Shown: positions 1 through 64,000 of the stretch, piece by piece
How the letters are laid out: the number at the start of each line of letters is the position of its first letter
Numbering within the stretch: position 1 is the stretch's first letter
Source of the DNA: an uncultured bacterium
GTDB lineage: Bacteria > Methylomirabilota > Methylomirabilia > Rokubacteriales > DASRDR01
NCBI GenBank assembly: GCA_964416315.1
Contig: CAYQDR010000004.1
Coordinates: 17,147-81,146, forward strand
Length of the DNA: 64,000 nt
Reading direction: 5' to 3'
The notes under the pieces: model-generated
Told to the model about the DNA's origin: nothing
Databases searched by the model: none
Seen by the model: the letters and a program-made list of their open reading frames with translations, nothing else
Program-made: the position numbers and the translations under genes

Positions 1-1652
1 CCGGGCTCCGGGCGACGGTCCGACAGCTCGCGAAAGACGGGGTGACCTCGCTCGCGGTGTGCTTCCTCCACGCCTACGTGAACCCGGCCCACGAGCGCCA
101 GGCGGCGGAGATCGTCCGTCAGGAGGCGCCCCACATCGCGGTGAGCCTCTCTTCCGAGGTTTCCCCCGTGATCCGCGAGTACGAGCGGACGTCCACGACC
201 GTCGTCAACGCTTACGTGATGACGACCGTCCGCGACTACCTCGAGCGGCTCGAGCGGGCGCTCGCCGACCTCGGGTACCGGGGGCGGCTCTTCGTCATGC
301 AGTCGGGAGGCGGCATCGCCACCGCGGAGACGATGGCCCGCTTCCCGGTGCGGATGATCGAGTCGGGTCCCGCCGCGGGGGCCCTCATGGCCGCCGCGTA
401 CGGCAAGGTCACCGGCCATCCCGACCTCGTCGCCTTCGACATGGGGGGGACGACGGCCAAGCTCTCCCTGGTCGCGGGCGGCCGGCCGCAGACGATCCGC
501 GAGTTCGAGCTCCACCGGGTGCGGCTGCAGCCGGGGAGCGGGATCCCCATGAACATCCAGGCCATCGACCTCGTCGAGATCGGCGCCGGCGGAGGCTCCA
601 TCGCGCGCGTCGGGATGGGCGTGATCACGGTGGGCCCCGACTCGGCGGGCGCCGACCCGGGCCCCCTCTGCTACGGGCTCGGCGGCCGGGAGCCCACGGT
701 CACCGACGCGGACCTCGTCCTCGGCTACCTGAACCCCGAGTACTTCCTGGGCGGGCGGATGCGGCTCGACCTGGAGGCGGCGCGGCGCGGGATCGAGGCC
801 GAGATCGCCCGGCCGCTCGGGCTGTCGCTCGCCGAGGCCGCGTGGGGCATCCACCAGCTCGTCAACACCAACATGGAGCTGGCGACGCGGGTGGTCTCGA
901 TCGAGCGCGGCTACGACCCGCGCCAGCTCGCCCTCGCCGCCTTCGGCGGGTCCGGCCCCGTCCACGGCTGCCGGCTCGCCCAGGCCCTCCGGATCCCGCG
1001 CGTGATCCTGCCCGCGGCCGCGGGGGTGACCTCCGCCATCGGCCTCCTCGCCGCGGAGGTGAAGTTCGACCTCTCGCGCTCGTACGTGACGCGCCTCGGG
1101 GCGCTCGACCCGGGCCACTTCCGCCGGATCGTGGAGGAGATGACGGCGGCGGGGAGCGAGGTGGTCCGCGAGGCCGGCGTGACCGGGCCGCTCACGGTCG
1201 CGCGGACGGCCGACCTCCGTTACGTGGGACAGGGCTACGAGCTGACGGTCCCGCTGCCGGACGGCCCGATCGGGGACGACACCGCGGAGCGCCTCCGCGC
1301 GGCGTTCCACTCGGTGTACGCCCAGCGCTACGGCTACGCTGACCCGAAGGCGGAGGTCGAGCTCGTGACCGTGGGGGTCAGCGTGATCGGCGTCGGGCCG
1401 GACGTCCGGCTGCCGGAGCACCGCTCGCCCGCGCGGGACCTCGACGAGGCGCGGAAGCCGGACCGCTCGGTCTACTTCCCGGAGTTCCGCGCGTACCGCC
1501 CCTGCCCCATCTACGACCGGGCGCGGCTGCCGGTCGGCGCCCGGCTCGCGGGGCCGGCGGTCGTCGAGGAGCCGGACTCGACGACCGTGCTCCCGCCCGG
1601 CGCCGTGGCGGAAGTGGACCCCCGGGCGAACCTCCTGGTGAGCTTCCCGTGA
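1..1652 (+). CDS. hyuA: hydantoinase/oxoprolinase A subunit (HyuA family), 5'-partial at window edge
   Basis: ORF 42..1652 stays open to the window start. The translation shows the HyuA-type ATPase fold motifs (DMGGTTAK, ...GGGSIA...). Its stop overlaps the hyuB start (ATGA). Confidence 0.8.
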   Translation, partial: GLRATVRQLAKDGVTSLAVCFLHAYVNPAHERQAAEIVRQEAPHIAVSLSSEVSPVIREYERTSTTVVNAYVMTTVRDYLERLERALADLGYRGRLFVMQSGGGIATAETMARFPVRMIESGPAAGALMAAAYGKVTGHPDLVAFDMGGTTAKLSLVAGGRPQTIREFELHRVRLQPGSGIPMNIQAIDLVEIGAGGGSIARVGMGVITVGPDSAGADPGPLCYGLGGREPTVTDADLVLGYLNPEYFLGGRMRLDLEAARRGIEAEIARPLGLSLAEAAWGIHQLVNTNMELATRVVSIERGYDPRQLALAAFGGSGPVHGCRLAQALRIPRVILPAAAGVTSAIGLLAAEVKFDLSRSYVTRLGALDPGHFRRIVEEMTAAGSEVVREAGVTGPLTVARTADLRYVGQGYELTVPLPDGPIGDDTAERLRAAFHSVYAQRYGYADPKAEVELVTVGVSVIGVGPDVRLPEHRSPARDLDEARKPDRSVYFPEFRAYRPCPIYDRARLPVGARLAGPAVVEEPDSTTVLPPGAVAEVDPRANLLVSFP

Positions 1653-3424
1653 GCCGCCCGGACCCCATCACCCTGGGCGTCATCTGGGGCGCCTTGCAGT
1701 CCATCACGGTCGAAGTGGGGACGACCGTCCACCGGACGGCGCACTCGCAGCAGGCGCGCGAGGGGCAGGACTTCTCCGTCTGCCTCTTCGACCCCGAGGG
1801 GCGCATGACCGCCCAGGGCCCGTACAGCCCGGGCCACATGGGGGCCATGGCCTTCGCCGCCCGGAACGCCATCGCGGCCTTCCCGGGCCGGCTCGAGCGC
1901 GGGGACGTCGTCCTCTTCAACAGCCCCTTCCTCGGCTCGGGCCACTTTCCCGACTTCTTCATGATCCAGCCGGCCTTCCACGACGACGGTCGCCTCATCG
2001 GGTTCGCCGCCAACATCCTCCACCACACGGACGTGGGCGGGATGCGTCCGGGCAGCCAGGCCGTGGAGGGCGTCTTCGACTACTTCCAGGAGGGCCTGCA
2101 CGTGCCCCCGATCCGCCCCTGGAAGAGCGGCGAGGAGCAGGAGGACGTCTTGGCCCTCATCCTCGCCAACACGCGGATGGCGGAGTCCATGCTCGGCGAC
2201 CTCCGCGCCCAGCGGAACTCCCTCCGGGTCGGGGAGCTGCGGCTCATGGAGCTGGTCCAGCGCTACGGCTACGAGACCGTGCAGGCGGCGGTCACCGAGG
2301 TCATGGACCGGACGGAGGCGAAGGTCCGCGCGGCGATCCGCGCGATCCCGGACGGGGTCTACCCGTTCGAGGACTTCATGGACGACTGCGGGCCGGGCAC
2401 GGACCCGATGCGGCTCGTCGTCACGGTGACGGTGCGGGGCGAGGACATCCTCATCGACTTCGCGGGGACGGGCCCGCAGACCGCGTCGGGGATGAACTCC
2501 TACGTCAACTACACCCGCTCGTACTGCTACGCCGCGGTCAAGTGCCTCACCGACCCCTACGGTCCGCAGAACGACGGCGCGTTCCGCCCGGTGCGGATCG
2601 AGGCGCCCCTCGGCTCGTTCCTCAACCCCCGCCCGCCGGCCGGCGGGGGGCCGCGGGCGGTCTTCTGCTACCGGATCTTCGACGCCGTGATCGGCGCCCT
2701 CGCCCCCGCGCTCCCCGACCGCGTGACCGCCGCGGGCTCGCACTTCGCCAACCCCACCTTCGGCGGCTTCGACCCCCGGCGGAACCGCCGGACGGTGATC
2801 TACGAGCTGGTGCTCTCCGGGACGGCCGCGCGTCCCGACCGCGACGGCTGCGAGGCGATGGCGATGGCCTTCAACGCGTCGAACATCCCGGTGGAGTCGC
2901 AGGAGGCGAACCAGCCCGTCCTCGTCGAGCGCTTCGAGCTCTGCCGCGACTCGGCGGGCGCCGGACGCTTCCGCGGCGGAACGGGGATCCGCCGCGACAT
3001 GCGCCTGTTCCTCCGGCAGGGCCAGCTCACGAACAACACCGAGCGGCAGCGCTTCGCGCCCTGGGGGCTCTTCGGCGGCCGCCCCGGGCAGCCGGGGTCG
3101 ACGCGCTTGAACCCCGGGACGCCGCGCGAGCGGCAGATCCACTCGAAGGCCTCCGAGAGCTTCGAGTACGGCGACGTCGTCTCGTTCCAGCAGCCCGGGG
3201 CCGGCGGCTACGGGCCGCCCTGGGACCGCGACCCTGGGGCGGTGCTCCGCGACGTGATCGAGGACTACGTCTCGCTCGAGGGTGCCCGGCGGGACTATGG
3301 CGTCGTCATCGACCCGGCGACGCTGACCGTGGACGAGGCGGCGACCGGGGCGGCGCGCGAGGCGATGCGCGCCGCGGCGCCCGACCCCCTGCCCGTCGTC
3401 ACGCGCCGCGGGCCGCTCTGGTGA
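1649..3424 (+). CDS. hyuB: hydantoinase B/oxoprolinase (HyuB family)
   Basis: 591-aa ORF with HyuB-like sequence throughout and high GC3. Translationally coupled to hyuA. Confidence 0.85.
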   Translation: MSRPDPITLGVIWGALQSITVEVGTTVHRTAHSQQAREGQDFSVCLFDPEGRMTAQGPYSPGHMGAMAFAARNAIAAFPGRLERGDVVLFNSPFLGSGHFPDFFMIQPAFHDDGRLIGFAANILHHTDVGGMRPGSQAVEGVFDYFQEGLHVPPIRPWKSGEEQEDVLALILANTRMAESMLGDLRAQRNSLRVGELRLMELVQRYGYETVQAAVTEVMDRTEAKVRAAIRAIPDGVYPFEDFMDDCGPGTDPMRLVVTVTVRGEDILIDFAGTGPQTASGMNSYVNYTRSYCYAAVKCLTDPYGPQNDGAFRPVRIEAPLGSFLNPRPPAGGGPRAVFCYRIFDAVIGALAPALPDRVTAAGSHFANPTFGGFDPRRNRRTVIYELVLSGTAARPDRDGCEAMAMAFNASNIPVESQEANQPVLVERFELCRDSAGAGRFRGGTGIRRDMRLFLRQGQLTNNTERQRFAPWGLFGGRPGQPGSTRLNPGTPRERQIHSKASESFEYGDVVSFQQPGAGGYGPPWDRDPGAVLRDVIEDYVSLEGARRDYGVVIDPATLTVDEAATGAAREAMRAAAPDPLPVVTRRGPLW

Positions 3425-3475
3425 CCGGAGACCCTCGCCCCGACCCTCTCCCTGGACGGGAGAGGGAATGACCCG

Positions 3476-3531
3476 ATGCAGACGTTCGTCCAGCTCCTGA
3501 TCGGCGGGATCCTCCAGGGCGGGATCTACGC
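3476..3531 (+). repeat. 56-bp direct repeat, copy 1 of the livH 5' end (ATGCAGACGTTCGTCCAGCTCCTGATCGG...)
   Basis: Matches 4363..4418 with one mismatch. Preceded by the strong SD GGGAGAGGGAA. Confidence 0.9.
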
Positions 3532-3969
3532 CGGCCGGTGGCCTTCGAGGAACGGGTTGACCGCGCGCACCGCCCCGTAGACACGGTCGTGTTGGAAGTC
3601 CTCGGAGCACAGTTCGGCCAGCCCGTACTCCTCCGCGTACGCCCACAGGTGGGCGTCGAACCAGTCGAGCTGGTACGTCGCCCAGCCCCGGATCGCCGTG
3701 CGCACCAGGTTCTCGGTCGGATAGAGCACGACGAACTGCGTCAGCAGTTCCTCGGCCTCGCGCCGCGCGTCGGCCGGCGAGAGCAGCGGCTCGCCTCCAT
3801 CCAGAGGTCGCGTGACGGCCGCCACGAACTCGACGATGCCTTGGTGCGGGATGCGCACGCTGTCCTCGAGGAGCCCGCGACGCAGGAGACCGGTGGCAAT
3901 CTCCTGCTTGGCGGGAAACCGCGGGTCGAAGCGGTAGACGAGGACGTTCGTGTCAACGAGCGCGGCCAC
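3526..3969 (-). CDS. vapC: PIN-domain toxin VapC
   Basis: GTG start, N-terminal VDTNVLV motif, conserved acidic residues, ~147 aa. Overlaps the end of the upstream antitoxin gene. Confidence 0.8.
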   Translation of the reverse strand: MAALVDTNVLVYRFDPRFPAKQEIATGLLRRGLLEDSVRIPHQGIVEFVAAVTRPLDGGEPLLSPADARREAEELLTQFVVLYPTENLVRTAIRGWATYQLDWFDAHLWAYAEEYGLAELCSEDFQHDRVYGAVRAVNPFLEGHRPA

Positions 3970-4240
3970 GGTCGTAGAGCTCCTGGCGACGCCACCCGCG
4001 CCCCTGGGCGGTGCGCGATGGGCGCCGCTCAGCCTCGCGCCGCCGCTGGCGCTCCGTCGCCGCGTCGAAGAGTCGGGCCCTCGCCGCAACATCGAGCGTA
4101 GAGGCGCGCCTGCCGGCGGGCAGGACCCGGATGGCGTCCCCGGCGGGGACCCACTCGATCTGGTCCCCGGGGCGGATACCGTACTGCTCGGCGATGGCTT
4201 TCGGGACCGTGACCTGGAGCTTGCTCGTGACTTTCGCCAT
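3953..4240 (-). CDS. vapB: AbrB/MazE (SpoVT_AbrB)-type antitoxin VapB
   Basis: MAKVTSKLQVTVPKAIAEQYGIRPGDQIEWV swapped-hairpin motif, 95 aa. Lies immediately upstream of and overlapping vapC. Confidence 0.75.
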   Translation of the reverse strand: MAKVTSKLQVTVPKAIAEQYGIRPGDQIEWVPAGDAIRVLPAGRRASTLDVAARARLFDAATERQRRREAERRPSRTAQGRGWRRQELYDRGRAR

Positions 4241-4362
4241 GTCCTTACTCTAGCAAGGACGAAATCCTTGTCAAGAGCCGGCGCGACCCCGGAGCGAGGA
4301 TCGAGTCGGCGACCGGCGGCGGTCTATGACGCCGGTCGCTGCGCGTGGTAGGCTCCTGGCCC

Positions 4363-4418
4363 ATGCAGACGTTCGTCCAGCTCCTGATCGGGGGGATCCT
4401 CCAGGGCGGGATCTACGC
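4363..4418 (+). repeat. 56-bp direct repeat, copy 2 (the actual livH start)
   Basis: Matches 3476..3531. Confidence 0.9.
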
Positions 4419-5223
4419 GCTGGGGGCCTTCGGCCTCTCCATCATCTTCGGGGTGCTCCGCGTCCTCAACGTCGCTCACGGCGACTACCTGATGCTCGGC
4501 GGCATGCTCACCTACTGGCTCTACACCACGTGGACCCTGCCGCCGTGGATCGCGCTGCTCGTCGTCTTCCCGGTCTTCTTCGCGGGCGGCTTCCTGGTCG
4601 AGCGCCTCTTGATCCGGCCGATCGCCGGGATGCCGCACCACGAGTTCCTCGTCGCCTCGATCCTCATCACCCTCGGCCTCTCGCTCGCGATCGAGGACGT
4701 GACGGCCTTCGCGCTGGTCCAGCCGGTCAAGGGCATCGACTACTTCCTCCCGCCGCTCCGCGTGGGCACGATCGTGGTCTCGTCCCTGCGGCTCCTCTTC
4801 CTCGCCATCATCGTGGCGCTGACCATCGGGATCCACCTCTTCCTGCGCCGGAGCTTCTGGGGGAAGGCGCTGCGTGCCGTGATGGAAGACCGCGAGGGGG
4901 CGATGCTGGCCGGGATCGACATCGGCACCGCGTCCGCCGTGGCGTTCGCCCTGGGGACGGCGCTCACGGCGACGGCGGGCGTCTTCTTCGTCACCCTCAT
5001 CCCGGTGGACCCCCACATCGGCATCCCGCTCACGCTCAAGTACCTCGCCATCATCGTCCTCGGCGGCGTCGGGAGCCTCCCCGGCGCGCTGGCGGGGAGC
5101 GTGGTGCTCGGGCTCGCGGAGTCGCTCGTCTCCTTCTACGTCGGCGCGCAGTGGTCGCTCACCGTCGCCTTCCTCGTCCTGATCGCGATCCTGCTCCTCC
5201 GGCCGCGCGGGCTCCTCGGCTGA
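4363..5223 (+). CDS. livH: branched-chain amino acid ABC transporter permease LivH
   Basis: MQTFVQLLIGGILQGGIYALGAFGLSIIFGV... is a typical LivH N-terminus. The ORF-track start at 4345 is a GTG extension. Confidence 0.85.
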   Translation: MQTFVQLLIGGILQGGIYALGAFGLSIIFGVLRVLNVAHGDYLMLGGMLTYWLYTTWTLPPWIALLVVFPVFFAGGFLVERLLIRPIAGMPHHEFLVASILITLGLSLAIEDVTAFALVQPVKGIDYFLPPLRVGTIVVSSLRLLFLAIIVALTIGIHLFLRRSFWGKALRAVMEDREGAMLAGIDIGTASAVAFALGTALTATAGVFFVTLIPVDPHIGIPLTLKYLAIIVLGGVGSLPGALAGSVVLGLAESLVSFYVGAQWSLTVAFLVLIAILLLRPRGLLG

Positions 5224-6152
5224 TGCGCCGGCTGCCCGTGCTCCTCGGCCTCGCGCTCTTCGCCGTCTTCGCGGGGCTCCCGTACGTGACGACGACGTAC
5301 CGGGTCGCGTTCCTCCTCGCGGTCTTCATCGCGGCCATCCTCGCCCAGAGCTACGACTGGGTCGGCGGCCACATGGGCTACCTCAACCTCGGCCACGCCT
5401 CGTTCTTCGGGATCGGGGCGTACACCTCCGGGATCCTCCTCAAGGCCGGCTGGCCGATCGGGCTCGCGTTCACGGCCGGCGTCCTGCTCGCGGTCGCGTT
5501 CGCCCTCCTCATCAGCTACCCCTTCTTCCGCCTCCGCGGCGCCTACTTCGCCCTCGCGACGTTCGGCCTCGTGGCCCTCCTCGAGCTGCTCGCCTCGAAC
5601 CTGTCGTGGCTGACCGGTGGCTCGGAGGGCCTCACGATCGCGACCGGCTACCAGCTCTACGGCGCCTACTACGCGGCGCTGATCCTGCTGGCCCTCGTCG
5701 TCACGGCCACGGCGTGGCTCGCGCGCTCGCGGCTCGGGCTCGCGCTGGTCTCGATCCGCGAGGACGAGGAGGTGGCCGGCGCGTTCGGCGTCAACGCCTA
5801 CGCCGTCAAGTGCCTGGCGTTGATGGCGAGCGCCGCCGTGGCAGGGCTCGCCGGCGGGCTCTACTGCTGGTACCTCACCTACATCATCCCGGCGACCGTC
5901 TTCGGGCTGGACGTCGCCATCGGCCCGATCGTCATGGCGATGCTCGGGGGCTCGGGCACCGTGGTCGGGCCGCTCCTCGGGGCGTTCGTCGTGGACGTGG
6001 TCCGCGAGGTCCTGCGGCTCAAGACGCAATACCTCGCGCTCACGGTCTACGGCGCCATCCTCGTCCTCGTCGGGCTCTTCCTCCCCGGCGGCCTCGCCGA
6101 GCCCCACCGCTGGCGGCGGCTGGCGGTCCGCCTCCGGCGACGCGCGACCTGA
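5223..6152 (+). CDS. livM: branched-chain amino acid ABC transporter permease LivM
   Basis: ATG overlaps the livH stop (TGATG). LivM-like TM protein. Part of the artefactual 4326..6152 ORF. Confidence 0.85.
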   Translation: MRRLPVLLGLALFAVFAGLPYVTTTYRVAFLLAVFIAAILAQSYDWVGGHMGYLNLGHASFFGIGAYTSGILLKAGWPIGLAFTAGVLLAVAFALLISYPFFRLRGAYFALATFGLVALLELLASNLSWLTGGSEGLTIATGYQLYGAYYAALILLALVVTATAWLARSRLGLALVSIREDEEVAGAFGVNAYAVKCLALMASAAVAGLAGGLYCWYLTYIIPATVFGLDVAIGPIVMAMLGGSGTVVGPLLGAFVVDVVREVLRLKTQYLALTVYGAILVLVGLFLPGGLAEPHRWRRLAVRLRRRAT

Positions 6153-6218
6153 CGCCCGCCGCCCCGCCGTCCGAGGCGGCGCCGGGCCTCGGCATCAGTG
6201 AGTGGTAGAATCGTCGCC

Positions 6219-6473
6219 ATGAAAGACAAGAAGGCCGCGCCCAGGAGCACGAGCTCGAAGAGCAAGAAGGCGTCATCACGCGTGACCGCGGCGAAGTGGG
6301 AGGCGGCGGCCGCGGCTGGCGCCGCCGCGCGACGCGCGCAGCGGCAGGCGATCGGGCAGGCCTCGGTGGAGAAGGTCGCCAGGCGCCAGTTCCAGAAGAC
6401 GCGCGGGCAGGCGATCCAAGCTCACATCGGCGCACGGGACCGGCGCCAGCAGGCGAGGCGTGACTCCCGCTGA
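6219..6473 (+). CDS. small highly basic (K/R-rich) hypothetical protein
   Basis: 84 codons with GC3 about 87%. Internal ATG (MKDKK...) of ORF 6198..6473. No clear SD. Confidence 0.35.
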   Translation: MKDKKAAPRSTSSKSKKASSRVTAAKWEAAAAAGAAARRAQRQAIGQASVEKVARRQFQKTRGQAIQAHIGARDRRQQARRDSR

Positions 6474-6482
6474 CGGAGACCA

Positions 6483-7886
6483 TCAGAGCCGTCCCGTCCA
6501 CAGCCGATCGTGCGACACGAACACGGCGCGCATGTCGGGCCAGCCGCGCTCCCGGACCACGCGCCGCACAACCTCGATCATCTCCTCGGGATCCTGACTC
6601 GACGCCGGCAGGAGCAGCGGCAGCACGCCGCGCACGAGCGCCAGTCGCCGACAGGTCTCCGGGTCGCCGGTCAAGGCGACGATCGGCTGCGCGGGACGGT
6701 GCTTGGCGGCGAGGTGGGCCGTCTCGCCGGTCCGGGTCACCGTCACGACCACGTCGACCCCGCGATGGGCCGCGAGCTGACACGCCGCCCGCACCACCGC
6801 CTCCTCGTCGCTCTGCGGCGGCTCCGCCGACGCGCCGCACGGTCGCGGGCCGTGGACCGCGCCCCGCTCCGTCTCCAGCGCGATGGCGGCCATGACCTCC
6901 ACGGCACGCACCGGGTGCCTGCCGACCGCCGTCTCCTCCGACAGCATCACGGCGTCGCTCCCGTCCAGGACGGCATTCGCGACGTCGGCGACCTCGGCCC
7001 GCGTCGGTTGCGGCGAGGACACCATCGAGAAGAGCATCTGGGTGGCCGTGACGACCGGTTTCGCCCGCCGGTTCGCCTCGGCGATGAGATGCTTCTGCAC
7101 GATGGGAACACGGGCGAACGGCGTCTCGATGCTGAGATCGCCGCGGGCGATCATGATCCCGTCGGCGGCGTCGAGGATCTCGTCGAAGTGGTCCAGCGCC
7201 GCCTGGGTCTCGATCTTCGCGATCACGGGCACGTGGCCGCCGAGGCGCGCGATGTGGGCCCGGGCCGCGCGCACGTCGTCGGCCGTGCGGACGAACGAGA
7301 GCCCAAGGTAGTCGATCCCCTGCGCCAGGCCGACGCGCAGGTCACGCAGGTCCTTGTCACCCAGGATGGGCAGATCCGGCAGCCCCGAGGGGACGTTGAC
7401 GCCCTTGCGGCTGCCGAGGCGGCCGCCGACGACCACCTGGCACTGGATGTCCTCGTCGGTCACGCGCTCGACGCGGAGGTGGATGACGCCGTCGGCGAGG
7501 AGCAGCGTGTCGCCCACGCCCACCTCGGCGGGGAGCCCCGCGTACGAAACGGACACACGATCGCGGGAGCCCTCGACCGGGCGCGTCGTGAGGGTAAATG
7601 GGCGCCCGGGCTCGAGCTCGACGCTGCCGTGCGCCAGCGTGCCGATGCGCACCTTCGGGCCCGCGAGATCCTGGAGGATCGCCGTGGGGAGGTCGAGCTC
7701 GTCGCTGAGCGCGCGGATCGCGGCGAGGGCGGCCTCGTGCTCCGCCGGCTCGCCGTGAGAGAAGTTGAGCCGGGCGACGTTCATCCCGCGCTCGAGGAGC
7801 GCCCGGAGCTGCGCCCGGGCCGAGGTGGCCGGCCCGATGGTGCAGACGATCTTCGTCCTCCGCTCGATGCCGGGGATGTCCTTCAT
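6483..7886 (-). CDS. pyk: pyruvate kinase
   Basis: MKDIPGIERRTKIVCTIGPAT...NFSHG signature. ATG at 7886 preceded by GGGAGA. The ORF-track extension to 8045 is spurious. Confidence 0.9.
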   Translation of the reverse strand: MKDIPGIERRTKIVCTIGPATSARAQLRALLERGMNVARLNFSHGEPAEHEAALAAIRALSDELDLPTAILQDLAGPKVRIGTLAHGSVELEPGRPFTLTTRPVEGSRDRVSVSYAGLPAEVGVGDTLLLADGVIHLRVERVTDEDIQCQVVVGGRLGSRKGVNVPSGLPDLPILGDKDLRDLRVGLAQGIDYLGLSFVRTADDVRAARAHIARLGGHVPVIAKIETQAALDHFDEILDAADGIMIARGDLSIETPFARVPIVQKHLIAEANRRAKPVVTATQMLFSMVSSPQPTRAEVADVANAVLDGSDAVMLSEETAVGRHPVRAVEVMAAIALETERGAVHGPRPCGASAEPPQSDEEAVVRAACQLAAHRGVDVVVTVTRTGETAHLAAKHRPAQPIVALTGDPETCRRLALVRGVLPLLLPASSQDPEEMIEVVRRVVRERGWPDMRAVFVSHDRLWTGRL

Positions 7887-8150
7887 TCGTCTCCCGCCGA
7901 TGGTAACCTCCCCGCCGCTTCGTCGTACACTGGGTACGAAGGTCGCCGGTGGCGACCGGAACATCACCCCGTGAGGATCCCGAAGCCCCACGATCGCTCG
8001 TTGATCCCGTCGCGGCGGGCCCGTCTCCTTCGAGGGAAACGACACCGCGTTCGAAGCTGACTGGACAAGGAGTGACGGTCATGGTGTACGACCCACAGCC
8101 GCCCACGGCTGCGGCAGGCCGATGACCGAGCCGCGCACACCGGAGGCGAG

Positions 8151-9943
8151 GTGACGTCAGCGCCGATCGAGGACTACGCGCTGATCGGCGACTGCGAGAC
8201 GGCCGCGCTGGTGAACCGGAGCGGGTCGATCGACTGGCTCTGCTTCCCGCGCTTCGACTCACCGGCCTGCTTCGCGGCGCTGCTCGGCGGTCCGGAGCAC
8301 GGCCGCTGGCTCCTCGCGCCGGCGGGCGAGCCGCGGGCGGTCCGCCGGCGCTATCGCGAGGGCACGCTCGTGCTCGAACCGAATTCGAGACCGCGGAGGG
8401 CGTCGCGGCGGTCATCGACTGCATGCCGGTCCGCAGCGGCGTGCCGGACGTCTTCCGCGTGGTCGAGGGCCGGCGCGGGCGCGTGCCGATGCGCACGGAG
8501 CTCACCATCCGCTTCGACTACGGCTCGTTGATTCCGTGGGTGCGCCGGACCGAGGACGGGCTCACGGCGATCGGCGGTGCGAACTTGATCCGCGTCCGCA
8601 CGCCGGTCCCGCTGCGAGGCGAGAACTTCCACACGGTAGGCGAGTTCACGGTGTCGCCCGGCGAGCACATCCCCTTCACGCTCGAGTGGCAGCGCTCCTA
8701 CCAGCCATCGGCGGCCCGGGAGGACCCCGAGCGGAGCATCGCAGCCACCGAACGGTGGTGGCGCGAGTGGTCGGACCGCTGCGCCTATCAGGGACCGTAC
8801 CGTGACGCCGTCGTCCGCTCGCTGATTACCCTCAAGGCGCTGACCTACCGGCCGAGCGGGGGCCTCCTCGCGGCCGCGACCACCTCGCTGCCAGAGTGGC
8901 TCGGCGGCGTCCGCAACTGGGACTACCGCTTCTGCTGGCTCCGGGACGCCACGTTCACGCTCTACGCGCTGATGCTCGGTGGCTATACCCAGGAGGCGTC
9001 CGACTGGCGCGAGTGGCTCCTGCGCGCGGTGGCTGGCGAGCCGTCGCAGGCCCAGATCCTCTACGGCGTGGCCGGCGAGAGGCTGGTGCCGGAGTGGGAG
9101 CTCGGCTGGCTGCCCGGCTACGCGGGCTCGATGCCCGTGCGCGTGGGCAACGCCGCCGCCTCGCAGTTCCAGCTCGACGTCTACGGCGAGGTGATGGACG
9201 CCCTCCACACGGCGCGCCGGCTCGGGCTACCCCCTGACGAGAACGCCTGGCACGTCCAGCGGCGGATGGTGGAGTTCGTCGAGCGCGCCTGCTGGGAGCC
9301 CGACGAGGGGATCTGGGAGGTGCGCGGCCCACGCCGCCACTTCACGCACTCGAAGGTGATGGCCTGGGTCGCGCTCGACCGTGCCGTCAAGGCCGTCGAG
9401 CGCTTCGGCCTCGAGGGCCCGGTGGATCGGTGGCGAACCGCGCGCAACCAGATCCACGCCGACGTCTGCGCGAAGGGCTACGATCCGGAGATTGGCGCCT
9501 TCGTGCAGTTCTACGGCGGGCGGCTCCTCGACGCGAGTCTCTTGATGATCCCGCTCGTCGGCTTCCTGTCCGCCGACGACCCGCGCATGCGCGGGACGGT
9601 GAAGGCCATCGAGGAGCGGCTGACGACCGACGGCTTCGTCGCGCGCTATCCCACGGTCCCCGAGGTGGACGGCCTGCCGCCGGGCGAGGGCGCTTTCCTG
9701 CCGTGCTCGTTCTGGCTTGCGGACAACCTCGCGCTCCAGGGTCGCCACGACGCGGCCCGCGCGCTGTTCGAACGGCTGCTGGCCGTGCGCAACGACGTCG
9801 GGCTCCTCGCCGAGGAGTACGAGCCGCGTACGCGCCGCATGCTCGGCAACTTCCCCCAGGCGATGTCGCACATGGCGCTGATCAACACGGCGGCCAACCT
9901 CACGAAGGCCCGCGGCCCGGCGCAGGACCGCAAGGAGAGCTGA
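8151..9943 (+). pseudogene. GH15 glucoamylase-family glycoside hydrolase, interrupted by a -1 frameshift near 8378
   Basis: N-terminus (IEDYALIGDCETAALV...GTLVLE) is in frame 0. The remainder (TEFETAEGVAAVIDCMPV...WLRD...) is in frame 2. One A appears missing in GAAACC. Confidence 0.55.
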
Positions 9944-9948
9944 GGGGC

Positions 9949-9979
9949 GGACCGGCCCGGAGGGTCCCCCGGGCCGGTC
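9949..9979 (+). terminator. GC-rich hairpin immediately after the GH15 stop (no U-tract)
   Basis: GACCGGCCCGG-N8-CCGGGCCGGTC perfect inverted repeat. Confidence 0.3.
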
Positions 9980-10061
9980 ACATCGCGGCGGCCTCGCGCA
10001 GACGCCGATTCACCGCGGTCCAGTCCACGTTGCGGTCCTCGGGACCGGTCACTCAGGGCTT

Positions 10062-10090
10062 GACCAGGTTGTTCTGGTGTACTACACTAG
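10062..10090 (+). promoter_or_regulatory. sigma70-like promoter TTGACC-17-TACACT
   Basis: Consensus-like -35/-10 elements in a locally AT-richer stretch, about 1 kb upstream of cgs. Confidence 0.4.
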
Positions 10091-10401
10091 TCATACAGTA
10101 TGAACATCGACGACCGGGCCTTCGATCCGCGGGCCATCCAGATGCTCGCGGCCCTCATGGTGCGGAGAAGCCGTGAGCCGGTGAAGGAGGACGGGTCGTG
10201 AGTCGGGTCATGGTCGCCGAGGGAAGCGCGAGAGGGTCGCTCCCGGAAGCGACGCTCGACTCGCCCCCGGACTCGAGGACGCCTCGCTCACACCACGGAG
10301 TTGTCGACGGCCGGAACCCGGGCGTGACATGTCGTCCCGACAGGCGGTGAACATCCATGGGACGGATGCGCAGGTTCCATGAGCTTCGTCAGCAGCGCCG
10401 G

Positions 10402-10680
10402 ATGCTATGGATGGTGCACCAGCACGGCTGGGTCGTGGTGCCCGAGGAGATTGTGAACGCCTTCTCGAACGCGGGCTTCGAGGAATGCACGCGCAAGCCG
10501 ACGACGAGCCGGCTGGATCGCCTCCCGGCGGGCGGCCTGTGGCAAGGCGTCCACCCCCGCACGGGATCCGCCGCGCCGGCGACCTGGGTGAATCGTCCGG
10601 CGCGGCATTACACCCTCGTGTTCATCGAGGTCGATGGGGAGTCGCTCACGGGCGGCGACAACGTGCGGGGCGAGCCAGGG
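10402..10680 (+). pseudogene. possible 3' remnant of a class I SAM-dependent methyltransferase
   Basis: High GC3 (~88%) only over ...HGWVVVPEEIVNAFSNAGFEEC..., then it decays. No N-terminal domain. Confidence 0.25.
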
Positions 10681-11040
10681 CGTCCATCGGGCCGAGCGGG
10701 GCAGGATCCACGCCCGACCTTCCATGGCGCCACGACAGGAAACGGGGGGCAGCGGGAAAGCGAGCAGGCAGCGCATCCGAGATCGGAAGCCTGGGCGATA
10801 ACCTCCTGACTCCGCGTCTGCCTGGATCGCGCCTCACGCGGCGTCCGCGACCAAGTAGCCGGGGAGGGCTTCAGGATCGGCGCTGGTCGGCCCAGACGCC
10901 ACGTGCGGGATTTCGAAGCTCCAGGGATAATTGGCCGACGCCACCGAGGCCACCGGTGAGTCCCCCACAGTTGGACAAACGCGCCGAAGGGTCCCCCCTC
11001 GCCGCTCGCCCACGCGGCGCCCAGCGGACAGGCCCCTGAC

Positions 11041-14000
11041 ATGTCGGGATTGAGAGTCTCCGGGCGCCTCCGGGATGTGAGGGCGCCCGCCCCTTCCTCG
11101 GCGGCCATGCCCGAGTCCCCAGACCCCATCCGAGCGGAGCTCTTCAGCGCCGAAACGCTCGAGCAGCATGCGGAAGGCCTGGCAGGCCAGCGCGCCCTCG
11201 CCGAAGGCGGGGCCGGTCGGCCCCTGTCGCCGCGCGTGCGGGACAGCGGACGCGTCCTGGTCCAGTGTTATCGCGCGATCGCCGCGGTGATTCGAGAGGA
11301 AGCCGCCATCACTCCGGCCGCGGAGTGGTTCGTGGACAACTTCTACATCGTGGAGGACGTCCTGCGGGAGATCCGCGAGGACCTCCCGCCCGGGTTCTAC
11401 CGCCAGCTGCCAAAGCTCGTGGAAGGCCCGCTCGAGGGCTACCCCCGCGTCCTCGGCCTGGCCTGGGCCTTCGTCGCCCACACCGACAGCCGCTTCGAGC
11501 CCGAGACCCTCCAGCGCTTCGTCCGGCGCTTCCAGCGCGTGCAGCCGCTGACCATCGGTGAACTCTGGGCCGTCCCGATCGCCCTCCGGATGGTGCTCGT
11601 GGAGAACCTCCGGCGTCTGGCGGAGCGGATCGTGACGGGACGCGCGGCCCGCCATGACGCGGACGCGCTGGCGAACGAGTTGCTCGGGCTCGGCGGGCGA
11701 CCGGCGCAACCTCTGGCCTTCCAGCGGCTCGAGGCCGCCGCCTTGCCGGTCCCGTTCGCGGTCCAGCTGGTTCAGCGCCTGCGCGAGCAGGACCCCGAAT
11801 CGACGCCCGCGCTGCGATGGCTCGACGAACAGCTGTCGGCGGTGGGCACGTCGCCGGACGAGCTGGTGCGAGTGGAACACCAGGACCAGGCCGCGATGAA
11901 CGTGACGGTCCGCAACGTGATCACGAGTATGCGGACGATGACGACGTTCGACTGGGCGGCCTTCTTCGAGAGCGTCAGCCTGGTCGATGACATGCTGCGC
12001 GCCGACAGCTCCTTCGGCGCCATGGATTTCGCGACCCGCGACCGATACCGCCACGCGATCGAAGACCTGGCCCGAGGCTCCCGGCAGTCCGAACTCGACG
12101 TCGCCCGGCAGGCCATCGCCCGCGCCAAGCGCGCCGCGTCGGTTCCCCCGCCGTCCGCCGCCCCCCCTGCGGATCGATATCAAGATCCCGGCTACTACCT
12201 GATCTCCAAAGGGCGGCCGCTCTTCGAGAAGGAGATCGGCTACCGGGTCCCGGTACCGCGGCGGCTTCTTCGAGCCTACGTGGGCAGGGCGACGTCGAGC
12301 TATCTCGGCAGTATCGGCCTCGTCACGGGATTGCTCCTGGCCCTCCCTCTCCTCGCCGCGCATGCCGCCGGCGTGAGCCCCGTGGCCCTCGTCCTGCTGG
12401 GACTCGTCGCCCTGATCCCGGCCTCCGACCTCGCGGTCGCGCTCATCAATCGCGCCGTCACGGAGCTGCTCGGGCCGAGACCGCTGCCGCGCCTCGAGCT
12501 CCGCGACGGCATCCCGCCACCGCTGCGCACTCTCGTGGTGATGCCGACCCTGCTGACGAGCGACGCCGCGATCGAGGCGCACCTCGCTCGCCTGGAGATC
12601 CACTATCTCGCCAATCCGGACGGCGCCATCCACTTCGCCCTCCTCTCCGACTGGATGGACGCGCCCGCGGAGACCATGCCACAGGATGATCGGCTCCTGG
12701 CGCCGGCGATCGAGGGCATCGCGCGCCTCAACCGACGCCATGGTCCCGCTCCCGACGTGGGTGCCCGGTTCCTCTTGCTCCACCGCCGACGGGCCTGGAA
12801 TGCGGGGGAAGGCACGTGGATGGGGTGGGAGCGCAAGCGCGGGAAGCTCGACGAGCTCAACCGTCTTCTCCGCGGCGCGCAGGACACGACGTTCATGGCG
12901 ACGGGCGGACGGCCGCCCGACGTGCCCCCCGCCGTCCGCTACGTCATCACCCTCGATGCCGACACCCATCTGCCCCGAGGCGCCGCCATCCGCCTCGTCG
13001 GCACGATCGCCCATCCCCTCAACCGGCCGGCGTTCGATGCCCGGGTGGGCCGTGTCGTCGACGGGTACGCCGTGCTGCAGCCGCGGATCACGCCCACGAT
13101 GCCCGCCGATCGCGACACGTCCCGCTTCCAGCGGATCTACGCCGGCCCGGCCGGGATCGATCCCTACGCGGCCGCGATCTCCGACGTCTACCAGGATCTA
13201 TTCGGCGAGGGCTCGTACACCGGGAAGGGCATCTACGATGTGGGCGCGTTCGCCGCGGCCCTGGAGGGCCGCGTGCCCGAGAGCGCGCTCCTGAGCCACG
13301 ATCTCTTCGAGGGGCTCTTCGCCCGGGCGGGACTCGTCACCGACATCGAGCTCTTCGAGGAGTTCCCGACCGACTACGAGGTCGCCGCCGCCCGGCAACA
13401 CCGGTGGGCGCGCGGCGACTGGCAACTGCTCCCCTGGATCATCCGGGGAGACGCCGCGGCCACGAAACGTCGGCGATGGATCCCGCTCATCGGCCTGTGG
13501 AAGGTCGCCGACAATCTCCGACGGACCCTGTCGGCGCCGACCGCCTGGCTCACGCTCGTCGCGGGATGGACGCTCCCCCACAGCCCGCCCCTCGTGTGGA
13601 CGACGTTCGTGCTCGGCACGATCGCGCTCCCGGCTCTGGTGCCCGCGTTCGCCGAGGTGATCCCCAGACGCTCCGGAATCTCCAAGCGGACCCACCTCCG
13701 GGCCGTCGGACGGAGCTTCGCCCTCGCCGCATCCCAGATCGCGCTGGGGACGACGTTCCTCGCCCATCAGGCGTGGCTCATGAGCGACGCGATCGCGCGG
13801 ACGCTCGCCCGCCTGTATGTGACCCGCCGGCGGCTGCTCGAGTGGACGACCGCCGCGCAGGCCAAATCCGGACTGTCCGCCGACGTCACCGGCGTGTATC
13901 GGCGGATGGGCGGCGCGCTCCTCCTCGCCGTGGCGGCCGGGGCGCTCGTCGCCTTCGTGCGGCCGGCAAGCTGGGTGGTCGCCGCGCCGTTCGTCCTCCT

Positions 14001-17000
14001 CTGGGCACTCTCGCCGCTCGTCGCTCGATGGGTCAGTCGCCCACCGGGCGTCGATGCCGGGCAGCGTCTGTCTCCGCAGGATGCCAGGCTCCTCCGCTCG
14101 ACGGCACGCCGCACGTGGCGGTTCTTCGAGGCCTTCGTCGGCGCGAACGACACCTTCCTGGCGCCCGACAACTTCCAGGAAGACCCGAACCCGGTCCTCG
14201 CGCATCGCACGTCGCCGACCAACATCGGACTCTACCTTCTGTCAACGCTCGCCGCCCGCGATCTCGGCTGGCAGGGCACCCTCGATACCGTCGACCAGCT
14301 GGAGGCGACCCTCGCAACGATGCGTCGCCTCGAGCGCTTCCGGGGCCACTTCTACAACTGGTACGACACGACCGACCTCCGCCCGCTGGAGCCCCGCTAC
14401 GTGTCCACCGTGGACAGCGGAAATCTCGCGAGCCAGCTCCTCGTCCTCGGGAATGCCTGTCGCGGCGCGATCGATCGCCCGCTGCTCCACCGTGAGGCCT
14501 TTGCCGGGATCGAAGACGCCGTGCTGCTCGTCCACGAGGCGGCGAGCGCCCTCGCGGACGACCGGCGCACGCAAACGGTCACGCTCGGCCTTCTCGACCA
14601 GGCGCGCGAGGCCCTGGCCGGAACGCTCCGCGAGCCGCCGGTCACGCCGGCGGACTGGGCCGCCCGCCTCCGGCGGCTCGCCGTCCAGGCCGACGCACTT
14701 GTCGACATCGCGCGCACGTTGACGGCGGAGCGCGGCGACCACGAGGACTCCGACGTTCTGGCCTGGGCCCGGGCGGCACGGGCCACCATCGCGAGCCACG
14801 GCCGCGACCTCGAGACGATCGTGCCGTGGGCGCCGCACCTCCAGGCCGTCCTGGCCGATCTCGCCACCGCGTCGCCCGAGGCCGTGAGGGCGATCGGGAC
14901 CCTCCTCTCCTCGTCACCCACCCCCGCCGACTTGGCCGACCGGTGCCAAGCCGCGATTGATGACCTCACCACCCTTCGGGGGCGCCTGCCGCGCGACGAG
15001 GCCGCCGGTGGGGGTGCGATCGCACGCCTCGACGAGACCATCGGCCAGCTGGAGCGCTCCGCCGTGGCGTCCCGGACGCTCGTCCAGCGCCTGTCCACGG
15101 TCGCCCGGGTCACGAAGGAACTCTTCCACGCGACGGAGTTCGGTTTCCTCTTCGATCCCACTCGCAAGATCTTCTCGATCGGCTATCGCGTCACGGACGG
15201 CAGCCTCGATGCCGGTGGATACGACCTCCTCGCCTCCGAGGCGCGGCTGGCCAGCTTCATCGCGATTGCCAAGGGGGAGGTCCCGGTCTCGCACTGGTTC
15301 CGGCTCGGCCGCCCGATGACCCCGGTCGCGCTCGGGTCGGCGCTCGTCTCCTGGTCCGGCTCGATGTTCGAGTATCTGATGCCGGCGCTGGTCATGCACG
15401 CCCCGTCGGGCAGCCTCCTTCAGCAGACGTATCGCCTCGTCGTCCAACGGCAGATGAGCTACGGCGCCGAGCACGGGGTCCCCTGGGGGATCTCGGAATC
15501 GGCCTCCAACGTGCGCGATCTGGATCTGACCTACCAGTACTCGAACTTCGGGGTCCCGGGGCTGGGTCTCGAGCGGGGGCTCAGCGAGGACCTGGTCGTC
15601 GCACCCTACGCGAGCGCCCTGGCCGCGATGGTGGACCCGGGAGCCGCCGCTCGGAACCTGTCACGGCTCGTCGAGGCGGGGGCCCGGGGGCGGTATGGGT
15701 TTTACGAGGCGCTCGACTACACGAGATCGCGACTCCCGGAAGGGCAGCGGGTGGCGATCGTTCGCGCCTACATGGCGCACCACCAGGGCATGACGCTCGT
15801 CGCGCTGGCGAATGTCCTCCGCGATGGCGTGATGCGCGCCCGGTTCCACGGCGAACCCATCATCCAGGCCACCGAGCTGCTCCTGCAGGAGCGTGCGCCA
15901 CGGGACGTCGCGGTCGCGCGACCGCGCGTGGAGGAAGTGCAGGCGGCGGCCCACGCCCGCGACTTCGCGGCGCCGGTCTTCCGCCAATTCACATCACCGC
16001 ACGACGCGACCCCGCGGACGCACCTGCTCTCCAACGGGCGATATGCCGTGATGCTGACGACCGCGGGCTCGGGGTACAGCCGCTGCGCCGACCTCGGGAT
16101 CACGCGATGGCGCGAGGATGTCACCCGGGATCACTGGGGGACGTACCTCTTTCTGCGGGATGTCCAGAGCGGCGCGGTCTGGTCGGCCGGGTACCAGCCC
16201 ACCGGCGTGGAGCCGGACGCCTACAGGGTGACGTTCTCGGAAGACCGCGCAGAGTTCCATCGGCGCGACGGCGCGATCACGACCACGCTCGAGGTGCTGG
16301 TCTCTCCGGAAGACGACGCCGAGCTCCGCCGCGTCTCGATCACGAACCTCGGCGTACAGGCGCGAGAGATCGAGCTGACGTCCTACGCCGAGCTCGTGTT
16401 GGCGCCGCCGTCGGCGGATGCCGCGCACCCGGCCTTTTCCAGCCTCTTCGTCCAGACGGAATCGGTGGCCGACCTCGGTGCCCTGCTGGCGACCCGCCGC
16501 GTCCGGTCAGCGGCCGAGCCGTCCATCTGGGCAGCCCACATCGTCGTCGTCGAGGGTCAGTTCGGGGGCGGCGCCCAGTACGAGACCGACCGGGGACGGT
16601 TCCTCGGGCGGGGGCGGGGGACCCGCACGCCGATGTCGGTCATCGACGGCCGGCCCCTGTCGAACACGGCGGGCTCGGTGCTCGACCCGATCTTCAGCCT
16701 CCGACGGCGGGTCCGACTGGCACCGGGCGAGAGCGCCCGCCTCGTCTTCTCCACGCTCGTCGCCCCGTCGCGCGAAGGCGCCGTGGCGCTGGCCGACAAG
16801 TATCGCGACCCGGCGACCTTCGAGCGCACGGTCACCCTCGCCTGGACGCAGGCGCAGGTCCAGCTCCACCATCTCGGGGTCGAGACGGACGAGGCCCATC
16901 TCTTTCAAGAGCTGGCGAGTCGGATCCTCTACTCCGACCCGACGCTGCGGGCGTCTGTGGACGTGCTGAAGCGCAGCACGTCGGGGGCTTCGGCCCTCTG

Positions 17001-19860
17001 GGCCCACGGGATCTCCGGCGACCTCCCGGTCGTCCTCGTCCGCATCGACGAGCCGGAAGATCGAGGGATCGTCCGACAACTCCTCCGCGCTCACGAGTAC
17101 TGGCGCATGAAGGGGCTGGCGGTCGATCTCGTCATTCTGAACGAGAGGGCTCACTCGTATGCGGAGGAGCTCCAGACCGCCTTGGAGGCGCTGGTCCGGG
17201 CGAGCCAGTCGGCGTCACGCCATGAGCGGCACGAAACGCACGGGACCGTGTTCATCCTGCGGAAGGACCGCCTCCCGCCGACGGACCGCGGGGCCCTGCA
17301 CACGGCCGCCCGAGCCGTCCTCCTCAGTCGCCACGGCACGCTCGCGGAGCAGCTCGCGCGTGCCCGTCCAACCCCGGACGCGGTGAAGGCTCCCCGGCGC
17401 CGCCCGGTCGCGCCGGAGTCGTCCGTCGACGGGCCGCCTCCCCGCCCCGAATTCGAGTTCTTCAACGGCCTGGGGGGCTTCGTGGACGACGGTCGCGAGT
17501 ACGTCACCGTCCTCGGGGAGGGGCAATGGACGCCCGCGCCCTGGATCAACGTCGTCGCGAATCCCGGTTTCGGCTTTCAGGTCTCGGAGTCCGGCGCCGG
17601 ATACACCTGGTCGCTCAACAGTCGGGAGAATCAGCTGACGGCGTGGTCCAACGACCCGGTCAGCGACGCGCCGGGTGAGACGATCTATGTCCGGGATGAG
17701 GAGACCGGCGCGCTCTGGGGGCCGACCCTGCTCCCCATCCGAGAAGACCAGTGGCCGTACGTCGCCCGGCATGGCCAGGGCTACAGCCGCTTCGAGCACA
17801 CGTCCCACGGCATCACCCTCGATCTCCTCCAGTTCGTGCCGCTGGAGGACCCCGTGAAGATCTCCCGGCTGACGATCGAGAACCGATCCGGCAAGTCTCG
17901 GCGTCTCTCGGTGACCGCGTACGTCGAGTGGGTGCTGGGCGCCTCGCGAAGCGTCGCCGCGCCCTTCATCGTCACCGAGGTCGATCCGGAGACCGGGGCG
18001 CTGCTCGCACGCAACGCCTGGAACGCTGACTTCGGCGATCACGTCGCGTTCGCCGACCTCGGCGGTCGCCAGACCGCGTGGACCGGCGATCGCACGGAGG
18101 TGCTCGGTCGCAACGGAACGCTCGACCATCCCGCGCTGTTGGAGCGAGGGATACGCCCATCCGGCCGGGTCGGCGCCGGCCTCGATCCCTGCGCGGCCCT
18201 TCAGATCGTGATCGAGGTGCCGCCCGGCGGGCGTGAGGAGGTCGTGGTCTTCCTCGGCCAGGCCGCGACGCTCGCCGGGGCGCGCGCGTTGCTCACCCGC
18301 TATCGCGCGGCGGACCTCGACCGCACGTTGCACGCCGTCCGGACGCGATGGGATGACATCCTCGGTGCCATTCAGGTCAAGACGCCCGACCGGTCCGTGG
18401 ACATCCTGCTGAATCGCTGGCTCCTCTACCAGGCGCTCGCCTGCCGGGTCTGGGCCCGCTCCGCCTTCTATCAGGCCGGGGGCGCGTACGGCTTTCGCGA
18501 CCAGCTCCAGGACGTGATGGCCCTGACCGTCGCGCACCGGGACGTCGCGCGCGAGCACCTCCTCCGGGCCGCCGCCCGCCAGTTCGTGGAGGGCGACGTC
18601 CAGCACTGGTGGCATCCCCCATCCGGCCGGGGGGTCCGCACCCGGATCTCCGATGACCCGGTCTGGCTCCCCTGCGCCGTCACCCACTACGTCGAGGCCA
18701 CGGGCGATGCGACCGTGCTGGACGCGGTCGTGCCCTTCCTCGAGGGGCCGGCCCTGGAGAACGGGCAGTCCGACGCGTACTTCAAGCCGGCCGTCTCCGC
18801 CGAGCACGGCACGGTGTTCGAACACGCCGCTCGCGCGCTCGACCGGAGCCTCGCCGTCGGCGCGCGCGGCCTCCCCCTGATCGGCACCGGCGACTGGAAC
18901 GACGGGATGAACCGGGTCGGGCCCGCCGGGCGGGGGGAGAGCGTGTGGCTCGGCTGGTTCCTGCACACGACCCTCTGGGAGTTCGCGCGGTGGGCCGAGG
19001 CCCGCGGCGAACACGGGCGCGCCACCACCTGGCGCGCGCACGTGCGCGCCCTCAAGGCCGCGCTCGAACGCGAGGCATGGGACGGAGACTGGTATCGCCG
19101 CGCGTATTTCGACGACGGCACCCCCCTCGGGTCCGTCATCAACGCGGAATGTCGCATCGATTCGATCGCGCAGTCGTGGGCGGTGCTCTCCGGCGCCGCC
19201 GAGCCCGCCCGCGCGGCGCGCGCGATGGCGGCCGTCGAGGAGTATCTCGTTCGGCGAGGCCAGGAGCTGGTCCTGCTGTTCACGCCGCCGTTCGACCGCG
19301 CGCCCGTCGATCCCGGCTACATCAAAGCCTACCCCCCGGGCGTCCGCGAGAACGGCGGCCAGTATACCCATGCCGCGATCTGGGCGGTGATGGCGTTCGC
19401 CGCGCTCGGGGACGGCGACAAGGCCAACGAGCTCTTCTCGATCCTGAACCCCATCAACCGCACGAGCACCCGGGCCGGCGTCCATCGGTACCGAGTCGAG
19501 CCGTACGTCGCGGCCGCCGACGTCTATGCCGAGTCCCCGCACGTCGGCCGCGGGGGGTGGACGTGGTATACGGGGTCCGCCGGCTGGATGTACCGCGCCG
19601 GGGTCGAGTGGCTCCTCGGATTCCGGCTGCGCGGCGCGGTGCTCCACCTCGATCCCTGCATTCCGCGCGCGTGGCGACGCTTCGAGATCACGTTCCGCTA
19701 CCACGCCTCGCGGTATGAGATCACGGTCGAGAACCCGCGCGGGGTGACGCGTGGCATCTCCCGAGTCGAGGTCGACGGCACCCTCCTGGCGTCGGGCCGC
19801 GCGAGCGTCCCGCTCACCGATGACGGCGCGACGCGCCGCGTTCGCGTGGTCCTCGGGTGA
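11041..19860 (+). CDS. cgs: cyclic beta-1,2-glucan synthase (Cgs/NdvB/ChvB family: TM + GT84 + GH94 regions)
   Basis: 2939-aa ORF. Central RFQRIYAGPAGIDPYAAAISDVYQDLFGEGSYTGKGIYDV...WARGDWQL region and C-terminal GH94-like region. An alternative start ATG is at 11107. Confidence 0.85.
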   Translation: MSGLRVSGRLRDVRAPAPSSAAMPESPDPIRAELFSAETLEQHAEGLAGQRALAEGGAGRPLSPRVRDSGRVLVQCYRAIAAVIREEAAITPAAEWFVDNFYIVEDVLREIREDLPPGFYRQLPKLVEGPLEGYPRVLGLAWAFVAHTDSRFEPETLQRFVRRFQRVQPLTIGELWAVPIALRMVLVENLRRLAERIVTGRAARHDADALANELLGLGGRPAQPLAFQRLEAAALPVPFAVQLVQRLREQDPESTPALRWLDEQLSAVGTSPDELVRVEHQDQAAMNVTVRNVITSMRTMTTFDWAAFFESVSLVDDMLRADSSFGAMDFATRDRYRHAIEDLARGSRQSELDVARQAIARAKRAASVPPPSAAPPADRYQDPGYYLISKGRPLFEKEIGYRVPVPRRLLRAYVGRATSSYLGSIGLVTGLLLALPLLAAHAAGVSPVALVLLGLVALIPASDLAVALINRAVTELLGPRPLPRLELRDGIPPPLRTLVVMPTLLTSDAAIEAHLARLEIHYLANPDGAIHFALLSDWMDAPAETMPQDDRLLAPAIEGIARLNRRHGPAPDVGARFLLLHRRRAWNAGEGTWMGWERKRGKLDELNRLLRGAQDTTFMATGGRPPDVPPAVRYVITLDADTHLPRGAAIRLVGTIAHPLNRPAFDARVGRVVDGYAVLQPRITPTMPADRDTSRFQRIYAGPAGIDPYAAAISDVYQDLFGEGSYTGKGIYDVGAFAAALEGRVPESALLSHDLFEGLFARAGLVTDIELFEEFPTDYEVAAARQHRWARGDWQLLPWIIRGDAAATKRRRWIPLIGLWKVADNLRRTLSAPTAWLTLVAGWTLPHSPPLVWTTFVLGTIALPALVPAFAEVIPRRSGISKRTHLRAVGRSFALAASQIALGTTFLAHQAWLMSDAIARTLARLYVTRRRLLEWTTAAQAKSGLSADVTGVYRRMGGALLLAVAAGALVAFVRPASWVVAAPFVLLWALSPLVARWVSRPPGVDAGQRLSPQDARLLRSTARRTWRFFEAFVGANDTFLAPDNFQEDPNPVLAHRTSPTNIGLYLLSTLAARDLGWQGTLDTVDQLEATLATMRRLERFRGHFYNWYDTTDLRPLEPRYVSTVDSGNLASQLLVLGNACRGAIDRPLLHREAFAGIEDAVLLVHEAASALADDRRTQTVTLGLLDQAREALAGTLREPPVTPADWAARLRRLAVQADALVDIARTLTAERGDHEDSDVLAWARAARATIASHGRDLETIVPWAPHLQAVLADLATASPEAVRAIGTLLSSSPTPADLADRCQAAIDDLTTLRGRLPRDEAAGGGAIARLDETIGQLERSAVASRTLVQRLSTVARVTKELFHATEFGFLFDPTRKIFSIGYRVTDGSLDAGGYDLLASEARLASFIAIAKGEVPVSHWFRLGRPMTPVALGSALVSWSGSMFEYLMPALVMHAPSGSLLQQTYRLVVQRQMSYGAEHGVPWGISESASNVRDLDLTYQYSNFGVPGLGLERGLSEDLVVAPYASALAAMVDPGAAARNLSRLVEAGARGRYGFYEALDYTRSRLPEGQRVAIVRAYMAHHQGMTLVALANVLRDGVMRARFHGEPIIQATELLLQERAPRDVAVARPRVEEVQAAAHARDFAAPVFRQFTSPHDATPRTHLLSNGRYAVMLTTAGSGYSRCADLGITRWREDVTRDHWGTYLFLRDVQSGAVWSAGYQPTGVEPDAYRVTFSEDRAEFHRRDGAITTTLEVLVSPEDDAELRRVSITNLGVQAREIELTSYAELVLAPPSADAAHPAFSSLFVQTESVADLGALLATRRVRSAAEPSIWAAHIVVVEGQFGGGAQYETDRGRFLGRGRGTRTPMSVIDGRPLSNTAGSVLDPIFSLRRRVRLAPGESARLVFSTLVAPSREGAVALADKYRDPATFERTVTLAWTQAQVQLHHLGVETDEAHLFQELASRILYSDPTLRASVDVLKRSTSGASALWAHGISGDLPVVLVRIDEPEDRGIVRQLLRAHEYWRMKGLAVDLVILNERAHSYAEELQTALEALVRASQSASRHERHETHGTVFILRKDRLPPTDRGALHTAARAVLLSRHGTLAEQLARARPTPDAVKAPRRRPVAPESSVDGPPPRPEFEFFNGLGGFVDDGREYVTVLGEGQWTPAPWINVVANPGFGFQVSESGAGYTWSLNSRENQLTAWSNDPVSDAPGETIYVRDEETGALWGPTLLPIREDQWPYVARHGQGYSRFEHTSHGITLDLLQFVPLEDPVKISRLTIENRSGKSRRLSVTAYVEWVLGASRSVAAPFIVTEVDPETGALLARNAWNADFGDHVAFADLGGRQTAWTGDRTEVLGRNGTLDHPALLERGIRPSGRVGAGLDPCAALQIVIEVPPGGREEVVVFLGQAATLAGARALLTRYRAADLDRTLHAVRTRWDDILGAIQVKTPDRSVDILLNRWLLYQALACRVWARSAFYQAGGAYGFRDQLQDVMALTVAHRDVAREHLLRAAARQFVEGDVQHWWHPPSGRGVRTRISDDPVWLPCAVTHYVEATGDATVLDAVVPFLEGPALENGQSDAYFKPAVSAEHGTVFEHAARALDRSLAVGARGLPLIGTGDWNDGMNRVGPAGRGESVWLGWFLHTTLWEFARWAEARGEHGRATTWRAHVRALKAALEREAWDGDWYRRAYFDDGTPLGSVINAECRIDSIAQSWAVLSGAAEPARAARAMAAVEEYLVRRGQELVLLFTPPFDRAPVDPGYIKAYPPGVRENGGQYTHAAIWAVMAFAALGDGDKANELFSILNPINRTSTRAGVHRYRVEPYVAAADVYAESPHVGRGGWTWYTGSAGWMYRAGVEWLLGFRLRGAVLHLDPCIPRAWRRFEITFRYHASRYEITVENPRGVTRGISRVEVDGTLLASGRASVPLTDDGATRRVRVVLG

Positions 19861-20244
19861 GATCCGCCGAGCCAGGGCGCGAATCCCGCGCGGCAGCCAC
19901 CCCCCGTGCGTCACGCCGCTTGCTGGGTGGAGCGGTACTCGTCTATGATTGATTCGGCCACTCCTGAGGGGACGAATTCGCTCGTGAACGACGACCGTCT
20001 CTTCCACCCTCCTCTCCTCCGGGGCGCCGGACGGCGGGCCAGCGCGCCGGCCGGGCCCCCGACCAGAGCCAGGAAGGGCGAGTCGGTGCTCCGCAGATCG
20101 CCCGCGCCGGTCCCCCCGATCCCTGCCACAGTGCGCCGTCCGGCCCCGAAGGAGCAGTCGATTCGCACCGCCTGTCGAGAGACTGCGGTCGTGTCTGGGA
20201 CTTGGACGCCACGCCGTGGCGCAGCCGGGAGATGGCGGCTCGCC

Positions 20245-21594
20245 ATGTTGGGGCTGGCCGCGGTGCTCATGCTCGACGGTCCGGCCCCTGCCCAGCCTGC
20301 ACGGCCCGTGGTGTACGTGGCACCCGTCGAGGGAATGATCGACCTCGGGCTGGCCCCGTTCGTCCAGCGAGTCCTTGACGAGGCCACGGCGGCCCGCGCC
20401 GCGGCGGTCGTCCTGGAGATCAACACCTTCGGGGGGCGCGTAGACGCGGCCGTGTTGATCCGCGACGCGCTGCTGAGGGCGCGGGTCCCGACGGTGGCCT
20501 TCGTGAACAAGCGCGCCATCTCGGCCGGCGCTCTGATCAGCCTCGCGGCCGAGAAGATCGCCATGGCCGAGGGCGGGACAATCGGCGCCGCCACGCCGGT
20601 GCAGCTCGGGCAACCGGGCGGCCCGGCCCAGCCCGTGGCCGAAAAGACCGTGTCGTACATGCGCAAGGAGTTTCGCGCCACCGCCGAGAGCCGCGGGCGG
20701 CCGCCGCTCCTCGCCGAGGCGATGGTGGACGTTGACGTGGAGATCCCCGGCGTGATCGAGAAGGGGAAGCTCCTGACACTGACGACGGAGGAGGCCCTGC
20801 AGCACAAGGTCGCCGACATCCGCGCCGACAGCATCGAGGCCCTGCTGGAGTCCCTGGATCTCGCGGGCGCCGAGGTCCGCCGCGTCTCCGAGACCTGGGC
20901 CGAGACGCTGGTGCGCTTCCTGACGCACCCCGTGCTGAGCTCGCTCCTCATCACCCTGGGCATCCTCGGCATCATCGTGGAGTTGCGGACGCCGGGCTTC
21001 GGCGTGCCGGGCGTCCTGGGCATCGCCAGCCTTACGCTCTTCTTCTGGGGCCACTGGCTGGTCCGCCTGGCCGGCTGGGAGGAAGGGCTCCTGGTCGGGA
21101 TCGGGCTCGTGCTCCTGGCGCTGGAGATGTTCGTGGTCCCGGGCTTCGGGCTGACCGGCCTCCTCGGCATCGCGGCCCTCGTCGCCGGGCTGGGGCTCAG
21201 CCTGGTGGGCGCCGGGGCCACATGGGCGGCCGTCGTGACGGCGGCCGGACGGGTCGCCGTATCGCTGCTGCTCGCGTTGGCCGGGGCCCTGGCCCTGTTC
21301 CGGCTCCTACCGCGCCTGCCGGTCGGGCGCCGAATGGTCCTGACGACCGAGCTTCAGGCACGCGAGGGATTCGCGTCGGCGACCGAGGCGGACCGCCGTC
21401 TCGTCGGCAAACACGGGACGGCGGTCTCGCCGTTGCGGCCGGCCGGGATCGCGCTCATCGAAGGCGCCCGGGTGGACGTGGTATCCGATGGAGAGTTCAT
21501 CGAGGCGGGAACGCCCATCGAGGTGGTCCGGGTGGACGGCAATCGCGTTGTCGTCCGCCGGTCCACGCCACCCGCCGAAAGGAGCGAGCCATGA
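20245..21594 (+). CDS. nfeD: NfeD-family membrane-bound serine protease (ClpP-class)
   Basis: Signal peptide [12 protein letters not shown], ClpP-like domain, C-terminal TM region and OB fold. The upstream in-frame 113 codons have poor GC3. Confidence 0.8.
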
Positions 21595-22586
21595 TCGGCA
21601 TCGAAACCGGAGCGTTCGGGGCCGTCGCCCTCCTGCTGCTCGTGCTGGTGGCCGCGGTCGTCGTGCTCTACATGATCCCCATCCCCCTCTGGATCGCCGC
21701 CTGGTCGTCGGGAGCCTACGTGGGGCTCTTCACGCTCATCGGGATGCGCCTGCGGCGGGTGCCGCCCGGCGTGGTGGTCAACGCGCGGATCAGCGCGGTC
21801 AAGGCCGGGCTGGACATCTCCATCAACGACCTGGAGGCACACTACCTGGCCGGCGGCAACGTGGTGCGGATCGTCAACGCCCTCATCTCCGCCGACAAGG
21901 CGAACATCCCGATGACGCTCAAGCGCGCGGCCGCCATCGACCTGGCCGGGCGCGACGTGCTGGAGGCCGTGAAGATGTCGGTCATCCCCAAGGTGATCGA
22001 GACGCCGCGGATCGCCGCCGTGGCCAAGGACGGGATCCAGCTGATGGCGGTCTCCCGGGTGACCGTCCGGACCAACATCGAGCGGCTCGTCGGCGGCGCC
22101 GGTGAGGAGACCGTGATCGCCCGGGTCGGCGAAGGCATGGTCAGCACCATCGGCTCGGCCGCCAGCCACAAGGACGTGCTGGAGAACCCGGATCACATCT
22201 CCAAGCACATCCTGTCGAAGGGGCTCGACGCGGGGACGGCCTACGAGATCCTGTCGATCGACATCGCGGACGTGGACGTGGGCGAGAACATCGGCGCGAA
22301 GCTCCAGATCGACCAGGCCAACGCCGACAAGCAGATCGCGCAGGCGAAGGCGGAGGAGCGGCGGGCCATGGCGGTGGCCGAGGAACAGGAGATGCGCGCC
22401 AAAGTCGTGGCGGCCGAAGCGGAGGTGCCGCGCGCGATGGCCGAGGCCTTCCGCCAGGGCCATCTCGGGATCATGGACTACTACCGGATGAAGAACGTGC
22501 AGGCAGATACGGCCATGCGAGAGGCGATCGGGGGGACCGGGGGCGAGTCGCCGGGCGACAAGACGCGGGATGCGGGACGTCAATGA
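21591..22586 (+). CDS. floA: flotillin-like protein FloA (SPFH, UPF0365/YqfA)
   Basis: [18 protein letters not shown]... Overlaps the nfeD stop (ATGA). SD GGAG. Confidence 0.85.
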
Positions 22587-22945
22587 CGCCCGAACAGCTC
22601 CTCTTCCTGGCGGTCTTCGCCCTGGTGCCCCTGATCAACTTCCTCCTCCCCTGGCTTCGCAAGCGGATGGAGGGCGCGGGGGCGCGCCAGCCCGAGCCGG
22701 CGCCGCGAGAGGCGCCGCCTCGGGCGACCCGGCCCCACCCCCTCCAGCCCGCTCGGACCAACGTGACCCAGGAGGGGCCACGGAGGGAGGTCCTGCCGGT
22801 GCGCATCCAGCCTCTCGCCGTCCGCCGCTTCGCGCACGGACGGCTCGGGAGTCGGCGGGAGCTGCGCCGTGGCATCGTCCTGATGGCGATCCTCGGCCCG
22901 TGCCGCGGGCTGGAGCGCCGCCAGCCACCGGACCAGCCCCTTTGA
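22583..22945 (+). CDS. small single-TM protein, third gene of the nfeD-floA operon
   Basis: ATGA overlap with the floA stop. N-terminal hydrophobic helix. Confidence 0.45.
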
Positions 22946-22972
22946 CCGGCCGCCGGCGGAGCGGCGGGCCGA

Positions 22973-23233
22973 GTGCTGCGGGTGCGCCTCCGCCAGACAG
23001 ACCCCCGCTACGCACCGTTCGTGGATCGCGCGACGGAGCGCGAGGTGCTCGGGCTCAGAATGTCGGTGGCTGCGCTGGACGACGTGCTCCAGGGGAAGCT
23101 CTGGGCGGTGACCGACCCTGAGCGTCGCCCGAGCAAGCGTCAGAAGGACCTCGCCGACATCGCGCGGCTCCTGGAGGGCCACCCCCACCTGCGCGACCGG
23201 GTGCCCGCGGAGGTCCTCGCCCGCCTCATCTGA
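22973..23233 (+). CDS. hypothetical protein (possibly a C-terminal gene fragment)
   Basis: 86-aa ORF. Not confidently assigned to any family. Confidence 0.25.
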   Translation: MLRVRLRQTDPRYAPFVDRATEREVLGLRMSVAALDDVLQGKLWAVTDPERRPSKRQKDLADIARLLEGHPHLRDRVPAEVLARLI

Positions 23234-24017
23234 GGCCGCGCCCCGGGCCGAGCCGGCGGCGGGCCTCGGCGAACACCGCCTCGAACATCGGCCAGGTGAG
23301 CCGGCCGGTCTGCGTGTTCTGGCGGCTCGGGTGGTACGAGGCGAGGAGCGTCACGCCCCAGGGGAGCTGGTGCGCCGCACCGTGGGCAAACCGCGGCCGG
23401 GGGCGCGGGGTCGCCCGGCCGAGCGCCGCCATCGCCGAGAGGTAGGCGTCGAAGCCGATCCGCCCGAGGGCGACGACGACCCGCACGCGCCGGAGGAGCG
23501 CGAGCTCCCCCCGGAGGTAACCGGCGCAGCGCGCGAGCTCGCGCCGCAGGGGTCGGTTGTCCGGCGGCGCGCAGTGGACCGCCGCCGTGATGTACGCGTC
23601 GAGCAGCCGGAAGCCGTCGCCACGGTGGCGCGAGGTCGGTTGCGTGGCGAAGCCGTGCGTGTGGAGCGCCCGGGCGAGCCACTCCCCGCTCCCCCCCGGC
23701 ACGTCCCCCGTGAACATGCGGCCCGTGCGGTTGCCACCGTGAGCGGCGGGCGCCAGCCCCACGAGGAGGAGCCGCGCGCCGGCGGACCCGAGGCTCGGCA
23801 CGGGGCGCGCCCAGTAGCGCCGGCCCCGGTAGCGCCGGGGCGGCTCGGCGGCGACGGCCTCGCGGTGCCGGACGAGCCGCGGGCAGAGGCGGCACGCGAT
23901 GATCCGCCCCTGGAGGGCCGCGAGCGCCGCCGCCGCGCGGCGCCGGGGCTCACGCCGGGTCGAGAACCGAGCAGCCCTAGGACGCAGGGAGGAGGCGCCC
24001 CGAGGCGTATGCTGCAT
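23226..24017 (-). CDS. udg: uracil-DNA glycosylase superfamily protein (UdgB-like, GLAPA motif, 4Fe-4S cysteines)
   Basis: CRLCPRL, LLLVGLAPAAHGGNRTGRMFTGD. ATG at 24017 (M45 of the track ORF). Confidence 0.7.
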   Translation of the reverse strand: MQHTPRGASSLRPRAARFSTRREPRRRAAAALAALQGRIIACRLCPRLVRHREAVAAEPPRRYRGRRYWARPVPSLGSAGARLLLVGLAPAAHGGNRTGRMFTGDVPGGSGEWLARALHTHGFATQPTSRHRGDGFRLLDAYITAAVHCAPPDNRPLRRELARCAGYLRGELALLRRVRVVVALGRIGFDAYLSAMAALGRATPRPRPRFAHGAAHQLPWGVTLLASYHPSRQNTQTGRLTWPMFEAVFAEARRRLGPGRGLR

Positions 24018-24132
24018 ACGTTGAGGGGCGCCGACGACCCCACCGGAGGGGCGGGACGCCCGCGAGGTCGCAGGCCGAGCGCGTCCCGACGAGCTGGAGG
24101 ACGCCGGGATGCGACGGTTATCGGCCCGGCGC

Positions 24133-24864
24133 TCAGTCGCGCGCGGCACCGAGGTATGCCTGCACCACCGCCGGCGCCGCCGCGACGGCCTCGGGCGGCC
24201 CCTCGGCGATCTTCTCCCCGTGGTGCAGGACGACGATCCGATCCGAGAGCGCCATGATCGCCTTCATGATGTGCTCGATCATGACGATGGTCGTCCCGCG
24301 CCGGCGGATCTCCCGGATCAGGTCCATCAACGCCCGCGCCTCGGCCGCCCGGATGCCCGAGAGCACCTCGTCGAGGAGGAGGAGCTGCGGACGCGTGGCG
24401 AGGGCGCGGGCGATCTCGAGCCGCTTCCGGTCGGCGAGCGGGAGCGCCTGAGCGGGCTCACCAGCCCGCCCCTCGAGCCCGACGGCGGCGAGGAGCCGCC
24501 GCGCCTCCTCCACCGGCGGCCCGACGGCGCGGGCCCGGCCCCCGAAGTGGAGGCCCACGAGGACGTTCTCGGCGACGGTGAGGCTCGGCAGGATCCTCAC
24601 GAGCTGGAACGTCCGGGCGATGCCGAGTCGCGAGATCCGGAACGGGGGGAGGCCGGTGATCGGCGCCCCGCGGAACCGCACGGCGCCGTCGCTCGGGCGC
24701 ACGAGCCCCGTCACGACGTTGAAGAGCGTGGTCTTCCCCGCCCCGTTCGGTCCGATCAGTCCGACGATCTCCCCGGGGGCGACGGCAAAGTCGATCCCGG
24801 CGAGGGCGGCGACGCCACCGAAGCGAACGGTGAGATTCTCGACCTCGAGAAGCGGGGCATTCAT
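24133..24864 (-). CDS. livG: branched-chain amino acid ABC transporter ATP-binding protein LivG
   Basis: Walker A GPNGAGKTT, LSGG-like signature, Walker B. 243 aa. Confidence 0.85.
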   Translation of the reverse strand: MNAPLLEVENLTVRFGGVAALAGIDFAVAPGEIVGLIGPNGAGKTTLFNVVTGLVRPSDGAVRFRGAPITGLPPFRISRLGIARTFQLVRILPSLTVAENVLVGLHFGGRARAVGPPVEEARRLLAAVGLEGRAGEPAQALPLADRKRLEIARALATRPQLLLLDEVLSGIRAAEARALMDLIREIRRRGTTIVMIEHIMKAIMALSDRIVVLHHGEKIAEGPPEAVAAAPAVVQAYLGAARD

Positions 24865-24946
24865 GCGGGAAGGCGCGCCCAGTATAGCAGGGCCTGCCGG
24901 GCTGGTCTCCTTGACAGCCGTTCCGCCCGCCCGCTACCGTGAGCCC

Positions 24947-25828
24947 GTGATCCCGGCCCTCATCGCCCAGGGCGGCGCCGGGGCGGACCCCGGCGAGCAC
25001 GCGAGCTACCGCGAGGCGCTGCGGGCGGCGCTCGCCGCCGGCTGGGCGCGCCTTCGGACGGGCGCCTCCGCCCTCGACGCCGTCGAGGCGTGCGTCGCGG
25101 CGATGGAGGACGACCCGCGGTTCAACGCCGGCCACGGCTCCGTGCTGACCGAGGCGGGCACGGTCGAGTGCGACGCCTCGATCATGGAGGGCGGGCGCCT
25201 CGGCGCGGGGGCGGTCGGCGCCGTCGCCGGCGTGCCGCATCCGATCACCCTCGCACGCCGCGTCCTCGAGGACGGGCAGCACATCCTCCTGGTCGGCGAG
25301 GGGGCGCTCGCGTTCGCGCGCGAGCGCGGCGTCCCGCTCTGCGACCCGGCCGCCCTCGTGATCGAGCGCCAGCGGGCGCGGCTCGCCGAGCACCTGGCGG
25401 GACGGAGCCCGGTCCCCGCGCCCGGCGGGACCGTCGGGGCCGTCGCCATCGACGCGCGCGGGCTGATCGCGGCGGGGACCTCGACGGGCGGGCGCGTCGG
25501 CAAGCGCGCCGGCCGCGTCGGGGACTCGGCCCTGATCGGCGCCGGCACCTACGCCGACAACCGCCTCGGGGGCGCCTCGACGACCGGACACGGCGAGGCG
25601 TTCATCCGCACGGTCCTCGCCAAGACCGCCCTCGACATCCTCAAGGATCTCGACGACCCCGAGACCGCCGTCCACGTGGCGATGGACGTCCTCCGGGAGG
25701 ACGGCGGGGGCGACGGCGGGCTCGTCCTCATGGACTGGCGGGGGCGGCTCGGCTTCGCCCACACGACGCCGTTCATGCCGGTCGGCTGGTGCCTGCCTGG
25801 CGCCGCGGAGCCGCTCCTCGGGTTCTGA
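24947..25828 (+). CDS. iaaA: isoaspartyl peptidase/L-asparaginase (Ntn hydrolase)
   Basis: GTG start. GTVGAVAID and TSTGG motifs. The upstream in-frame extension overlaps livG antisense. Confidence 0.8.
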   Translation: MIPALIAQGGAGADPGEHASYREALRAALAAGWARLRTGASALDAVEACVAAMEDDPRFNAGHGSVLTEAGTVECDASIMEGGRLGAGAVGAVAGVPHPITLARRVLEDGQHILLVGEGALAFARERGVPLCDPAALVIERQRARLAEHLAGRSPVPAPGGTVGAVAIDARGLIAAGTSTGGRVGKRAGRVGDSALIGAGTYADNRLGGASTTGHGEAFIRTVLAKTALDILKDLDDPETAVHVAMDVLREDGGGDGGLVLMDWRGRLGFAHTTPFMPVGWCLPGAAEPLLGF

Positions 25829-25834
25829 GCGCCG

Positions 25835-25927
25835 TTACTTCACGATCATCACGGTGCAGGGCGCCAGCCGGCTCAGGCTCTGCGTTGTGCTCCCCATGAT
25901 CCGTCCCCAGATGTAAGCGGTTTCCAT
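25835..25927 (-). CDS. 30-aa small ORF (METAYIWGRIMGSTTQSLSRLAPCTVMIVK) downstream of the Cys-rich gene
   Basis: ATG 11 nt after the Cys-rich gene stop. GAGGG 4 nt upstream. GC3 26/30. Confidence 0.25.
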   Translation of the reverse strand: METAYIWGRIMGSTTQSLSRLAPCTVMIVK

Positions 25928-25938
25928 TCAGCCCTCGC

Positions 25939-27108
25939 TCAGTCCGCCGCGCCCGATCGCCTCCCGTCGTCAGGCGCTTTCTCCGACGGTGGCTCGTACT
26001 TGGCCAGGCGGGCCTTCAACTGCTCGATCTCGGCGCGGAGGTCGCGCACCACTGCTTCCCAGGTCTGGGCCGCCGCTCGCTCGCCGGCGAGGTTCATCTC
26101 GAGGACCTGCCGATCCTCGCTCACCGACCAGAGGCGGTAGTGGAGCGCCGAGGCCCGGCTGGATTCATCGCCGAGCTGCTGGGTCAGCTCCCGGAGCCGC
26201 AGCTCGAGCCGCCCCTTCTCGAAGGCGAGGGCCTCGAGGCGCTCCCGCACCGCCTCGGCCGACTCGGGGGGGCCTGCCCCCGGCTCCCGCGGGCTCAGCG
26301 AGCCCGGGGCCGGGGGAGTCGGCGCGAAAGATCTCGGGATCTCGTTTCCGAATAGCTCCCTCCAGCCGACCAAGAACGTCAGCGCCGCCGTCCACGACGC
26401 CGCCTCCTCGGGCGTGAAGGGCGCCTGCTTCCGGTAGTCGTGCTTGTCGATGAACTCCCGAAGGTCCCTGGCGAGCCGGTCGAGCTTGCGTAGCGTTCGC
26501 GCGACGAGAGGGGCAGCGCCGTGATGCCCGGCGTAGTGCCCGAGGGCCAGCGTCAGGTGCTGAAGGCAGAGCCCATCCGACCGGTCGTAGGCTCGGTCCA
26601 ACTCCGCATCCTCGATGTAGTCGAGCAGCGTGTGGAGGTAGCCGTCCTCGGCGCTCGCCAGCGCGGTGCAGAGAGGACAGCGCGCTCGGTTCGCCCGCGC
26701 CTGGACGAGCCCGACCGGCTCGGCTCGGCGGAAGAGGCGCCGCCATCCCCTAACGATCCGGGAGCCGCTCAGCTCCCGGTGCGTCACACTCAACCACGCC
26801 CGCACTTGGCCGAGGAGACCCTGGTAGATAAGCCCGATCCCGAGGGCACTGTTCCGGACGTCCGTGGACATCCACGCGTGCCAGCTACAGAAGCCCCACG
26901 ACCGATCGAGTACGGCTCGGGTCCCCGGATCGTTCACCTGCTCGTACAGGAGCGCGTCCAGCGACCGGACGGTCAACTCGCGGAGACAACGGCAGACCGG
27001 ACACCCCGGCTTCCCGCACGCGTCCACCAGGTGGAAGTACGCGATGAACTTGCTCGGGCGAGCCTCGGGACGCCAGCCCAGGTCTCTCAGCAACCGGTCG
27101 AGGTCCAC
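25939..27108 (-). CDS. Cys-rich (putative zinc-binding) protein with C-terminal coiled coil, hypothetical
   Basis: CGKPGCPVCRC, CSWHAW, CPLCTAL, CLQH motifs. Heptad-rich C-terminus. GTG start 21 nt after the GTPase stop. Confidence 0.7.
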   Translation of the reverse strand: MDLDRLLRDLGWRPEARPSKFIAYFHLVDACGKPGCPVCRCLRELTVRSLDALLYEQVNDPGTRAVLDRSWGFCSWHAWMSTDVRNSALGIGLIYQGLLGQVRAWLSVTHRELSGSRIVRGWRRLFRRAEPVGLVQARANRARCPLCTALASAEDGYLHTLLDYIEDAELDRAYDRSDGLCLQHLTLALGHYAGHHGAAPLVARTLRKLDRLARDLREFIDKHDYRKQAPFTPEEAASWTAALTFLVGWRELFGNEIPRSFAPTPPAPGSLSPREPGAGPPESAEAVRERLEALAFEKGRLELRLRELTQQLGDESSRASALHYRLWSVSEDRQVLEMNLAGERAAAQTWEAVVRDLRAEIEQLKARLAKYEPPSEKAPDDGRRSGAAD

Positions 27109-27129
27109 CTGCCTCTTCCCTCTCTCGCG

Positions 27130-28839
27130 TCAAGCCGGGCGCTCAACCCCCGGATGCAGCGCGAGGACGCGCTCGCGGAGGGACTCGAGGCGCGACAGCT
27201 CGGCGCGAACCGCCTCGGCGCCGGCCACGTGGCGGTCCCGTGCCCGTCGCAGCGCGCGCTCCGCCGAAGTCGAGAGCCCACGCAGGAGGGATACGATCTC
27301 CGATTCGAGTCGGCGCCGGTCTTCGGCCGCACGGTCGACGAGGTCGTTGGACACCCGAGCGCTGTTCGTGACGAGAAGCCGTTCGAGGTAGCGGCGAGCG
27401 TCCTCCCGGGCAGCCACGATCGCCCGTCGGCGCGGACGCAGCAGCGTCGCCAACCGCCCTCCGGGACGCGGGCTCGCGACGGTGAGGAGGTCGTGAAAGT
27501 AGAAACGACGCTTCGCTCGAAACGTGGTCTCCCCCACGAGCTCGCCGGACAATCGGGCGAGTGTCGGGTCGCCGGAAGTTCTCAAGCGCGCCAGGAATGC
27601 GTTAGCCCCTTCGATGAACCGTCCGGTCGCACGACGATAGAGCTCCTCGGCCCTCGGCTCGACATCCCGCAGCCACTCCTCGATGACCCGGCGGGCGATC
27701 CCTCGGGCGAGCTCCATCGCGCGGTCTCGCACCCCTCGCTTCGCCCGTGCGTCCCCGCCCATGAGGGCCCGGTCGAGCTCGCCCAGCGCTGCCGGGAGGG
27801 CTCGCGCGACGCAGGCGCCACGCTCGGCGTCGAACGCGCTCACCAGGTCGGCCTGTGCGGCGGCCAACAACGGCCGGATGTCCGCGAGGGTGCGCTCGGC
27901 GTCCGCGATGCTCCGTCGGAGCTCCGCGATCCGGTCGTCGAGCGGGCGCAGGAGCGCCTCCCGGTGCTCGTCGATCGCTCGGAGTAGACGGCCCGCCACG
28001 CGGCTGACGCCGCGGGTGGCCGCCGCCCGCAGGAGTTCGACGCCCGAATCGCGGGCGAGCGCCTCCAGCTCCGCCTCGAGTGCCTTCCAATCCCGCGTGA
28101 TCTGGCCGGACAGCCGCTCGGCCGCGCTGACCTCGAGGAACTCGACCGGTCGGGAGAGCCGTCTCGTGAGCAGCGCCTCCGCGAATTGGCGAGCCTCCTG
28201 ACGGTCGGCATCGGACAGGCGATCGGCCTTGCTCAGCACGAAGATGAGCCGCTCGGTCTGCCGCGCCACCTCCTCCACCAGGGCCAGCTCCTCTCCGGAA
28301 AGCGGAGGATCGGCGCCCAGGACAACCAGCGCGGCGTCCACGTGGGGGACGAAGTCGCGTGCAATCTTCGTGCTGGCAGAAAACACCGATCCGATGCCCG
28401 GGGTGTCGACGAAGCACATTCCAGACGCGAGCAAGGGGCTCGGAACGAAGACTTCGACGCCCTCGACCCGCTTCCGGTTCTCGGGGTTCTGCCCTTCGGT
28501 CACGTACGCTGCCAGCGCCGCCGGATCGATTTCCTCCCACGCGGAGCCGGCGCGTCGGACGCGCGCCGCGCGACGCGGCCCGTGTCTGACGACCGTCAGC
28601 ACGGCCGTCACGGGCACGACGCCGGTCGGGAGCAGAGGGTCGCCGATGAGCGCGTTGAGAAGCGTGGACTTGCCGCGCTTGAACTGACCAGCGCACGCGA
28701 CGAACGAGCGCCCCTCGGCCAGCCGCTCGGCGAGCGACTGTCCCTCAGCGGCCAGTTCGTCCGCGCCGACGTCGGCCGCGACCTCGACGAGCTGGCGCAG
28801 GACCTCCGTGAACTCGGCGTCGGCAGGCGGCTGGAACAA
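27130..28839 (-). CDS. bacterial dynamin-like GTPase (dynamin family, BDLP/DynA/LeoA-like)
   Basis: G1 GQFKRGKSTLLNALIG, G2 PVT, G3 DTPG, G4 SKAD. About 570 aa from TTG 28839. The upstream 90 codons of the track ORF are R/S-rich junk that overlap pup. Confidence 0.75.
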   Translation of the reverse strand: MFQPPADAEFTEVLRQLVEVAADVGADELAAEGQSLAERLAEGRSFVACAGQFKRGKSTLLNALIGDPLLPTGVVPVTAVLTVVRHGPRRAARVRRAGSAWEEIDPAALAAYVTEGQNPENRKRVEGVEVFVPSPLLASGMCFVDTPGIGSVFSASTKIARDFVPHVDAALVVLGADPPLSGEELALVEEVARQTERLIFVLSKADRLSDADRQEARQFAEALLTRRLSRPVEFLEVSAAERLSGQITRDWKALEAELEALARDSGVELLRAAATRGVSRVAGRLLRAIDEHREALLRPLDDRIAELRRSIADAERTLADIRPLLAAAQADLVSAFDAERGACVARALPAALGELDRALMGGDARAKRGVRDRAMELARGIARRVIEEWLRDVEPRAEELYRRATGRFIEGANAFLARLRTSGDPTLARLSGELVGETTFRAKRRFYFHDLLTVASPRPGGRLATLLRPRRRAIVAAREDARRYLERLLVTNSARVSNDLVDRAAEDRRRLESEIVSLLRGLSTSAERALRRARDRHVAGAEAVRAELSRLESLRERVLALHPGVERPA

Positions 28840-28846
28840 CTCGTGC

Positions 28847-29047
28847 CTATTCTCCGCCGCGCTGGACGTAGCTCTTGACGAACTCCTCCGCATTCTCCTC
28901 GAGGACGTCGTCGATGTCTTCGAGAATCTCGTCGAGGCCCTTCTTGAGCGCCCTGCCCTTCTCGGCGACCCTCGGGTTACCCCCGGGCGCTTCGCTCTCC
29001 GTCTCCGGCGTGACTGGCCGCTTGATCTGGCGATCCTGCTCGGCCAT
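28847..29047 (-). CDS. pup: prokaryotic ubiquitin-like protein Pup (GGE C-terminus)
   Basis: 66 aa. ...LDEILEDIDDVLEENAEEFVKSYVQRGGE closely matches the conserved Pup C-terminal helix and di-Gly terminus. SD GGGAGG 6 nt upstream. Confidence 0.8.
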   Translation of the reverse strand: MAEQDRQIKRPVTPETESEAPGGNPRVAEKGRALKKGLDEILEDIDDVLEENAEEFVKSYVQRGGE

Positions 29048-29075
29048 GGCGCACCTCCCGAGGCGCGTGCGCGGG

Positions 29076-29112
29076 AAACAAAAACTCCTACCGGCCCGAG
29101 TCCAGTAGGAGT
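29076..29112 (-). terminator. intrinsic terminator (8-bp stem ACTCCTAC/GTAGGAGT, 13-nt loop, TTTTTGTTT)
   Basis: Seen on the minus strand, downstream of the antiporter gene and within the 5' leader of pup. Confidence 0.5.
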
Positions 29113-29166
29113 CATCAGCTGCCCCGGCGGCAGCGGTTTAGAGGGCGAACTCCATCGCCCGCGTTT

Positions 29167-29197
29167 AGTTTACGCTTATCCGGGGCCTACGAGTCAA
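29167..29197 (-). promoter_or_regulatory. possible sigma70-like promoter TTGACT-19-TAAACT overlapping the antiporter stop
   Basis: -35 at 29192..29197 and -10 at 29167..29172 on the minus strand. Confidence 0.25.
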
Positions 29198-30129
29198 GTC
29201 CGGAACAGGTGGGGCAGGTTGAGCGCGAGGTAGCCGAGGTAGAGCGCGACCAGGAGGCCCCCCGTCCCGCGTCCGAGCCGCCGCGCCCGGCCGAGCGCCG
29301 CCGCGACGAGGAGGACACAGCCCGCGAGGTAGGGAGCGTGGAGGCGCAGCACCAGCGGGTCCGCCGTCACGGGCCGGACGAGGGCAATGACCCCCAGGTT
29401 GAGGCCGAGGAGGACGATCGTGGTCCCCACGACGTTCCCCCAGGCGAGCTCGGGGTGCCCGCGGCGCGCCGGTGCCACCATCCGGGCGGTCTCCTCGAGG
29501 CTCTCGCCGAGCGCGACGACGGTCATACCGAAGAACGTCTCCGAGAGCCCGAGCGTGCCGATGAGCAGGCCCGCGCCCCAGACCGCGAGCTCCGCGCCGA
29601 GGACGAGCGCGACGAGCCCGACGGCGAGGAGGCCGAACGCGCGCGCGCGCAGCGCCGGCCGACCGGGCTCCGCGCTCGGGGTTCCGAGGAAGGCCGGCGC
29701 GGAGCGGTAGAGCCACGCGAGCAGGACCACCGCCGCGACGACGAGGAGCGCCCCGTCGAGCCGGCTGACCGCGCCGTCGAGCCCGAGGCCGACGGCGAAC
29801 GGCACGAGGGCGAGGAGCATCGCCAGGCCGCCGGCCCGGGGAATCCCGACCTCCATCGGGACCAGGAGGAGCGCCAGCCCCAGCCCGCCCGTCAGCAGGA
29901 AGATCGCGGAGCCGATGACCGTCCCCAGCGCGACCTGCGGCAAGCCCCCGAGCGTCGCGGCCACGCCCGTGGCGAGGTTCTCGGGCTCGAAGCCGGAGAC
30001 GACAACGCCGACCAGGAAGGGACTCACCGCGAAGCGCGCCGCGGTCGCGAGGGCGCCGTCCGTGAACCGCTCGGCGCCCCAGAGGACGAGCCCCAGTCCG
30101 ACGAGGAAGAGCGCCGCCCCGACCCACAT
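29194..30129 (-). CDS. Ca2+/cation antiporter (CaCA family, YrbG-like)
   Basis: Two GxSxPE-type alpha repeats (GFEPENLATG, GESLEE). 10 TM helices. ATG 30129. Confidence 0.75.
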   Translation of the reverse strand: MWVGAALFLVGLGLVLWGAERFTDGALATAARFAVSPFLVGVVVSGFEPENLATGVAATLGGLPQVALGTVIGSAIFLLTGGLGLALLLVPMEVGIPRAGGLAMLLALVPFAVGLGLDGAVSRLDGALLVVAAVVLLAWLYRSAPAFLGTPSAEPGRPALRARAFGLLAVGLVALVLGAELAVWGAGLLIGTLGLSETFFGMTVVALGESLEETARMVAPARRGHPELAWGNVVGTTIVLLGLNLGVIALVRPVTADPLVLRLHAPYLAGCVLLVAAALGRARRLGRGTGGLLVALYLGYLALNLPHLFRT

Positions 30130-30204
30130 GGCGCCCCCCACTATACAGGCGCTCGAAACGCCGCTCCCCTGGCGCGCCGCGCCGTGGAGCGCTATCCTGG
30201 GGGC

Positions 30205-31089
30205 GTGAGGGAGGCGCGTGAGGGAGGGTCCGACACCCCGGCGCTCCGCCTCCGCACCTACCTGACGCCCAGCATCCCCGAGAGCCTCTTCAGCTACCTC
30301 GCCGGATACCTGGGCCAGTGCCTGGGGGTCCCCACCGAACTGCAGGTCGAGACCCGGCACTCCGGTCCCCCGCGAGACGCGGCCGACCCGTTCACCGGGG
30401 GCGAGGTGGACGTGGGCTTCTTCTGCGCGCCGCCCTACATCTGGCTCTGCGAGCGCCCTGGCCCTCCGGTGGAGCTCCTGCCGCTCGGACTCGTGTTCGC
30501 CGATGCCCGAGCCGCCGGCCGGCCGGTCTACTTCTCGGACATCGTCGTCCGCGCAGACCATCCGGCACGGTCGTTCGCGGACCTGGTAGACGCTCGATGG
30601 GGCTACAACGACCGTGAATCCCTGAGCGGCTACTACTCGGTGCTCCAGGCGGCGGCTGACCACGGCGCGGACGCCTCGTTCCTCGGCCGCCTGCGCGAGA
30701 CCGGGAGCCACCTGGCCTCGCTCCGCGCCCTTCGCAGAGGCGCCATCGACGCCGCCGCCATCGACTCCACGGTGCTCGCGCTGCGCTGGCGACGGGACCG
30801 CACGCTCCGGACCGCCCTGCGCGTCGTGGACTCGCTCGGGCCCTGGCCTATCCAGCCGATCGTCGTGAGGCGGACCCTACCGGTCCGGGTAAAGGCCGCC
30901 ATGGCGTCAGCCCTCGGGGCGCTGGTCCACGCCCCGGCGCGGCGGCGGATCCTGCGCCGGTGGCTCATCTCGGGGGTCGCCCCGATGACGGACGCGGACT
31001 TCGACGTGGAGCGGGCGGCGCTCGGGCGGGCTCAGGCGCTGGAACAGGCCTGGGGCGCGATGGTGGGAGGCCGCCAGAACTCTCGGTAG
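30205..31089 (+). CDS. PhnD/SsuA-type (phosphonate/phosphite ABC) substrate-binding family protein
   Basis: Very high GC3. GTG start. No signal peptide and no cognate ABC genes adjacent. Confidence 0.5.
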   Translation: MREAREGGSDTPALRLRTYLTPSIPESLFSYLAGYLGQCLGVPTELQVETRHSGPPRDAADPFTGGEVDVGFFCAPPYIWLCERPGPPVELLPLGLVFADARAAGRPVYFSDIVVRADHPARSFADLVDARWGYNDRESLSGYYSVLQAAADHGADASFLGRLRETGSHLASLRALRRGAIDAAAIDSTVLALRWRRDRTLRTALRVVDSLGPWPIQPIVVRRTLPVRVKAAMASALGALVHAPARRRILRRWLISGVAPMTDADFDVERAALGRAQALEQAWGAMVGGRQNSR

Positions 31090-31276
31090 CGGATGCCATC
31101 GCGGACACGACGGGGGCCGATGGGCTGGCCCCGCTGTCCGCGGACCGCGGAGACGCGCCGTCCGGGCGGGCAGCGGACCCCGCCGAGTGGCATGGGGTCT
31201 GCGGAAGCACCTCCCCTCGCCACCAGGATGGGCATTCGCAAGTGGCCCTCGGGCGCTCCGGATGACGCCGGGCTCG

Positions 31277-31894
31277 CTAGGTCTCGGGCGCGAGCGGCAG
31301 GCGAGATATCGACTCGCCCAGGATCTCCGCTGACAACTGGAGAAATACGGGGGGTTCGCCGACTTCGATCTCGATGAACTTTCCCGTGTAGTTGGGATCG
31401 TAGGCGACCTGCAGCAGAGTCCCGGGCTCCCGCAGGGGTGTGAACCAGCCGGGGGCCTCGAAAGCTCGTGCGCTGCGGATGGCCGACCAGGGGATCCGCA
31501 CCGTCGGGAAGAACAGCTGCAGGACCGGCAGCTTGGAGAACAGCGTCGACAGGTACAGCCCGTCGTCGGTCGTGCCGATGCGCAGGGTTCCGCCGATGAA
31601 TCTCATCTTGATGCGCTGGAAGTCGGGATGGTCCACGCTCACCAGCGCCATCTGTCCGGTGGCACACAGCCTCCATGGGCCGTTGAACGGCACGACCGCA
31701 CGATGGCCCCTTGCCAAAGCGCGCCACCCGCTCTCGGCCATGAGATAAAACACGATGAGCGGTATGGCGACGACGAAGGCGACGACGAAGGCGGCCTGGA
31801 TCACGCCCGGCGTGCCTGGCCGAGAGACAACGATCCCCACGAGCCAAGCCGCGACAGCGGTCGGGATGATCACCTTTGCGTTCTTGTTCGACAC
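31277..31894 (-). CDS. hypothetical membrane protein (2 N-terminal TM helices), low-GC gene
   Basis: ATG with a GGAG SD. Local GC about 58% against about 70% for the flanks. Confidence 0.5.
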   Translation of the reverse strand: MSNKNAKVIIPTAVAAWLVGIVVSRPGTPGVIQAAFVVAFVVAIPLIVFYLMAESGWRALARGHRAVVPFNGPWRLCATGQMALVSVDHPDFQRIKMRFIGGTLRIGTTDDGLYLSTLFSKLPVLQLFFPTVRIPWSAIRSARAFEAPGWFTPLREPGTLLQVAYDPNYTGKFIEIEVGEPPVFLQLSAEILGESISRLPLAPET

Positions 31895-32028
31895 CGTTAC
31901 TCCGCACCCTCCTCTTCTGCGGGCTCCCCGCGAGCCGCCCCGCCTCGCGCGACAGCTTCAGCGCCCGGAAGGCCGGGTGCTCCGACACGGTCCGCGCCTC
32001 GGCGCCCGCTGAGGTGAGCCGAGAGGGT

Positions 32029-33024
32029 TCAGCCCGTGATCTCGGCGACGCGGATCGGCCGGTGCTCCCGGAGCGCCCGGGTCGCCGCCTCGGCGATCCG
32101 GAGCGCCTCGACCCCGTCCCGCCCCGTGCAGGGGCTCGGCGCCTCGCCGCGGGCCACGCGCAGGAACTCGGCCAGCTCCGCCCGGTAGGCGTCCTCGAAG
32201 CGGACCAGGAAGGTCTGCCAGGCGGGCCCTGCCGCCGGGGGCACGCCCGGCTCGAGCGAGCGGATCGGGGTCCGGGGGCCGAGCCCGACGGCCACGCTGT
32301 CCTTCGAGCCGAAGACCTCGGTGCGGATGTCGTAGCCCAGGGGGTCGTGGCGGGCGACGTCGAGGACCGCCAGCGTCCCGTCCCGCAGCCGGAGCGTCGC
32401 CACCGCCGTGTCCACGTCGCCGTACTTCCGGAAGATCTCGAACCCGCGCACGCCGCCGTCGGCGTAGACCTCCTCGACCTCGCTTCCCGTGAGCCAGCGG
32501 ATGACGTCGAAGTCGTGGATCGAGAAGTCGCGGAAGAGCCCGCCCGAGACCGGGATGTACGCCTCGTGGGGCGGCGCGGGGTCGTGGCCGGCGAGGCGGA
32601 TCAGGTAGACGGTGCCGAGCTCGCCCGTCTCGATCAGCCGGCGCGCCGCGCGGTAGGCGGGGTCGAAGCGGCGCTGGAAGCCGATCTGGAGCCGGATCCC
32701 CGCCCGCTCGGCATCGGCCACGACGCGGACGCTCTCGCCGAGATCGAGGGCGATCGGCTTCTCGCAGAAGACGGGGATGCGGCGGGTTGCACCCGCCCGG
32801 ATGAGCCGCCCGTGGGCGTCGGTGGCCGCCGTGATGACGAGCGCCTCGGCCCGCTCGATCGCGGCCTCGACCGACTCGACCCAGGTGGCCGTCTGCGCGG
32901 TCGCGAGCGCCCGCGCCCGCTCCGGCTCGACGTCGGCGATCAGCAGTTCGCCGGCGCCCAGCTCCCGGAGCAGGCGGGCGTGGAGCTGACCGATCCGGCC
33001 GGCGCCGAGGAGCGCGATCCTGAT
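32029..33024 (-). CDS. Gfo/Idh/MocA-family NAD(P)-dependent oxidoreductase
   Basis: IRIALLGAGRIGQLHA Rossmann N-terminus. No canonical start codon between the upstream stop and the Rossmann strand, so the start is uncertain. Confidence 0.65.
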   Translation of the reverse strand: MRIALLGAGRIGQLHARLLRELGAGELLIADVEPERARALATAQTATWVESVEAAIERAEALVITAATDAHGRLIRAGATRRIPVFCEKPIALDLGESVRVVADAERAGIRLQIGFQRRFDPAYRAARRLIETGELGTVYLIRLAGHDPAPPHEAYIPVSGGLFRDFSIHDFDVIRWLTGSEVEEVYADGGVRGFEIFRKYGDVDTAVATLRLRDGTLAVLDVARHDPLGYDIRTEVFGSKDSVAVGLGPRTPIRSLEPGVPPAAGPAWQTFLVRFEDAYRAELAEFLRVARGEAPSPCTGRDGVEALRIAEAATRALREHRPIRVAEITG

Positions 33025-33034
33025 CGCGGGCCTC

Positions 33035-34594
33035 TTACTTCTTCTCGAGCCAGACGTTCCAGAAGTGCATGTACGGGCCCGGCCGGAAGCCCTGCACCTC
33101 GCTGCGCTTCGCGTCCATCCGGAAGTAGTCTGCGACCCGCATCCGTGGGGCGTCCTGGTAGAAGATCGTCTGGACGCGCTCCCAGATCGCATACCGCTTC
33201 TTCGGGTCGAGCTCGCGCGCGATGGCCGCGAGGAGCTGGTCCTTTTCCGGGTGGCACCACCAGCCGGGCCACTCGCAGACCACCGGCGTGTAGGTGACCG
33301 ACTCGGGCTCGAACACGAACGCCGTGCTGAAGGCGTCCCAGAGCTCGGGCTTGTTCCGCCGCTGGACGACGGTCGCCCAGTCGGTCACCTGGAGGTCGAT
33401 CTTGAAGCCGACCTCCTCGAGCTGGCTCTTGGCGACGAGCGCCGGCTTGTAGTGGTGCTCGTACTCCGTCGTCACGATCCACCGGATCGGCTGGCCCTGG
33501 TACCCGGCCTCCCGGAGGAGCCGGCGGGCCTTCTCCTTGTCGCGCTGGTTGTACAGCCCGGCGCCGGCACGGGAGTGCACCCCCTGCTCCTGGAAGAAGA
33601 GCCCCGGGTCGAGGCGGTAGAAGTCCTTGTGCCCCATCGCCGCCAGCATCATCGGCTCGGCGTCCAGGACCGCCTGGAACGCCTGGCGGAGGCGCCGGTC
33701 GGTCATCAGGCCCTGCTTCGTGTTCAGGACGACCGTCACCCAGCCGTAGGGCTTGACGATGACCGGCTCGACGCCGGGGATCCCCTTGAGCCGCTCGTAC
33801 TGGTCGGGCTTGATCTGCTGCGCGTACTGGTACTCACCGGTCTGGATCCCGGCCGTCCGGATCGCGTAGTCCGGCACCGACATGAAGTAGAGCTCGTCCA
33901 CGTGGGCGGCCCGCTGGCCGCCGAGCCCGTTCGCGGGCTCGGGGCGCGAAACGTATCCCTCGAACCGCACGAGCTTGACGTGGCGGTCCGGCCGGTGCTC
34001 GACGAACCGGAAGGGCCCTGTCCCGACGAACTCCTTGAGCGGCCCGTCGCCCGCTGAGTCGATCACCTCCTTGGGGTAGATCACGGCGGCGCTGCCGACC
34101 TGAGCGAGGATCGTGGTCAGGCCGGCGGACGGCTCCCTGAGCCGGATCTCGACCGTCGCGGGATCGCGCGCCTCGACGGCCTCGACCGTCTTGAACAGCG
34201 CCTTGCCCGGGCTCGAGAGCTTCCCCCACCGCTGGAGCGACGCGACGGCGTCGGCCGCCGTCAGCTCCTTGCCGTTGTGGAAGCGGACGCCCCGGCGCAG
34301 GCGGATCACGTAGCGCTTGGCGCCGTCCAGGGCCTCGGCCCCCTCGGCGAGCAGCGGCACCGGCTGGTACTTCGCGTCGAGCGTGAAGAGGGTCTCCAGC
34401 ATGTTGATGCCGATCTCGCGCGTGATCACCGCCGTCGTGGAGTGGGGGTCGAGCGTGGGCGGTTCGCCGATCAGCGCGACCCGCAGGATGCCCCCCTTCT
34501 TCGGCTGGGCATCTGCGGGGGCGGCGGCGAGCCAGAGCCCGCTGGCGATCAGGGCGAGGACACACGCGAGCCAGGTGAGTCGTCGAGGCGTCAT
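33035..34594 (-). CDS. ABC transporter substrate-binding protein, family 5 (DppA/OppA-like)
   Basis: Signal peptide. 519 aa. C-terminal ...HFWNVWLEKK. Confidence 0.85.
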   Translation of the reverse strand: MTPRRLTWLACVLALIASGLWLAAAPADAQPKKGGILRVALIGEPPTLDPHSTTAVITREIGINMLETLFTLDAKYQPVPLLAEGAEALDGAKRYVIRLRRGVRFHNGKELTAADAVASLQRWGKLSSPGKALFKTVEAVEARDPATVEIRLREPSAGLTTILAQVGSAAVIYPKEVIDSAGDGPLKEFVGTGPFRFVEHRPDRHVKLVRFEGYVSRPEPANGLGGQRAAHVDELYFMSVPDYAIRTAGIQTGEYQYAQQIKPDQYERLKGIPGVEPVIVKPYGWVTVVLNTKQGLMTDRRLRQAFQAVLDAEPMMLAAMGHKDFYRLDPGLFFQEQGVHSRAGAGLYNQRDKEKARRLLREAGYQGQPIRWIVTTEYEHHYKPALVAKSQLEEVGFKIDLQVTDWATVVQRRNKPELWDAFSTAFVFEPESVTYTPVVCEWPGWWCHPEKDQLLAAIARELDPKKRYAIWERVQTIFYQDAPRMRVADYFRMDAKRSEVQGFRPGPYMHFWNVWLEKK

Positions 34595-34903
34595 GGTTTC
34601 CTCCCGCGTACGAGACTCTGACGGCCGGATGCAGGCGGGAATGTAGGACGGGTGTCGAGCGCTGTCAAGGGTGGCTCAGGTCAGCAGCTCCCGCGGCAAC
34701 CGCTCGGTCAGGTCGGGCGCGGTGCTCAGGGTCAGGGGCCCGTCGTGGTCGAAGCCGTGAATGACCCAGGTGCGGCCCGTGTCGTCCGGAAACTGCTCTC
34801 GGCGAGCTCGACGATGTGATCGTGCAGGTGGCGCTCGCGGTCCGCGAGGGAGTGCGTCAGGGCCGGAGGGCCGAGTGGCCCGGGCTCCCGTGTCCCGGAA
34901 CCG

Positions 34904-35782
34904 TCAGTCCCAGAGGTAGCCGCGGGGGTTGACCGGCTGGCCCTTGACCAGGATCTCGTAGTGGAGGTGCGGGCCGGTGCTCTTGCCCGTGTTGCCCGAC
35001 AGCGCGATCTGCTGGCCGCGATCCACCCGCTGCCCGTTTGCGACCAGGATCTTCTGCAGGTGGCCGAAGACCGTCTTGATCTCGTGGCCGTGGTCGATCG
35101 CCACGGTCAGGCCGAAGTCGGGCGTCCTGCCGGCGAGCGTCACGATCCCGGGGGCCGGCGCCTTCACGGGCGTGCCGGATTCCGCCGAGATGTCGACGCC
35201 GCCGTGGAACTCCGGGGTGCTGGTCCAGGGCGACAGGCGGCGGCCGAACTCGGAGTTGACCGCCCCGCGCACCGGCCACCGGGAGGGCAGCGACCCGAGG
35301 ATCGGCCTCGCCCGCTCCATGAGGCGGCTGAGGGCCCGCAGCTTCTGGCCCTCCTCGCCCAGGCTGACGACGAGGCGGTCGAGCTCCCGCGCGAGCGTCG
35401 CGGGCCCGGGCGCCTCCCCCGCGCCGGTGCCCCCGCCGACGCCCGAGCGCTCCCGCGAGCCCCGCGCCTCCGGCCCGAGCGGCTCCCAGATCCGGGCGTG
35501 GAGCTCCCGCCAGGTGTCGATCTCCCGCTGGGCCTCGGCGACCCGCTGGCGGGAGCCGTCGATCTGCGCGTGCTGCTCCATGACGAGCCGCTGGAGCGTG
35601 GCGATCTGCCCCCACTGCCGCTTGAGGAACAGGTAGTCGCCCCACACGGCGCCGACCGACAGGAGGCCCAGGAGCAGGGCCGCGGCGGTGGCCCCGAGGA
35701 GCCAGCGGGGGATGTTGAGACGGAGAACCCGGGTGCCGTCCCCGTAGACGACGAGGAGGTTGAACCGCCGGAGCCGGCTCAA
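34904..35782 (-). CDS. M23-family metallopeptidase (LytM-like) with N-terminal TM and coiled coil
   Basis: HxxxD and HxH motifs: GVDISAESGTPVKAPAPGIV...GNTGKSTGPHLHYEI. Confidence 0.85.
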   Translation of the reverse strand: MSRLRRFNLLVVYGDGTRVLRLNIPRWLLGATAAALLLGLLSVGAVWGDYLFLKRQWGQIATLQRLVMEQHAQIDGSRQRVAEAQREIDTWRELHARIWEPLGPEARGSRERSGVGGGTGAGEAPGPATLARELDRLVVSLGEEGQKLRALSRLMERARPILGSLPSRWPVRGAVNSEFGRRLSPWTSTPEFHGGVDISAESGTPVKAPAPGIVTLAGRTPDFGLTVAIDHGHEIKTVFGHLQKILVANGQRVDRGQQIALSGNTGKSTGPHLHYEILVKGQPVNPRGYLWD

Positions 35783-35789
35783 CGCGCCC

Positions 35790-36209
35790 TCATCGCTTCA
35801 GCGACACCACGGAGGCTGGCAGCTCCCGTACGGGTGGGGCCTCGGCCGCCTTCGTCTTGGTCATCCGGCAGTGCCCCTCGAAGAGCACCCCCTCCTCGAT
35901 CACCACGACCGGCGCCTCGACGTCGCCGAAGACCCGGGCGGTCTTCTTCATCTCCACCCGCTCGGAGGCTTGAAGGCTCCCGACGACCTCCCCGCTGATC
36001 TGGACGACCCCGGCACGGATCGTCGCGTTGACGACCGCCTTCTCGCCGATGATGAGCGTGTCGTTGGACGAGATCTCGCCCTTGAACTTGCCGTTCAGCA
36101 GCGCGGTGCCGCTGAACGTGTACTTCCCCTCGATCTCGGAGCCCTCGTCGAGGAACGCGCTGACGCCACTGCGCTTCGCCCGCAATTGCTCGCTCCGCCG
36201 CCCGAACAT
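35790..36209 (-). CDS. bactofilin (polymer-forming cytoskeletal protein)
   Basis: DUF583-like beta-helical repeats. Sits 8 nt upstream of the M23 peptidase gene. Confidence 0.8.
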   Translation of the reverse strand: MFGRRSEQLRAKRSGVSAFLDEGSEIEGKYTFSGTALLNGKFKGEISSNDTLIIGEKAVVNATIRAGVVQISGEVVGSLQASERVEMKKTARVFGDVEAPVVVIEEGVLFEGHCRMTKTKAAEAPPVRELPASVVSLKR

Positions 36210-36450
36210 GCGTTTCGCCCCTCAGCGTCCGGCCGATCCGCTACTTCTGCTGGGCCGCCCGCTTCTCGTCCTCGGGTTGTTCCAGCCTCGGTTGAGCCCG
36301 CTGAGGCGTCCCCCGCAGGTTGCCTGCGCGCCCCCCCCGGAACCGCTCGCGAATCGTCCGGCGTGGGAAGGAGTTGATCAGTCGCCGGTCTCGCCGGTGG
36401 CCCCTTGTATCACCGAAGCCCTTGGGGTGTCAACCGCCGGGCGGGGCGGC

Positions 36451-36570
36451 TCAGCCCCGGAGGCGCGGGTCCAGCAGGTCACGCAGCCCGTCGCCGAGCA
36501 CGTTGAAGGCGAGCACCGTGACCGAGATCGCGGCGGACGGCCAGAGCAGCGGCAGCGCGCTGAGCTGCAT
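36451..36570 (-). pseudogene. 3' remnant of an OppC/DppC-type ABC permease (last TM plus LGDGLRDLLDPRLRG tail)
   Basis: 39 codons starting at an ATG. No upstream permease sequence. Embedded in the artefactual 36451..37809 ORF. Confidence 0.5.
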
Positions 36571-36595
36571 GAAGCGCCCCGAGGTCCACACGGCT

Positions 36596-36620
36596 CCCCC
36601 CTCACCCCACCCTCTCCCCC
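36596..36620. repeat. perfect GC-rich palindrome CCCTCTCCCCCG/CGGGGGAGAGGG (REP-like)
   Basis: 12-bp arms. A related motif lies at 62895..62925, upstream of dppC. Confidence 0.6.
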
Positions 36621-36638
36621 GCGGGGGAGAGGGCATCA

Positions 36639-37013
36639 TCACGAGATCGTGCCCTTCCGGTAGGAGCGCTTCGCCGCGATCTTGCCCTCCCGGAGCGTCA
36701 GGACGTCGCAGCCGTGGACCTCGTAGCGTGTGCCGCCCCGAGGCGTGCCCGTGGTCACCCACTCCAGCACGGCGTGGGTCGGACCGGCGAAGTGACGGAG
36801 CTCGTCCCACCGGACGTCCGGGATCCGGCCGAACATCTCGACCAGGAGCTCGCGCACCGCCCGCTTGCCGATCATCCGCGTGCCTCAGGGCTCCTTGCCG
36901 AACGACGCCTCGAAGACGACGTCGTCGGTCATCATCGCCAGGATCCCCTCGAGGTCGTGGCCGTTCCAGACCGTGTTGAACCGCTGGACGAACGCCTCGC
37001 CGTCGAACGTCAT
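36639..37013 (-). pseudogene. SnoaL-like/NTF2-fold protein with an in-frame TGA at 36885..36887
   Basis: MTFDGEAFVQRFNTVWNGHDL...EASFGKEP[TGA]GTRMIGKRAVRELLVEMFG... The two halves are contiguous in one frame. Strong SD AAGGAGGG. Confidence 0.55.
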
Positions 37014-37218
37014 GGCTGAGCCCTCCTTGTAGACGTAGCGCAGACCGCCCAGGCTCTTGTTCCCGAGGGCGCCCGGCAGCCGCGTGTGGGCGCCGATGGT
37101 GCCGATCAGGCCGCGCGAACCCGAAGCCGCTACGGTACTCTTGTTCGCGGGCCCGTGAGCGGCAGGGGGTCCGTGTCGCGTATAATAGCGCAACCCCGAG
37201 GGCGCGGGAGACTGTCGC

Positions 37219-37851
37219 ATGAAGATCGCGATCATCGGCGCCGGGAACGTGGGCGGCACGCTCGGCAAGGCCTGGGCAGCGAAGGGTCACGACGTCGTCT
37301 TCGGTGTGCGCGATCCGCGGGAGGCGAAGGTCCAGGAGCTGCTCCGCGCCACCGCCGGCAAGGCGCGCGCGGCGAGCGTGCGGGAGGCCGCGGCGGCCGC
37401 CGAGCTCGTGCTCCTGGCGACCCCGTGGGGCGCCGCGCAGGACGCCCTCAGGGCAGCCGGGGACCTCAAGGGCAAGATCCTCGTGGACGCGACCAACCCG
37501 CTCAAGCCCGACTTCTCCGGTCTCGCGCTCGGCCACACCACCTCGGCCGGCGAGGAGGTCGCCCGCTGGGCCCCGGGCGCCCGGGTCGTCAAGGCGTTCA
37601 ACACGATCGGGGCGCACCACATGACGGACCCTCGCATCGCCGGCCAGCGCCCCAGCATGTTCGTCTGCGGCGACGACCCCGCCGCGAAGCAGACCGTCGC
37701 CGGCCTCGCCGAGGCGCTCGGGTTCGAGCCGGTGGACTCGGGGCCGCTCACGCAGGCCCGGCTCCTCGAGCCCCTGGCGATGCTCTGGATCTCGCTCGCG
37801 TACGCCCACGGCCTCGGGACCAACATCGGCTTCAGGCTCCTCCGCGGTTGA
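37219..37851 (+). CDS. NADPH-dependent F420 reductase-like / NADP oxidoreductase (coenzyme F420-dependent family)
   Basis: MKIAIIGAGNVGGTLG Rossmann N-terminus. 210 aa. Confidence 0.7.
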   Translation: MKIAIIGAGNVGGTLGKAWAAKGHDVVFGVRDPREAKVQELLRATAGKARAASVREAAAAAELVLLATPWGAAQDALRAAGDLKGKILVDATNPLKPDFSGLALGHTTSAGEEVARWAPGARVVKAFNTIGAHHMTDPRIAGQRPSMFVCGDDPAAKQTVAGLAEALGFEPVDSGPLTQARLLEPLAMLWISLAYAHGLGTNIGFRLLRG

Positions 37852-37871
37852 CGGGGCGCTCGGAGGACGCG

Positions 37872-38579
37872 ATGGAGTGCCCGGGTTGCCGCGGACCGAT
37901 GGACGAGCAACGCTTCGACGGGAACTACGGGAAGACGGTCGTCCTCGACATCTGCCACGCCTGCAACGGCTTCTGGTTCGACCGCCAGGAGAGCCTGCTG
38001 CTCACGCCCGGCTCCACCCTGCGCCTCTTCCGCATCATCCACGAGCGCCAGGCGGAGCGGCGGAACCAGCCGGCCGAAGCCATGAGCTGCCCCCGCTGCC
38101 GGACCCGGCTCGCGGAGACCCACGACATGGTCCGTGCCACGCGCTTCGGCTACTGGCGTTGCCCGCGCGGCGACGGGCGGTTCACCACGTTCTACCAGTT
38201 CCTGCGGGAGAAGCACTTCATCCGCACGCTCGACCCCGAACAGCTCAAAGAGCTCCGAAAGCACGTCCGGACGGTCAACTGCTCGAACTGCGGGGCGGCT
38301 GTGGACCTCGAGAAGACCACGGCCTGCAGCTACTGCCGCGCGCCGCTGGCGATCCTGGACCCGAAACAGATCGAGGCTACGGTGCGCGAGCTCCAGCAGT
38401 GGGAGGAGAAGCGCACGACCATTGACCCCACGGTCCAGGCCCAGGTCCTCCTGGAGAAGCTCAAGGTTGACGCGCTCTTCATGCCGCGGGAGCTAGAGGC
38501 CCAGCTTCTGGGCAGCCCGTTCGGGCTCGTGGAGGCAGGGCTGGGCGCGGCCCTGAAGCTCCTGAAGAACGTCCTGTAA
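37872..38579 (+). CDS. protein with three zf-TFIIB-like zinc-ribbon repeats
   Basis: CPGC...CHAC..FWFD, CPRC...CPRGDG, CSNC...CSYC. Confidence 0.6.
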   Translation: MECPGCRGPMDEQRFDGNYGKTVVLDICHACNGFWFDRQESLLLTPGSTLRLFRIIHERQAERRNQPAEAMSCPRCRTRLAETHDMVRATRFGYWRCPRGDGRFTTFYQFLREKHFIRTLDPEQLKELRKHVRTVNCSNCGAAVDLEKTTACSYCRAPLAILDPKQIEATVRELQQWEEKRTTIDPTVQAQVLLEKLKVDALFMPRELEAQLLGSPFGLVEAGLGAALKLLKNVL

Positions 38580-38595
38580 GGGATACGGTGGCGGC

Positions 38596-39821
<1,226 letters not shown>

Positions 39822-39825
<4 letters not shown>

Positions 39826-40454
39826 CGCCGCTCGATCCCCAGGCGCTGAAGGCGCTCCAGGACGCCCCGACGACGATGCTCTCGGACGCGATCGGACGGT
39901 GGGGCAACATGGACCCCTCGATCCGGCCGCTCGCGCCCGGGATGCGCTGCTGCGGACCGGCGTTCACGCTCCGCTGCTGGCCCGCCGACAACCTGACGGT
40001 CCACCGCGCGATCGAGCTGGCCGGGCCGGGCGACATCCTCGTCATCGACGGCGGCGACGGGCGGGACACCGCGCTGATGGGCGAGCTCGTCGTGTACGCG
40101 GCCCGGCTTCGCGGGATCGCCGGCGTCGTGCTCCAGGGCATGGTCCGGGACCGCGCCGACATCGCCGCGCAGCCCCTCCCGGTCTTCGCCTGCGGGGCGA
40201 CGGCCCGCGGCCCCGTCAAGGAGACGCTGGGCCCGATCCAGGTCCCGATCCAGTGCGGCGGGGTCCTCGTCCGGCCCGGCGACGTCGTCGCGGGCGACGA
40301 CGACGGCGTGGTCGTCGTGCCGCGCGAGGAGGCGGGGGCGGTCGTCGAGCGCGTCCGCGCGATCCGCGAGAAGGAGGAGAAGGTCCGCAAGGCCCTCGCC
40401 GCGGGCCAGACCACGCCGGACATCCTCGGCTTCCGCGCGAAGCTGCCCAAGTAG
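39822..40454 (+). CDS. rraA: RraA-family protein (RNase E inhibitor/HMG-CHA aldolase fold)
   Basis: ATGA overlap with the ilvA stop. RraA-like sequence. Confidence 0.75.
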
Positions 40455-40468
40455 GAGGGCGAACCTCC

Positions 40469-41158
40469 TCATTCCACGCTCTCCTCGTGCTGGGGAGAGG
40501 GAGGAAGGACCGCCGCGATCCGCTGGCGGGCCAGCTCCACCATCAGCTCCGGCCGGGCCTTGCGGGCCGCCCCGCTCGGCAGGTCCTTCCCCGTGAGCGG
40601 CGGGTGGTAGGTGATCGTGACGCGGCCCGGCCGCGGCCATCGCCGGCCGACCGGCCAGACCTCGAAGGCGCCGGCGATCGTGACCGGGACGATCGGCGCA
40701 TCGGCGGCGAGCGCGAGCCGGAACGCGCCCGAGCGGAACGCCTGGAGCCGCCCGTCGACGGTGCGCCCGCCCTCGGGAAAGACCATCAGCGCCTCGCCGG
40801 ATTGGAGGAGCCGCAGCGCGCGCCGGACCGCCTGACTGTTGACCTCGTCCTCCCGGACGGGAAACGCGCGCGCCCACCGCATGAGCGCCCCGAGGACGGG
40901 GATCCGGAAGAACGGCTCCCACGCGATGTAGTAGAGCGGCCGGCGGATCGGCATCGTGACGAGGATCGGGTCCAGGTAGGAAACGTGGTTCGGGGCGAGG
41001 AGGACGGGCCCGGATCGGGGCACGTGCTCGGCGCCGTGAAAGCGGATCCGGAAGAGCAGGCGCGCCAGGAGCCACAGGATGGGGCGGCAGAGTCCGAGGA
41101 ACCAGGGCGGCGCGTAACGCACGGCGCCATGATGGCACGGGTCCGCGGGCGATGACAA
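40469..41158 (-). CDS. plsC: 1-acyl-sn-glycerol-3-phosphate acyltransferase
   Basis: NHVSYLDP (HX4D) and FPEGGRT motifs. The start may be internal GTG 41122, because TTG 41158 overlaps the divergent GDPD start. Confidence 0.75.
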   Translation of the reverse strand: MSSPADPCHHGAVRYAPPWFLGLCRPILWLLARLLFRIRFHGAEHVPRSGPVLLAPNHVSYLDPILVTMPIRRPLYYIAWEPFFRIPVLGALMRWARAFPVREDEVNSQAVRRALRLLQSGEALMVFPEGGRTVDGRLQAFRSGAFRLALAADAPIVPVTIAGAFEVWPVGRRWPRPGRVTITYHPPLTGKDLPSGAARKARPELMVELARQRIAAVLPPSPQHEESVE

Positions 41159-41922
41159 CGAGGGGCCGGGCGCGGCCGCTCCTCGTCGCGCACGGCGGCG
41201 CGTCCGCCGCGGCGCCCGAGCACACGATCCCGGCGTACGAGGCCGCGATCCGGGCGGGGGCGGACGCCCTCGAGCTCGACGTCCACCTCTCGGCCGACGA
41301 CCAGCTCGTCGTCATCCACGACACGACGCTCGACCGGACGACGAGCGGGCGCGGCCGGGTCCGCGCCCACACCCTGGCGGAGCTCAAGCGGCTCGACGCC
41401 GGCCGCTGGTTCGGCCGGGCCTTCCGCGGCCAGCGGCTCCAGACGCTCTCGGAGGTTCTCGAGCGCTTCCGGGATCGCGTCGTCTTCGCCGTCGCGCTCA
41501 GGGGCGGCTCCGAAGTCTATCCGGGGATCGAGGAGCGGCTCGTCGGGCTCCTCCAGATCTACGAGGTCACCGACCGGGCCCACGTGGTGTCGGACGACCA
41601 GCAGGCGCTCGCGCGCTGCCGGGCCCTCGACCGGGGCCTGCGCCTTGGCGCGCGCCTGCTCGGCCGCCCCCTCGCCCCACCCGCGATCGCGCCGCCCGGC
41701 GCCCTCGACGCCCTCTGGCTGCCGGCGGACCTCGTGAGCGAAGCCGACGTCGCGGCGTGCCGCGCGTCCGGCCTCGACTGCTACGTCTGGGTGGTGAGCG
41801 ACGGGGAGGCCGCCCGCCGGCTCCGCGGCTGGGGTGTCGGAGGCATCGTCACGGACCGGCCCGAGCTCCTGCGTCCGGCCCTCGAGGGCGCGGCGCCGTC
41901 CCCCGGGGGCGATTCGTGCTAG
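41152..41922 (+). CDS. ugpQ: glycerophosphodiester phosphodiesterase
   Basis: RPLLVAHGGAS...PEHT N-terminus, HDTTLDRTT. Confidence 0.8.
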   Translation: MTTRGRARPLLVAHGGASAAAPEHTIPAYEAAIRAGADALELDVHLSADDQLVVIHDTTLDRTTSGRGRVRAHTLAELKRLDAGRWFGRAFRGQRLQTLSEVLERFRDRVVFAVALRGGSEVYPGIEERLVGLLQIYEVTDRAHVVSDDQQALARCRALDRGLRLGARLLGRPLAPPAIAPPGALDALWLPADLVSEADVAACRASGLDCYVWVVSDGEAARRLRGWGVGGIVTDRPELLRPALEGAAPSPGGDSC

Positions 41923-41923
41923 G

Positions 41924-42241
41924 ATGGCCGCCGTGAAGGCGCGACACCTGGTCCCGGCGCTGCTCTTCTACGTCGCGCTCGACTTCGCCAATCCGATGAT
42001 GCCGGGCGCGGTCGCCCTCGACGACTCCATCGAGGGGACCCGCGTCCAGCGGATGCGGAGCGAGACGCCGGCGTCGCTGCCGGCGCCGGCTCCTGCCGTC
42101 CAGCGGATCGAGCCTGCCCTGCCCTCGCCGCCCGAGGCGAGCAGGACGGCGCGCGTGGCGCCGCGTCCGGAGCACCGCGCGCCCTGGCGCCGCGCCGTCG
42201 CGCCCGTCGCGGACCCCGCCCAGCCCACCGAAGACCACTAG
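41924..42241 (+). CDS. small hypothetical protein with N-terminal hydrophobic segment
   Basis: ATG 1 nt after the GDPD stop. GC3 above 85%. Confidence 0.4.
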   Translation: MAAVKARHLVPALLFYVALDFANPMMPGAVALDDSIEGTRVQRMRSETPASLPAPAPAVQRIEPALPSPPEASRTARVAPRPEHRAPWRRAVAPVADPAQPTEDH

Positions 42242-42329
42242 CCCCCTCTCCGCCGCCCCCGCGTGAGTCGCGCTGCCGCGCCGCGGCAGCCCGCTCGGTA
42301 CCCGCACAGCGACACGGGAGGCCAAAGCC

Positions 42330-42422
42330 ATGAGGGAAGGCTACGAAGGCATCTGGATCGCCCTGGGGATGGTCGGCACGCTCATGGTGATCATCGTGGT
42401 CTTGAAGCTGATCTTCGGATAG
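42330..42422 (+). CDS. 30-aa single-TM peptide (MREGYEGIWIALGMVGTLMVIIVVLKLIFG)
   Basis: SD GGGAGG 8 nt upstream of the ATG. GC3 27/30. Not in the ORF track because it is too short. Confidence 0.4.
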   Translation: MREGYEGIWIALGMVGTLMVIIVVLKLIFG

Positions 42423-42540
42423 GGAGGGCCGCGATGGAGCTTGGAGCTACGCGCTGGCGATGGTGACGACCCTGGTCGCCCCGCCGTGGCTGAAGGCCGT
42501 GTACCGGCGCCGGGGGTAGAGCCCGCGCGCCCGGCGGTCC

Positions 42541-44802
42541 TCAGCGCTCGCCGACGATGTAGTGCAGTCCGGCGAGCTTGAGGCGGATCGCGTCCGCCTG
42601 GCCTTTCCCGGCGGCCGGGTGCTCCATGGCCAGGCCGAGCGCCGTCTGGAGGTGGTCGATGGCCTCGCGGTTGGCCCCGACGGCGACCGCGCCGTCGGCC
42701 GCCGTCAGGAGGTAGGGCAGCGCCCGCTCCCGCCGGTCGCTCTGCGCCCAGTGATGGGCGAGCTGGTCGCAGACCTCCTCCGTCCGGCCGCGGTAGAGGC
42801 GCTCGAGCATCTCGGCGGACCGCCGGTGGCGGGCCTGACGCTCCGACTGGAGGAGGGCCCCGTAGACGACCTCCTGGGTCAGGACGTGGCGGAACGCGAG
42901 GCTCGCCACGGGCCCGCCGCTCTCGGCGTCGAGGAACCCGCGCCGCTCGACCTGGGCGAGGTCCTCCTCGAACCGATCGGCAGAGGCGAGCGCGCGCAGG
43001 TGCGCCAACGGGAAGCGCTTCCCGAGCACCGCGGCGTCGGCCAGCAGCTCACGCGTGGAGGCCGACAGCCGGTCCACGCGGGACGCGATCAGGGCGCTGA
43101 TCGTGGCGGGGACGACGCGGGCCGCCTCCTCGCGGAGCTCGTAGGTGCCGTGCTCCAGCAGGAGATCGCCCCGTTCCCGGAAGGCCCGCACCAGCTCCTC
43201 GACGAAGAACGGGTTCCCCTCCGATCGCGCCGCGACCACCCGGCGCAGGCGCTCGCTCGCCGGGTACGGGTCCACCTGCGCGTCCACGAGCGCGTAGATG
43301 TCCTCGGCGGAGAGCGCTTTCAGGAAGACCTCCCGCACCCGGCCCAATTCGAGCTTGCTGCCGGCGAGCGGCAGGCGGGAGGTCATGAGCAGCATGAGCG
43401 GGAGGTTCCGGGCCTCGAGGGCGAGGTGGCGGAGCAGATCTTCCGAGGACGGGTCCAGCCAGTGGAGGTCCTCAACGACGAGGAGCAGGGGCGCCCGCCG
43501 GCACTCGGCCCGGACCCAGGCCGTCACGGCCTCGCGGAGCCGGTCGCGCCGGTCGTCCGGCGCGCCGGTCGGCCGCTGCCCCACGGCCTCGCAGGTCGTC
43601 CCCAGGACGGAAAGGATCTCGGGGACGCAACCGGCCAGGTCGGGCGACAGATCCCAGAGCCGGCGGTGGAGCCGGTCCCGCGTGGCGGAAAGGTCGGCTT
43701 CGGGGGCAATCCCGGCGAGCTGCCGCAGGAGCTGACGGAAGACGAAGTACGCGGCGCCCCGCGCGTGCGAGAGCGCCGCGCCCTCGGCCCGTTCGGTGAT
43801 CCCGAGGCTCCGCTCGAACTCCCAGGCGAGGCGCGACTTGCCGATGCCCGGCTCCCCGGCAAGGCAGACGGCCTCGCCCTGCCCGCGAACCACGCGCTCC
43901 CAACACTCCCCGAGCGCGCGGAGCTCGGCCTCGCGCCCGCGGAAGGGCGAGACCCCCCGCCGCAGCGAGGCCTCGAGGCGCGAAACCACCGTCCCCTCCC
44001 CTTCCAATGCGTACGCCTCGACGGGCTCGGCCACCCCCCGCACGCGCATCGGGCCCAGCGGCCGGAAGCGGAAGTAGCCCTCCGCCAGGCGGTGAGCCGG
44101 CGCGGCCACGAGGATGGTCCCGGGGTCCGCCGCCTGCTGCATCCGCGCGGCGAGGTTCGTGGTCAGCCCCTGCGCCGTGTAGTCCATCCGGAGGTCGTCG
44201 CCGATCGCCCCCACGACGACCGGCCCGCTGTTGAGGCCCAGCCGCGCCTGGAGGGCGAGCCCCTTGTCGCGCCGGAGACCCGCGGCGTACTCTCCGAACC
44301 CCCGCTGGATCTCGAGCGCAGCATGCAGCGCGCGCCGGGCGTGGTCCTCATGGGCGATCGGCGCGCCGAAGAGCGCCATGATCCCGTCGCCCGTGAACTG
44401 GTTGACGGTCCCCTCCCAATGGTGGACGGCGTCCAGCATGAGCTGGAATGCCCCGTCCATCACCGCATGGAACTGCTCGGGATCGAGGGCGGCGGCGAGA
44501 TCCGTCGAGCCCTGGACGTCCACGAAGAGGACCGTGACCTCCTTCCGCTCGCCCCGCAGCGCCCGCCCCTCGGCGAGAATCCGCTCCGCGAGGTGGTGCG
44601 GCGTGTAGGAGACAGGGGCACGGTCGGCCGCGAGCGACCGGGACTGGGGGGCGCCGAGCGGCGCGCCGCAGCCGTCGCAGAAGCGGGCACCGGGACGGGC
44701 GCTCTGCCCGCACGAGGCACATCGCGCCTCCAGCGTCCGGCCGCACGCCTCGCAGAAGCGCGCGATCTCCCGGTTGGCGTGACCGCACGCCGGGCAGGTC
44801 AC
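42541..44802 (-). CDS. class III adenylyl/guanylyl cyclase with N-terminal double zinc ribbon and C-terminal AAA-ATPase plus TPR-like region
   Basis: CPACG..C..CG x2. VTVLFVDVQGST...FTGDGIMALFGAP. GEPGIGKSRL. Confidence 0.8.
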   Translation of the reverse strand: MTCPACGHANREIARFCEACGRTLEARCASCGQSARPGARFCDGCGAPLGAPQSRSLAADRAPVSYTPHHLAERILAEGRALRGERKEVTVLFVDVQGSTDLAAALDPEQFHAVMDGAFQLMLDAVHHWEGTVNQFTGDGIMALFGAPIAHEDHARRALHAALEIQRGFGEYAAGLRRDKGLALQARLGLNSGPVVVGAIGDDLRMDYTAQGLTTNLAARMQQAADPGTILVAAPAHRLAEGYFRFRPLGPMRVRGVAEPVEAYALEGEGTVVSRLEASLRRGVSPFRGREAELRALGECWERVVRGQGEAVCLAGEPGIGKSRLAWEFERSLGITERAEGAALSHARGAAYFVFRQLLRQLAGIAPEADLSATRDRLHRRLWDLSPDLAGCVPEILSVLGTTCEAVGQRPTGAPDDRRDRLREAVTAWVRAECRRAPLLLVVEDLHWLDPSSEDLLRHLALEARNLPLMLLMTSRLPLAGSKLELGRVREVFLKALSAEDIYALVDAQVDPYPASERLRRVVAARSEGNPFFVEELVRAFRERGDLLLEHGTYELREEAARVVPATISALIASRVDRLSASTRELLADAAVLGKRFPLAHLRALASADRFEEDLAQVERRGFLDAESGGPVASLAFRHVLTQEVVYGALLQSERQARHRRSAEMLERLYRGRTEEVCDQLAHHWAQSDRRERALPYLLTAADGAVAVGANREAIDHLQTALGLAMEHPAAGKGQADAIRLKLAGLHYIVGER

Positions 44803-44814
44803 GGGTCGCGCCGC

Positions 44815-45354
44815 CTACTCCTCTGCAAGCGCCGCGTTCGCCGACTGGGTGAAGACCATGTTCATCACCCAGTAAGCCGAAAAGGCGATGATCTCCTGTA
44901 TCTCGCCCTTCGAGAAGTCGTGCGCGGCCATTTCCTTGAAGTCTTTCGGGGTGAGGTCGGCGGAGCCAGTGGCGATCTTGAGGGCGTAGTGCACAAACAG
45001 CCGGTCTCGCTCCTTGAGCGGCAGCGCTTCGGGGTTGGCGCAGAACCCGTCGAGCGTCGCCTCGTCGTACCCGAGCTTCTCCAAGCTCACGCGGGAGGCG
45101 GTGAAGCAACCGCGACACCGCTTGGCGTGCGCGATCAGCATGACGGCGACGCTCATCGCCGCCCACGAGAATCGACCCTCGTGGGACAGGTTGAGATACG
45201 CCTTGAACCTGGCTTCGATGATCTTGGGATTTCGACCGTACGCAAGCCAGGTGGCCGGGACCGCGTCCTTTCCGGTGATCCGGCGGTACTCCTCGAGGGT
45301 CTGCCGGGTCTCCGGGGACAACTCGGCGTCGGACGGAACGTCGAAGAACGCCAT
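44815..45354 (-). CDS. carboxymuconolactone decarboxylase/AhpD-like family protein
   Basis: 179 aa. AhpD-core-like with CxxC (CRGC). Confidence 0.65.
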   Translation of the reverse strand: MAFFDVPSDAELSPETRQTLEEYRRITGKDAVPATWLAYGRNPKIIEARFKAYLNLSHEGRFSWAAMSVAVMLIAHAKRCRGCFTASRVSLEKLGYDEATLDGFCANPEALPLKERDRLFVHYALKIATGSADLTPKDFKEMAAHDFSKGEIQEIIAFSAYWVMNMVFTQSANAALAEE

Positions 45355-45418
45355 GGCACCCCCTCCTCAGGCCGAACCTAGCACGGCGCCTGGGAAAGCG
45401 GCAATACCGGGACGCCAC

Positions 45419-46446
45419 CTACGACGGGGTGGTCAGCTCCCAGGCCAGGGCGGCGGCGCCGAGGATCCCCGCGTCGTCCACGCGCTCGGCCGGGACGATC
45501 CGACAGGTTTCGAACAGCGTCGGGATCGCGTGGTCGCGCGCGGCGCGGCGGATCGCGCGGAAGAGCGGCACGCCGGCCTTGGCGATCTGCCCGCCGATCG
45601 CCACGACCTCGGGGTTGAACGTGTTGATGAGGCCGCCGACGGCGACCCCCACGTACGTTCCCGTCTCGTCCCAGACCTCGAGGGCCGCTTCATCGCCCGC
45701 GGCCGCGGCCTCGGCGACGAGCCGCGGCGTGAGGCGCCCCGGCTCGCCGGCGCACAGCTCGTGCAGGCGGCCTCCGGCGCGGCGGAGCAGCTTCCCCCGG
45801 GCCCGCGCCACGATGGCATCCCGGTTGGCGAAGGCCTCCAGGCACCCGCTCGCCCCGCAGCCACAGCGCGGGCCGCCTGCCAGCACGACGAGGTGCCCCA
45901 GCTCCGCGCCGCCGCCGGTGGCGCCGACGAGGAGCACCCCGCGTTCCCACGTCGCGCTCCCCTGGACCTGGGCGCGCGTCAGGACCACGCCGCCGCCGAT
46001 CCCGGTGCCCAGCGTGAGCAGGACGAGCCCCTGCGCGCGGCCGCCGCCGCTCCCGAAGCGGTACTCCGCGAGCGCGGCGAGGTTGGCGTCGTTCCCCATG
46101 TACACGGGGCAGCCGAGGGCGCGCGCGACCGCGGGCACCAGCGGGACGTCGCGCCAGGGCGCGAACACACCGCCGCGCGTCTCCCCGAGGTTCGCGGTCC
46201 AGCGGACGACGCCCGCTTGCCCGTCCACGTGCCCGGGCACGGCCATGCCGACGGCGCGCAGCCGGTCCGGCGCGCCCCCCACGCGCGTGGTCGCCTCGCG
46301 GACGGTGCGCACGATCGCCGCCACGGTGCGCTCGACGCCGGCGGTGGCCTCGGAGGGATGCTGGACGGGCTCGGCGAGGAGCGCGCCGTCCTCGCCCACG
46401 GCGGCGGCGCGGACGTTCGTCCCCCCGAGGTCCACGCCGAGGATCA
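45419..46446 (-). CDS. glk: ROK-family glucokinase
   Basis: GTG start. ILGVDLGGTNVR. CGCGxxGC zinc motif. The track ORF (896 aa) extends spuriously upstream. Confidence 0.8.
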
Positions 46447-47121
46447 CGGGCCCGCCTCGGCGAGGAGCGCCTGCACGTCCGCGCGCAGCCGGCCCGGTGC
46501 GCCGGCGAGGTAGCGGCCCCGGATCTCCCCGGCGTGGTCGATCAGCACGGCCGTGCACCCGTGGGTGACACGCCCCTGCTTGCGCCGGACGTCCGCGCCA
46601 TACCAGCGCGCGACCGCGGCCAGCTCCGCCGTCGTTCCCGTGAGGAGGACCCACGCGGCCGGGTCCAGCCCCCGCTCCCGCGCGAAGCGCCGGAGGGTCT
46701 CGACGGTGTCGCGACCGGGATCGACCGTGATCGCGAGGAAGACGACCCGGCGGCCGGCCGCATCCCCGAGTCCCCGCTCGACCGCGAGGAGGCCCGGGAG
46801 GAGCCCCGGGCAGGTCTCGCACGTCGTGCAGGTGAAGGTCAGGACGACGAGCCGCCCGCGCAACTGGCTGAGCCAGAGGCGGTCGTTCTGCTGCGTGGTG
46901 AGCGCGAAATTCCGGGCGGGTCCGAACCGCGGCAGTCCGGCCGCGGCCGGCGCCGCGCGCGCGATCAGCAGGACGAGCGCGACTGTGACGGCCGCGAGCC
47001 CGAGAGCGCCGCGCGCGAACACGGCAGACGCGCCGCGGCGCCGCCGACCGCCGGCGTCCACCCGCGCTAGCGGGCCGCCCCAGTAAACGAGGCACAAGGC
47101 GGTGACAAACCGCCAACGCAA
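46444..47121 (-). CDS. SCO1/SenC-family thioredoxin-like copper chaperone
   Basis: CTTCETCP motif. Start uncertain (TTG 47121 or GTG 47022). Confidence 0.65.
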   Translation of the reverse strand: MRWRFVTALCLVYWGGPLARVDAGGRRRRGASAVFARGALGLAAVTVALVLLIARAAPAAAGLPRFGPARNFALTTQQNDRLWLSQLRGRLVVLTFTCTTCETCPGLLPGLLAVERGLGDAAGRRVVFLAITVDPGRDTVETLRRFARERGLDPAAWVLLTGTTAELAAVARWYGADVRRKQGRVTHGCTAVLIDHAGEIRGRYLAGAPGRLRADVQALLAEAGP

Positions 47122-47208
47122 GAGTGTTCCACTCCGAGCGGCGGCTTTTCCGCCGCTCCTCTCTTGGGGGAGGTCTCGGAGGGGGCCGTCGAGGCCCCCT
47201 CCGATGCT

Positions 47209-48660
<1,452 letters not shown>

Positions 48661-48786
48661 GGGGTGGCCCTCCACGGTGGGCGGCCGGCGGTTTACTGCG
48701 CGCGTCCGGACGCGCCTATTCTACCCCAGCCGCCGCCCCGCGGCGCGGCGGGCGTATAATCAGCCCCGCCGAGAGGCGGAGTCGTC

Positions 48787-49200
48787 ATGCGCGATCACGC
48801 GTTCGCATCATGGCTCGGCACGGTCACGGTGGCCCTGGGGCTGGCCGCCGTCGCCCACGGGCAGGTCCCGACCGGCCTGATCCCGATCGGCCGGCCGCGC
48901 GTGCAGGAGGGGCTCCGGGTCACGGCGGCGTACATGGTCGGGGCGGCCCCGCTCGAGCCGGCCGCTCGGCCCGCCGCTCGGCCCGTAGAGGGCACGCTCA
49001 CGATCCACCTCGAGGTCGAGGTGGAGGCCGTGCATGACAACCCCTACGGCCTCGGAGCGCTTCGATCCGCACGCGCGGATGGGCAAGGGCGCGCGGCAGT
49101 TTTTCAGGGCTTCCGCCAAACCTCCTCCGTGACGACGCCGCGCGACTTGACAGCGCCCGACCCCGCGCGTACGCTCGGCGCTGAAATTCCGCGACGTTAG
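48787..49200 (+). CDS. hypothetical signal-peptide protein (coding signal decays after about 85 codons)
   Basis: High GC3 only in the 5' two-thirds. The 3' part overlaps the downstream promoter. Confidence 0.25.
   Translation: MRDHAFASWLGTVTVALGLAAVAHGQVPTGLIPIGRPRVQEGLRVTAAYMVGAAPLEPAARPAARPVEGTLTIHLEVEVEAVHDNPYGLGALRSARADGQGRAAVFQGFRQTSSVTTPRDLTAPDPARTLGAEIPRR
49146..49180 (+). promoter_or_regulatory. sigma70-like promoter TTGACA-17-TACGCT
   Basis: Upstream of the DUF169/URO-D gene, followed by the SD AAGGAGA. Confidence 0.4.
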
Positions 49201-49239
49201 CGGGTCTCGGGCGCCTCCACCCGACCCCAAGGAGACACG

Positions 49240-51087
49240 ATGGTGGATCCCAAGACGGCCGACCAGGCCCTGCAGACGTACGTCCGGCCGCAGACGTTCC
49301 CCGTGGCCATCCGGATGCTCCGCGCGGACGAGCCGATCCCCGAGCGGGCCAAGCGGCCCGCACGCGACTTCGGCAAGCTCTCGATGAACTGCCAGGTCAT
49401 CGACATGGCGCGGCGCTACGGCTGGATGATCGCGCTGACGCGCGACGACCACATCTGCTCGCTCGGCATCACGGCGTTCGGCTTCGACCGGCCGACGCAC
49501 CTGTACGCCTCGGGGACGCTCTGCGAGGGCATGTACACGGAGACCCGGGAGGCGGGGGCGCGCTCGGAAGCCGCGGTGGACAAGTTCGCCCCGGGCGAGT
49601 ACGCGTGTCTCCTCGTCTGCCCGCTCGACCGCTGCACGTTCGAGCCCCACCTCGTCGTCGTCTACGCGAACCCGGCCCAGGTGATGCGGCTCACGCAGGC
49701 GGCGCTCTGGAAGCGCGGCGGGCGGCTCACCTCCTCGTTCCAGGGCCGGATCGTGTGCGCGGACATCGTCGTCACGACCATGCAGACGGGCGAGCCCCAG
49801 GTGATCCTCCCGTGCTCCGGCGACCGGATCTTCGGCCAGACCCAGGACCACGAGATGGCGTTCACGATCCCCTGGGGGAAGATGGGCGAGATCATCGAGG
49901 GGCTCGAGGGGACACACAAGGGCGGGATCCGCTATCCCATCACCCAGTTCCTCGAGTACGAGGCGAAGCTCCCCCCGCGCTACATGGAGGTCAACCGGCT
50001 CTGGGACGTCGAGAAGGGGAAGGCGCACTACACCGGGCGCGACCGGGTGGTGGCCGCGTACAAGCGCTCGTACGCCGACCGCGTGCCCGTGTACCCGATC
50101 GTGGCCTCGTTCGCCGGGACGCTCGACGGCCTCTCGATCGAGGAGTTCTGCACGACGCCGTCGAAGGCGGTCAAGGCGATGCTGAACTACGCCGAGCGCT
50201 ACCAGCCCGACGTCGTGCTCGCCTACAACGACCTCGCCAAGGAGGCCGAGGCTACGGGGTGCAAGGTCAAGTACTCCGACTACGTCGTCCCCTCGATCGA
50301 GACCCACGTCCTCCAGGAGGATAAGGGGCGACTCGCCAAGCTCGAGATCCCGGACCCCGCGAAGGACGGCCGGCTGCCGGCGTTCCTCGAGGTCTGCGAG
50401 GGGCTGATGGCGGCGAAGCTCCCGATGGCGACCGGCGCCGTGGCCGTGGGCCCGTGGACGATCGCCATGCTCATGCGCAACCCCGAGGTCATGCTGCTCG
50501 AGACCTTCGAGGACCCGGGATTCATCCACGAGCTGATGCGCTTCACGACCGAGTTCTGCAAGCGCTGGGGCGACGCGATCGTGAAGACCAAGATCGGGCT
50601 CAGCTTCTCCGAACCCACCGCCTCGATCAGCCTCATCTCGCCCGACAACTACCGGGAGTTCATCGCCCCCTACCACAAGGAGCTGGTCGAGTACTTCAAG
50701 GCGAAGAAGGTCGGGCTCACGACCCACATCTGCGGGACGACCTACCCGATCTACGAGGACCTGATCCAGTGCGGCTTCACGACCGTCTCCTTCGATCTCG
50801 ACCAGCAGGCCGACCCGAAGCTCAGGGTGGACCAGCTCGCGCGCTTCATGGACGTGGCGAAGAAGCGCGTGGTCGCCATCGGAAACGTGGACGCCACGCT
50901 CTTCGAGCGCGCCACACAGGCCGAGATCGAGGCCGAGGTGCGCCGCTGCGTGGACGCGGCCGCGCGCCACTCCGCCTGGATCCTCTCCACCTCCTGCGAG
51001 ATCCCGCCGCGCTCCAAGCCCGAGATCGTCCAGTGGTTCATGGACGCGGCGCGGGAGTACGGCCGCTACGAGCGCTTCATGAGCTGA
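49240..51087 (+). CDS. fusion protein: N-terminal DUF169 (COG2043) plus C-terminal URO-D-family (MtaA/CmuA-like) methyltransferase/decarboxylase domain
   Basis: DUF169 Cys pattern (NCQ...DHICSLG...C.DIV..TMQTG..QVILPCSGDR). URO-D-like C-terminal region. Confidence 0.7.
   Translation: MVDPKTADQALQTYVRPQTFPVAIRMLRADEPIPERAKRPARDFGKLSMNCQVIDMARRYGWMIALTRDDHICSLGITAFGFDRPTHLYASGTLCEGMYTETREAGARSEAAVDKFAPGEYACLLVCPLDRCTFEPHLVVVYANPAQVMRLTQAALWKRGGRLTSSFQGRIVCADIVVTTMQTGEPQVILPCSGDRIFGQTQDHEMAFTIPWGKMGEIIEGLEGTHKGGIRYPITQFLEYEAKLPPRYMEVNRLWDVEKGKAHYTGRDRVVAAYKRSYADRVPVYPIVASFAGTLDGLSIEEFCTTPSKAVKAMLNYAERYQPDVVLAYNDLAKEAEATGCKVKYSDYVVPSIETHVLQEDKGRLAKLEIPDPAKDGRLPAFLEVCEGLMAAKLPMATGAVAVGPWTIAMLMRNPEVMLLETFEDPGFIHELMRFTTEFCKRWGDAIVKTKIGLSFSEPTASISLISPDNYREFIAPYHKELVEYFKAKKVGLTTHICGTTYPIYEDLIQCGFTTVSFDLDQQADPKLRVDQLARFMDVAKKRVVAIGNVDATLFERATQAEIEAEVRRCVDAAARHSAWILSTSCEIPPRSKPEIVQWFMDAAREYGRYERFMS
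50858..51087 (+). repeat. 230-bp direct repeat, copy 1 (native 3' end of the DUF169/URO-D gene)
   Basis: 100% identical to 58797..59014. The last ~12 bp diverge. Confidence 0.9.
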
Positions 51088-51453
51088 CGGACCGGCGCCG
51101 CCCGGTGCGCTGCGTCTCTCCCACGCGACGCACGGCACGTGCCGGAACGGTGGGACAGGATCGAGATCGTCCGGAAAGGAGGTGGCAGCTTGAAGTGGAT
51201 CGTGGCCGATCCGGCCCCTCCTCGTGGAGCACGGCGGCGACCTGGGCGGGGTTCAGCCCCTCGAGGACGGGGGCGGCGGATCGGCAGGGTCGGGCGCGCG
51301 GCGGGCCCCCGGGGGTCGACGGCCATCGCCCGGATCACAGCCCCGCCGCGGAGCGCACAACCGGCCCCGTGCGCCTGGAGCCGTCGCGCCCCACGCGCCG
51401 AGAGCGGGGCAGCGGGTGTAGCGTGGGGCCGTGCCGTGATGCGGCGCGCTGAC

Positions 51454-51858
51454 CTACCGACCGAGCCGCAACCGTTCCCAGCAACCGCGCGGATCCACGA
51501 TGGGCACAGGGGCCTGGCCTGCCACGTCGAGAAGATCCTGGTCACCCGTCACCAAGAGGTCCGCGCCCGCCGCGATCACCGACGCTAACACCCACCGGTC
51601 GTCAGGATCACGAACCGGGATAGCCGACGGGTGCCCGGGCCTCGGCACCACTGTCTGGGCCCGCAATTCTGCCTCCACCGCGCTTATCTGCTCCGCCGAA
51701 GCGTGGAACTGGTCCCCCAGCACCCGCCGCAGCTCCTCAAGGTTGACCTCGCCCGTGAGAAGCTCGTGCTCAGCCAGGATGAAACGAACGAGATCGGCGC
51801 TGATTCCGCGGGCCGTGTAGGCGCTCACAAGAACGTTGGTGTCCAGGAAGATCCTCAC
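51454..51858 (-). CDS. vapC: PIN-domain toxin VapC
   Basis: VRIFLDTNVLVSA... GTG start overlapping the antitoxin stop. Confidence 0.8.
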   Translation of the reverse strand: MRIFLDTNVLVSAYTARGISADLVRFILAEHELLTGEVNLEELRRVLGDQFHASAEQISAVEAELRAQTVVPRPGHPSAIPVRDPDDRWVLASVIAAGADLLVTGDQDLLDVAGQAPVPIVDPRGCWERLRLGR

Positions 51859-52076
51859 GACACGATGCGAAACACATCCTCGTCGGTCAGGATCCCCTGG
51901 GCCTCCGCCAGCGGCAGCAGGGCGCGGCGCGAGCGCTCGAAGCGCAGCAGCGCGATCTGGCGACGAAGCGCGTCGCGCACGACCTCGCTGCGGCTGCGCC
52001 CGAGCTGGCGGCACAGCCGATCCAGTTCGCGCTGGAGCTTCGCATCCAGCCGGATGGTGACGGTGGCGGCCTTCAT
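51855..52076 (-). CDS. vapB: ribbon-helix-helix (CopG-type) antitoxin VapB
   Basis: MKAATVTIRLDAKLQRELDRLC... 73 aa. Confidence 0.75.
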   Translation of the reverse strand: MKAATVTIRLDAKLQRELDRLCRQLGRSRSEVVRDALRRQIALLRFERSRRALLPLAEAQGILTDEDVFRIVS

Positions 52077-52230
52077 GTAAGACAATGTACTATGAAACCG
52101 CCCCTGGCGCCAGCGACTCGTCCGCGACGCCCGCCCCGACGATGTCCGCCTTCTGGGTCAGGTGGCCGTGATGGGTGAGCGCGAGCGTCTCCTGGGCGTT
52201 CTGCTCGACCGAGAAGATGTCGTGCCCTGG

Positions 52231-52560
52231 CGATCGGAAACGTGGACGCCACGCTCTTCGAGCGCGCCACGCAGGCCGAGATCGAGACCGAGGTGCGCCG
52301 GTGTGTGGACGCAGCCGCGCGTCACTCCGCCTGGATCCTCTCCACCTCCTGCGAGATCCCGCCGCGCTCCAAGCCCGAGATCGTCCAGTGGTTCATGGAC
52401 GCGGCGCGGGAGTACGGCCGCTACGAGCGGTTCATGACGTAGGCGGCGACTCGCCCTCGCCCGCCTCGGCGGGCGGGGGCGGGGCCTGCGCGGCTGCGGG
52501 CGCCTCGGGCTGGGCGCCCTCCGCAGGCGGTGGAGCCGCGGGGGGCCGCTGGGGTTCTGC
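52231..52560 (+). repeat. direct repeat copy 2 (URO-D 3' end, ~96% identical, plus ~120 bp of shared downstream sequence)
   Basis: Aligns to copy 1 with ~8 substitutions. The tail matches 59027..59150. Confidence 0.85.
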
Positions 52561-52675
52561 CAATGGTGACGAGGTCGAGGTCGACATCTTTCGCCGTCGC
52601 CGTCCTCCGCAACCCCGTCCAGTCGCTCAGGATCGGCTTCGCGGGGTTGAGCGAACCAGTGTTCGGCGCGGAACC

Positions 52676-52705
52676 CGGACTCTCACACTGAGAGTCCCGG
52701 TGTCG
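52676..52705. repeat. inverted repeat CCCGGACTCTCA-cac-TGAGAGTCCCGG (hairpin)
   Basis: 12-bp arms with one mismatch. Intergenic, upstream of the modE-like gene. Confidence 0.4.
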
Positions 52706-52827
52706 GGGAGCTCGCTCGCCCCGACGCGGGACCGGGCCGTCGACCCCTGCTGGCGGCGTCGCGGTCACTCCTGCACGCGCCCTGACTACTCGAAACCAGG
52801 TCCACCTTGCGGTTTGGGGTCGGTATC

Positions 52828-53166
52828 ATGGGGGGCGTGCTGAAGCCGAGGCTCAAGGTGTGGGTCGTCCTCGGGGAGCAGGTCAAGTTCGGGGACGGCC
52901 GGGCCGAACTCCTCGAGCGGATCGAGACCCTGGGGTCGCTGAAGCAAGCGGTCGCCGGAATGGGCATGTCGTACCGTGCGGCCTGGGGCTACCTCCGGGA
53001 GCTCGAGCGCGCCGCCGGGTTCAAGTTCCTGGAGCGCCATCCCGGTCGCGGGAGGACGCGGCTTACCGCGGAGGGGAAGCGGTTCCTTGAGCGCTACCGC
53101 CGGTTCCGAAGGGGCCTGGACGCCGCAGTCGCCCGCCGCTTCAGGCGGTCGTTCCCCCGGAAGTAG
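52828..53166 (+). CDS. ModE N-terminal-domain-like wHTH regulator (molybdate-responsive type, no Mop domains)
   Basis: GSLKQAVAGMGMSYRAAWGYLRELE...GGRGRTRLTAEGKRFLERY matches the ModE HTH pattern. Confidence 0.6.
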   Translation: MGGVLKPRLKVWVVLGEQVKFGDGRAELLERIETLGSLKQAVAGMGMSYRAAWGYLRELERAAGFKFLERHPGRGRTRLTAEGKRFLERYRRFRRGLDAAVARRFRRSFPRK

Positions 53167-53194
53167 CGACTCGCCTGTCTGTTTTTTTGGCGTT

Positions 53195-53225
53195 GATTAT
53201 GCTCTGCGAAGCATATATAAGAATC
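53195..53225 (+). promoter_or_regulatory. AT-rich element GCGAAGCATATATAAGAATCG (candidate ModE-type operator/promoter)
   Basis: The only AT-rich 30-mer in the region, between the regulator and transporter genes. Confidence 0.25.
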
Positions 53226-53269
53226 GTGTCAACCCGCGGGCGTCGCGTGGATCACCGGGGCACGCCCAG

Positions 53270-54400
53270 ATGCGGATCGGCGGAAACGACTACACGCTCC
53301 AGGAGCTGGCCGGGGCCTTCGGGGACCTCGGGACGCTGATCCCGTTCCTCGTGGGGTACATTACCATCACCGGGATGAACCCCGTGGGCATCCTCGTGGC
53401 CTTCGGCCTGTTCAAGATCTTCGCGGGACTCTACTTCCGCTCGCCCATCCCGATCCAGCCGATGAAGGCGATCGGCACCGCGGCGATCAGCCACCCGGGG
53501 ATCATCACGCCCGGTGCGGTCTGGGCGTCGGGGTTCTTCACCGGCGCGCTTTGGCTCGCCCTCGGCCTCACCGGGGCCGTGACGTGGATCGCCAGGCTCA
53601 CGAGCCGGCCGATTGTCCAGGGCCTCGTCCTCGGCCTCGGGCTCGGCTTCATCTTCGAGGGCGTCAAGATGATGGAAGCCGATCTCCCGCTCGCCGTGGC
53701 GGCGAGCGCCCTCACGTTCGTCCTGCTCTCCCGCGAGCGGGTCCCGGCGATGCTTGGCCTCCTGGCCTTCGGCGTGGCGGTCGCGTTGGTCCGGGAGCCG
53801 CGCCTCCTCGAGGAGCTCGGCCGCCTCTCGTTGCGCCTGCGGCTCCCGGAGCTGGCCCTCATGAAGCTCGGCTGGACGGACCTCGTCACCGGGGTCGTGG
53901 TCCTCGGGCTTCCCCAGGCCGCGCTGACCCTGGGCAACGCCATCGTCGCGACCGTCGAGGAGAACAACGCGCTGTTCCCCGAGCGGCCGCTCACGGTCCG
54001 AACGGTCGCGATCGATCACGGGGTCATGAACCTCGTCGGCACGACGCTCGGCGGGGTCCCGATGTGTCACGGCGCCGGGGGGCTCGCGGGCCACGTGCGC
54101 TTCGGGGCCCGGACCGGCGGGGCCCTCGTGATCCTCGGGTGTCTCGTCCTCTTCACGGGGCTCTTCCTCGCCGACTCGGTGCAGACGCTCTTCAAGGTCG
54201 TCCCGCCGGCGCTCCTCGGCGTGATCCTGATGTTCGGCGGGCTCGAGCTCGCCGCCGGGGTCCAGGGGAACCACTGGTCGAAGGAGGACCGTTACGTCAT
54301 GGTCCTGACGGCCGGGGTCTCCCTCTGGAACATGGGCGCCGGCTACGCGGCCGGGCTCCTCCTCTGGCATGCGTTTCGGCGGGGGTGGCTCAAAGCTTGA
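53270..54400 (+). CDS. MOT1-family (sulfate/molybdate transporter-like) membrane transporter
   Basis: [27 protein letters not shown]-terminus. Multi-TM. Confidence 0.65.
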
Positions 54401-55124
54401 CGGCGAGCTGATCCTCCACCGCGGCAGGGCGGCTCGGCGGGCGGCCGACCGTGATCCGCCCGTCGATCATGTGGTAGACGCGGTCGAAGCCCTCGATCAT
54501 CCGGTCATCGTGGGTGACCACGATCACGGCTGCCTGCCGCTCCCGCCCGAGGCGTCGGAGCAGATCCATCACCGCCTTGCCGCGCTCCGTGTCGAGGGAC
54601 GCCGTCGGCTCGTCCGCGAGGATCACGGTCGGCTCGTTGACCACGGCCCGCGCGACGGCCAGGCGCTGCTGTTCCCCGCCGGAGAGCGTTGCCGGGTACA
54701 CGTCCGCCCGGTGACCGAGATCCAGCCGATGCAGGAGCGCCCGAGTCCGCCGCCGCGCCTCGCGCCCCGGGACGCCATTCAGGGTGAGAATCAGCGCCAC
54801 GTTCTCCACAACGGTGAGGAACGGGATCAGGTTGTAGGCCTGGAAGACGATCCCGATCTTCTCCCGCCGCAGGCGCCGATCGTCAGCCCGGACTTGCTTG
54901 CCGTCGTACACGAGCTCCCCGGCGATGGTGATCCGTCCCCGGGTCGGTGGATCGATGAGCGAGATGGCCCGGAGGAGGGTGGTCTTCCCGGATCCGCTCG
55001 GCCCCATGAGGGCGACCAGCTCCCCGCCCCCCACGGCGATGCTGGCGTCCTGGAGTGCCACGACTTCCGTCTCCCCGCGCCCGAACACCTTGGTGAGGTG
55101 CTCCGCGACAATCGCCGGCATCAT
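54390..55124 (-). CDS. ABC transporter ATP-binding protein (MacB/LolD-like)
   Basis: [28 protein letters not shown] overlap with the permease stop. Confidence 0.8.
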
Positions 55125-56317
55125 GCCCCGCCCCCCAGGGCCGTGGTCGGGTCCACGCGGATCGCCTTCCAGATGCCCAGCGCGCTGGCGACGAGGCAGA
55201 TCACTCCGACGATCCCGAGGAGGATGAGCTGGTCGGATGCGACGATGAGGAGCCGTCGTGGAAAGTATTGATAGGTCCGGCTGATGAGGAGCGCGCCCAG
55301 CCCGTAGCCGAGCAGGCCGAGCACGACGGCTTCCTGCACCACGAGCCCGGCAATCTTCCGATCGGGCGCGCCGAGGATCTTGAGCGTCGCGATGTCGCGC
55401 GTCTTCTCCAGCGTCATCGTGTAGATGATGAGGGCGATGATGACGACCGACACGATCAGGAGGATGGTCCGCATCAAGAGGGTCTGCTGGCGCCCCCGCT
55501 CGATGACCACCCTCGCCAGCACGGCCTCCTGCTCGTCGGCCGTCATCGCCCGGTAGTGGTTCCACCGCTCGATCCGCCGCGCCGCCTCGCCGGGGTCCGC
55601 CCCGGGTTGCAGGCGAACCAGCACGGCGTTGGCCAAGTGGGTGTTCTGGACGATCGGCCCGAGCGCGGCGGGAGACACGGAGGCCAGGGCCGGCTCCACC
55701 TTCAGGGTGGCGTCCAGGCGCGCCCGATCGTTGCGCACCGCTTCATTGGCCTTCAGGAACTGGATCTCCTGCGCGTCCTGGAGCGAGACATAGGCGACGG
55801 GGTCGCCGGCGTTCGACACGATCCCCTCGGTCAGCCCGACGATGGTGAAGAGCAGGCGACCGATGCGGATCTCGGCCCCGACGGGCAGGCCGGCCTCGCG
55901 GCCGATCACCATCTCGTACCGGCTCCGCAGGATCGGTCGGCCGGCTACCACGGCGGACGGCCCTCCCAGGCCGTCCAGCCGGTATCCGATCAGCTGGACT
56001 CGAAACGGCTTGGGCCCCACGCGGAACTGGAGCACCTGGAAGGCCACCGGGCTGGCTTCTCGGACTCCAGGCACGCCCCGGATCATCCGATACACATCGT
56101 CGGGGATCCGCGAGGTCTCGGCGAAGGGGCCGTTGGTGTCCTTCTGCACGACCCACAGGTCGGCGCCGGAGCTCCGGAGGATGCTGAGAGCCTCCACGAC
56201 CAGCCCCTGATAGACCCCGCCCATCGCCATGACCGAGGCGAGGAGGAGCCCCAGGCCGAGGGCCGTCAGCAGGAAGCGGCCGAGGCGGTAGCGGACGTCC
56301 CGCAGGGCGAGGTTCAT
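55121..56317 (-). CDS. ABC transporter permease (FtsX/MacB-type)
   Basis: Large periplasmic loop plus a C-terminal FtsX 3-TM domain. ATGA overlap with the adaptor stop. Confidence 0.8.
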
Positions 56318-57744
56318 CGCGGCGTCCGCGCCGCGTCCGTCGCCATGTCCGCTCGGACGACCCGCACCCGGCGCCCGTCGTTCGCGGCATCGGCGAGGCG
56401 GCCAGGCGTGAGCACGACCAGCGTCCCCGGGCGGAGGCCCTCCAGCACCTGCACCCATCCCGCCGGGTCGGCGGCGCCGAGGCGCGCCGCCTGGAAGTGG
56501 AGGCGGCCGTCCGTGACCACGAGGGCGCCCGGTCCGTCCGGTCGACGCACGACCGCCGCCAGCGGGAGGGCGACCGCGCCCCGCTGGGCGGGGGGCCGGA
56601 TGTCGGCCTCCGCTTGCTCGCCCAGGGTCAACCGGAGCGGGCGCGTCTCCAGGGCGATGTCCACCGCCAACTGCTCGGTGACGCGATCGCTCTCCCGCTG
56701 GATCCGCGCCACGCGGCCGGGAACCCGTCGGCCCGGCTGTGAGCGGAGCGTGATTTCGGCAGGGTCCCCGACGGCCAGGCCGCCCGTGTCTCGTTCATCC
56801 ACATACACCGTGACCCACGCCGTCTCGGGGTCGGCGATCTTGAAGATCGGCGTTCCGGGGTTCACCGTGCTGCCGGGTTCGAGCTCCCGGCTGACCACGT
56901 ATCCGGTGAAGGGGCTGACCACGGCCGTATCGGCCACCTGCGCCTGGGCCACCGCCACCGCTGCCTGAGCTTCCCGCACCTGCGCGCGCGCTGCCGCCAC
57001 CTGCTCGGGACGGGGGCCGGCCAGCACGAGGTCGAGCCGCTGCTGGAACGCGGTCAGTTGGTGGCGCGCGGCGGTGATCTGGTCGGTCCGGGCGCCGTCG
57101 AGCGCCAACCGCAGCGTCTGCCGCGCCCCGCGCTCCTGCGCGGCCGCGACCTCGTACGCCTGCCGCGCCCGGTCCAGGTCCTGCGCGGCGATCAGCTCGC
57201 GGGCCCAGAGGCCCTGCATGCGCTGCAGGTCGCGCTCCGCCAGGATCCGCGTGGCGGTGGCGCTCTTGAGTCGCTCCTGGAGCTCTTCGATTTCAGGGGG
57301 CCGAGAGCCCGCCCGGAGGTCATCGAGCTGGGCCTGGGCGTGCGCGACATTGGCGCGTGCCTCCGCGACCTCCTCCGAGCGGGCGCCGGCGAGGAGGTCG
57401 CGCAGCTGAGCCTCCGCGGCCCGCAGGGCGGCGTCCCGTCGGCGCACCTCGGCGCGGATCTCTGCATCGTCCAGACGCGCCAGGATCTGCCCGGGTTCGA
57501 CCGCGTGGCCCTGGTCGACCAGGACGGTGACGAGCCGCCCGGTGATCTTGGCGCCGACTTGCACCACCACCTTGGCCTCAACCGTCCCGACGCCCTGGAC
57601 GGCGGGCGCGACGTCCCGGACGCTCACCTCGGCGACCTGGACCGACGGCGGGCGGAGCAGGAACCACCCCCCGACGGCCACCGCGAGGAGAACAGCCCCG
57701 CCGAGGGCTCCCCGGACGCCACGCTTGAGCCAGCGTCGATCCAT
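56314..57744 (-). CDS. HlyD-family periplasmic adaptor (efflux membrane fusion protein)
   Basis: TM anchor, long coiled coil, barrel-sandwich hybrid domain. ATG 57744. Confidence 0.8.
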   Translation of the reverse strand: MDRRWLKRGVRGALGGAVLLAVAVGGWFLLRPPSVQVAEVSVRDVAPAVQGVGTVEAKVVVQVGAKITGRLVTVLVDQGHAVEPGQILARLDDAEIRAEVRRRDAALRAAEAQLRDLLAGARSEEVAEARANVAHAQAQLDDLRAGSRPPEIEELQERLKSATATRILAERDLQRMQGLWARELIAAQDLDRARQAYEVAAAQERGARQTLRLALDGARTDQITAARHQLTAFQQRLDLVLAGPRPEQVAAARAQVREAQAAVAVAQAQVADTAVVSPFTGYVVSRELEPGSTVNPGTPIFKIADPETAWVTVYVDERDTGGLAVGDPAEITLRSQPGRRVPGRVARIQRESDRVTEQLAVDIALETRPLRLTLGEQAEADIRPPAQRGAVALPLAAVVRRPDGPGALVVTDGRLHFQAARLGAADPAGWVQVLEGLRPGTLVVLTPGRLADAANDGRRVRVVRADMATDAARTPR

Positions 57745-58087
57745 GCCCCAGCTACCCGCCTCGGAAACCACAGCAACCCGCTTGCCAGAGCGCCGCCGAC
57801 GCGAGAATGATGAGGTTCGACGGTGGGTTGCGTCACCCGCCCAGCACGCTGTCCCGTGTCCGGGTGGGGCGTGGCTGCCCCACTCGGGACGAGGCGCCTC
57901 CTTCGCGCCCTCGCGACGGCGCGCCGCCGCCCACGGTTTCGAGGATGGCTCGCTGTCGGCTTGCGGCGACGCGGGCCGGCTGGCCACGCCGGGCCACGGC
58001 GGGAACGCCCGTGCGGGAAGAACAGATAGCGCTGACCGGGCGCGTGCCCGATACTGACTTCTGACCCTGACGCGACAGGAGGGCGCG

Positions 58088-58762
58088 ATGAAGCGAGGAG
58101 TGGTGATCGGAATCACGGCCGTCGGCCTCGGCGTGGCGCTCGTGGCCGGCGTCGTCCTGGCCCAGCAGCCGGCCTCACCAGGCGGCGGCACGGCGCCGCG
58201 CCAGATGGGGCCCGGCATGATGCCCCATGGCGTGATGCCGCACGGCCAGATGCCCCACGGCCCCATGATGCCGAGCGGGGCACCGGCAGCCGCCGGCGTG
58301 CCCACCTTGCCGGGCCAGGACGCCTTCGGCGCCATTGCGGAGATCGTGCGGCTCCTCGATGCGGACCCGCAGACCGACTGGAGCAAGGTCGACCTCGAGC
58401 GGCTGCGTCAGCACCTCATTGACATGAACGAGGTCGTGCTCCGCGCTGAGGTGAAGGCGAGCGCCGTGCCGGGCGGTCTCGCGACGGACGTGAACGGGAT
58501 CGGTCGGACGGAGCAGGCGATCCGGGCGATGGTGGTGCCGCACGCCGGGGAGCTCGATCAGACGCCGGGGCTCGCGGCGAAGACGGAGATCATCCCGGGT
58601 GGCGTGCGCCTCACGGTGACGGCGCGGGACCCCGGGGACGACAAGACGGTGGCGCGGGTCCGTGGCCTGGGCCTCATCGGTCTCCTGACGCTCGGCGCCC
58701 ACCACCAGCCGCACCACCTCGCGATGGTGCGCGGCGAGGCGATGAGCGGCCACGGCCACTGA
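58088..58762 (+). CDS. secreted Met/His/Pro-rich protein (MPHGVMPHGQMPHGPMMP repeats), putative Cu-binding
   Basis: Signal peptide and M-x-H repeats. 224 aa. Confidence 0.55.
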   Translation: MKRGVVIGITAVGLGVALVAGVVLAQQPASPGGGTAPRQMGPGMMPHGVMPHGQMPHGPMMPSGAPAAAGVPTLPGQDAFGAIAEIVRLLDADPQTDWSKVDLERLRQHLIDMNEVVLRAEVKASAVPGGLATDVNGIGRTEQAIRAMVVPHAGELDQTPGLAAKTEIIPGGVRLTVTARDPGDDKTVARVRGLGLIGLLTLGAHHQPHHLAMVRGEAMSGHGH

Positions 58763-58796
58763 CCGTGCCGCGTCTGGGGCCCACGCCGGACGCGGG

Positions 58797-59150
58797 GCCA
58801 GAAGCGCGTGGTCGCCATCGGAAACGTGGACGCCACGCTCTTCGAGCGCGCCACACAGGCCGAGATCGAGGCCGAGGTGCGCCGCTGCGTGGACGCGGCC
58901 GCGCGCCACTCCGCCTGGATCCTCTCCACCTCCTGCGAGATCCCGCCGCGCTCCAAGCCCGAGATCGTCCAGTGGTTCATGGACGCGGCGCGGGAGTACG
59001 GCCGCTACGAGCGGTTCATGACGTAGGCGGCGACTCGCCCTCGCCCGCCTCGGCGGGCGGGGGCGGGGCCTGCGCGGCTGCGGGCGCCTCGGGCTGGGCG
59101 CCCTCCGCAGGCGGTGGAGCCGCGGCGGGCGGCTGGGGCTCCGCCGGTTC
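58797..59150 (+). repeat. direct repeat copy 3 (URO-D 3' end, identical to copy 1, plus shared downstream sequence)
   Basis: 58797..59014 equals 50858..51075. 59027..59150 matches 52443..52560. Confidence 0.9.
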
Positions 59151-59405
59151 CGGGCGGGGCCGCGCCGCGCGAGGGGCGGCGGCCTTCCGCTTGGGGGGCG
59201 CCTCGCTCGCCGCCGGGCCGCGTGCGCCCGCCGGGCCGCCCCGCTGCATCTCGGCGATGACCCAGGGCGCGACCCGCGTCAGCTTCTGGACCACGGCGGC
59301 GCGCTCGGCGTCGCTCTCGGCCGCCTCGTAGCGCCGCCGCAGCTTCGCGAGCTTCTGCCGCCGCACGCGGCGTCGATGCAGCTCCGTCTTCCGTTGCACT
59401 GGCAT
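59016..59405 (-). CDS. small basic protein with Pro/Ala-rich disordered tail, hypothetical
   Basis: SD GGAGG 7 nt upstream. GC3 above 85%. The 3' end overlaps repeat copy 3. Confidence 0.55.
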   Translation of the reverse strand: MPVQRKTELHRRRVRRQKLAKLRRRYEAAESDAERAAVVQKLTRVAPWVIAEMQRGGPAGARGPAASEAPPKRKAAAPRAARPRPEPAEPQPPAAAPPPAEGAQPEAPAAAQAPPPPAEAGEGESPPTS

Positions 59406-59572
59406 GCCCGGTCCTCCTCGCGGCGCGCTGGTGTCGCCGGATCCAGACCCCTTCTAGCACGGCGCCGAAACCCGGGTCAAACCCGGGAGGGGGGTGTCCC
59501 CCGGGGGGGTTGCCCTTGACGCGCGGTCCCCGGCCCGCCTAGACTGCCGGCAGATCGCACCACCGTCATCCC

Positions 59573-61171
59573 GTGGCACGGAGGGTTCCCATGAAGCGAA
59601 TCGGCGTCCTCGTCGCTGCCCTGAGCGTCCTCGTCTCGGCGTCCGTGACGGCGCCGCAGGAGAAGCTCGGCAAGGTCCACTTCGCGACCTCGTGCAGCCC
59701 GGCCGTCCAGCCGGAGTTCAACCGCGCGGTCGCGCTGCTCCATTCCTTCTGGCACGACGCGGCCATCAAGGCGTTCACCGCCGTGGCGCAGGCCGACCCG
59801 GGGTGCGCGATGGCGCACTGGGGGATCGCCATGGCCGTGCTGGGCAACCCGTTCGCCTGGCCGCCGGCTCCCAAGGCACTCCAGGACGGCGGGACCCTGG
59901 TAGAACGGGCGAAAGCCGCGGGCGCCCGGACCCAGCGGGAGCGCGACTACGTCGCCGCCCTCGAGGTCTTCTACAAGGACGCGGACAAGACCGACCACCG
60001 GACGCGCGCCGTCGGCTACGAGAAGGCGATGGAGCAGCTCGCGGCGCGCTATCCGGACGACCGCGAGGCGGCCGTCTTCTACGCCCTGGCCCTGAACGCG
60101 ACGGCGCTCCCGACCGACAAGGCCTACGCCCAGCAGCTCAAGGCCGCGGCCATCCTCGAACGAGTCTTCGCGGAGCAGCCGGAGCACCCCGGCGTCGCGC
60201 ACTACCTGATCCACAGCTACGACTACCCGCCGATCGCCCAGAAGGGCCTCGACGCCGCGCGGCGCTATGCCGCCATCGCGCCCTCGGCGCCCCACGCCCA
60301 GCACATGCCCTCCCACATCTTCACCCGGCGCGGCCACTGGCAGCAGTCCATCGACTCGAACCGCACCTCGGCGGCCGCCGCGAAGGACCACTTCAACCAG
60401 CTCCACGCGACGGACTACCTCGCCTATGCCCACCTCCAGCTGGGGCAGGACCGCGAGGCCCGGCGCGTTCTCGAGGACACGCGGGCGATCCAGCGCGTCA
60501 ACGTGGAACACTTCGTCGTCGCGTACGCGCTGGCGGCGATCCCCTCCCGGTACGCCCTCGAGCGCGGTCAGTGGGCGGAGGCGGCGGCGCTGACGTTCCA
60601 GCCGGTGGAGTTCCCCTGGACCCGGTTCCCCCAGTCCGAGGCCGTCCTCGTCTTCGCGCGAGGGCTCGGCGCCGCGCGGAGCGGCAACGCGGCGGCCGCC
60701 CGGAAGGACGCCGACCGGCTCGAGACGCTCCGCGACGCCCTGACGACCGCCAAGCTCGGCTACTGGGTCGAGCAGGTGGAGATCCAGCGCCAGGTGGTGC
60801 TCGCCTGGGCCGCCCGAGCGGAGGGCAAGAACGACGAGGCGCTGCGCCTGCTGCGGGCGGCCGCCGACCGCGAGGACGCGACGGAGAAGCACCCCGTGAC
60901 GCCTGGGCCGATCGCGCCGGCCCGGGAGCTCCTGGGCGAGCTACTCCTCGAGCTGGCTCGGCCGGCCGAGGCGCTCCGCGAGCTCGAAGCGTCGCAGGCC
61001 AAGGAGCCCAACCGCTTCCGGGGCTACTACGGGGCCGCGCGTGCCGCCGAGCTGGCCGGCCAGCACGCCAAGGCGAAGGCCTACTACGAGCAACTGGTGG
61101 CCCTTGCGAAGACGGCCGACACCGAGCGGCCGGAGATCGGTCAGGCCAGAGCGTTCCTCGCGAAGAACTGA
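59573..61171 (+). CDS. secreted TPR-like repeat protein, hypothetical
   Basis: Signal peptide. 532 aa. Helical repeat composition. Confidence 0.6.
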   Translation: MARRVPMKRIGVLVAALSVLVSASVTAPQEKLGKVHFATSCSPAVQPEFNRAVALLHSFWHDAAIKAFTAVAQADPGCAMAHWGIAMAVLGNPFAWPPAPKALQDGGTLVERAKAAGARTQRERDYVAALEVFYKDADKTDHRTRAVGYEKAMEQLAARYPDDREAAVFYALALNATALPTDKAYAQQLKAAAILERVFAEQPEHPGVAHYLIHSYDYPPIAQKGLDAARRYAAIAPSAPHAQHMPSHIFTRRGHWQQSIDSNRTSAAAAKDHFNQLHATDYLAYAHLQLGQDREARRVLEDTRAIQRVNVEHFVVAYALAAIPSRYALERGQWAEAAALTFQPVEFPWTRFPQSEAVLVFARGLGAARSGNAAAARKDADRLETLRDALTTAKLGYWVEQVEIQRQVVLAWAARAEGKNDEALRLLRAAADREDATEKHPVTPGPIAPARELLGELLLELARPAEALRELEASQAKEPNRFRGYYGAARAAELAGQHAKAKAYYEQLVALAKTADTERPEIGQARAFLAKN

Positions 61172-61196
61172 CGCCGGGCCCGCCGGGAAAAGCGAA

Positions 61197-61230
61197 ACGG
61201 CGCAGGGTATCTCCCCCTGCGCCGTTCGTG
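61197..61230. terminator. bidirectional intrinsic terminator (GGCGCAGGG-tatctcc-CCCTGCGCC)
   Basis: Between the convergent TPR and rbp genes. T-rich tract on the minus strand (TTTCGCTTTTCCC). Confidence 0.6.
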
Positions 61231-61254
61231 TCTTGCCTCTGGTCGGCTGTCAGC

Positions 61255-61596
61255 CTACCAGCGGACCGGACGACGCGAGCCGCCGCCGAAGCCGCCCCCG
61301 AAGCCGCCGCCCGACCGGGATCCCGCACCGCGGGAGCCGCCGGACCGAGCCGCCGGGTTCGCGACGGCCACCGTGAGCCGCCGCCCCTCGAAGGACTGAT
61401 CGTTCAGCTTCTGGATCGCCGCCTGCGCCTCCGCCTCCGTGGCCATCTCCACGAAGCCGAAGCCCCGCGACTGGCCGGAGACCCGGTCGGTGATCACCGT
61501 GGCGGACTCGACGGCACCGCACTGGGCGAAGCACTCCCGGAGACTCTCGGAGGTGGTGGAGTAGGACAGACCGCCGACGTACAACTTGGACGCCAT
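61255..61596 (-). CDS. rbp: RRM-domain RNA-binding protein with Gly-rich tail
   Basis: RNP2 KLYVGGL and RNP1 RGFGFVEM. Confidence 0.85.
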   Translation of the reverse strand: MASKLYVGGLSYSTTSESLRECFAQCGAVESATVITDRVSGQSRGFGFVEMATEAEAQAAIQKLNDQSFEGRRLTVAVANPAARSGGSRGAGSRSGGGFGGGFGGGSRRPVRW

Positions 61597-61952
61597 GGGC
61601 GCCTCCTCGGCCCCGATTCCTTCGGGGCCTGAACACTCTTCCGCTTCACGTTTTCGCCCCGGACACGCGGAAGAGGCCTATCAGAGGCGGGCCAGAACGA
61701 GGCGCCACGACGGCGCGACTACCGGCTGGATGCAACGAAGTATATACGAGTCCGGGGCCCTCCGCAACCCCGGTCCCGGGACTACCGCCCCAGGCCCTTG
61801 AAGAAGCGCTCGACGGCGCCGATCCCCTCGCCGACGGCGCGCCGGCCCTGACCGATCGGGGAGGAGCCGCCCACCCGCTGGGCGAGGGGGATCCGGGTTA
61901 TAGCGCAGGGCGACCGGTCGGGCAAACGCCGGGCCGGTCCCATCCGGGAGTC

Positions 61953-62882
61953 CTACGCCGCGCTCCGGGCGCCCCCCGAGAGCCCGCGGAGCTTCGGGTC
62001 GAGGAGGTCGCGGAGCCCGTCCCCGAAGAGGTTCAGGCCGAGGATCGTCGCCATGATCGCCACGCCGGGGAAGAGGGTGAGCCAGGGCGCCTGCTGGATG
62101 TAGAGGCGCCCCTCGGCCAGGATGTTCCCCCACGACGGGACGTAGGGCGGCGCGCCGACCCCGAGGAACGACAGCGCCGCTTCGCCGAGGACCGCGAGGG
62201 CGAAGATGAACGTCGCCTGGACGATGACCGGCGAGAGGCAGTTGGGGAGGACGTGGCGGAGGATGATCGCGACCTCGGACGCCCCGATCGCGTGCGCCGC
62301 CTCGACGTAGGGCAGCTCGCGGACGACGAGGACCGAGCCGCGCACGATGCGGGCGATCCGCGGCGTGTAGACGACGCCGAGCGCGACGATGACGTTCCGG
62401 AGGCTCGGGCCGAGCGAGGCCATCAGCGCGATCGCGAGGATGATCGCGGGGAAGGCCATCAGACCATCCATCACGCGCATCAGCACGTTGTCGAGGTGGC
62501 GGTAGTAGCCCGCGGCGAGCCCGACGAGGAGCCCGGCCGCCACGGAGACCAGGACGACGAGGCCACCCACCTGGACCGAGACCCGCGCGCCGTAGAGGAC
62601 GCGGCTCAGCACGTCCCGCCCGACGTCGTCCGTCCCGAGCCAGTGCCCGGGGCCCGGGCCGCGCAGGCGGCTCTTGACGTCGAGCACGAGCGGGTCCCAC
62701 GGCGCGAGCGCGGGCGCCAGCGCGGCGACGACGAGGACGACGGCAAACAGCACCGCGCCGACCAGCGCGACCCGGCGGCGGGCCAGGAGGGCGATCGCGC
62801 CGGTCACCCGCGAGAGGCCGAGGCTCACCGGCCGCGCCGGCGCGCTCACCGTGACGCTCGAGGGGACGCCGGGCGGAGTCAT
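61953..62882 (-). CDS. dppC: peptide/nickel ABC transporter permease (DppC/OppC-like)
   Basis: 6 TM helices. C-terminal GLNLFGDGLRDLLDPKLRG. Confidence 0.85.
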   Translation of the reverse strand: MTPPGVPSSVTVSAPARPVSLGLSRVTGAIALLARRRVALVGAVLFAVVLVVAALAPALAPWDPLVLDVKSRLRGPGPGHWLGTDDVGRDVLSRVLYGARVSVQVGGLVVLVSVAAGLLVGLAAGYYRHLDNVLMRVMDGLMAFPAIILAIALMASLGPSLRNVIVALGVVYTPRIARIVRGSVLVVRELPYVEAAHAIGASEVAIILRHVLPNCLSPVIVQATFIFALAVLGEAALSFLGVGAPPYVPSWGNILAEGRLYIQQAPWLTLFPGVAIMATILGLNLFGDGLRDLLDPKLRGLSGGARSAA

Positions 62883-62894
62883 TCGGGACCCCCC

Positions 62895-62925
62895 GCACCC
62901 CCGCCCCCTCCCACCCTTCGGGGGG
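62895..62925. repeat. GC-rich palindrome CCCCTCCCACCC-TTCG-GGGGGAGGGG (REP-like), dppB-dppC intergenic
   Basis: Related to the palindrome at 36596..36620. Confidence 0.5.
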
Positions 62926-62982
62926 AGGGGAGCGGCGGCCCGCCAGGGGCGCGCCGCACAGCAGACAGGGATCCAGGCCGTC

Positions 62983-63927
62983 TCATTGGTAACGGATGCG
63001 GGGGTCGACCAGCAGGTACGCGAGGTCCACGGCGAGGTTCACGAACACGTAGACGCCGGCGATCACGAGGATCACGCCCTGGATCACCGGGTAGTCGCGG
63101 CGGAGCACCGCCGAGATGACGAGCCGCCCCAGCCCCGGGATGTTGAAGACCTGCTCGATGATGACCGCGCCCCCGAGCAATACCGCGACCGAGATGCCGA
63201 TGACGGTGAGCGTGGGGATGAAGGCGTTCTTGAGCGCATGCTTGTAGACGACGCTATTTTCGGCCAGGCCCTTGGCCCGGCCAGCGAGGATGAACTGCTC
63301 CCGGAGGACGTCCAGCATCGCCGAGCGCGTGATCCGGGCGATCAGCGCCGACTGGACCAGGCCGAGCGCCACCGCCGGCATGACGAGGGAGCGGAGGGTC
63401 CGCCAGGCGCCCGACTCGAGCGGGACGTAGCCCGCGACGGGGAACCAGCCGAGCCAGACCGCGAAGACGAGGATCATGAGGAGGCCGAGGAGGAAGTTCG
63501 GCACCGAGGCGCCAAGAAGGGCCAGGACCATGAGCCCCTGGTCCAGGACGCCGCCGTGGCGGCGGGCCGAGATGATGCCGACCGGGACGCCGACGAGGGC
63601 GGCGATCAGGATCGCGCCCGTCGTGAGCAGGATCGTGGGCTCGGCGCGGTCCAGGATCGCCTCGACGACGGGGCGGCGGAGGAAGATCGAGTTGCCGAGG
63701 TCGCCGTGCAGCAGCCGCCAGTACCAGCGGCCGAGCTGGACGTGGAGCGGCCGGTCGATCCCGAGCTGCTGGCGGAGCTTCTCGACTTCCTCGGCCGACG
63801 CGTAGGGGCCCGCGATCACGCTGGCGGGGTCGCCCGGTGCCAGGTGGATGAGCACGAAGGCGACCGTGGCGACGACCAGCATCACCGGCACGAGCGCCAG
63901 GAGGCGCCGCGCGATGTAGGTCTTCAC
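62983..63927 (-). CDS. dppB: peptide/nickel ABC transporter permease (DppB/OppB-like)
   Basis: MKTYIARRLLALVPVMLVV... 314 aa. Confidence 0.85.
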   Translation of the reverse strand: MKTYIARRLLALVPVMLVVATVAFVLIHLAPGDPASVIAGPYASAEEVEKLRQQLGIDRPLHVQLGRWYWRLLHGDLGNSIFLRRPVVEAILDRAEPTILLTTGAILIAALVGVPVGIISARRHGGVLDQGLMVLALLGASVPNFLLGLLMILVFAVWLGWFPVAGYVPLESGAWRTLRSLVMPAVALGLVQSALIARITRSAMLDVLREQFILAGRAKGLAENSVVYKHALKNAFIPTLTVIGISVAVLLGGAVIIEQVFNIPGLGRLVISAVLRRDYPVIQGVILVIAGVYVFVNLAVDLAYLLVDPRIRYQ

Positions 63928-63957
63928 CGCCCGCTCTCTCCGTCAGGGAGAGAAACT

Positions 63958-64000
63958 ACTGCGCGAGCCAGGTATTCCAGAAGTGGAGCTCGGGCGTGCC
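63958..64000 (-). CDS. 3' end of a family-5 ABC substrate-binding protein gene (partial at window edge)
   Basis: ...PELHFWNTWLAQ* parallels the C-terminus of the 33035..34594 SBP. Confidence 0.4.

Follow-up and report, generated by a model that had tools for sequence, protein, structure and literature searches.

A vapBC toxin-antitoxin cassette between two copies of the livH start in uncultured Rokubacteria: evidence for an insertion with long target duplication

Introduction

Movement of chromosomal toxin-antitoxin cassettes without a mobility gene is poorly documented. In an uncultured member of Rokubacteria (Methylomirabilota), a vapBC cassette lies between two copies of the beginning of livH, the gene of an ABC permease. 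How did the cassette come to be there, and how is livH expressed now that it is separated from hyuB? We address both questions in a 64-kb window, the whole stretch of DNA that was analysed. [quoted passage not shown]

Results

The start of livH occurs twice

The preliminary description of this DNA had reported a 56-bp repeat with one mismatch, an AbrB-type vapB and a PIN-domain vapC on the opposite strand between its copies, a 34-codon ORF opened by copy 1 that runs into the vapC 3′ end, and an intact livH starting at copy 2. We found these features as reported. The repeat, ATGCAGACG…TACGC, lies on the plus strand at positions 3476-3531 (copy 1) and 4363-4418 (copy 2), with 55 of 56 positions identical. 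When counted from the ATG, the 56-mer matches at copy 2 without mismatch and at copy 1 with 1 mismatch; no third match was seen in the 64 kb at ≤3 mismatches, and none in 100 shuffles. Ungapped extension gave 59 nt (3473-3531 / 4360-4418) with 2 mismatches. Gapped blastn extended the repeat to 3469-3547 vs. 4357-4432, because GGCCTTCG is present past both copies, 8 nt on from copy 1 and 6 nt on from copy 2. Both copies align to the single livH start of every orthologue.

Copy 2 is the 5′ end of an intact livH (4363-5223, plus strand) that encodes a 286-AA permease of the LivH type (PF02653 BPD_transp_2, E 7e-36) and aligns full-length to its orthologues; the match to copy 1 may reach 4432. LivH also has a match, P0124, at 92%. 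A livM-type permease gene follows on the same strand (5223-6152; PF02653, E 1.5e-35; JGI gene call), with its ATG overlapping the livH stop codon. Copy 1 holds the first 56 nt of livH in the native position and is now a relic: it is collinear with the livH start of a relative that lacks the cassette (L049), and the native SD-like region remains beside it. The 34-codon ORF that it opens (3476-3580, plus strand; translation MQTFVQLLIGGILQGGIYAGRWPSRNGLTARTAP*) comprises LivH residues 1-19 followed by out-of-frame antisense vapC; it has no Pfam match and was called as a gene in 1 JGI assembly only.

Between copy 1 and the cassette lies a junction patch (3532-3547), CGGCCGGT followed by GGCCTTCG, which gives VapC residues 142-146. 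From its sequence the patch may be either livH nt 57-70 with 6 nt swapped for 8 nt, or the 3′ flank of the cassette. The first option is favored by GGCCTTCG, which matches livH at 4425-4432 with a +2 shift, and the second by a CCGGCCG at equal offset in a cassette of the same family (L020). The duplication is 56 nt long, or up to 70 nt if the patch is included, and begins ≤3 nt from the livH ATG.

The vapBC cassette and the borrowed stop codon of vapC

The insert of 831 nt between the copies contains vapC, vapB, the vapBC promoter, an 88-nt spacer, and nothing else. The vapC gene (3526-3969, minus strand, GTG start) encodes a 147-AA PIN-domain toxin (PF01850, E 2.5e-12; 47.9 bits vs. a cut-off of 23.6), whose residues D6, E47, D105, and D124 are invariant across 17 aligned family members. 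Its start overlaps by 17 nt the upstream vapB gene (3953-4240, minus strand) for a 95-AA antitoxin of the AbrB/SpoVT/MazE type (PF04014, E 9e-11, 42 bits; TIGR01439 AbrB family, 32.4 bits vs. a cut-off of 28.3). The pair is therefore composed as expected of a VapBC module, with a PIN toxin carrying the conserved acidic residues and an overlapping upstream gene for an antitoxin with a DNA-binding domain. VapC falls outside the curated NCBIfam subfamily TIGR00028 (27 bits vs. a cut-off of 73.6).

We identified a putative promoter/operator of vapB at 4241-4274 on the minus strand, with a -35 TTGACA (4274-4269), a 16-nt spacer, and a TG-extended -10 TAGAGT (4252-4247). The region contains the palindromes AAGGA-N5-TCCTT and CCTT-N8-AAGG. 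In a consensus-promoter scan of 3300-4600 this was the sole match, at 10 of 12 positions, and shuffles gave none. The -10 box ends 6 nt 5′ of the vapB ATG, a geometry predicted for a leaderless transcript. This promoter block is kept in cassettes of the family that lie in unrelated contexts (L017, L018, L020, and L024), and among family members in such contexts homology is limited to the stretch from the -35 box through the vapC stop. [quoted passage not shown] The 88-nt spacer (4275-4362) lies outside the conserved cassette core, is not native intergenic sequence, and came with the cassette. A search of the window and all fetched loci for a donor of the spacer or of the junction patch gave matches only in the relative L018 and in near-identical strains. 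A scan of 3300-4600 against Rfam returned nothing meaningful, no terminator was predicted in the locus, and no vapBC paralogue was found elsewhere in the window.

The end of vapC is altered. VapC has 6475 homologues, and most of the best 120 are 141 AA long; in 11 of 15 other aligned homologues the protein ends with NPF[LRV] at residue 141. The window VapC continues past this residue as EGHRPA*. Its own stop codon is gone, and the TAG now in use (3526-3528) lies within copy 1, as the antisense of livH codons 17-18. The frame ends at this TAG because of the 8-for-6-nt junction patch: with the livH sequence restored at the patch, as in a pristine duplication, VapC would reach 818 AA and run into antisense hyuB. 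The locus shows repair after insertion, the toxin gene having captured a stop codon. Compared with L018, the dN/dS ratio is 0.12 for vapC and 0.21 for vapB.

Empty and occupied sites in relatives

As the preliminary description had suggested, we compared the synteny of hyuB and livH among relatives. In about 15 related Rokubacteria loci hyuB is followed by livH without the vapBC cassette, and in 11 of these the intergenic distance is only 13-80 nt. Such empty sites include L001, L003, L025, L027, L028, L030, L031, L033, L050, and L049. The last matches the window at 95.4% identity over 1.09 kb; it also shares the intergenic region with its palindrome, and its livH has an ATG start. These empty sites, L049 included, identify vapBC as an insertion, and the alignment of both repeat copies to their single target places it at the livH start, as had been proposed. 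The same slot holds other cargo in other relatives: a Phd+PIN pair (L002), a YceI gene (L004), and a gene for a 537-AA FG-GAP protein (L029). No flanking direct repeats were seen in any of the 9 other inserted loci (5 of the vapBC family, 1 of the L018 type, Phd+PIN, YceI, and FG-GAP). We considered a habit of the vapBC family of inserting with duplications and dropped it for this reason; judged by these loci, the duplication in the window is a one-off and not a family habit.

The relative L018 has the order hyuB-vapCB-livH without a duplicated livH start, an arrangement that the preliminary description had named as evidence against its own reading. Formally, then, such a case exists. Yet L018 lacks not only copy 1 but also the native intergenic region, so that the hyuB stop abuts the truncated vapC end, and hence we read it as a later deletion. 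L018 and the window have the right junction and the spacer in common, and their truncated vapC end, GAGGAA, is identical. The dS values against L018 are similar in the cassette (0.38-0.48) and the flanks (0.20-0.36). The common junction, spacer, and vapC end, together with these dS values, argue for one old event. As the window, L049, and more distant relatives all have the native intergenic region and L018 lacks it, L018 would be the derived form, most simply by a 123-nt deletion (GA microhomology) in a window-like ancestor. The L018 cassette also has a 30-nt in-frame vapC deletion and a GTG start of vapB. The relatives form a natural series at one site: empty (L049 and about ten others), locked in without the relic (L018), and occupied by other cargo (L002, L004, L029).

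L018 and L049 are each represented by one short contig, that of L049 being a mosaic when compared with the window. On average L049 is nearer to the window than the cassette-bearing L018 (95.4% vs. 91.4% identity), with 15 vs. 19 differences in the first 200 nt of livH. We considered the closeness of L049 as proof of a precise excision but downgraded this view, because the contig is mosaic and its first 200 nt of livH differ from the window about as much as those of L018 do.

The upstream region and predicted expression of livH

The gene upstream, hyuB (1649-3424, plus strand, stop TGA 3422-3424), encodes a hydantoinase/oxoprolinase B subunit (PF02538 Hydantoinase_B, E 2e-162) with 85-88% amino-acid identity to orthologues that have livH next to them. 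The native hyuB-livH intergenic region (3425-3475) holds a REP-like palindrome at 3444-3466, CCCTCTCCC-tggac-GGGAGAGGG, with a 9-bp stem, and the intergenic segment folds at -21.7 kcal/mol. A strong SD had been described before copy 1. An SD-like sequence is indeed there, GGGAGAGGG (3458-3466), with a duplex energy of -8.2 kcal/mol against an assumed anti-SD sequence, but it is the 3′ arm of this stable and recurrent palindrome. The same palindrome is found 5′ of livH in L003, L025, L028, and L049, and also in other intergenic regions, e.g., at window position 36611 and in the hyuA/hyuB spacer of L001.

At copy 2, the anti-SD duplex energy of livH is -5.5 kcal/mol in the window and -2.9 kcal/mol in L018, compared with -7 to -12.5 kcal/mol in most orthologues. 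The dN/dS of livH against L018, i.e., since the split of the two, is 0.145; by this measure livH is under purifying selection and still functions. We located a putative new livH promoter in the imported spacer (4326-4354, plus strand), with a -35-like ATGACG (4326-4331), a 17-nt spacer, and an extended -10 TGgTAGGCT (4346-4354) with its end 8 nt upstream of the ATG; transcription is predicted to start at about 4362-4363. The -10 agrees with the consensus at 3 of 6 positions plus the TG extension, and the -35-like box at 4 of 6, which is below the threshold of the consensus scan. In L018 the extended -10 is kept as TGgTAGTCT. Between the window and L018, 15 of 58 distal spacer positions differ vs. 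4 of 30 ATG-proximal ones (74% vs. 87% identity). Of 23 called starts in this genome, 4 have a TANNNT motif 6-8 nt upstream (expected 0.055, P = 3e-7), and 10 of 14 such -10 motifs in the window precede coding-like ORFs.

Copy 2 of livH shows the sequence features of a leaderless start, a -10 hexamer about 6-8 nt upstream and no SD, which suggests that its transcript is leaderless or near-leaderless. The dN/dS of 0.145, the intact livH in L018 without the old SD, the conserved -10 box, and the enrichment of such boxes all point to a promoter of its own. On these sequence features, the rewiring of livH to its own, possibly leaderless, promoter is more likely than a simple loss of expression. 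The earlier proposal that translation is lowered and that transcription has to pass through antisense vapBC probably covers only part of what happens. It appears that the host gene has exchanged SD-dependent, operon-coupled expression for a promoter of its own. The locus would serve well in teaching and lends itself to reporter tests. As for the start codon, we compared 13 livH orthologues from empty sites in more distant relatives, of which 11 begin with GTG. A GTG to ATG change as an adaptation to leaderless expression was considered and rejected, since the L049 empty site already has ATG and several of the leaderless-type starts in the window are GTG.

Discussion

History of the insertion and alternative explanations

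We propose that the ancestral operon hyuA-hyuB-livH-livM took up one illegitimate insert of ~0.8 kb, carrying the vapBC promoter/operator, vapB, vapC truncated at its last codon, and ~88 nt of foreign flank. The insert would have entered livH at about nt 56-70, duplicating the first 56 nt, possibly 70 nt, without a transposase or integrase. The likely cause would be a switch of the replication template to a vapBC locus, with a return immediately 5′ of the livH ATG; alternatively, a staggered break may have been filled in and ligated. Copy 1 would thereby have become a 34-codon relic that still follows the native palindrome/SD, while the stopless vapC would have come to terminate at the TAG from antisense livH codons 17-18, with the 8-for-6 patch setting the frame. 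The intact livH, severed from the hyuB-proximal SD, most likely uses the extended -10 promoter in the imported spacer, which runs divergent from the predicted leaderless vapB promoter. In the L018 lineage a later loss of 123 nt would have removed copy 1 together with the native intergenic region, so that the cassette became locked in.

Some properties of the repeat count against this explanation. If copy 1 were a neutral relic dating back to the window/L018 split, ~5-8 changes would be expected, compared with 1 in 56 seen (Poisson P about 0.03-0.002), and the repeat copies therefore look younger than the insertion. In the 56-nt segment the window and L018 have 4 differences, and in the 88-nt spacer 19 of 88 positions. 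If the copies are indeed too young, one would have to invoke gene conversion, a copy 1 under constraint, or repeated rounds of excision and re-entry. Moreover, a duplication that begins at the ATG is unexpected for a random event and would need selection or ATG-centred microhomology. The position of the junction at the ATG would be accounted for by a donor whose leaderless gene begins ...CTGGCCCATG. The variants of the repeat copies in near-identical strains are GGG GGG, GGC GGG, and GGC GGA, and copy 1 of L017 is identical to copy 2 of the window. The segment is unusually conserved among orthologues, L050 differing from copy 2 only at the first base of the start codon, and because of this the polarity of the variants cannot be set; an ordering of the variants via L018, L049, and L050 was dropped, as homoplasy was too high.

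These same properties are accommodated by a Campbell-type capture, in which circular or linear DNA with vapBC, the spacer, and a short 5′ segment of livH recombined homologously at the livH start, with pop-out and re-entry among close strains; the flanking repeats would then have been produced by the crossover. Young-looking repeats around an old-looking cassette, repeat variants that differ among near-identical strains, and an empty site (L049) that averages nearer to the window than the cassette-bearing L018 are all in line with it, and the repeat starts at the ATG, where homology to a livH-bearing donor would start. A similar life cycle has been proposed for restriction-modification units (PMC2853133). 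Yet an initial illegitimate event would still be required to join the first livH fragment to the cassette, 56 nt is close to the lower limit for efficient RecA recombination, and no circle-junction sequence was seen. In addition, the nesting is insecure, given the mosaic L049 and its 15 vs. 19 differences. We regard this course of events as unlikely.

A bolder form of this idea, which we hold to be quite doubtful, is that the repeats are kept near-identical by repeated pop-out and re-entry of the cassette plus one repeat through homologous recombination among close strains, and that the vapBC mRNA has a tail antisense to livH. If true, the cycle would represent a transposase-free mobile form of a toxin-antitoxin module. 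Where the vapBC mRNA ran on beyond the borrowed stop into copy 1, its 3′ tail would be perfectly antisense to the (leaderless) livH mRNA over the first ~50 nt of the latter, linking expression of the transporter to toxin-antitoxin transcription.

It is improbable that the L018-like state is ancestral, with the cassette set cleanly between the stop of hyuB and the ATG of livH and an empty-site allele joined on later. L018 does have the cassette without a duplication, and repeat copies younger than the cassette would fit such an order of events. However, an illegitimate join would be needed exactly at the existing hyuB/vapC junction, the GAGGAA end being identical, and the native intergenic region would have to be re-imported. 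A single 123-nt GA-microhomology deletion, as in the explanation by one illegitimate insertion, is simpler, and L018 has other decay, namely the 30-nt vapC deletion and the GTG vapB start.

Direct repeats around a small accessory cassette could also be read as att sites or as a duplication that a mobile element or an integron cassette made at its target site, and toxin-antitoxin cassettes are common integron cargo. Unlike in insertion sequences and transposons, there is no transposase in the insert, its ends are not paired by inverted repeats, and the duplication measures 56-70 nt vs. the typical ~2-14 bp. Nor was an integrase or transposase found among the called genes of window positions 1-30 kb. 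The repeat is unique livH coding sequence and not a tRNA gene, the Rfam scan of the region gave no match, and 7 other toxin-antitoxin cassettes and 2 other inserts have no repeats. Site-specific or transposase-mediated integration is thus very improbable.

Finally, we asked how sound the assembly is. The region is 100% identical in JGI 3300009444, JGI 3300025157, and a Logan contig of SRR5747861, which come from different pipelines, although the reads may be common to all three. The left junction was found again in SRR12113385 (L017; 3 SNPs over window 3355-3969), and the right junction in SRR22388227 (L051, 99.1% identity) and SRR22388076 (L018), each with its own SNPs. The right side of L017, with a divergent vapB and a Phd-like neighbor, was left out, as identity breaks sharply at 3970 and the contig is possibly chimeric. 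The longest exact stretches common to both copies, of 29 and 26 nt, fall short of a 31-mer. Misassembly of the repeat is on these data unlikely. A strain-mixture chimera or a spurious duplication, which the metagenome source and the possible common reads might suggest, is scarcely credible in view of the agreement between pipelines, the recurring junctions, and the short exact stretches.

Comparison with known systems

[quoted passage not shown] In NAR, Furuta et al. 2010 (PMC2853133) described restriction-modification units flanked by target duplications of >30 bp and without mobility genes, and insertion with long target duplication was reported also by Nobusato et al. 2000, Gene 259:99. As in the cases of Furuta et al., we see a small addiction unit, an empty site in relatives, and a >30 bp duplication of a unique target, and the insert is far below 20 kb and carries no transposase or integrase. 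In contrast to their definition, the cargo is a type II toxin-antitoxin pair and not a complete restriction-modification system. Other differences from those cases lie in the duplicated target, which here consists of a gene's 5′ end from the start codon onward, in the stop codon, which the toxin gene takes from the duplicated segment, and in the host, which belongs to uncultured Rokubacteria.

The cassette resembles chromosomal VapBC systems with a PIN toxin and an AbrB-type antitoxin in its acidic residues, its upstream overlapping antitoxin gene, and its strong predicted promoter under palindromes, and it belongs to a large paralogous family spread across many genomic contexts. Unlike these systems, its VapC has a predicted 6-residue tail from antisense livH and scores below the TIGR00028 cut-off.

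The arrangement of vapB, and by inference that of livH, is similar to that of leaderless genes of high-GC bacteria, with a -10 box 6-8 nt before the start and no SD (Cortes et al. 2013, PMC3898074; PMC8485053); in M. tuberculosis, toxin-antitoxin transcripts are reported to be mostly leaderless (PMC8485053). Unlike in those examples, the livH -10 (TAGGCT) is weak, and its assignment draws on its TG extension and its conservation in one relative.

A type II pair located between two direct repeats, with a host gene adjoining, is found also in Microcystis aeruginosa PCC 7806 (Klemencic et al. 2021, PMC7935541). There the repeats are given as 152 bp long, identical, and intergenic, with inverted repeats. 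In contrast to the module as described there, the repeats here are 56 nt of coding sequence, and the empty sites confirm the target duplication.

Structure of the hyuB-livH junction

A 56-mer taken from the livH ATG matches the window at 3476-3531 (copy 1, 1 mismatch) and at 4363-4418 (copy 2), as stated in the preliminary description; no further copies at up to 3 mismatches were found in the window, nor any in 100 shuffles. By ungapped extension the repeat measures 59 nt with 2 mismatches, and gapped blastn gives a longer match (3469-3547 vs. 4357-4432) because GGCCTTCG is present after both copies, 8 nt on in copy 1 and 6 nt on in copy 2. Upstream, hyuA and hyuB (1649-3424) lie on the + strand and are followed by a 51-nt intergenic region and copy 1, where a 34-codon ORF begins. 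Between the copies, on the - strand, are vapC (3526-3969), encoding a PIN domain, and the AbrB/MazE-type vapB (3953-4240), with a 17-nt overlap at the vapC start. Copy 2 is the start of an intact livH-type permease gene (286 aa), with livM next.

The arrangement is best explained, with a probability of roughly 0.6, by insertion of vapBC into the livH start with long target duplication and without a mobility gene, livH probably being given a new promoter. An empty site, a duplication >30 bp, an insert <20 kb and no mobility gene, the published criteria of this insertion mode, are all found here. Restriction-modification systems are the cargo for which this mode was described (PMC2853133; Nobusato et al. 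2000, as cited there and in PMC2654758), and a toxin-antitoxin pair lying between two 152-bp direct repeats is known from Microcystis (PMC7935541). The locus belongs to a known mode and is not a new kind; its instructive details are a toxin gene that captures a stop codon, a host gene that probably captures a promoter, and the existence of a deleted derivative. The locus structure does not fit a transposon, integron or att-site model.

Empty sites and recurrence of the junctions

The order hyuA-hyuB-livH-livM is kept in relatives at 82-88% identity and, as the proposed synteny comparison anticipated, livH directly follows hyuB, with gaps of only 13-80 nt in L001, L003, L025, L028, L030, L031, L033 and L050. 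The closest empty site, locus L049 (95.4% identity over 1.09 kb of livH-livM), shares its intergenic region and palindrome with the window, starts livH with ATG, and reads on into ...TACGCGCTGGGGGCCTTCGGCCTC exactly like copy 2. Copy 1 and its upstream sequence therefore represent the native arrangement, and the insert spans everything from ~3532-3548 up to 4362.

What lies between hyuB and livH varies among relatives: a Phd-family antitoxin and PIN pair on the + strand in L002 (5196-5911), a YceI-family gene in L004 (5459-6001), a gene for a 537-aa FG-GAP-like secreted protein in L029 (2153-3766) and 196 nt of non-coding DNA in L026 (3806-4000). No flanking repeats were found at these inserts.

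The locus structure is unlikely to be an assembly artefact. Two JGI assemblies and one Logan contig carry the region at 100% identity; the left junction is also present in SRR12113385 (L017), with its own SNPs, and the right junction in SRR22388227 (L051, 99.1% identity) and SRR22388076 (L018). The mismatch leaves exact stretches of 29 and 26 nt in the repeat, neither as long as a 31-mer. Misassembly of copy 1, the objection raised beforehand, is countered by this recurrence of both junctions in other samples. Compared with window 3355-4280, L017 shows 99.5% identity left of 3970 and an abrupt fall to ~65-80% over vapB; its right-hand neighbour is a Phd-like antitoxin gene, not livH. Recombination that exchanged the antitoxin gene would account for the break at 3970, as would a short contig that is chimeric.

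The vapBC cassette and its borrowed stop codon

At E<=1e-10, 6475 homologues of VapC were found. Where the source names them, the best matches come from Rokubacteria/Methylomirabilota; a majority of the best 120 of the 6475 have a length of 141 aa. Family cassettes in unrelated contexts (L019, L020-L024) share homology with the window only from the -35 box (TTGACAAGGA...) via vapB to the vapC stop codon. GC content is the same in cassette and flanks. The vapB promoter (TTGACA, 16 nt, TG-extended TAGAGT; 10/12 consensus positions) is the only one detected by a consensus scan of 3300-4600, and the vapB ATG stands 6 nt after the end of the -10 box, a leaderless geometry.

Among 15 other aligned homologues, 11 end in NPF[LRV] with an immediate stop at residue 141. 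The window VapC continues past this residue as EGHRPA and a stop, and its last codon and TAG (3526-3531) fall within copy 1; the cassette therefore lacked a stop codon of its own when it arrived. Were the livH sequence intact at 3532-3539, VapC would reach 818 aa by reading on through hyuB in a long antisense frame, and an 8-for-6-nt patch brings the TAG into frame. As judged from short matches, this left junction (3532-3547) would be either altered livH (8-mer match, +2 shift) or cassette 3′ flank (7-mer in L020, same offset).

The neighbour downstream of same-family cassettes is variable between L020-L022 and L023: L023 has an extra 147-aa PIN gene, and L021 and L022 have a 65-aa ORF there. 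Toxin-antitoxin genes appear to accumulate locally near these cassettes (L020-L023).

A probable deleted derivative

Locus L018 is ~89% identical to the window and has the 88-nt spacer between vapB promoter and copy 2 (window 4275-4362), the right junction and the truncated vapC end in common with it. Its hyuB stop directly abuts the vapC end (...TGGTGA followed by GGAAGG...), and window 3425-3547 is absent. The preliminary description had named a hyuB-vapCB-livH order without a duplicated livH start as evidence against insertion; formally L018 has this order, which we read as a later stage of the same insertion. The intergenic loss is derived, because the native intergenic region is found in the window, L049 and more distant relatives; it would have arisen via a 123-nt deletion with GA microhomology. 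Values of dS between the window and L018 are similar in the cassette (vapC 0.38, vapB 0.48) and its flanks (hyuB 0.36, livH 0.20), which indicates a single old insertion. In L018 (1180-1867, SRR22388076), vapC has lost 30 nt in frame (FVVLYPTENL), its borrowed tail is a different one (TTGARGA and a stop, from antisense hyuB), and vapB starts with GTG; this cassette may be decaying.

Translation and transcription of livH

The 'strong SD' reported ahead of copy 1, GGGAGAGGG (3458-3466), is present, yet it is the 3′ arm of a recurrent palindrome, CCCTCTCCC-tggac-GGGAGAGGG. The intergenic segment carrying it has a fold energy of -21.7 kcal/mol. The palindrome occurs again at window 36611, in other intergenic regions of relatives, and upstream of livH in L003, L025, L028 and L049; none would be expected in the window by chance. 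The REP-like form CCTCTCCC-N3-9-GGGAGAGG recurs in intergenic regions of the Rokubacteria lineage (window 3444-3466 and 36611-36632; L001 4161-4181; L003 5962-5982; L014 1190-1212; L025 983-1003; L028 1674-1694), and the 3′ arm of this form may be mistaken for a Shine-Dalgarno sequence. Duplex energies, calculated for an assumed anti-SD sequence, were -8.2 kcal/mol (copy 1), -5.5 (copy 2) and -2.9 (L018), vs. -7 to -12.5 in most orthologues. The SD of copy 2 is weak, in line with the preliminary description, which saw no recognisable SD there.

Despite total loss of the old SD, livH is intact in L018, and dN/dS between the window and L018 is 0.145 for livH (0.144 for hyuB); on these grounds livH has been functional since the insertion. 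An extended -10 box, TGgTAGGCT, ends 8 nt short of the copy 2 ATG, and a -35-like ATGACG lies 17 nt further upstream; in L018 the box reads TGgTAGTCT. The consensus scan of 3300-4600 did not flag this box. Between the window and L018, the spacer differs at 4 of the 30 ATG-proximal nt and at 15/58 of the distal part. Judging by these motifs, the imported spacer would now drive transcription of livH, divergently from vapB, and the livH mRNA is probably leaderless.

TANNNT is rare (103 in 128 kb, both strands counted), and of the 23 starts called by JGI, 4 have it 6-8 nt upstream (0.055 expected, P=3e-7): vapB 4240(-), livH 4363(+), a small gene at 6219(+) and asparaginase 24947(+). Of the 14 TANNNT-N5-9-[AG]TG motifs that the window contains, ten are followed by coding-like ORFs. 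This pattern suggests frequent use of leaderless mRNAs by the organism; leaderless toxin-antitoxin transcripts have a precedent in M. tuberculosis (PMC3898074 and PMC8485053). Further starts with -10-like TANNNT are at 30205, 38596, 41933 and 52837(+) and at 52076(-).

Similarity of the two copies

The copies differ at 1/56 positions, where ~5-8 differences would be expected if the relic were neutral and as old as the window/L018 split. Copy 1 of L017 is identical to window copy 2, and L051 copy 2 reads GGC GGA, like L049. Gene conversion between the copies would fit their likeness, and the local excess of differences in the repeat would be consistent with sequence exchange among strains or from one copy to the other. 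Constraint on copy 1 would fit as well; a possible source of it is a vapBC 3′ tail, which would run antisense to the livH 5′ end. Excision and re-entry of the cassette through the repeats would also fit: the empty-site L049 is on average nearer to the window than L018 is (95.4% vs. 91.4%), a hint of precise cassette loss. However, L049 is mosaic, with the first 200 nt of its livH nearly as distant as those of L018 (15 vs. 19 differences), and the repeat segment is highly conserved among orthologues anyway. Such dynamics at the repeats are possible.

Among strains at least 99% identical, livH codons 10-11 in the repeat read GGG GGG, GGC GGG or GGC GGA. Variant sites are window 4392 and 4395 vs. 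L051 and 3505 vs. L017, a density of 2 in 56 nt, above the 0.9% average.

Elsewhere in the window, 11041-19860(+) encodes a 2939-aa GH94/glycoamylase-domain protein and 27130-28839(-) a dynamin-like GTPase; the gene for Pup, the prokaryotic ubiquitin-like protein (28847-29047(-)), has a stronger SD (-13.9 kcal/mol) than any other gene sampled.

Follow-up and report, generated by a model that had tools for sequence, protein, structure and literature searches.

A recombination scar at the 3' end of a DUF169/URO-D gene in a Rokubacterial genome

The region behind a DUF169/URO-D fusion gene in the window, by which we mean the whole 64-kb stretch of DNA that was analysed, bears the genuine, though rather ordinary, scar that recombination leaves at the end of a gene. 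The self-comparison suggested along with an earlier, sequence-only reading of this DNA was carried out by self-BLASTN and recovers exactly three copies of the gene's last ~220 bases, which bracket ~8 kb of accessory genes. We propose that this flexible islet may have been built up at the gene's 3' end by homology-anchored insertion, twice in succession and without a dedicated integrase.

Three copies of the gene end and the genes between them

49240..51087, + strand: intact DUF169 + URO-D fusion gene (Pfam PF02596 + PF01208), 615 aa, ending ...ERFMS*
50861..51082, + strand: repeat copy 1, the intact gene's own 3' end; its first 93 bp carry allele A and the S-tail follows (self-BLASTN, alignment, variant table)
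51083..52229: insert block V, 1147 bp, bounded by copy 1 on its left and by copy 2 on its right
51454..51858, - strand: vapC, PIN-domain toxin, 134 aa (PF13470/PF01850; same gene call in the JGI contig)
51855..52085, - strand: vapB, ribbon-helix-helix antitoxin (PF01402)
52230..52561, + strand: repeat copy 2, an orphan fragment truncated on both sides (self-BLASTN, alignment, variant table)
52562..58799: insert block G, metal-homeostasis cluster, 6238 bp, between copies 2 and 3 (self-BLASTN)
52828..53166, + strand: ModE-like HTH regulator (HTH_1, PF00126), 85% aa identity to related locus L091
53270..54400, + strand: MOT1-family molybdate transporter (MFS_MOT1, PF16983), 88% aa identity to L091
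54390..57744, - strand: efflux operon HlyD / FtsX-MacB / ABC (Pfam)
54390-55124, - strand: ABC ATPase (Pfam), 82% aa identity to L091
55121-56317, - strand: FtsX/MacB permease (Pfam), 73% aa identity to L091
56314-57744, - strand: HlyD adaptor (Pfam), 58% aa identity to L091
58088..58762, + strand: Met/His-rich secreted protein, 224 aa, no Pfam match
58800..59145, + strand: repeat copy 3, an orphan URO-D 3' end (58800-59026, RFMT*) continuing into the full DUF6800 gene (self-BLASTN, alignment)
59016..59405, - strand: DUF6800 small basic protein (PF20607)
59591..61596: conserved right flank, which follows the URO-D-like gene in relatives
59591-61171, + strand: TPR protein of this flank
61255-61596, - strand: RRM RNA-binding protein of this flank

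The repeat homology is long, extending over 222 bp with 1 mismatch between copy 1 (50861-51082) and copy 3 (58800-59021), over 332 bp with 11 mismatches (96.7% identity) between copy 2 (52230-52561) and copy 3 (58814-59145), and over 208 bp with 8 mismatches between copy 1 (50875-51082) and copy 2 (52230-52437). The sequence-only reading had described 50858..51075 and 58797..59014 as 100% identical; the repeat itself stands, with an exact run of 214 bp (50861-51074), but its start was placed ~3 bp off (50858-50860 mismatch 58797-58799) and the identity breaks at 51075, where copy 1 has C and copy 3 has G at 59014. The third copy at ~96% was recovered as described, and the ~120 bp said to be shared only by copies 2 and 3 measure 124 bp (52438-52561 and 59022-59145) and correspond to the DUF6800 ORF's 3' end, read from the other strand. 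Copy 2 is composed of the URO-D 3' end (52230-52442; allele C, RFMT*) and the final 130 bp of the DUF6800 ORF that converges on it (52432-52561), and in copy 3 the low-complexity tail of DUF6800 overlaps the orphan URO-D end. The boundaries are unequal on both sides, with copy 3 starting at -14 and copy 2 at 0, and copy 1 ending at +208 and copy 2 at +331.

The first 93 bp hold three different alleles across the three copies, copy 3 carrying allele B in other assemblies and the same sequence as allele A in this window. Alleles C and A differ at 7 positions, all in these 93 bp, and 6/7 occupy the third position of a codon (P=0.007 against an equal spread over the three positions; P=0.06, not significant, for the 50% expected of one working and one decaying copy diverging in place). 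The adjoining 107-bp core (offsets 93-199) is identical in all three copies while relatives are only 84-89% identical there, which fits a preferred crossover site as well as gene conversion. Alignment of the three copies also bears out the gene-end difference reported before, copy 1 ending in RFMS* and the other two in RFMT*. The S-tail of copy 1 (CGC TTC ATG AGC TGA CGG; RFMS*-TGACGG) is identical to the tail of relatives L004-L012 and is the common end in that clade, and RFMT* is also a plausible natural end, with relatives L002 and L003 ending in GCG-TAG and ACG-TAG; both tails resemble the natural ends of the gene in relatives.

As had been proposed, copy 2 splits the insert into two blocks, and the genes listed earlier (vapBC, ModE-like, MOT1, the ABC/FtsX-MacB/HlyD operon and the Met/His-rich protein) were all confirmed, by Pfam except for the last. 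Block V consists of a 366-bp spacer, vapC, vapB and a 144-bp upstream region; the two genes overlap by 4 bp, and in the JGI call vapB is a 73-aa protein ending at 52076. This toxin-antitoxin pair probably stabilises the insert. The cargo of block G would supply metal and molybdate homeostasis functions; the Met/His-rich protein belongs to a large family (>4800 homologues), and homologues adjoin Crp-family regulators and metal transporters. DUF6800 has one homologue only among 5.8 billion proteins, in an unrelated context.

The site in related genomes and a parallel case

The DNA comes from an uncultured soil or groundwater bacterium of the Rokubacteria. At 80 related Rokubacteria loci the DUF169/URO-D gene has orthologues of 79-92% amino acid identity within a conserved malic-enzyme / RRM synteny, and an RRM gene, or TPR + RRM, follows it directly or after 0.1-1.1 kb. 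The vapBC pair and the rest of block V, the molybdate/efflux cluster, DUF6800 and the duplicated gene end were found in 0/80 of these loci. By this comparison the segment is an insertion relative to the relatives, in agreement with the island-like insertion claimed earlier. The same cannot be said of the ancestral URO-D/DUF6800 junction that had been read into copy 3: no intact empty site or donor arrangement (an intact URO-D gene ending RFMT* beside DUF6800) was found anywhere, all 80 relatives lack DUF6800 here, and the common end in L004-L012 is that of copy 1.

The site behind the URO-D gene holds different ordinary genes in different lineages, some with chimeric ORFs in which foreign sequence is fused to the gene's last 42-48 codons, just left of the core; no integrase occurs among the main ORFs tested of six lineages' inserts. 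A cluster homologous to block G is present in L091 and L092. In L091 it lies ~4 kb downstream of a URO-D 3' end, within the conserved Amidase-AminoOx neighbourhood; the block from HlyD to ModE is turned the other way there relative to the window. Because the GC content of the island matches that of the flanks, without any anomaly, and the same cluster is found so near the URO-D-like gene in another Rokubacterial lineage, the cargo reads as a normal Rokubacterial cluster and not as foreign DNA. No plasmid or phage similarity was found. The recombinase search covered the 64-kb window of this genome, and neither the island nor the main predicted ORFs of the window contain an integrase, transposase or tRNA, as the sequence-only reading had held of the insert for the first two.

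A second, smaller case was found in the same window:

3476..4432: toxin-antitoxin pair bracketed by a duplicated gene start (self-BLASTN, ORFs, alignment, Pfam PF01850, PF04014, PF02653)
3476-3547: orphan duplicate of a livH-like permease gene's first ~72 bp (self-BLASTN)
3526-4092, - strand: PIN toxin (Pfam)
3953-4240, - strand: MazE-type antitoxin (Pfam)
4363-4432: start of the intact livH-like permease gene (self-BLASTN, alignment)

Here an unrelated toxin-antitoxin pair is accompanied by the duplicated 5' end of a different gene, which argues that the process is not site-specific to one locus.

Origin of the islet

The anatomy, the lack of the insert in relatives, the missing recombinase and the differences between alleles are observed; the recombination mechanism and the order of events we infer from the boundaries and the alleles, and we give an even chance to homology-anchored, recombinase-independent insertion, with the cargo block entering first and vapBC second. 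In each event, DNA from a closely related strain would bring a URO-D 3' end with new genes behind it and recombine with the resident gene through their shared 3'-end homology, either by single-crossover Campbell integration of a circle or by homology-facilitated illegitimate recombination of a linear fragment. From then on the gene would work with the 3' end that had come in, and its former end would lie downstream as an orphan, the URO-D-like gene remaining intact throughout. In event 1 the incoming DNA would have brought a gene end with allele C and the RFMT* tail, together with 130 bp of DUF6800 and the ModE-MOT1-efflux-Met/His block; it would have displaced the resident end, now copy 3 and joined to DUF6800-TPR-RRM, and duplicated the segment from -14 to +331. 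Event 2 would have brought in vapBC with a gene end of allele A and the RFMS* tail, displacing the copy 2 end, which is cut at offset 0. We favour such nested events since they fit the long homology and non-coincident boundaries, and the boundary logic reverses the order suggested earlier, in which a vapBC islet was the older part. Three alleles and the predominance of third-position differences are as expected if the copies come from working genes of related strains. The Rokubacterial cargo, with 58-88% protein identity to the cluster found elsewhere near the URO-D 3' end, the 80 relatives with neither island genes nor duplicated end, the natural-type tails, the second case at the permease gene, and the absence of recombinases from the main predicted ORFs of the window also support homology-anchored insertion. 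Against it stand the missing donor arrangement and RFMT*-DUF6800 empty site, the third-position bias that loses significance under divergence in place, the 107-bp core identical in all copies, the requirement in event 1 for a donor whose cargo already abutted a truncated DUF6800, a recombinase search that covered the 64-kb window only, and the reported rarity of homology-facilitated illegitimate recombination in the species where it was measured (PMC5361080).

Integration of the Campbell type, a single crossover between the chromosome and a circle carrying a chromosomal fragment, follows the logic of suicide-vector insertion-duplication: it needs RecA-type recombination only and leaves the insert flanked by direct copies of precisely the homologous fragment, mosaic ones if the alleles differ. 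The present locus differs in needing two nested events with different fragment ends, and would call for a natural source of such circles in Rokubacteria. The linear route resembles the published model in which homology-facilitated illegitimate recombination leaves orphaned 3' ends, the 'sequential displacement' at Rhs / CDI / T6SS effector loci of Kirchberger et al. 2017 (PMC5361080). There too the constant gene keeps a working 3' end while older ends and downstream genes are pushed down as an orphan string, homology in the conserved part of the gene anchors incoming DNA without an integrase, and the remnant of an earlier event can ride within a later insert. However, our gene is a metabolic DUF169/URO-D fusion and not a polymorphic toxin, its three 3' ends differ little in the protein that they encode, which leaves the variation to the genes carried behind, and the mechanism that is inferred here was only proposed there.

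Site-specific integration with tandem accretion, the attL/attR-type origin of the earlier reading, appears rather unlikely. On this view two decayed, CIME-like integrative elements that target the 3' end of the URO-D-like gene would account for the copies as attL, attI and attR, with a surrogate gene end in attP and the integrase encoded elsewhere. The att repeats of CIME-type systems are short sites with a common core. Direct repeats holding the 3' end of an intact protein-coding target, no integration or transfer genes, and three repeat copies around two tandem cargo blocks do agree with the published definition of CIMEs and accretion, as for ICESt1/CIME in fda of Streptococcus thermophilus (reviewed in PMC5704250), and the identical core, 120 bp between copies 1 and 3 in other assemblies, and the chimeric ORFs, whose joins lie just left of it, point the same way. 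However, the homology of 208-332 bp reaches 93-107 bp left of the core and up to 124 bp past the gene end, with allelic divergence and with variable boundaries, the latter atypical for att sites; no cognate integrase or related intact element was seen in the window, and 0/80 relatives have one, or a repeat, at the site. The ordinary chromosomal cargo without composition shift, the lack of integrases in the tested inserts of six lineages, and the second case, with another gene and a different duplicated sequence, also speak against it. An 8017-bp contig from another sample, spanning copy 1 to copy 3 with a terminal overlap of 78 bp, is compatible with a circular form, but any chromosomal direct repeat in a de Bruijn graph gives such an overlap too. 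Dehalococcoides is reported likewise to carry accessory islands at a single-copy conserved gene of an uncultured-type environmental lineage, the tmRNA gene ssrA, and their mobilisation is described as site-specific (PMC3146451); our target is protein-coding and no recombinase was seen.

Local chromosomal rearrangement is distinctly improbable. The cluster would already have been a neighbour of URO-D, moved or inverted by segmental duplication and deletion, with partial URO-D/DUF6800 junction duplicates diverging in place under occasional gene conversion. The arrangement in L091 speaks for this, the codon-position bias is compatible with one working and one decaying copy, and the greater likeness of the window's copies fits gene conversion. 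However, no relative has anything corresponding to vapBC or DUF6800 near the gene, three alleles and two natural-type tails are hard to obtain from a single resident gene, the inverted block lacks flanking inverted repeats, and the duplication at the permease gene is left unexplained.

Support from other assemblies

Five assemblies share the gene order: this window, a 100-kb JGI contig, a 76-kb ENA k141 contig, a Logan assembly and a second JGI sample. In both JGI assemblies and the ENA one, 5 mismatches separate copy 3 from copy 1, against 1 in the window, so the near-perfect identity is specific to this assembly; every difference in the repeats between the window and the others makes the window's copies more alike. 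It is extremely improbable that the repeats are chimeric joins or collapsed metagenome strain variants: several contigs from other samples do end inside them, and the likeness of the window's copies could be consensus homogenisation, but copies 2 and 3 are cut off on the left where unique sequence meets mid-gene sequence, novel junctions that shared k-mers cannot let an assembler make, and copy-specific variants in the other assemblies are spaced closer than k=141, so that k-mers support the links. In those assemblies copies 1 and 3 share no exact stretch longer than 120 bp, and k=141 assemblies therefore resolve the two copies; with the order seen in four further assemblies, the repeats noticed from the sequence are real.

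Repeat copies, inserted genes and related loci

The gene at which the insertion lies encodes a DUF169+URO-D fusion protein of 615 amino acids and is intact; its 3' end occurs in three direct copies (50861-51082, 52230-52561 and 58800-59145). Self-BLASTN of the window bears out the three bracketing repeats seen in the sequence-only reading and finds no further copies.

Pairwise alignments of the repeat copies (self-BLASTN)
Copies 1 and 3: 50861-51082 = 58800-59021, 222 bp, 1 mismatch
Copies 2 and 3: 52230-52561 = 58814-59145, 332 bp, 11 mismatches
Copies 1 and 2: 50875-51082 = 52230-52437, 208 bp, 8 mismatches

Copies 1 and 3 had been described as 100% identical. Their near-identity stands, but the start had been placed 3 bp too far left and one mismatch is present: a base-by-base comparison gives an exact run at 50861-51074, the sole difference in the window being C at 51075 and G at 59014. 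Past 51082 copy 1 reads GCTGACGG and ends in RFMS*, and at the same point copies 2 and 3 read CGTAGGCG and end in RFMT*, the alignment agreeing here with the ends first noticed. Copies 2 and 3 stay alike for another 124 bp, a stretch that lies in the 3' end of the DUF6800 ORF, on the opposite strand. With 66 and 72 codons, the orphan URO-D fragments most likely have no function.

Copy 1 leads into vapBC, copy 2 into the cargo block and copy 3 into DUF6800, a TPR gene and an RRM gene, and Pfam confirms the gene content claimed for the insert.

Genes at the locus (Pfam)
49240-51087, plus strand, DUF169+URO-D fusion gene
insert, PIN/RHH vapBC pair
insert, HTH_1 ModE-like regulator
insert, MFS_MOT1 transporter
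insert, ABC/FtsX-MacB/HlyD efflux genes
insert, Met/His-rich protein, no family match
59016-59405, minus strand, DUF6800

The family names suggest that the cargo block is a metal-homeostasis unit with a ModE-like regulator, MOT1, a MacAB-type tripartite efflux pump and a secreted Met/His-rich protein, and vapBC probably stabilises its own block. The Met/His-rich protein belongs to a large family (>4800 matches), whose members adjoin Crp regulators, a cation-efflux protein and a P-type ATPase. In the DUF6800 ORF the family match is limited to the first ~47 residues, and the last ~80 residues are a Pro/Ala-rich, low-complexity tail ending at a stop inside the orphan URO-D end; the overlap between the two may thus be an effect of ORF extension and not a real gene overlap. 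A terminator and promoter scan gave nothing useful.

We compared the locus with 80 related loci from Rokubacteria (Methylomirabilota), in which the orthologous gene is 79-92% identical at the protein level. The commonest order is malic enzyme (minus strand), URO-D fusion (plus) and RRM protein (minus), the last two being ~200-300 bp apart. In a clade at 87-88% identity a TPR gene (plus) lies between the URO-D and RRM genes, directly after the URO-D stop codon in L009 and L011 and after one NHL/SGL-like gene in L004-L012. The fusion is conserved across Rokubacteria, with malic enzyme upstream and the RRM protein downstream as fixed neighbours (window 49240-51087 and L001-L080); one source labels a member of its cluster "MtaA/CmuA family methyltransferase". 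One bin (MFD02242.bin.2.73) holds two separate URO-D/TPR/RRM loci, L005 with 88% and L010 with 87% identity to the query; either the bin is mixed or the segment is duplicated.

Neither vapBC, nor the block from ModE to the Met/His-rich protein, nor DUF6800, nor a second URO-D 3' end occurs in any of the 80 related loci. Thus, the stretch from 51088 to ~59590 is extra DNA relative to all sampled relatives, and the proposed insertion is upheld. The site is variable, seven relatives (L001, L002, L014, L056, L057, L075 and L080) holding 2-4 kb of unrelated genes there. The main insert ORFs tested in L001, L002, L004, L014, L057 and L075 have ordinary products, namely hydrolases, a solute-binding protein, a radical-SAM enzyme, DinB and an adenylate cyclase.

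Both gene ends have natural counterparts. The end of copy 1 (CGC TTC ATG AGC TGA CGG) is exactly that of L004 and is typical of L004-L012, and the RFMT* end (ACG TAG) resembles the nearest relatives, L002 with GCG TAG and L003 with ACG TAG. Since relatives carry both types, the tails alone leave the polarity undecided; RFMS* as the sole native end, with the polarity of the first reading simply reversed, was dropped in view of L002 and L003. The junction at copy 3 had been presumed ancestral. RFMT* is indeed a natural end type, but an intact URO-D(RFMT*)/DUF6800 junction was found neither in the 80 relatives nor in two metagenome scans. An exact 22-nt pattern across this junction had no match in the metagenome contig collection, and it missed even the source contig, so the collection lacks this population; the scan guided by the DUF6800 protein returned no empty site. 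The search for homologues of DUF6800 found a single one, of 87 amino acids, which matches 43% of the query at 70% identity; it adjoins a non-homologous TPR gene in an unrelated context and gives no guide to the native site of DUF6800. A donor arrangement leading from URO-D into vapBC was not found among relatives or metagenome contigs, a search in which close relatives are poorly sampled, the nearest having 92% protein identity.

Mechanism and order of insertion

Homology-anchored insertion without a dedicated recombinase is the best-supported reading of the locus, and we give it about an even chance of being correct. The route could be a Campbell-type single crossover of a circle carrying a gene-end fragment, or a linear fragment from a related strain could enter by homology-facilitated illegitimate recombination. 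With every such event the gene would receive a new working end with its downstream genes, and the old end would be pushed downstream as an orphan. A displacement model with the same logic, a new end installed and old ends pushed downstream, has been proposed for Rhs and T6SS loci, where orphaned 3' regions occur in strings (PMC5361080). The locus is a scar of insertion at a gene end, without an integrase and of a kind already known.

Boundaries of the copies (offsets counted from 50875)
Copy 1: left, continuous with the gene; right, +208
Copy 2: left, 0; right, +331
Copy 3: left, -14; right, continuous into DUF6800

Two nested events, with the cargo block entering before vapBC, would fit these boundaries. 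In the first, the cargo block would enter with a duplication from -14 to +331, which would set the edge of copy 2 on the right and that of copy 3 on the left. In the second, vapBC would enter behind a new RFMS* end and the resident end would be kept from offset 0 as copy 2. The opposite order had been suggested, with an older vapBC-only islet; as a simple two-step model it is rejected on the boundaries, because an older vapBC would put the extra 14 bp in copy 2, whereas it is copy 3 that has 14 bp more in common with copy 1 than copy 2 has.

The repeats had also been likened to attL/attR sites produced by integration into a gene 3' end with tandem accretion. A site-specific origin of this type, as a CIME (an element flanked by att sites whose integration and transfer genes have been lost) or by accretion (PMC5704250), is possible and we give it limited weight. 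What stands of the comparison is that the direct repeats contain the target 3' end, that the gene is intact, and that the island has kept its repeats and lacks integration and transfer genes: no island ORF has a Pfam match to recombinases, relaxases or transfer genes, and integrase, transposase and relaxase families are absent from the island ORFs and from the main ORFs of the 64-kb window, as the sequence-only reading had stated for integrases and transposases in the island. The copies also have a common core at offsets 93-199, identical in all of them apart from a CA-to-GG change (52386-52387) in copy 2 of haplotype J, as we call the version of the locus in the assemblies other than the window. 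An 8017-bp contig (L088, from JGI 3300022563), equal to window 50976-58992 from copy 1 to copy 3, looks circular by its 78-bp exact terminal overlap, although a de Bruijn graph would give such an overlap equally for a direct repeat in the chromosome.

Orphan ends elsewhere bear on the same point. A search with a 72-aa fragment for orphan URO-D 3' ends returned mostly contig-end truncations or frameshifted long-read genes (L096, L099 and L100), together with two isolated remnants (L095 and L097). It also gave two chimeric ORFs from other metagenomes, P0178 (L101, 67-423) and P0193, in which the last 42-48 codons of the URO-D-like gene continue, in frame, an N-terminus of LysR-type HTH or of CoxL type; in L101 the native terminator and RRM-side sequence follow the chimeric ORF. 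Their breakpoints lie just left of the core common to the three copies, which favours a site-specific origin; these chimeras are suggestive, but their contigs are only ~1 kb long.

Against a site-specific origin, no recombinase is found in the main ORFs of the 64-kb window, nor in the inserts at the URO-D site in six relatives, of which 10 main ORFs were tested. No related intact ICE, IME or prophage was found, and the site carries no repeat in the 80 relatives. Furthermore, the copies lack common limits, their boundaries differing on the left (-14 and 0) and on the right (+208 and +331), and their homology extends well beyond the core. A tRNA or tmRNA as the integration target is ruled out, the window containing no such gene.

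Homology-anchored insertion can also be considered in the light of the alleles. The first 93 bp of the repeat in haplotype J exist as three alleles, A in copy 1, B in copy 3 and C in copy 2. In relatives the core is only 84-89% identical, so the identity of the copies within it comes from recombination or conversion and not from constraint. All seven differences between C and A fall in the first 93 of 200 bp (P=0.005, with a threshold chosen after seeing the data), and six of the seven are at third codon positions (P=0.007 against 1/3, which supposes equal use of codon positions, and P=0.06 against 1/2, which supposes one working and one decaying copy). This pattern, as read from the repeats, is suggestive, not conclusive, as a trace of recombination between diverged working alleles. 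Of the four differences in allele B two are at third positions, and the other assemblies show in copy 2 a single Gln-to-Gly change, which is decay-like. A third reading, local rearrangement with copies that diverged in place, is unlikely.

Assemblies of the locus

The window matches contig Ga0114945_10000007 of JGI metagenome 3300009444, yet with 14 differences in 21.8 kb (39240-61087). Three form a cluster within 19 bp of vapB (51942, 51950 and 51960). Nine lie inside the repeats and all nine raise the similarity among the window's copies, which points to gene conversion or consensus homogenisation in the window. In haplotype J copy 3 departs from copy 1 at four further positions (58855 G, 58861 G, 58871 A and 58893 G). 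A GC-to-CT change at 59053-59054 of copy 3 is seen only in the JGI 3300009444 contig, the other two contigs stopping short of this position.

Further assemblies with the same gene order
ENA k141 contig, 76 kb
JGI 3300022563 contig, 8 kb
Logan contig, SRR5747861

That the repeats are an assembly artefact is very improbable, given this gene order in three assemblies besides the JGI 3300009444 contig, the novel left-edge junctions of copies 2 and 3, and the bridging of copy-specific variants by 141-mers. The last follows from the longest exact stretch shared by copies 1 and 3 in haplotype J, which is only 120 bp. At the left edges of copies 2 and 3 unique sequence is joined to mid-gene sequence, and the edges are not an invention of the assembler because shared k-mers cannot create such joins. 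The feature is real and was correctly observed. The identity of the repeats in a metagenome-assembled genome nevertheless varies by assembly (1 against 5 mismatches here), so that "100% identical" repeats are unfit for dating events.

Cargo origin, a second case and wider observations

A foreign origin of the cargo is rejected on its composition, on its matches and on a homologous Rokubacterial cluster. GC is 66-75% both inside and outside the island, and the plasmid and phage collections returned only generic ABC-ATPase similarity. In another Rokubacterial lineage (L091 and L092) a cluster in the order Met/His-rich protein, Crp, HlyD, FtsX, ABC, MOT1 and ModE has 58-88% protein identity to the window; compared with the latter its HlyD-to-ModE block is inverted, and it has an extra Crp gene that is missing in the window. 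L091 (1-13968) opens, at the contig edge, on a URO-D 3' end, and over the ~4 kb from there down to the cluster lie Amidase, amine oxidase (AminoOx) and GFO_IDH genes, a conserved Amidase-AminoOx neighbourhood. The matching GC and the homology of this cluster indicate that the cargo is native-type flexible DNA of the phylum and not an exotic element.

Self-BLASTN gave a second repeat, 3469-3547 against 4357-4432, of which the repeat proper is ~72 bp.

Features at the second repeat
3476-3547, orphan livH-like permease start, first ~72 bp
3526-4092, minus strand, PIN toxin
3953-4240, minus strand, MazE-type antitoxin
4363-4432, intact livH-like permease gene start

Both loci have the same layout, in which a gene-end fragment is followed by a minus-strand toxin and antitoxin and by the gene end again; the permease case differs from the URO-D case in the gene, in the gene end concerned (5') and in the antitoxin family. 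A second case at a different gene, with an unrelated toxin-antitoxin pair, argues for a general recombination process and not a site-specific one. We put forward, tentatively and with considerable doubt, that in Rokubacteria a general, recombinase-free and homology-anchored process attaches accessory cassettes to the ends of core genes, often with a vapBC-type toxin-antitoxin pair in the lead, and leaves orphan fragments of 70-330 bp. If this is true, the cases at the URO-D gene (3' end) and the permease gene (5' end) would be two independent samples, within 64 kb, of island growth that goes on genome-wide, each insertion being fixed by toxin-antitoxin genes as its selfish element.

The chief points of this locus are its structure of three alleles, the second toxin-antitoxin case in parallel and the disagreement of the assemblies. 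It shows the gain of accessory genes next to a conserved gene, with no visible integrase, in an uncultured and slow-growing soil and groundwater phylum. The genes gained would be for the uptake of molybdate, an efflux pump of MacAB type, a metal-binding protein rich in Met and His, and toxin-antitoxin pairs. The orphan gene ends, with their distinct alleles, are datable scars, and should these alleles prove to be the same as those of working genes in co-occurring strains, the locus would be a clean natural case of homology-anchored displacement outside toxin loci.

Two further features of the window lie apart from the insertion. The sole Rfam match is a fluoride riboswitch (RF01734, 29099-29168, minus strand, 56 bits), far from the locus. 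An ORF of 2939 amino acids (11041-19860, plus strand), with GH94 supersandwich and catalytic domains and a glucoamylase-like domain, resembles a cyclic beta-1,2-glucan synthase or phosphorylase.

Follow-up and report, generated by a model that had tools for sequence, protein, structure and literature searches.

Organisation of the locus behind gene X

The window, the whole stretch of 64,000 nucleotides that was analysed, is part of a Rokubacteria metagenome contig. In it, the 3' end of a conserved gene, designated gene X here, is present three times in the same orientation. Copies 1 and 2 enclose a segment (51088-52230) that has a ribbon-helix-helix vapB and a PIN-domain vapC as its only intact genes, overlapping by 4 nt (GTGA start/stop, 51855-51858), and both this content and the position between the two copies agree with the initial annotation. 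The features of the locus are:

49240..51087, plus strand: gene X, a DUF169 and URO-D fusion of 615 aa, the conserved anchor whose 3' end is repeated
50861..51087, plus strand: repeat copy 1, functional 3' terminus of gene X
51088..51435: spacer from the gene X stop to the cassette, with no detectable coding remnant
51436..51453, minus strand: vestige of an attC-type inverse-core box, GTCAGCGCGCCGCATCAC, directly after the vapC stop, from flank alignment
51454..51858, minus strand: vapC, intact PIN-domain toxin of 134 aa (PIN_3, PIN, TIGR00305)
51855..52076, minus strand: vapB, ribbon-helix-helix (CopG-type) antitoxin of 73 aa (RHH_1, E=2e-11)
52084..52112, minus strand: predicted vapB promoter, family-conserved (~30 homologous loci)
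52113..52232: stretch of ~120 nt between promoter and copy 2, ending at the putative illegitimate junction 52230-52233
52233..52561, plus strand: repeat copy 2, made up of a displaced 3' end of gene X and 116 nt from the DUF6800 3' end
52562..58799: the second insert, 6.2 kb long, which separates copy 2 from copy 3 (Pfam matches)
58800..59145, plus strand: repeat copy 3, a fragment of the 3' end of gene X that runs on into the DUF6800 gene
59016..59405, minus strand: DUF6800 gene, intact, convergent to the gene X fragment

Gene X matches URO-D (E=5e-61) and DUF169 (E=2e-57) and has orthologues of 79-92% amino acid identity in 80 Rokubacteria/Methylomirabilota genomes. The tip of copy 1, CGCTTCATGAGCTGA, is read as ...RFMS*, the consensus tip that is also found in relatives L005-L013. 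Copy 2 retains an ORF remnant of 66 aa ending in ...RFMT*, to which the DUF6800 gene is convergent. The 6.2-kb segment encodes a ModE-like HTH regulator, a MOT1 molybdate transporter, an ABC ATPase, a MacB/FtsX permease, an HlyD-type adaptor and a 224-aa protein of unknown function. Exact-protein look-ups of VapC, the DUF6800 protein and a dynamin-like ORF returned no record.

VapC matches the PIN_3 (E=5e-13) and PIN (E=2e-9) profiles and scores 40.3 bits against TIGR00305, for which the cut-off is 29.15. Its acidic residues D6, E42, D87 and D106 are all in place, with conservation of at least 95% for each in an alignment of 51 sequences, the window protein and 50 homologues. The dN/dS ratio is 0.08-0.18 for vapC against eight relatives and 0.03-0.14 for vapB against its relatives, and a VapB homologue stands beside VapC in 75 of 80 homologous loci. 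The predicted vapB promoter consists of a -35 element TGGCGC (52107-52112), a 17-nt spacer, a -10 element TACATT (52084-52089) and 7 nt to the ATG. The same architecture (TTGCNN, 17 nt, TACAnT, 7 nt, ATG) recurs in ~30 homologous loci; the -35 element of the window has one mismatch to it, and there is no TGn. A scan for the strict sigma-70 consensus called no vapB promoter, and a terminator scan of the region was likewise empty. The geometry of the promoter suggests that the vapB transcript is leaderless. The profile matches above cut-off, the PIN acidic residues, the dN/dS of ~0.1 and the family-conserved promoter establish that vapBC is intact and conserved. Judged from these sequence features, it is an apparently functional minimal type II toxin-antitoxin (TA) cassette with its own promoter, an RHH VapB and a PIN VapC.

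The 153 nt between vapB and copy 2 (52077-52229), overlooked by the initial annotation, comprise this promoter and ~117 nt more. A LivF remnant upstream of vapB (52090-52229) was considered but not adopted, as the match to LivF residues 187-230 has an E-value of 0.013 and only 15 bits. The minus-strand frame of 52113..52232 reads GHDIFSVEQNAQETL..., and its sole family match is the LivF C-terminus; a word-based protein search with it and tblastn in the loci and the window were empty, and the LivF-like stretch overlaps the conserved vapB promoter.

On the other side of the cassette, the 366 nt from 51088 to 51453 had been described as noncoding DNA with degraded ORFs. The description as noncoding stands, because the window, 80 gene X loci and 80 vapC loci all failed to yield a homologue; the degraded ORFs found no support. 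Searches of the same three sets by blastn and tblastx gave no remnant of an integrase or other cargo, and an Rfam scan of the region matched no family. That the spacer is the remnant of a 360-aa gene adjacent to gene X in relatives was rejected on comparison. Nucleotide homology to loci L084, L092 and L131 extends 18-23 nt beyond the vapC stop, where the family box is GGCGCCGCATAAC; in the vestige in the window its AAC is mutated to CAC. A complete attC in the spacer was rejected: neither RYYYAAC nor GTTRRRY occurs in 51060-51470, and only GCGCGCCGCATCAC (14 nt) lies beside the stop. The best inverted-repeat partner for the vestige matches at 12 of 16 positions, a score equalled in 178 of 300 shuffles, and folding of the putative attC region gave z-scores of 0.5-0.9, which are not significant.

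Insertion status of the cassette and recurrence of its footprint

Comparison with relatives shows that vapBC is a lineage-specific insertion, as the initial annotation had supposed, and not an ancestral gene pair. No vapBC, spacer or repeat is found near gene X in 80 relatives; downstream of gene X in these species-level relatives there is also no DUF6800 gene, transporter cluster or second gene X end. About 60 of them have a convergent RRM gene 200-450 bp after gene X, and a TPR gene comes next in the closer clade. The spot varies among the relatives, at least 10 of which have unrelated inserts of 0.7-5 kb there. The order expected of a donor, gene X, spacer and vapBC without repeats, is absent from all 80 species representatives.

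Homologous vapBC loci, more than 60 in number, share nucleotide homology with the window only over 51466-52092. The unit that they conserve is promoter, vapB and vapC, with an attC-like box as an optional addition; many of them have attC-type boundary boxes inside integron-like arrays, and boxes occur in L083, L084, L092, L104 and L109. Since the conserved unit comprises just those parts, vapBC is itself the mobile cassette and not what survived of something larger. The proposal that it is the last cargo of a decayed element was not borne out: neither an integrase nor a cargo remnant was found in 51088-51453. No integrase, transposase or tyrosine recombinase was found among the genes called at 1-21.5 kb and 38.8-64 kb of the window or in a set of ten larger ORFs from 21-38 kb, and there is no recombinase in or beside the 1.1-kb and 6.2-kb segments; the window also has no integron-type repeat array. 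A second copy of the 1.1-kb segment that might have been an intragenomic source is absent from the window. The closest relatives, at 81-82% identity, stem from uncultured organisms. No match was found on phages, and the only plasmid matches are four distant ones of at most 57.5% identity (Salinibacter, Rhodothermus).

A second islet of this kind lies near the start of the window:

3473..4418, minus strand: first vapBC islet, between 59-nt copies of the livH 5' end
3526..~3970, minus strand: PIN toxin of the first vapBC
3953..4240, minus strand: AbrB/MazE-type antitoxin of the first vapBC

The likeness of this vapBC (3526..4240) to the one behind gene X, remarked on from the sequence, holds: it has on either side one copy of a direct repeat of 59 nt (3473-3531 and 4360-4418, 97% identical), which is the livH 5' end including its ATG. 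One of its junctions lies inside the last vapC codons and has no shared repeat. It is lineage-specific too, the hyuB-livH junction being empty in MAG GCA_016196245.1 and the site empty in L174; L170 has a different Phd/PIN pair at this site with a degenerate livH duplication. Elsewhere, homologous cassettes are flanked by a duplicated 3' end of the neighbouring gene in L093 (187 nt), L130 (104 nt) and L087 (30 nt). With the two in the window and L170, six cases are regarded as independent. Flanking repeats are enriched at the cassettes, in 7 of 57 as against 5 of 278 random segments of the same contigs (p=0.001), and so are proximal ones (4/57 versus 1/278; p=0.003); the counts take attC-type repeats and gene-end duplications together, and two of the loci, L104 and L109, are not independent.

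The three repeat copies and a proposed route of entry

The copies of the gene X end differ in their boundaries (-14, +3; +199, +331). All three have 107 identical nt in common (50968-51074 and equivalents, region II), and their outer boundaries are all different; no excision product was seen. Copies 1 and 3 are 100% identical over 214 nt (50861-51074) and copies 2 and 3 over 219 nt (52323-52541), tracts that reach the ends of the available homology. Six substitutions, at 52271-52322, are private to copy 2; five of them are synonymous and one is non-synonymous. All six fall within the first 90 of more than 300 aligned nt (chance <0.001 by our own calculation), and five synonymous changes out of six deviate from the neutral expectation (p ~0.005). 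These clustered and mostly synonymous differences indicate that copy 2 derives from another functional allele, and the two gene X tips, RFMS* and RFMT*, are both closely matched in relatives. Different functional alleles in turn argue for recombination with related DNA rather than for integrase att sites, and the repeats, as their sequences read, look like displaced gene ends and not like target-site duplications.

On balance we favour, with some reserve, the view that vapBC entered one Rokubacteria lineage behind gene X through one-sided recombination with DNA of a related strain. The cassette comes from a family that resides elsewhere in integron-type arrays, only a dead vestige of the attC-like box being left in the window. 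The incoming piece of chromosome would have carried a gene X end, then the spacer, then vapBC. One of its ends would have recombined homologously inside gene X, and the other would have been joined illegitimately slightly upstream, within the last ~210 nt of the resident gene X. Such a route is homology-facilitated illegitimate recombination (HFIR); a Campbell-type single crossover of a circularised fragment would give the same product, in which gene X is intact but has a new tip, and the cassette comes next, followed by the old 3' end displaced as copy 2. The 6.2-kb transporter segment would have come in by a similar event, with copy 3 as a result; the truncated DUF6800 end in that segment calls for an earlier illegitimate event in its donor. 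Later gene conversion would have made long stretches of the three copies identical, and conversion between the copies fits the pattern of identity. A point against the model is that region II is the same in all three copies and that copy 1 equals copy 3, not copy 2, so that additional gene-conversion steps are needed. An attempt to read the order of the two insertions from the mosaic of the copies was abandoned, since gene conversion leaves it indeterminate. We know of no natural competence or other DNA-uptake route in Rokubacteria. Recombination between the repeats would delete vapBC; dependence on the VapC/VapB pair should therefore select against loss, and addiction-mediated retention is plausible.

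A further reading is an error of assembly. The chromosome would then join gene X directly to the copy 3 tip and DUF6800, and the 7.9-kb stretch of spacer, vapBC, copy 2 and transporter segment would be a circle, or belong to another strain, threaded in via the repeats. The exact repeats are longer than the k-mer, links over 214 and 219 nt depend on how the assembler resolves repeats, and an assembly graph in which two paths enter the repeat and two leave it fits a circle plus an empty site as well. Three other, independent contigs (L165, L168, L169) end inside the repeats, which is in keeping with such an artefact and is also expected of real repeats. Against it, the order gene X, vapBC, copy 2, a 6.3-kb segment and copy 3 recurs in ENA ERZ27245685 (k141_2045890), and JGI 3300009444 likewise runs from gene X via copies 1 and 2 into copy 3; no empty-site contig was seen among the 5 and the 4 contigs with the flanking genes. 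The junction between the region upstream of vapB and copy 2 has no shared repeat and must therefore be real DNA. We regard an artefact as very improbable. Insertion of two integrase-dependent islands in tandem at an att site in the gene X 3' end, each attP bringing a copy of that end, followed by deletion of integrases and cargo until vapBC alone survived of island 1, is unlikely but deserves more weight. Three same-orientation 3'-end copies around two accessory segments form a pattern that is classic for tandem islands, streamlining is documented as a source of TA-only islets (PMC13617665), and the vapBC family is tied elsewhere to site-specific recombination by attC-like boxes and arrays. 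Yet neither segment, nor any other gene or ORF checked, contains an integrase, an excisionase or a remnant of one, no coding remnant is detectable in the spacer, each copy has its own repeat boundaries with no apparent common core, and no element with such repeats occupies the gene X site in 80 relatives. The same footprint at unrelated genes, and at the 5' end of one of them, is not explained by any single att specificity.

To much the same low degree, the repeats may have arisen inside one genome, where a cassette caught at a break or stalled fork was inserted with duplication of 30-345 nt of target, by template switching (MMBIR) or unequal end-joining of sister chromatids, the copies diverging and exchanging sequence afterwards. 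This would account for a first repeat-flanked insertion at a new gene, for repeat lengths that vary from case to case (30, 59, 104, 187, ~200 and ~345 nt) and for junctions near the cassette ends in every case. In L093 the synonymous bias is only moderate, its pN/pS of 0.35 being close to the value of ~0.55 that neutral decay of one copy would give. Duplication in place is harder to reconcile with copy 2 of the window, where five synonymous differences out of six have a p of ~0.03 even under this model (own calculation), the confinement of all six to one 90-nt block points to an allele-derived tract and not to decay after duplication, and both gene X tips are bona fide, differently diverged and matched in relatives.

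The duplicated terminus of a neighbouring gene may be a footprint, general but not described to date, of chromosome colonisation by vapBC-type cassettes without a recombinase, which would persist through addiction. We put this forward as a tentative suggestion, more doubtful than the route proposed for the locus itself; the literature searched on TA cassettes flanked by duplicated gene termini gave no direct precedent. Minimal vapBC-type cassettes, many of them formerly of integrons, would hitch-hike on one-sided recombination of anchor genes between related genomes. Insertions flanked by repeats would otherwise be lost by RecA-dependent pop-out, and TA addiction would give them persistence. 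Such a process, if true, would account for the over-representation of TA pairs among tiny islets; the footprint, if general, would provide a simple sequence signature for recombinase-free TA acquisition and a direct test of whether addiction stabilises otherwise unstable duplications.

Relation to known systems

It is still a matter of debate how chromosomal TA pairs that have no obvious vehicle reach their sites and are maintained there, and the locus offers a clean natural example. Its ancestral state is given by 80 relatives, the boundaries of the cassette by more than 60 homologues, and the flanking repeats, with their allele-like divergence and conversion tracts, hold a record of the recombination route.

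The locus itself is an ordinary vapBC islet. Like other type II VapBC modules of the TIGR00305 / PF13470 group, it is an antitoxin-first bicistron with a 4-nt overlap, an RHH antitoxin, a PIN toxin with four acidic residues and its own predicted promoter directly upstream, and it is found in many unrelated contexts. It differs in the putatively leaderless vapB mRNA and in that its subfamily is known from sequence alone. TA-only chromosomal islets have been described with a model of acquisition, streamlining and erosion, and their spread by recombination at flanking core genes has also been proposed (Belot et al. 2026, PMC13617665). As in those islets, the TA pair represents the sole genes of a small interval between conserved genes, at a spot of high turnover with no mobile-element gene adjoining. 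Duplicated termini of neighbouring genes as flanks are not described in that work, which reports one duplication of a 24-bp res-like palindrome, and the window gives no evidence of an earlier, larger element.

Close homologues of the pair resemble TA cassettes of sedentary chromosomal integrons, being bounded by GTTATGC.../...GCATAAC core boxes and lying in same-orientation hairpin-repeat arrays (at least 15 copies in L104, 6-7 in L083). The window, by contrast, has neither an array nor IntI, only a mutated 14-nt box, and its flanking repeats are gene ends instead of attC sites. The layout of the repeats also resembles that of effector-immunity loci of the Rhs, CDI and T6SS kinds; in T6SS and Rhs loci, displacement of the HFIR type is known to leave rows of orphaned 3' ends (Kirchberger et al. 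2017, PMC5361080). There too, DNA arriving at a conserved anchor gene brings a new 3' end with cargo and the old 3' end is moved downstream, so that successive events leave orphaned 3' fragments with allele-like divergence. In the window, by comparison, the anchor gene is metabolic and its end shows no functional polymorphism, a TA cassette and a transporter cluster take the place of toxin tips and immunity genes as cargo, and the piece displaced at livH is a 5' end.

Content and integrity of the second vapBC cassette

The segment 51088-52230 lies between the first two of three occurrences of the 3' end of gene X and holds, from left to right, a spacer, vapC, vapB and the stretch upstream of vapB. 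The initial annotation described vapBC as the sole cargo of this segment, and the sequence together with the PIN_3, TIGR00305 and RHH_1 matches bears this out, including the coordinates and the GTGA overlap of the two genes. Its degraded ORFs in the spacer could not be demonstrated. A search with the 366 nt found no detectable homologue. The 153 nt that precede vapB went unmentioned in the annotation.

Features of the gene X locus
49240..51087, plus strand: gene X, a DUF169 + URO-D fusion; local anchor gene
50861-51087: copy 1, the real end of gene X
366 nt from 51088: spacer, gene X stop to vapC stop; homologue search negative
51454..51858, minus strand: vapC; PIN_3 E=5e-13, TIGR00305 above cut-off
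51855..52076, minus strand: vapB; RHH_1 E=2e-11
153 nt, up to copy 2: stretch upstream of vapB
52233-52561: copy 2, displaced fragment
52562-58799: transporter segment (6.2 kb) with ModE-like regulator, MOT1-family molybdate transporter, MacB-type ABC efflux pump + HlyD adaptor and a 224-aa unknown protein
58800-59145: copy 3, displaced fragment

In an alignment of 51 sequences (the window and 50 homologues), the window VapC keeps all residues conserved to 95% or more and departs from the 90% consensus at only one position; the PIN acidic set D6, E42, D87 and D106 is all present. Compared pairwise with eight relatives, VapC has a dN/dS of 0.08-0.18 and VapB one of 0.03-0.14, rough values with dS near saturation. 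Alignment of the flanks of about 30 loci reveals a common vapB promoter architecture (-35 TTGCNN, 17-nt spacer, -10 TACAnT, 7 nt, ATG), which the window follows with TGGCGC (52107-52112), 17 nt and TACATT (52084-52089); a generic consensus promoter scan did not call the window promoter. The -10 box ends 7 nt before the ATG and no Shine-Dalgarno sequence precedes vapB in the window (52077-52112, minus strand) or the equivalent region of the ~30 loci, a promoter geometry that would imply a leaderless vapB mRNA for this family. The open frame 52090-52229 (minus strand, GHDIFSVEQNAQETLALTHHGHLTQKADIVGAGVADESLAPGAVS*) has a weak co-linear match to the LivF C-terminus (E=0.013), which may be due to chance or to a piece of an ABC ATPase gene on the donor side.

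The repeated 3' end of gene X

The three copies are in direct orientation and are numbered here from offset zero points at 50875, 52230 and 58814. Copies 1 and 3 are identical from -14 to +199 (214 nt) and copies 2 and 3 from +93 to +311 (219 nt), with homology fading by +331; copies 2 and 3 share a tail consisting of the 3' end of a convergent DUF6800 gene. Copy 2 differs from copies 1 and 3 at +41, +57, +71, +74, +83 and +92. Five of these six differences are synonymous (p about 0.005, neutral expectation 25% synonymous sites). The alignment exceeds 300 positions, and all six sit in its first 90 (chance <0.001 by the authors' own arithmetic). The first part of copy 2 was therefore shaped within a working gene X of another lineage. 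The tip of copy 1, CGC TTC ATG AGC TGA (RFMS*), equals the consensus of relatives L005-L013, while that of copies 2 and 3, CGG TTC ATG ACG TAG (RFMT*), is one base off another (L003); both tips are genuine ends of gene X. The tracts of perfect identity stop exactly at the limits of available homology, an extent that would be the expected product of gene conversion between copies within one genome.

In the long-read Rokubacteria MAG CAWGVS01, gene X occurs twice, on different contigs (L006, 88%, and L011, 87% identical to the window protein). The two are either paralogues or the result of a mixed bin, and are relevant to whether gene X ends may have had a donor within the genome.

The window sequence was taken from a metagenome contig of 100 kb (JGI 3300009444 Ga0114945_10000007). 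An independent MEGAHIT assembly (ENA ERZ27245685) reproduces the integrated order, running from gene X and copy 1 across vapBC, copy 2 and the transporter segment of 6.2 kb into copy 3. Three further contigs end inside the repeats, and none of the contigs retrieved shows an empty site. Because the exact repeats are longer than the k-mer size, an empty site with a separate 7.9-kb circle would still fit the contigs taken alone, improbable though it is. A crossover between copies 1 and 2, which share 107 identical nt, or between copies 1 and 3, which share 214 nt, would remove vapBC and leave gene X complete again. Chromosomal toxin-antitoxin (TA) loci are known for an anti-deletion effect, and it is plausible that a functional VapBC would penalise segregants that lost it by such recombination. 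Such an effect would also match the addictive behaviour of most chromosomal TAs tested in one study (PMC13617665).

Insertion and mobility of vapBC

The lineage belongs to Candidatus Rokubacteria/Methylomirabilota, and gene X orthologues are found in 80 species-representative genomes with 79-92% amino-acid identity. Some 60 relatives have a convergent RRM-protein gene 200-450 bp beyond gene X; in the closer clade a TPR gene comes first, sometimes preceded by a 360-aa gene. Neither vapBC, the spacer, the DUF6800 gene, the ModE/MOT1/MacB/HlyD cluster nor a second gene X end occurs within 10 kb of gene X in the 80 relatives, and 51088-59572 is therefore entirely lineage-specific. By this comparison the second vapBC segment is an insertion. 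The junction of hyuB and livH, where the first vapBC of the window lies, is likewise empty in MAG GCA_016196245.1 (L174 5764-5818: hyuB, 54 nt, livH), in agreement with the earlier view that the vapBC pairs were inserted rather than ancestral. That view holds up against the refuting pattern named for it, in which both pairs would occupy orthologous, repeat-free positions across the clade. The region behind gene X is a turnover site, with unrelated inserts of 0.7-5 kb in at least 10 relatives, one of which (L057, 8129-8332) carries an unrelated VapB-like ORF. The 6.2-kb transporter segment, which has neither a TA nor a recombinase, is bracketed by the ~330-nt repeats that include the DUF6800 3' end.

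In a metagenome scan, relatives of VapC turned up at 80 loci; the best reach 81-82% identity in amino acids and 77% in nucleotides. Nucleotide homology is limited to 51466-52092, both genes with a few flanking bases, and the neighbours vary between loci. Two boxes bound the cassette in at least 11 of ~30 close loci: GTTATGCGGCGC precedes the -35 by about 20 nt, and its complement, GGCGCCGCATAAC, comes after the vapC stop. Only GCGCGCCGCATCAC, beside the vapC stop, is left in the window, whose spacer has no attC core motifs and no significant hairpin. vapBC is therefore itself the mobile cassette and not what is left of the cargo of a larger one. The part of the initial proposal that invokes a decayed insertion is not supported: neither the genes called for 1-21.5 kb and 38.8-64 kb nor ten of the larger ORFs at 21-38 kb include an integrase or transposase. 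Plasmid matches to the family are rare (four records, at most 57.5% identity), and a search of phage sequences found none.

RYYYAAC/GTTRRRY is the core pattern of integron cassette (attC) sites. Close homologues of the window vapBC lie within repeat arrays. Locus L104 (1-11874) carries a ~220-nt hairpin repeat in at least 15 copies, all in one orientation and 0.55-1.3 kb apart, and L083 (1-4677) 6-7 copies of a 112-nt repeat; same-orientation hairpin-repeat arrays with similar ends occur in L109, L091, L115 and L103. Judged by the core pattern, the L104 and L083 arrays would be integron-type cassette arrays, and they look like unusually long-attC chromosomal integrons of high-GC uncultured bacteria.

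Elsewhere in the group, a ParE toxin gene lies ~10 kb beyond the RRM gene (L167 1-9, on the contig just past the right end of the window) and two group II intron reverse transcriptases lie downstream of hyuB (L173 6823-9673). With the L057 ORF, these are further mobile or selfish items near conserved genes. The window also encodes a giant ORF (11041-19860, plus strand, about 2,920-2,940 aa) with Glycoamylase, GH94 and GH65-C domains, the architecture of a cyclic beta-glucan or cellobionic-type phosphorylase, adjoined by a GH15 glucoamylase gene, and a membrane-remodelling cluster (21222-29115) of flotillin-like FloA, a DUF6062 coiled-coil protein and a bacterial dynamin-like protein, interspersed with UDG and asparaginase genes.

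Recurrence and probable origin of the gene-terminus footprint

The first vapBC (3526..4240; AbrB/MazE-type antitoxin + PIN) had also been thought to be bracketed by a duplicated gene terminus, and it indeed lies between two 59-nt repeats that duplicate the start of livH and are 97% identical, with one synonymous difference and one upstream of the ATG. The last codons and stop of its vapC are antisense of the livH fragment, which places the illegitimate junction inside the end of this gene. At the same junction in L170 (5779-7141), a different PhdYeFM + PIN pair and a 126-aa ORF lie behind a decayed livH 5' duplication. The hyuB-livH junction (window 3425-4359) is a TA landing spot, with a duplicated livH 5' end at both occupied sites. 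A duplicated neighbour-gene 3' end flanks three homologues of the second cassette.

Gene-end repeats at homologues of the second cassette
L093: 187 nt, 86%; convergent layout as in the window
L130: 104 nt, 97%; gatB-like end (the authors' reading of the C-terminal sequence)
L087: 30 nt; includes the stop of an ABC gene

Synonymous change is in excess in the L093 repeat (pN/pS 0.35). Strong flanking direct repeats are found at 7/57 cassettes versus 5/278 random 640-nt segments of the same contigs (p=0.001), and proximal ones at 4/57 versus 1/278 (p=0.003), an enrichment that pools attC-type with gene-end repeats and includes the related loci L104 and L109. The recurrent footprint is a lead of modest interest.

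The simplest reading of the gene X/vapBC arrangement is terminal displacement. DNA of a related strain would have brought a gene X end, the spacer and vapBC, entering by homologous recombination inside gene X and illegitimate joining at +3 of the resident gene, to leave an intact gene X, then the cassette, then the resident's old end. The same structure would result if a circularised fragment entered by a single crossover of the Campbell type. The 6.2-kb transporter segment and copy 3 would come from a comparable event; the order of the two events cannot be reconstructed because of later gene conversion. Recombination with related DNA most likely displaced the gene ends that now form the repeats. 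The locus is a vapBC TA islet, most likely produced by displacement of the homology-facilitated illegitimate recombination type, both of kinds already known.
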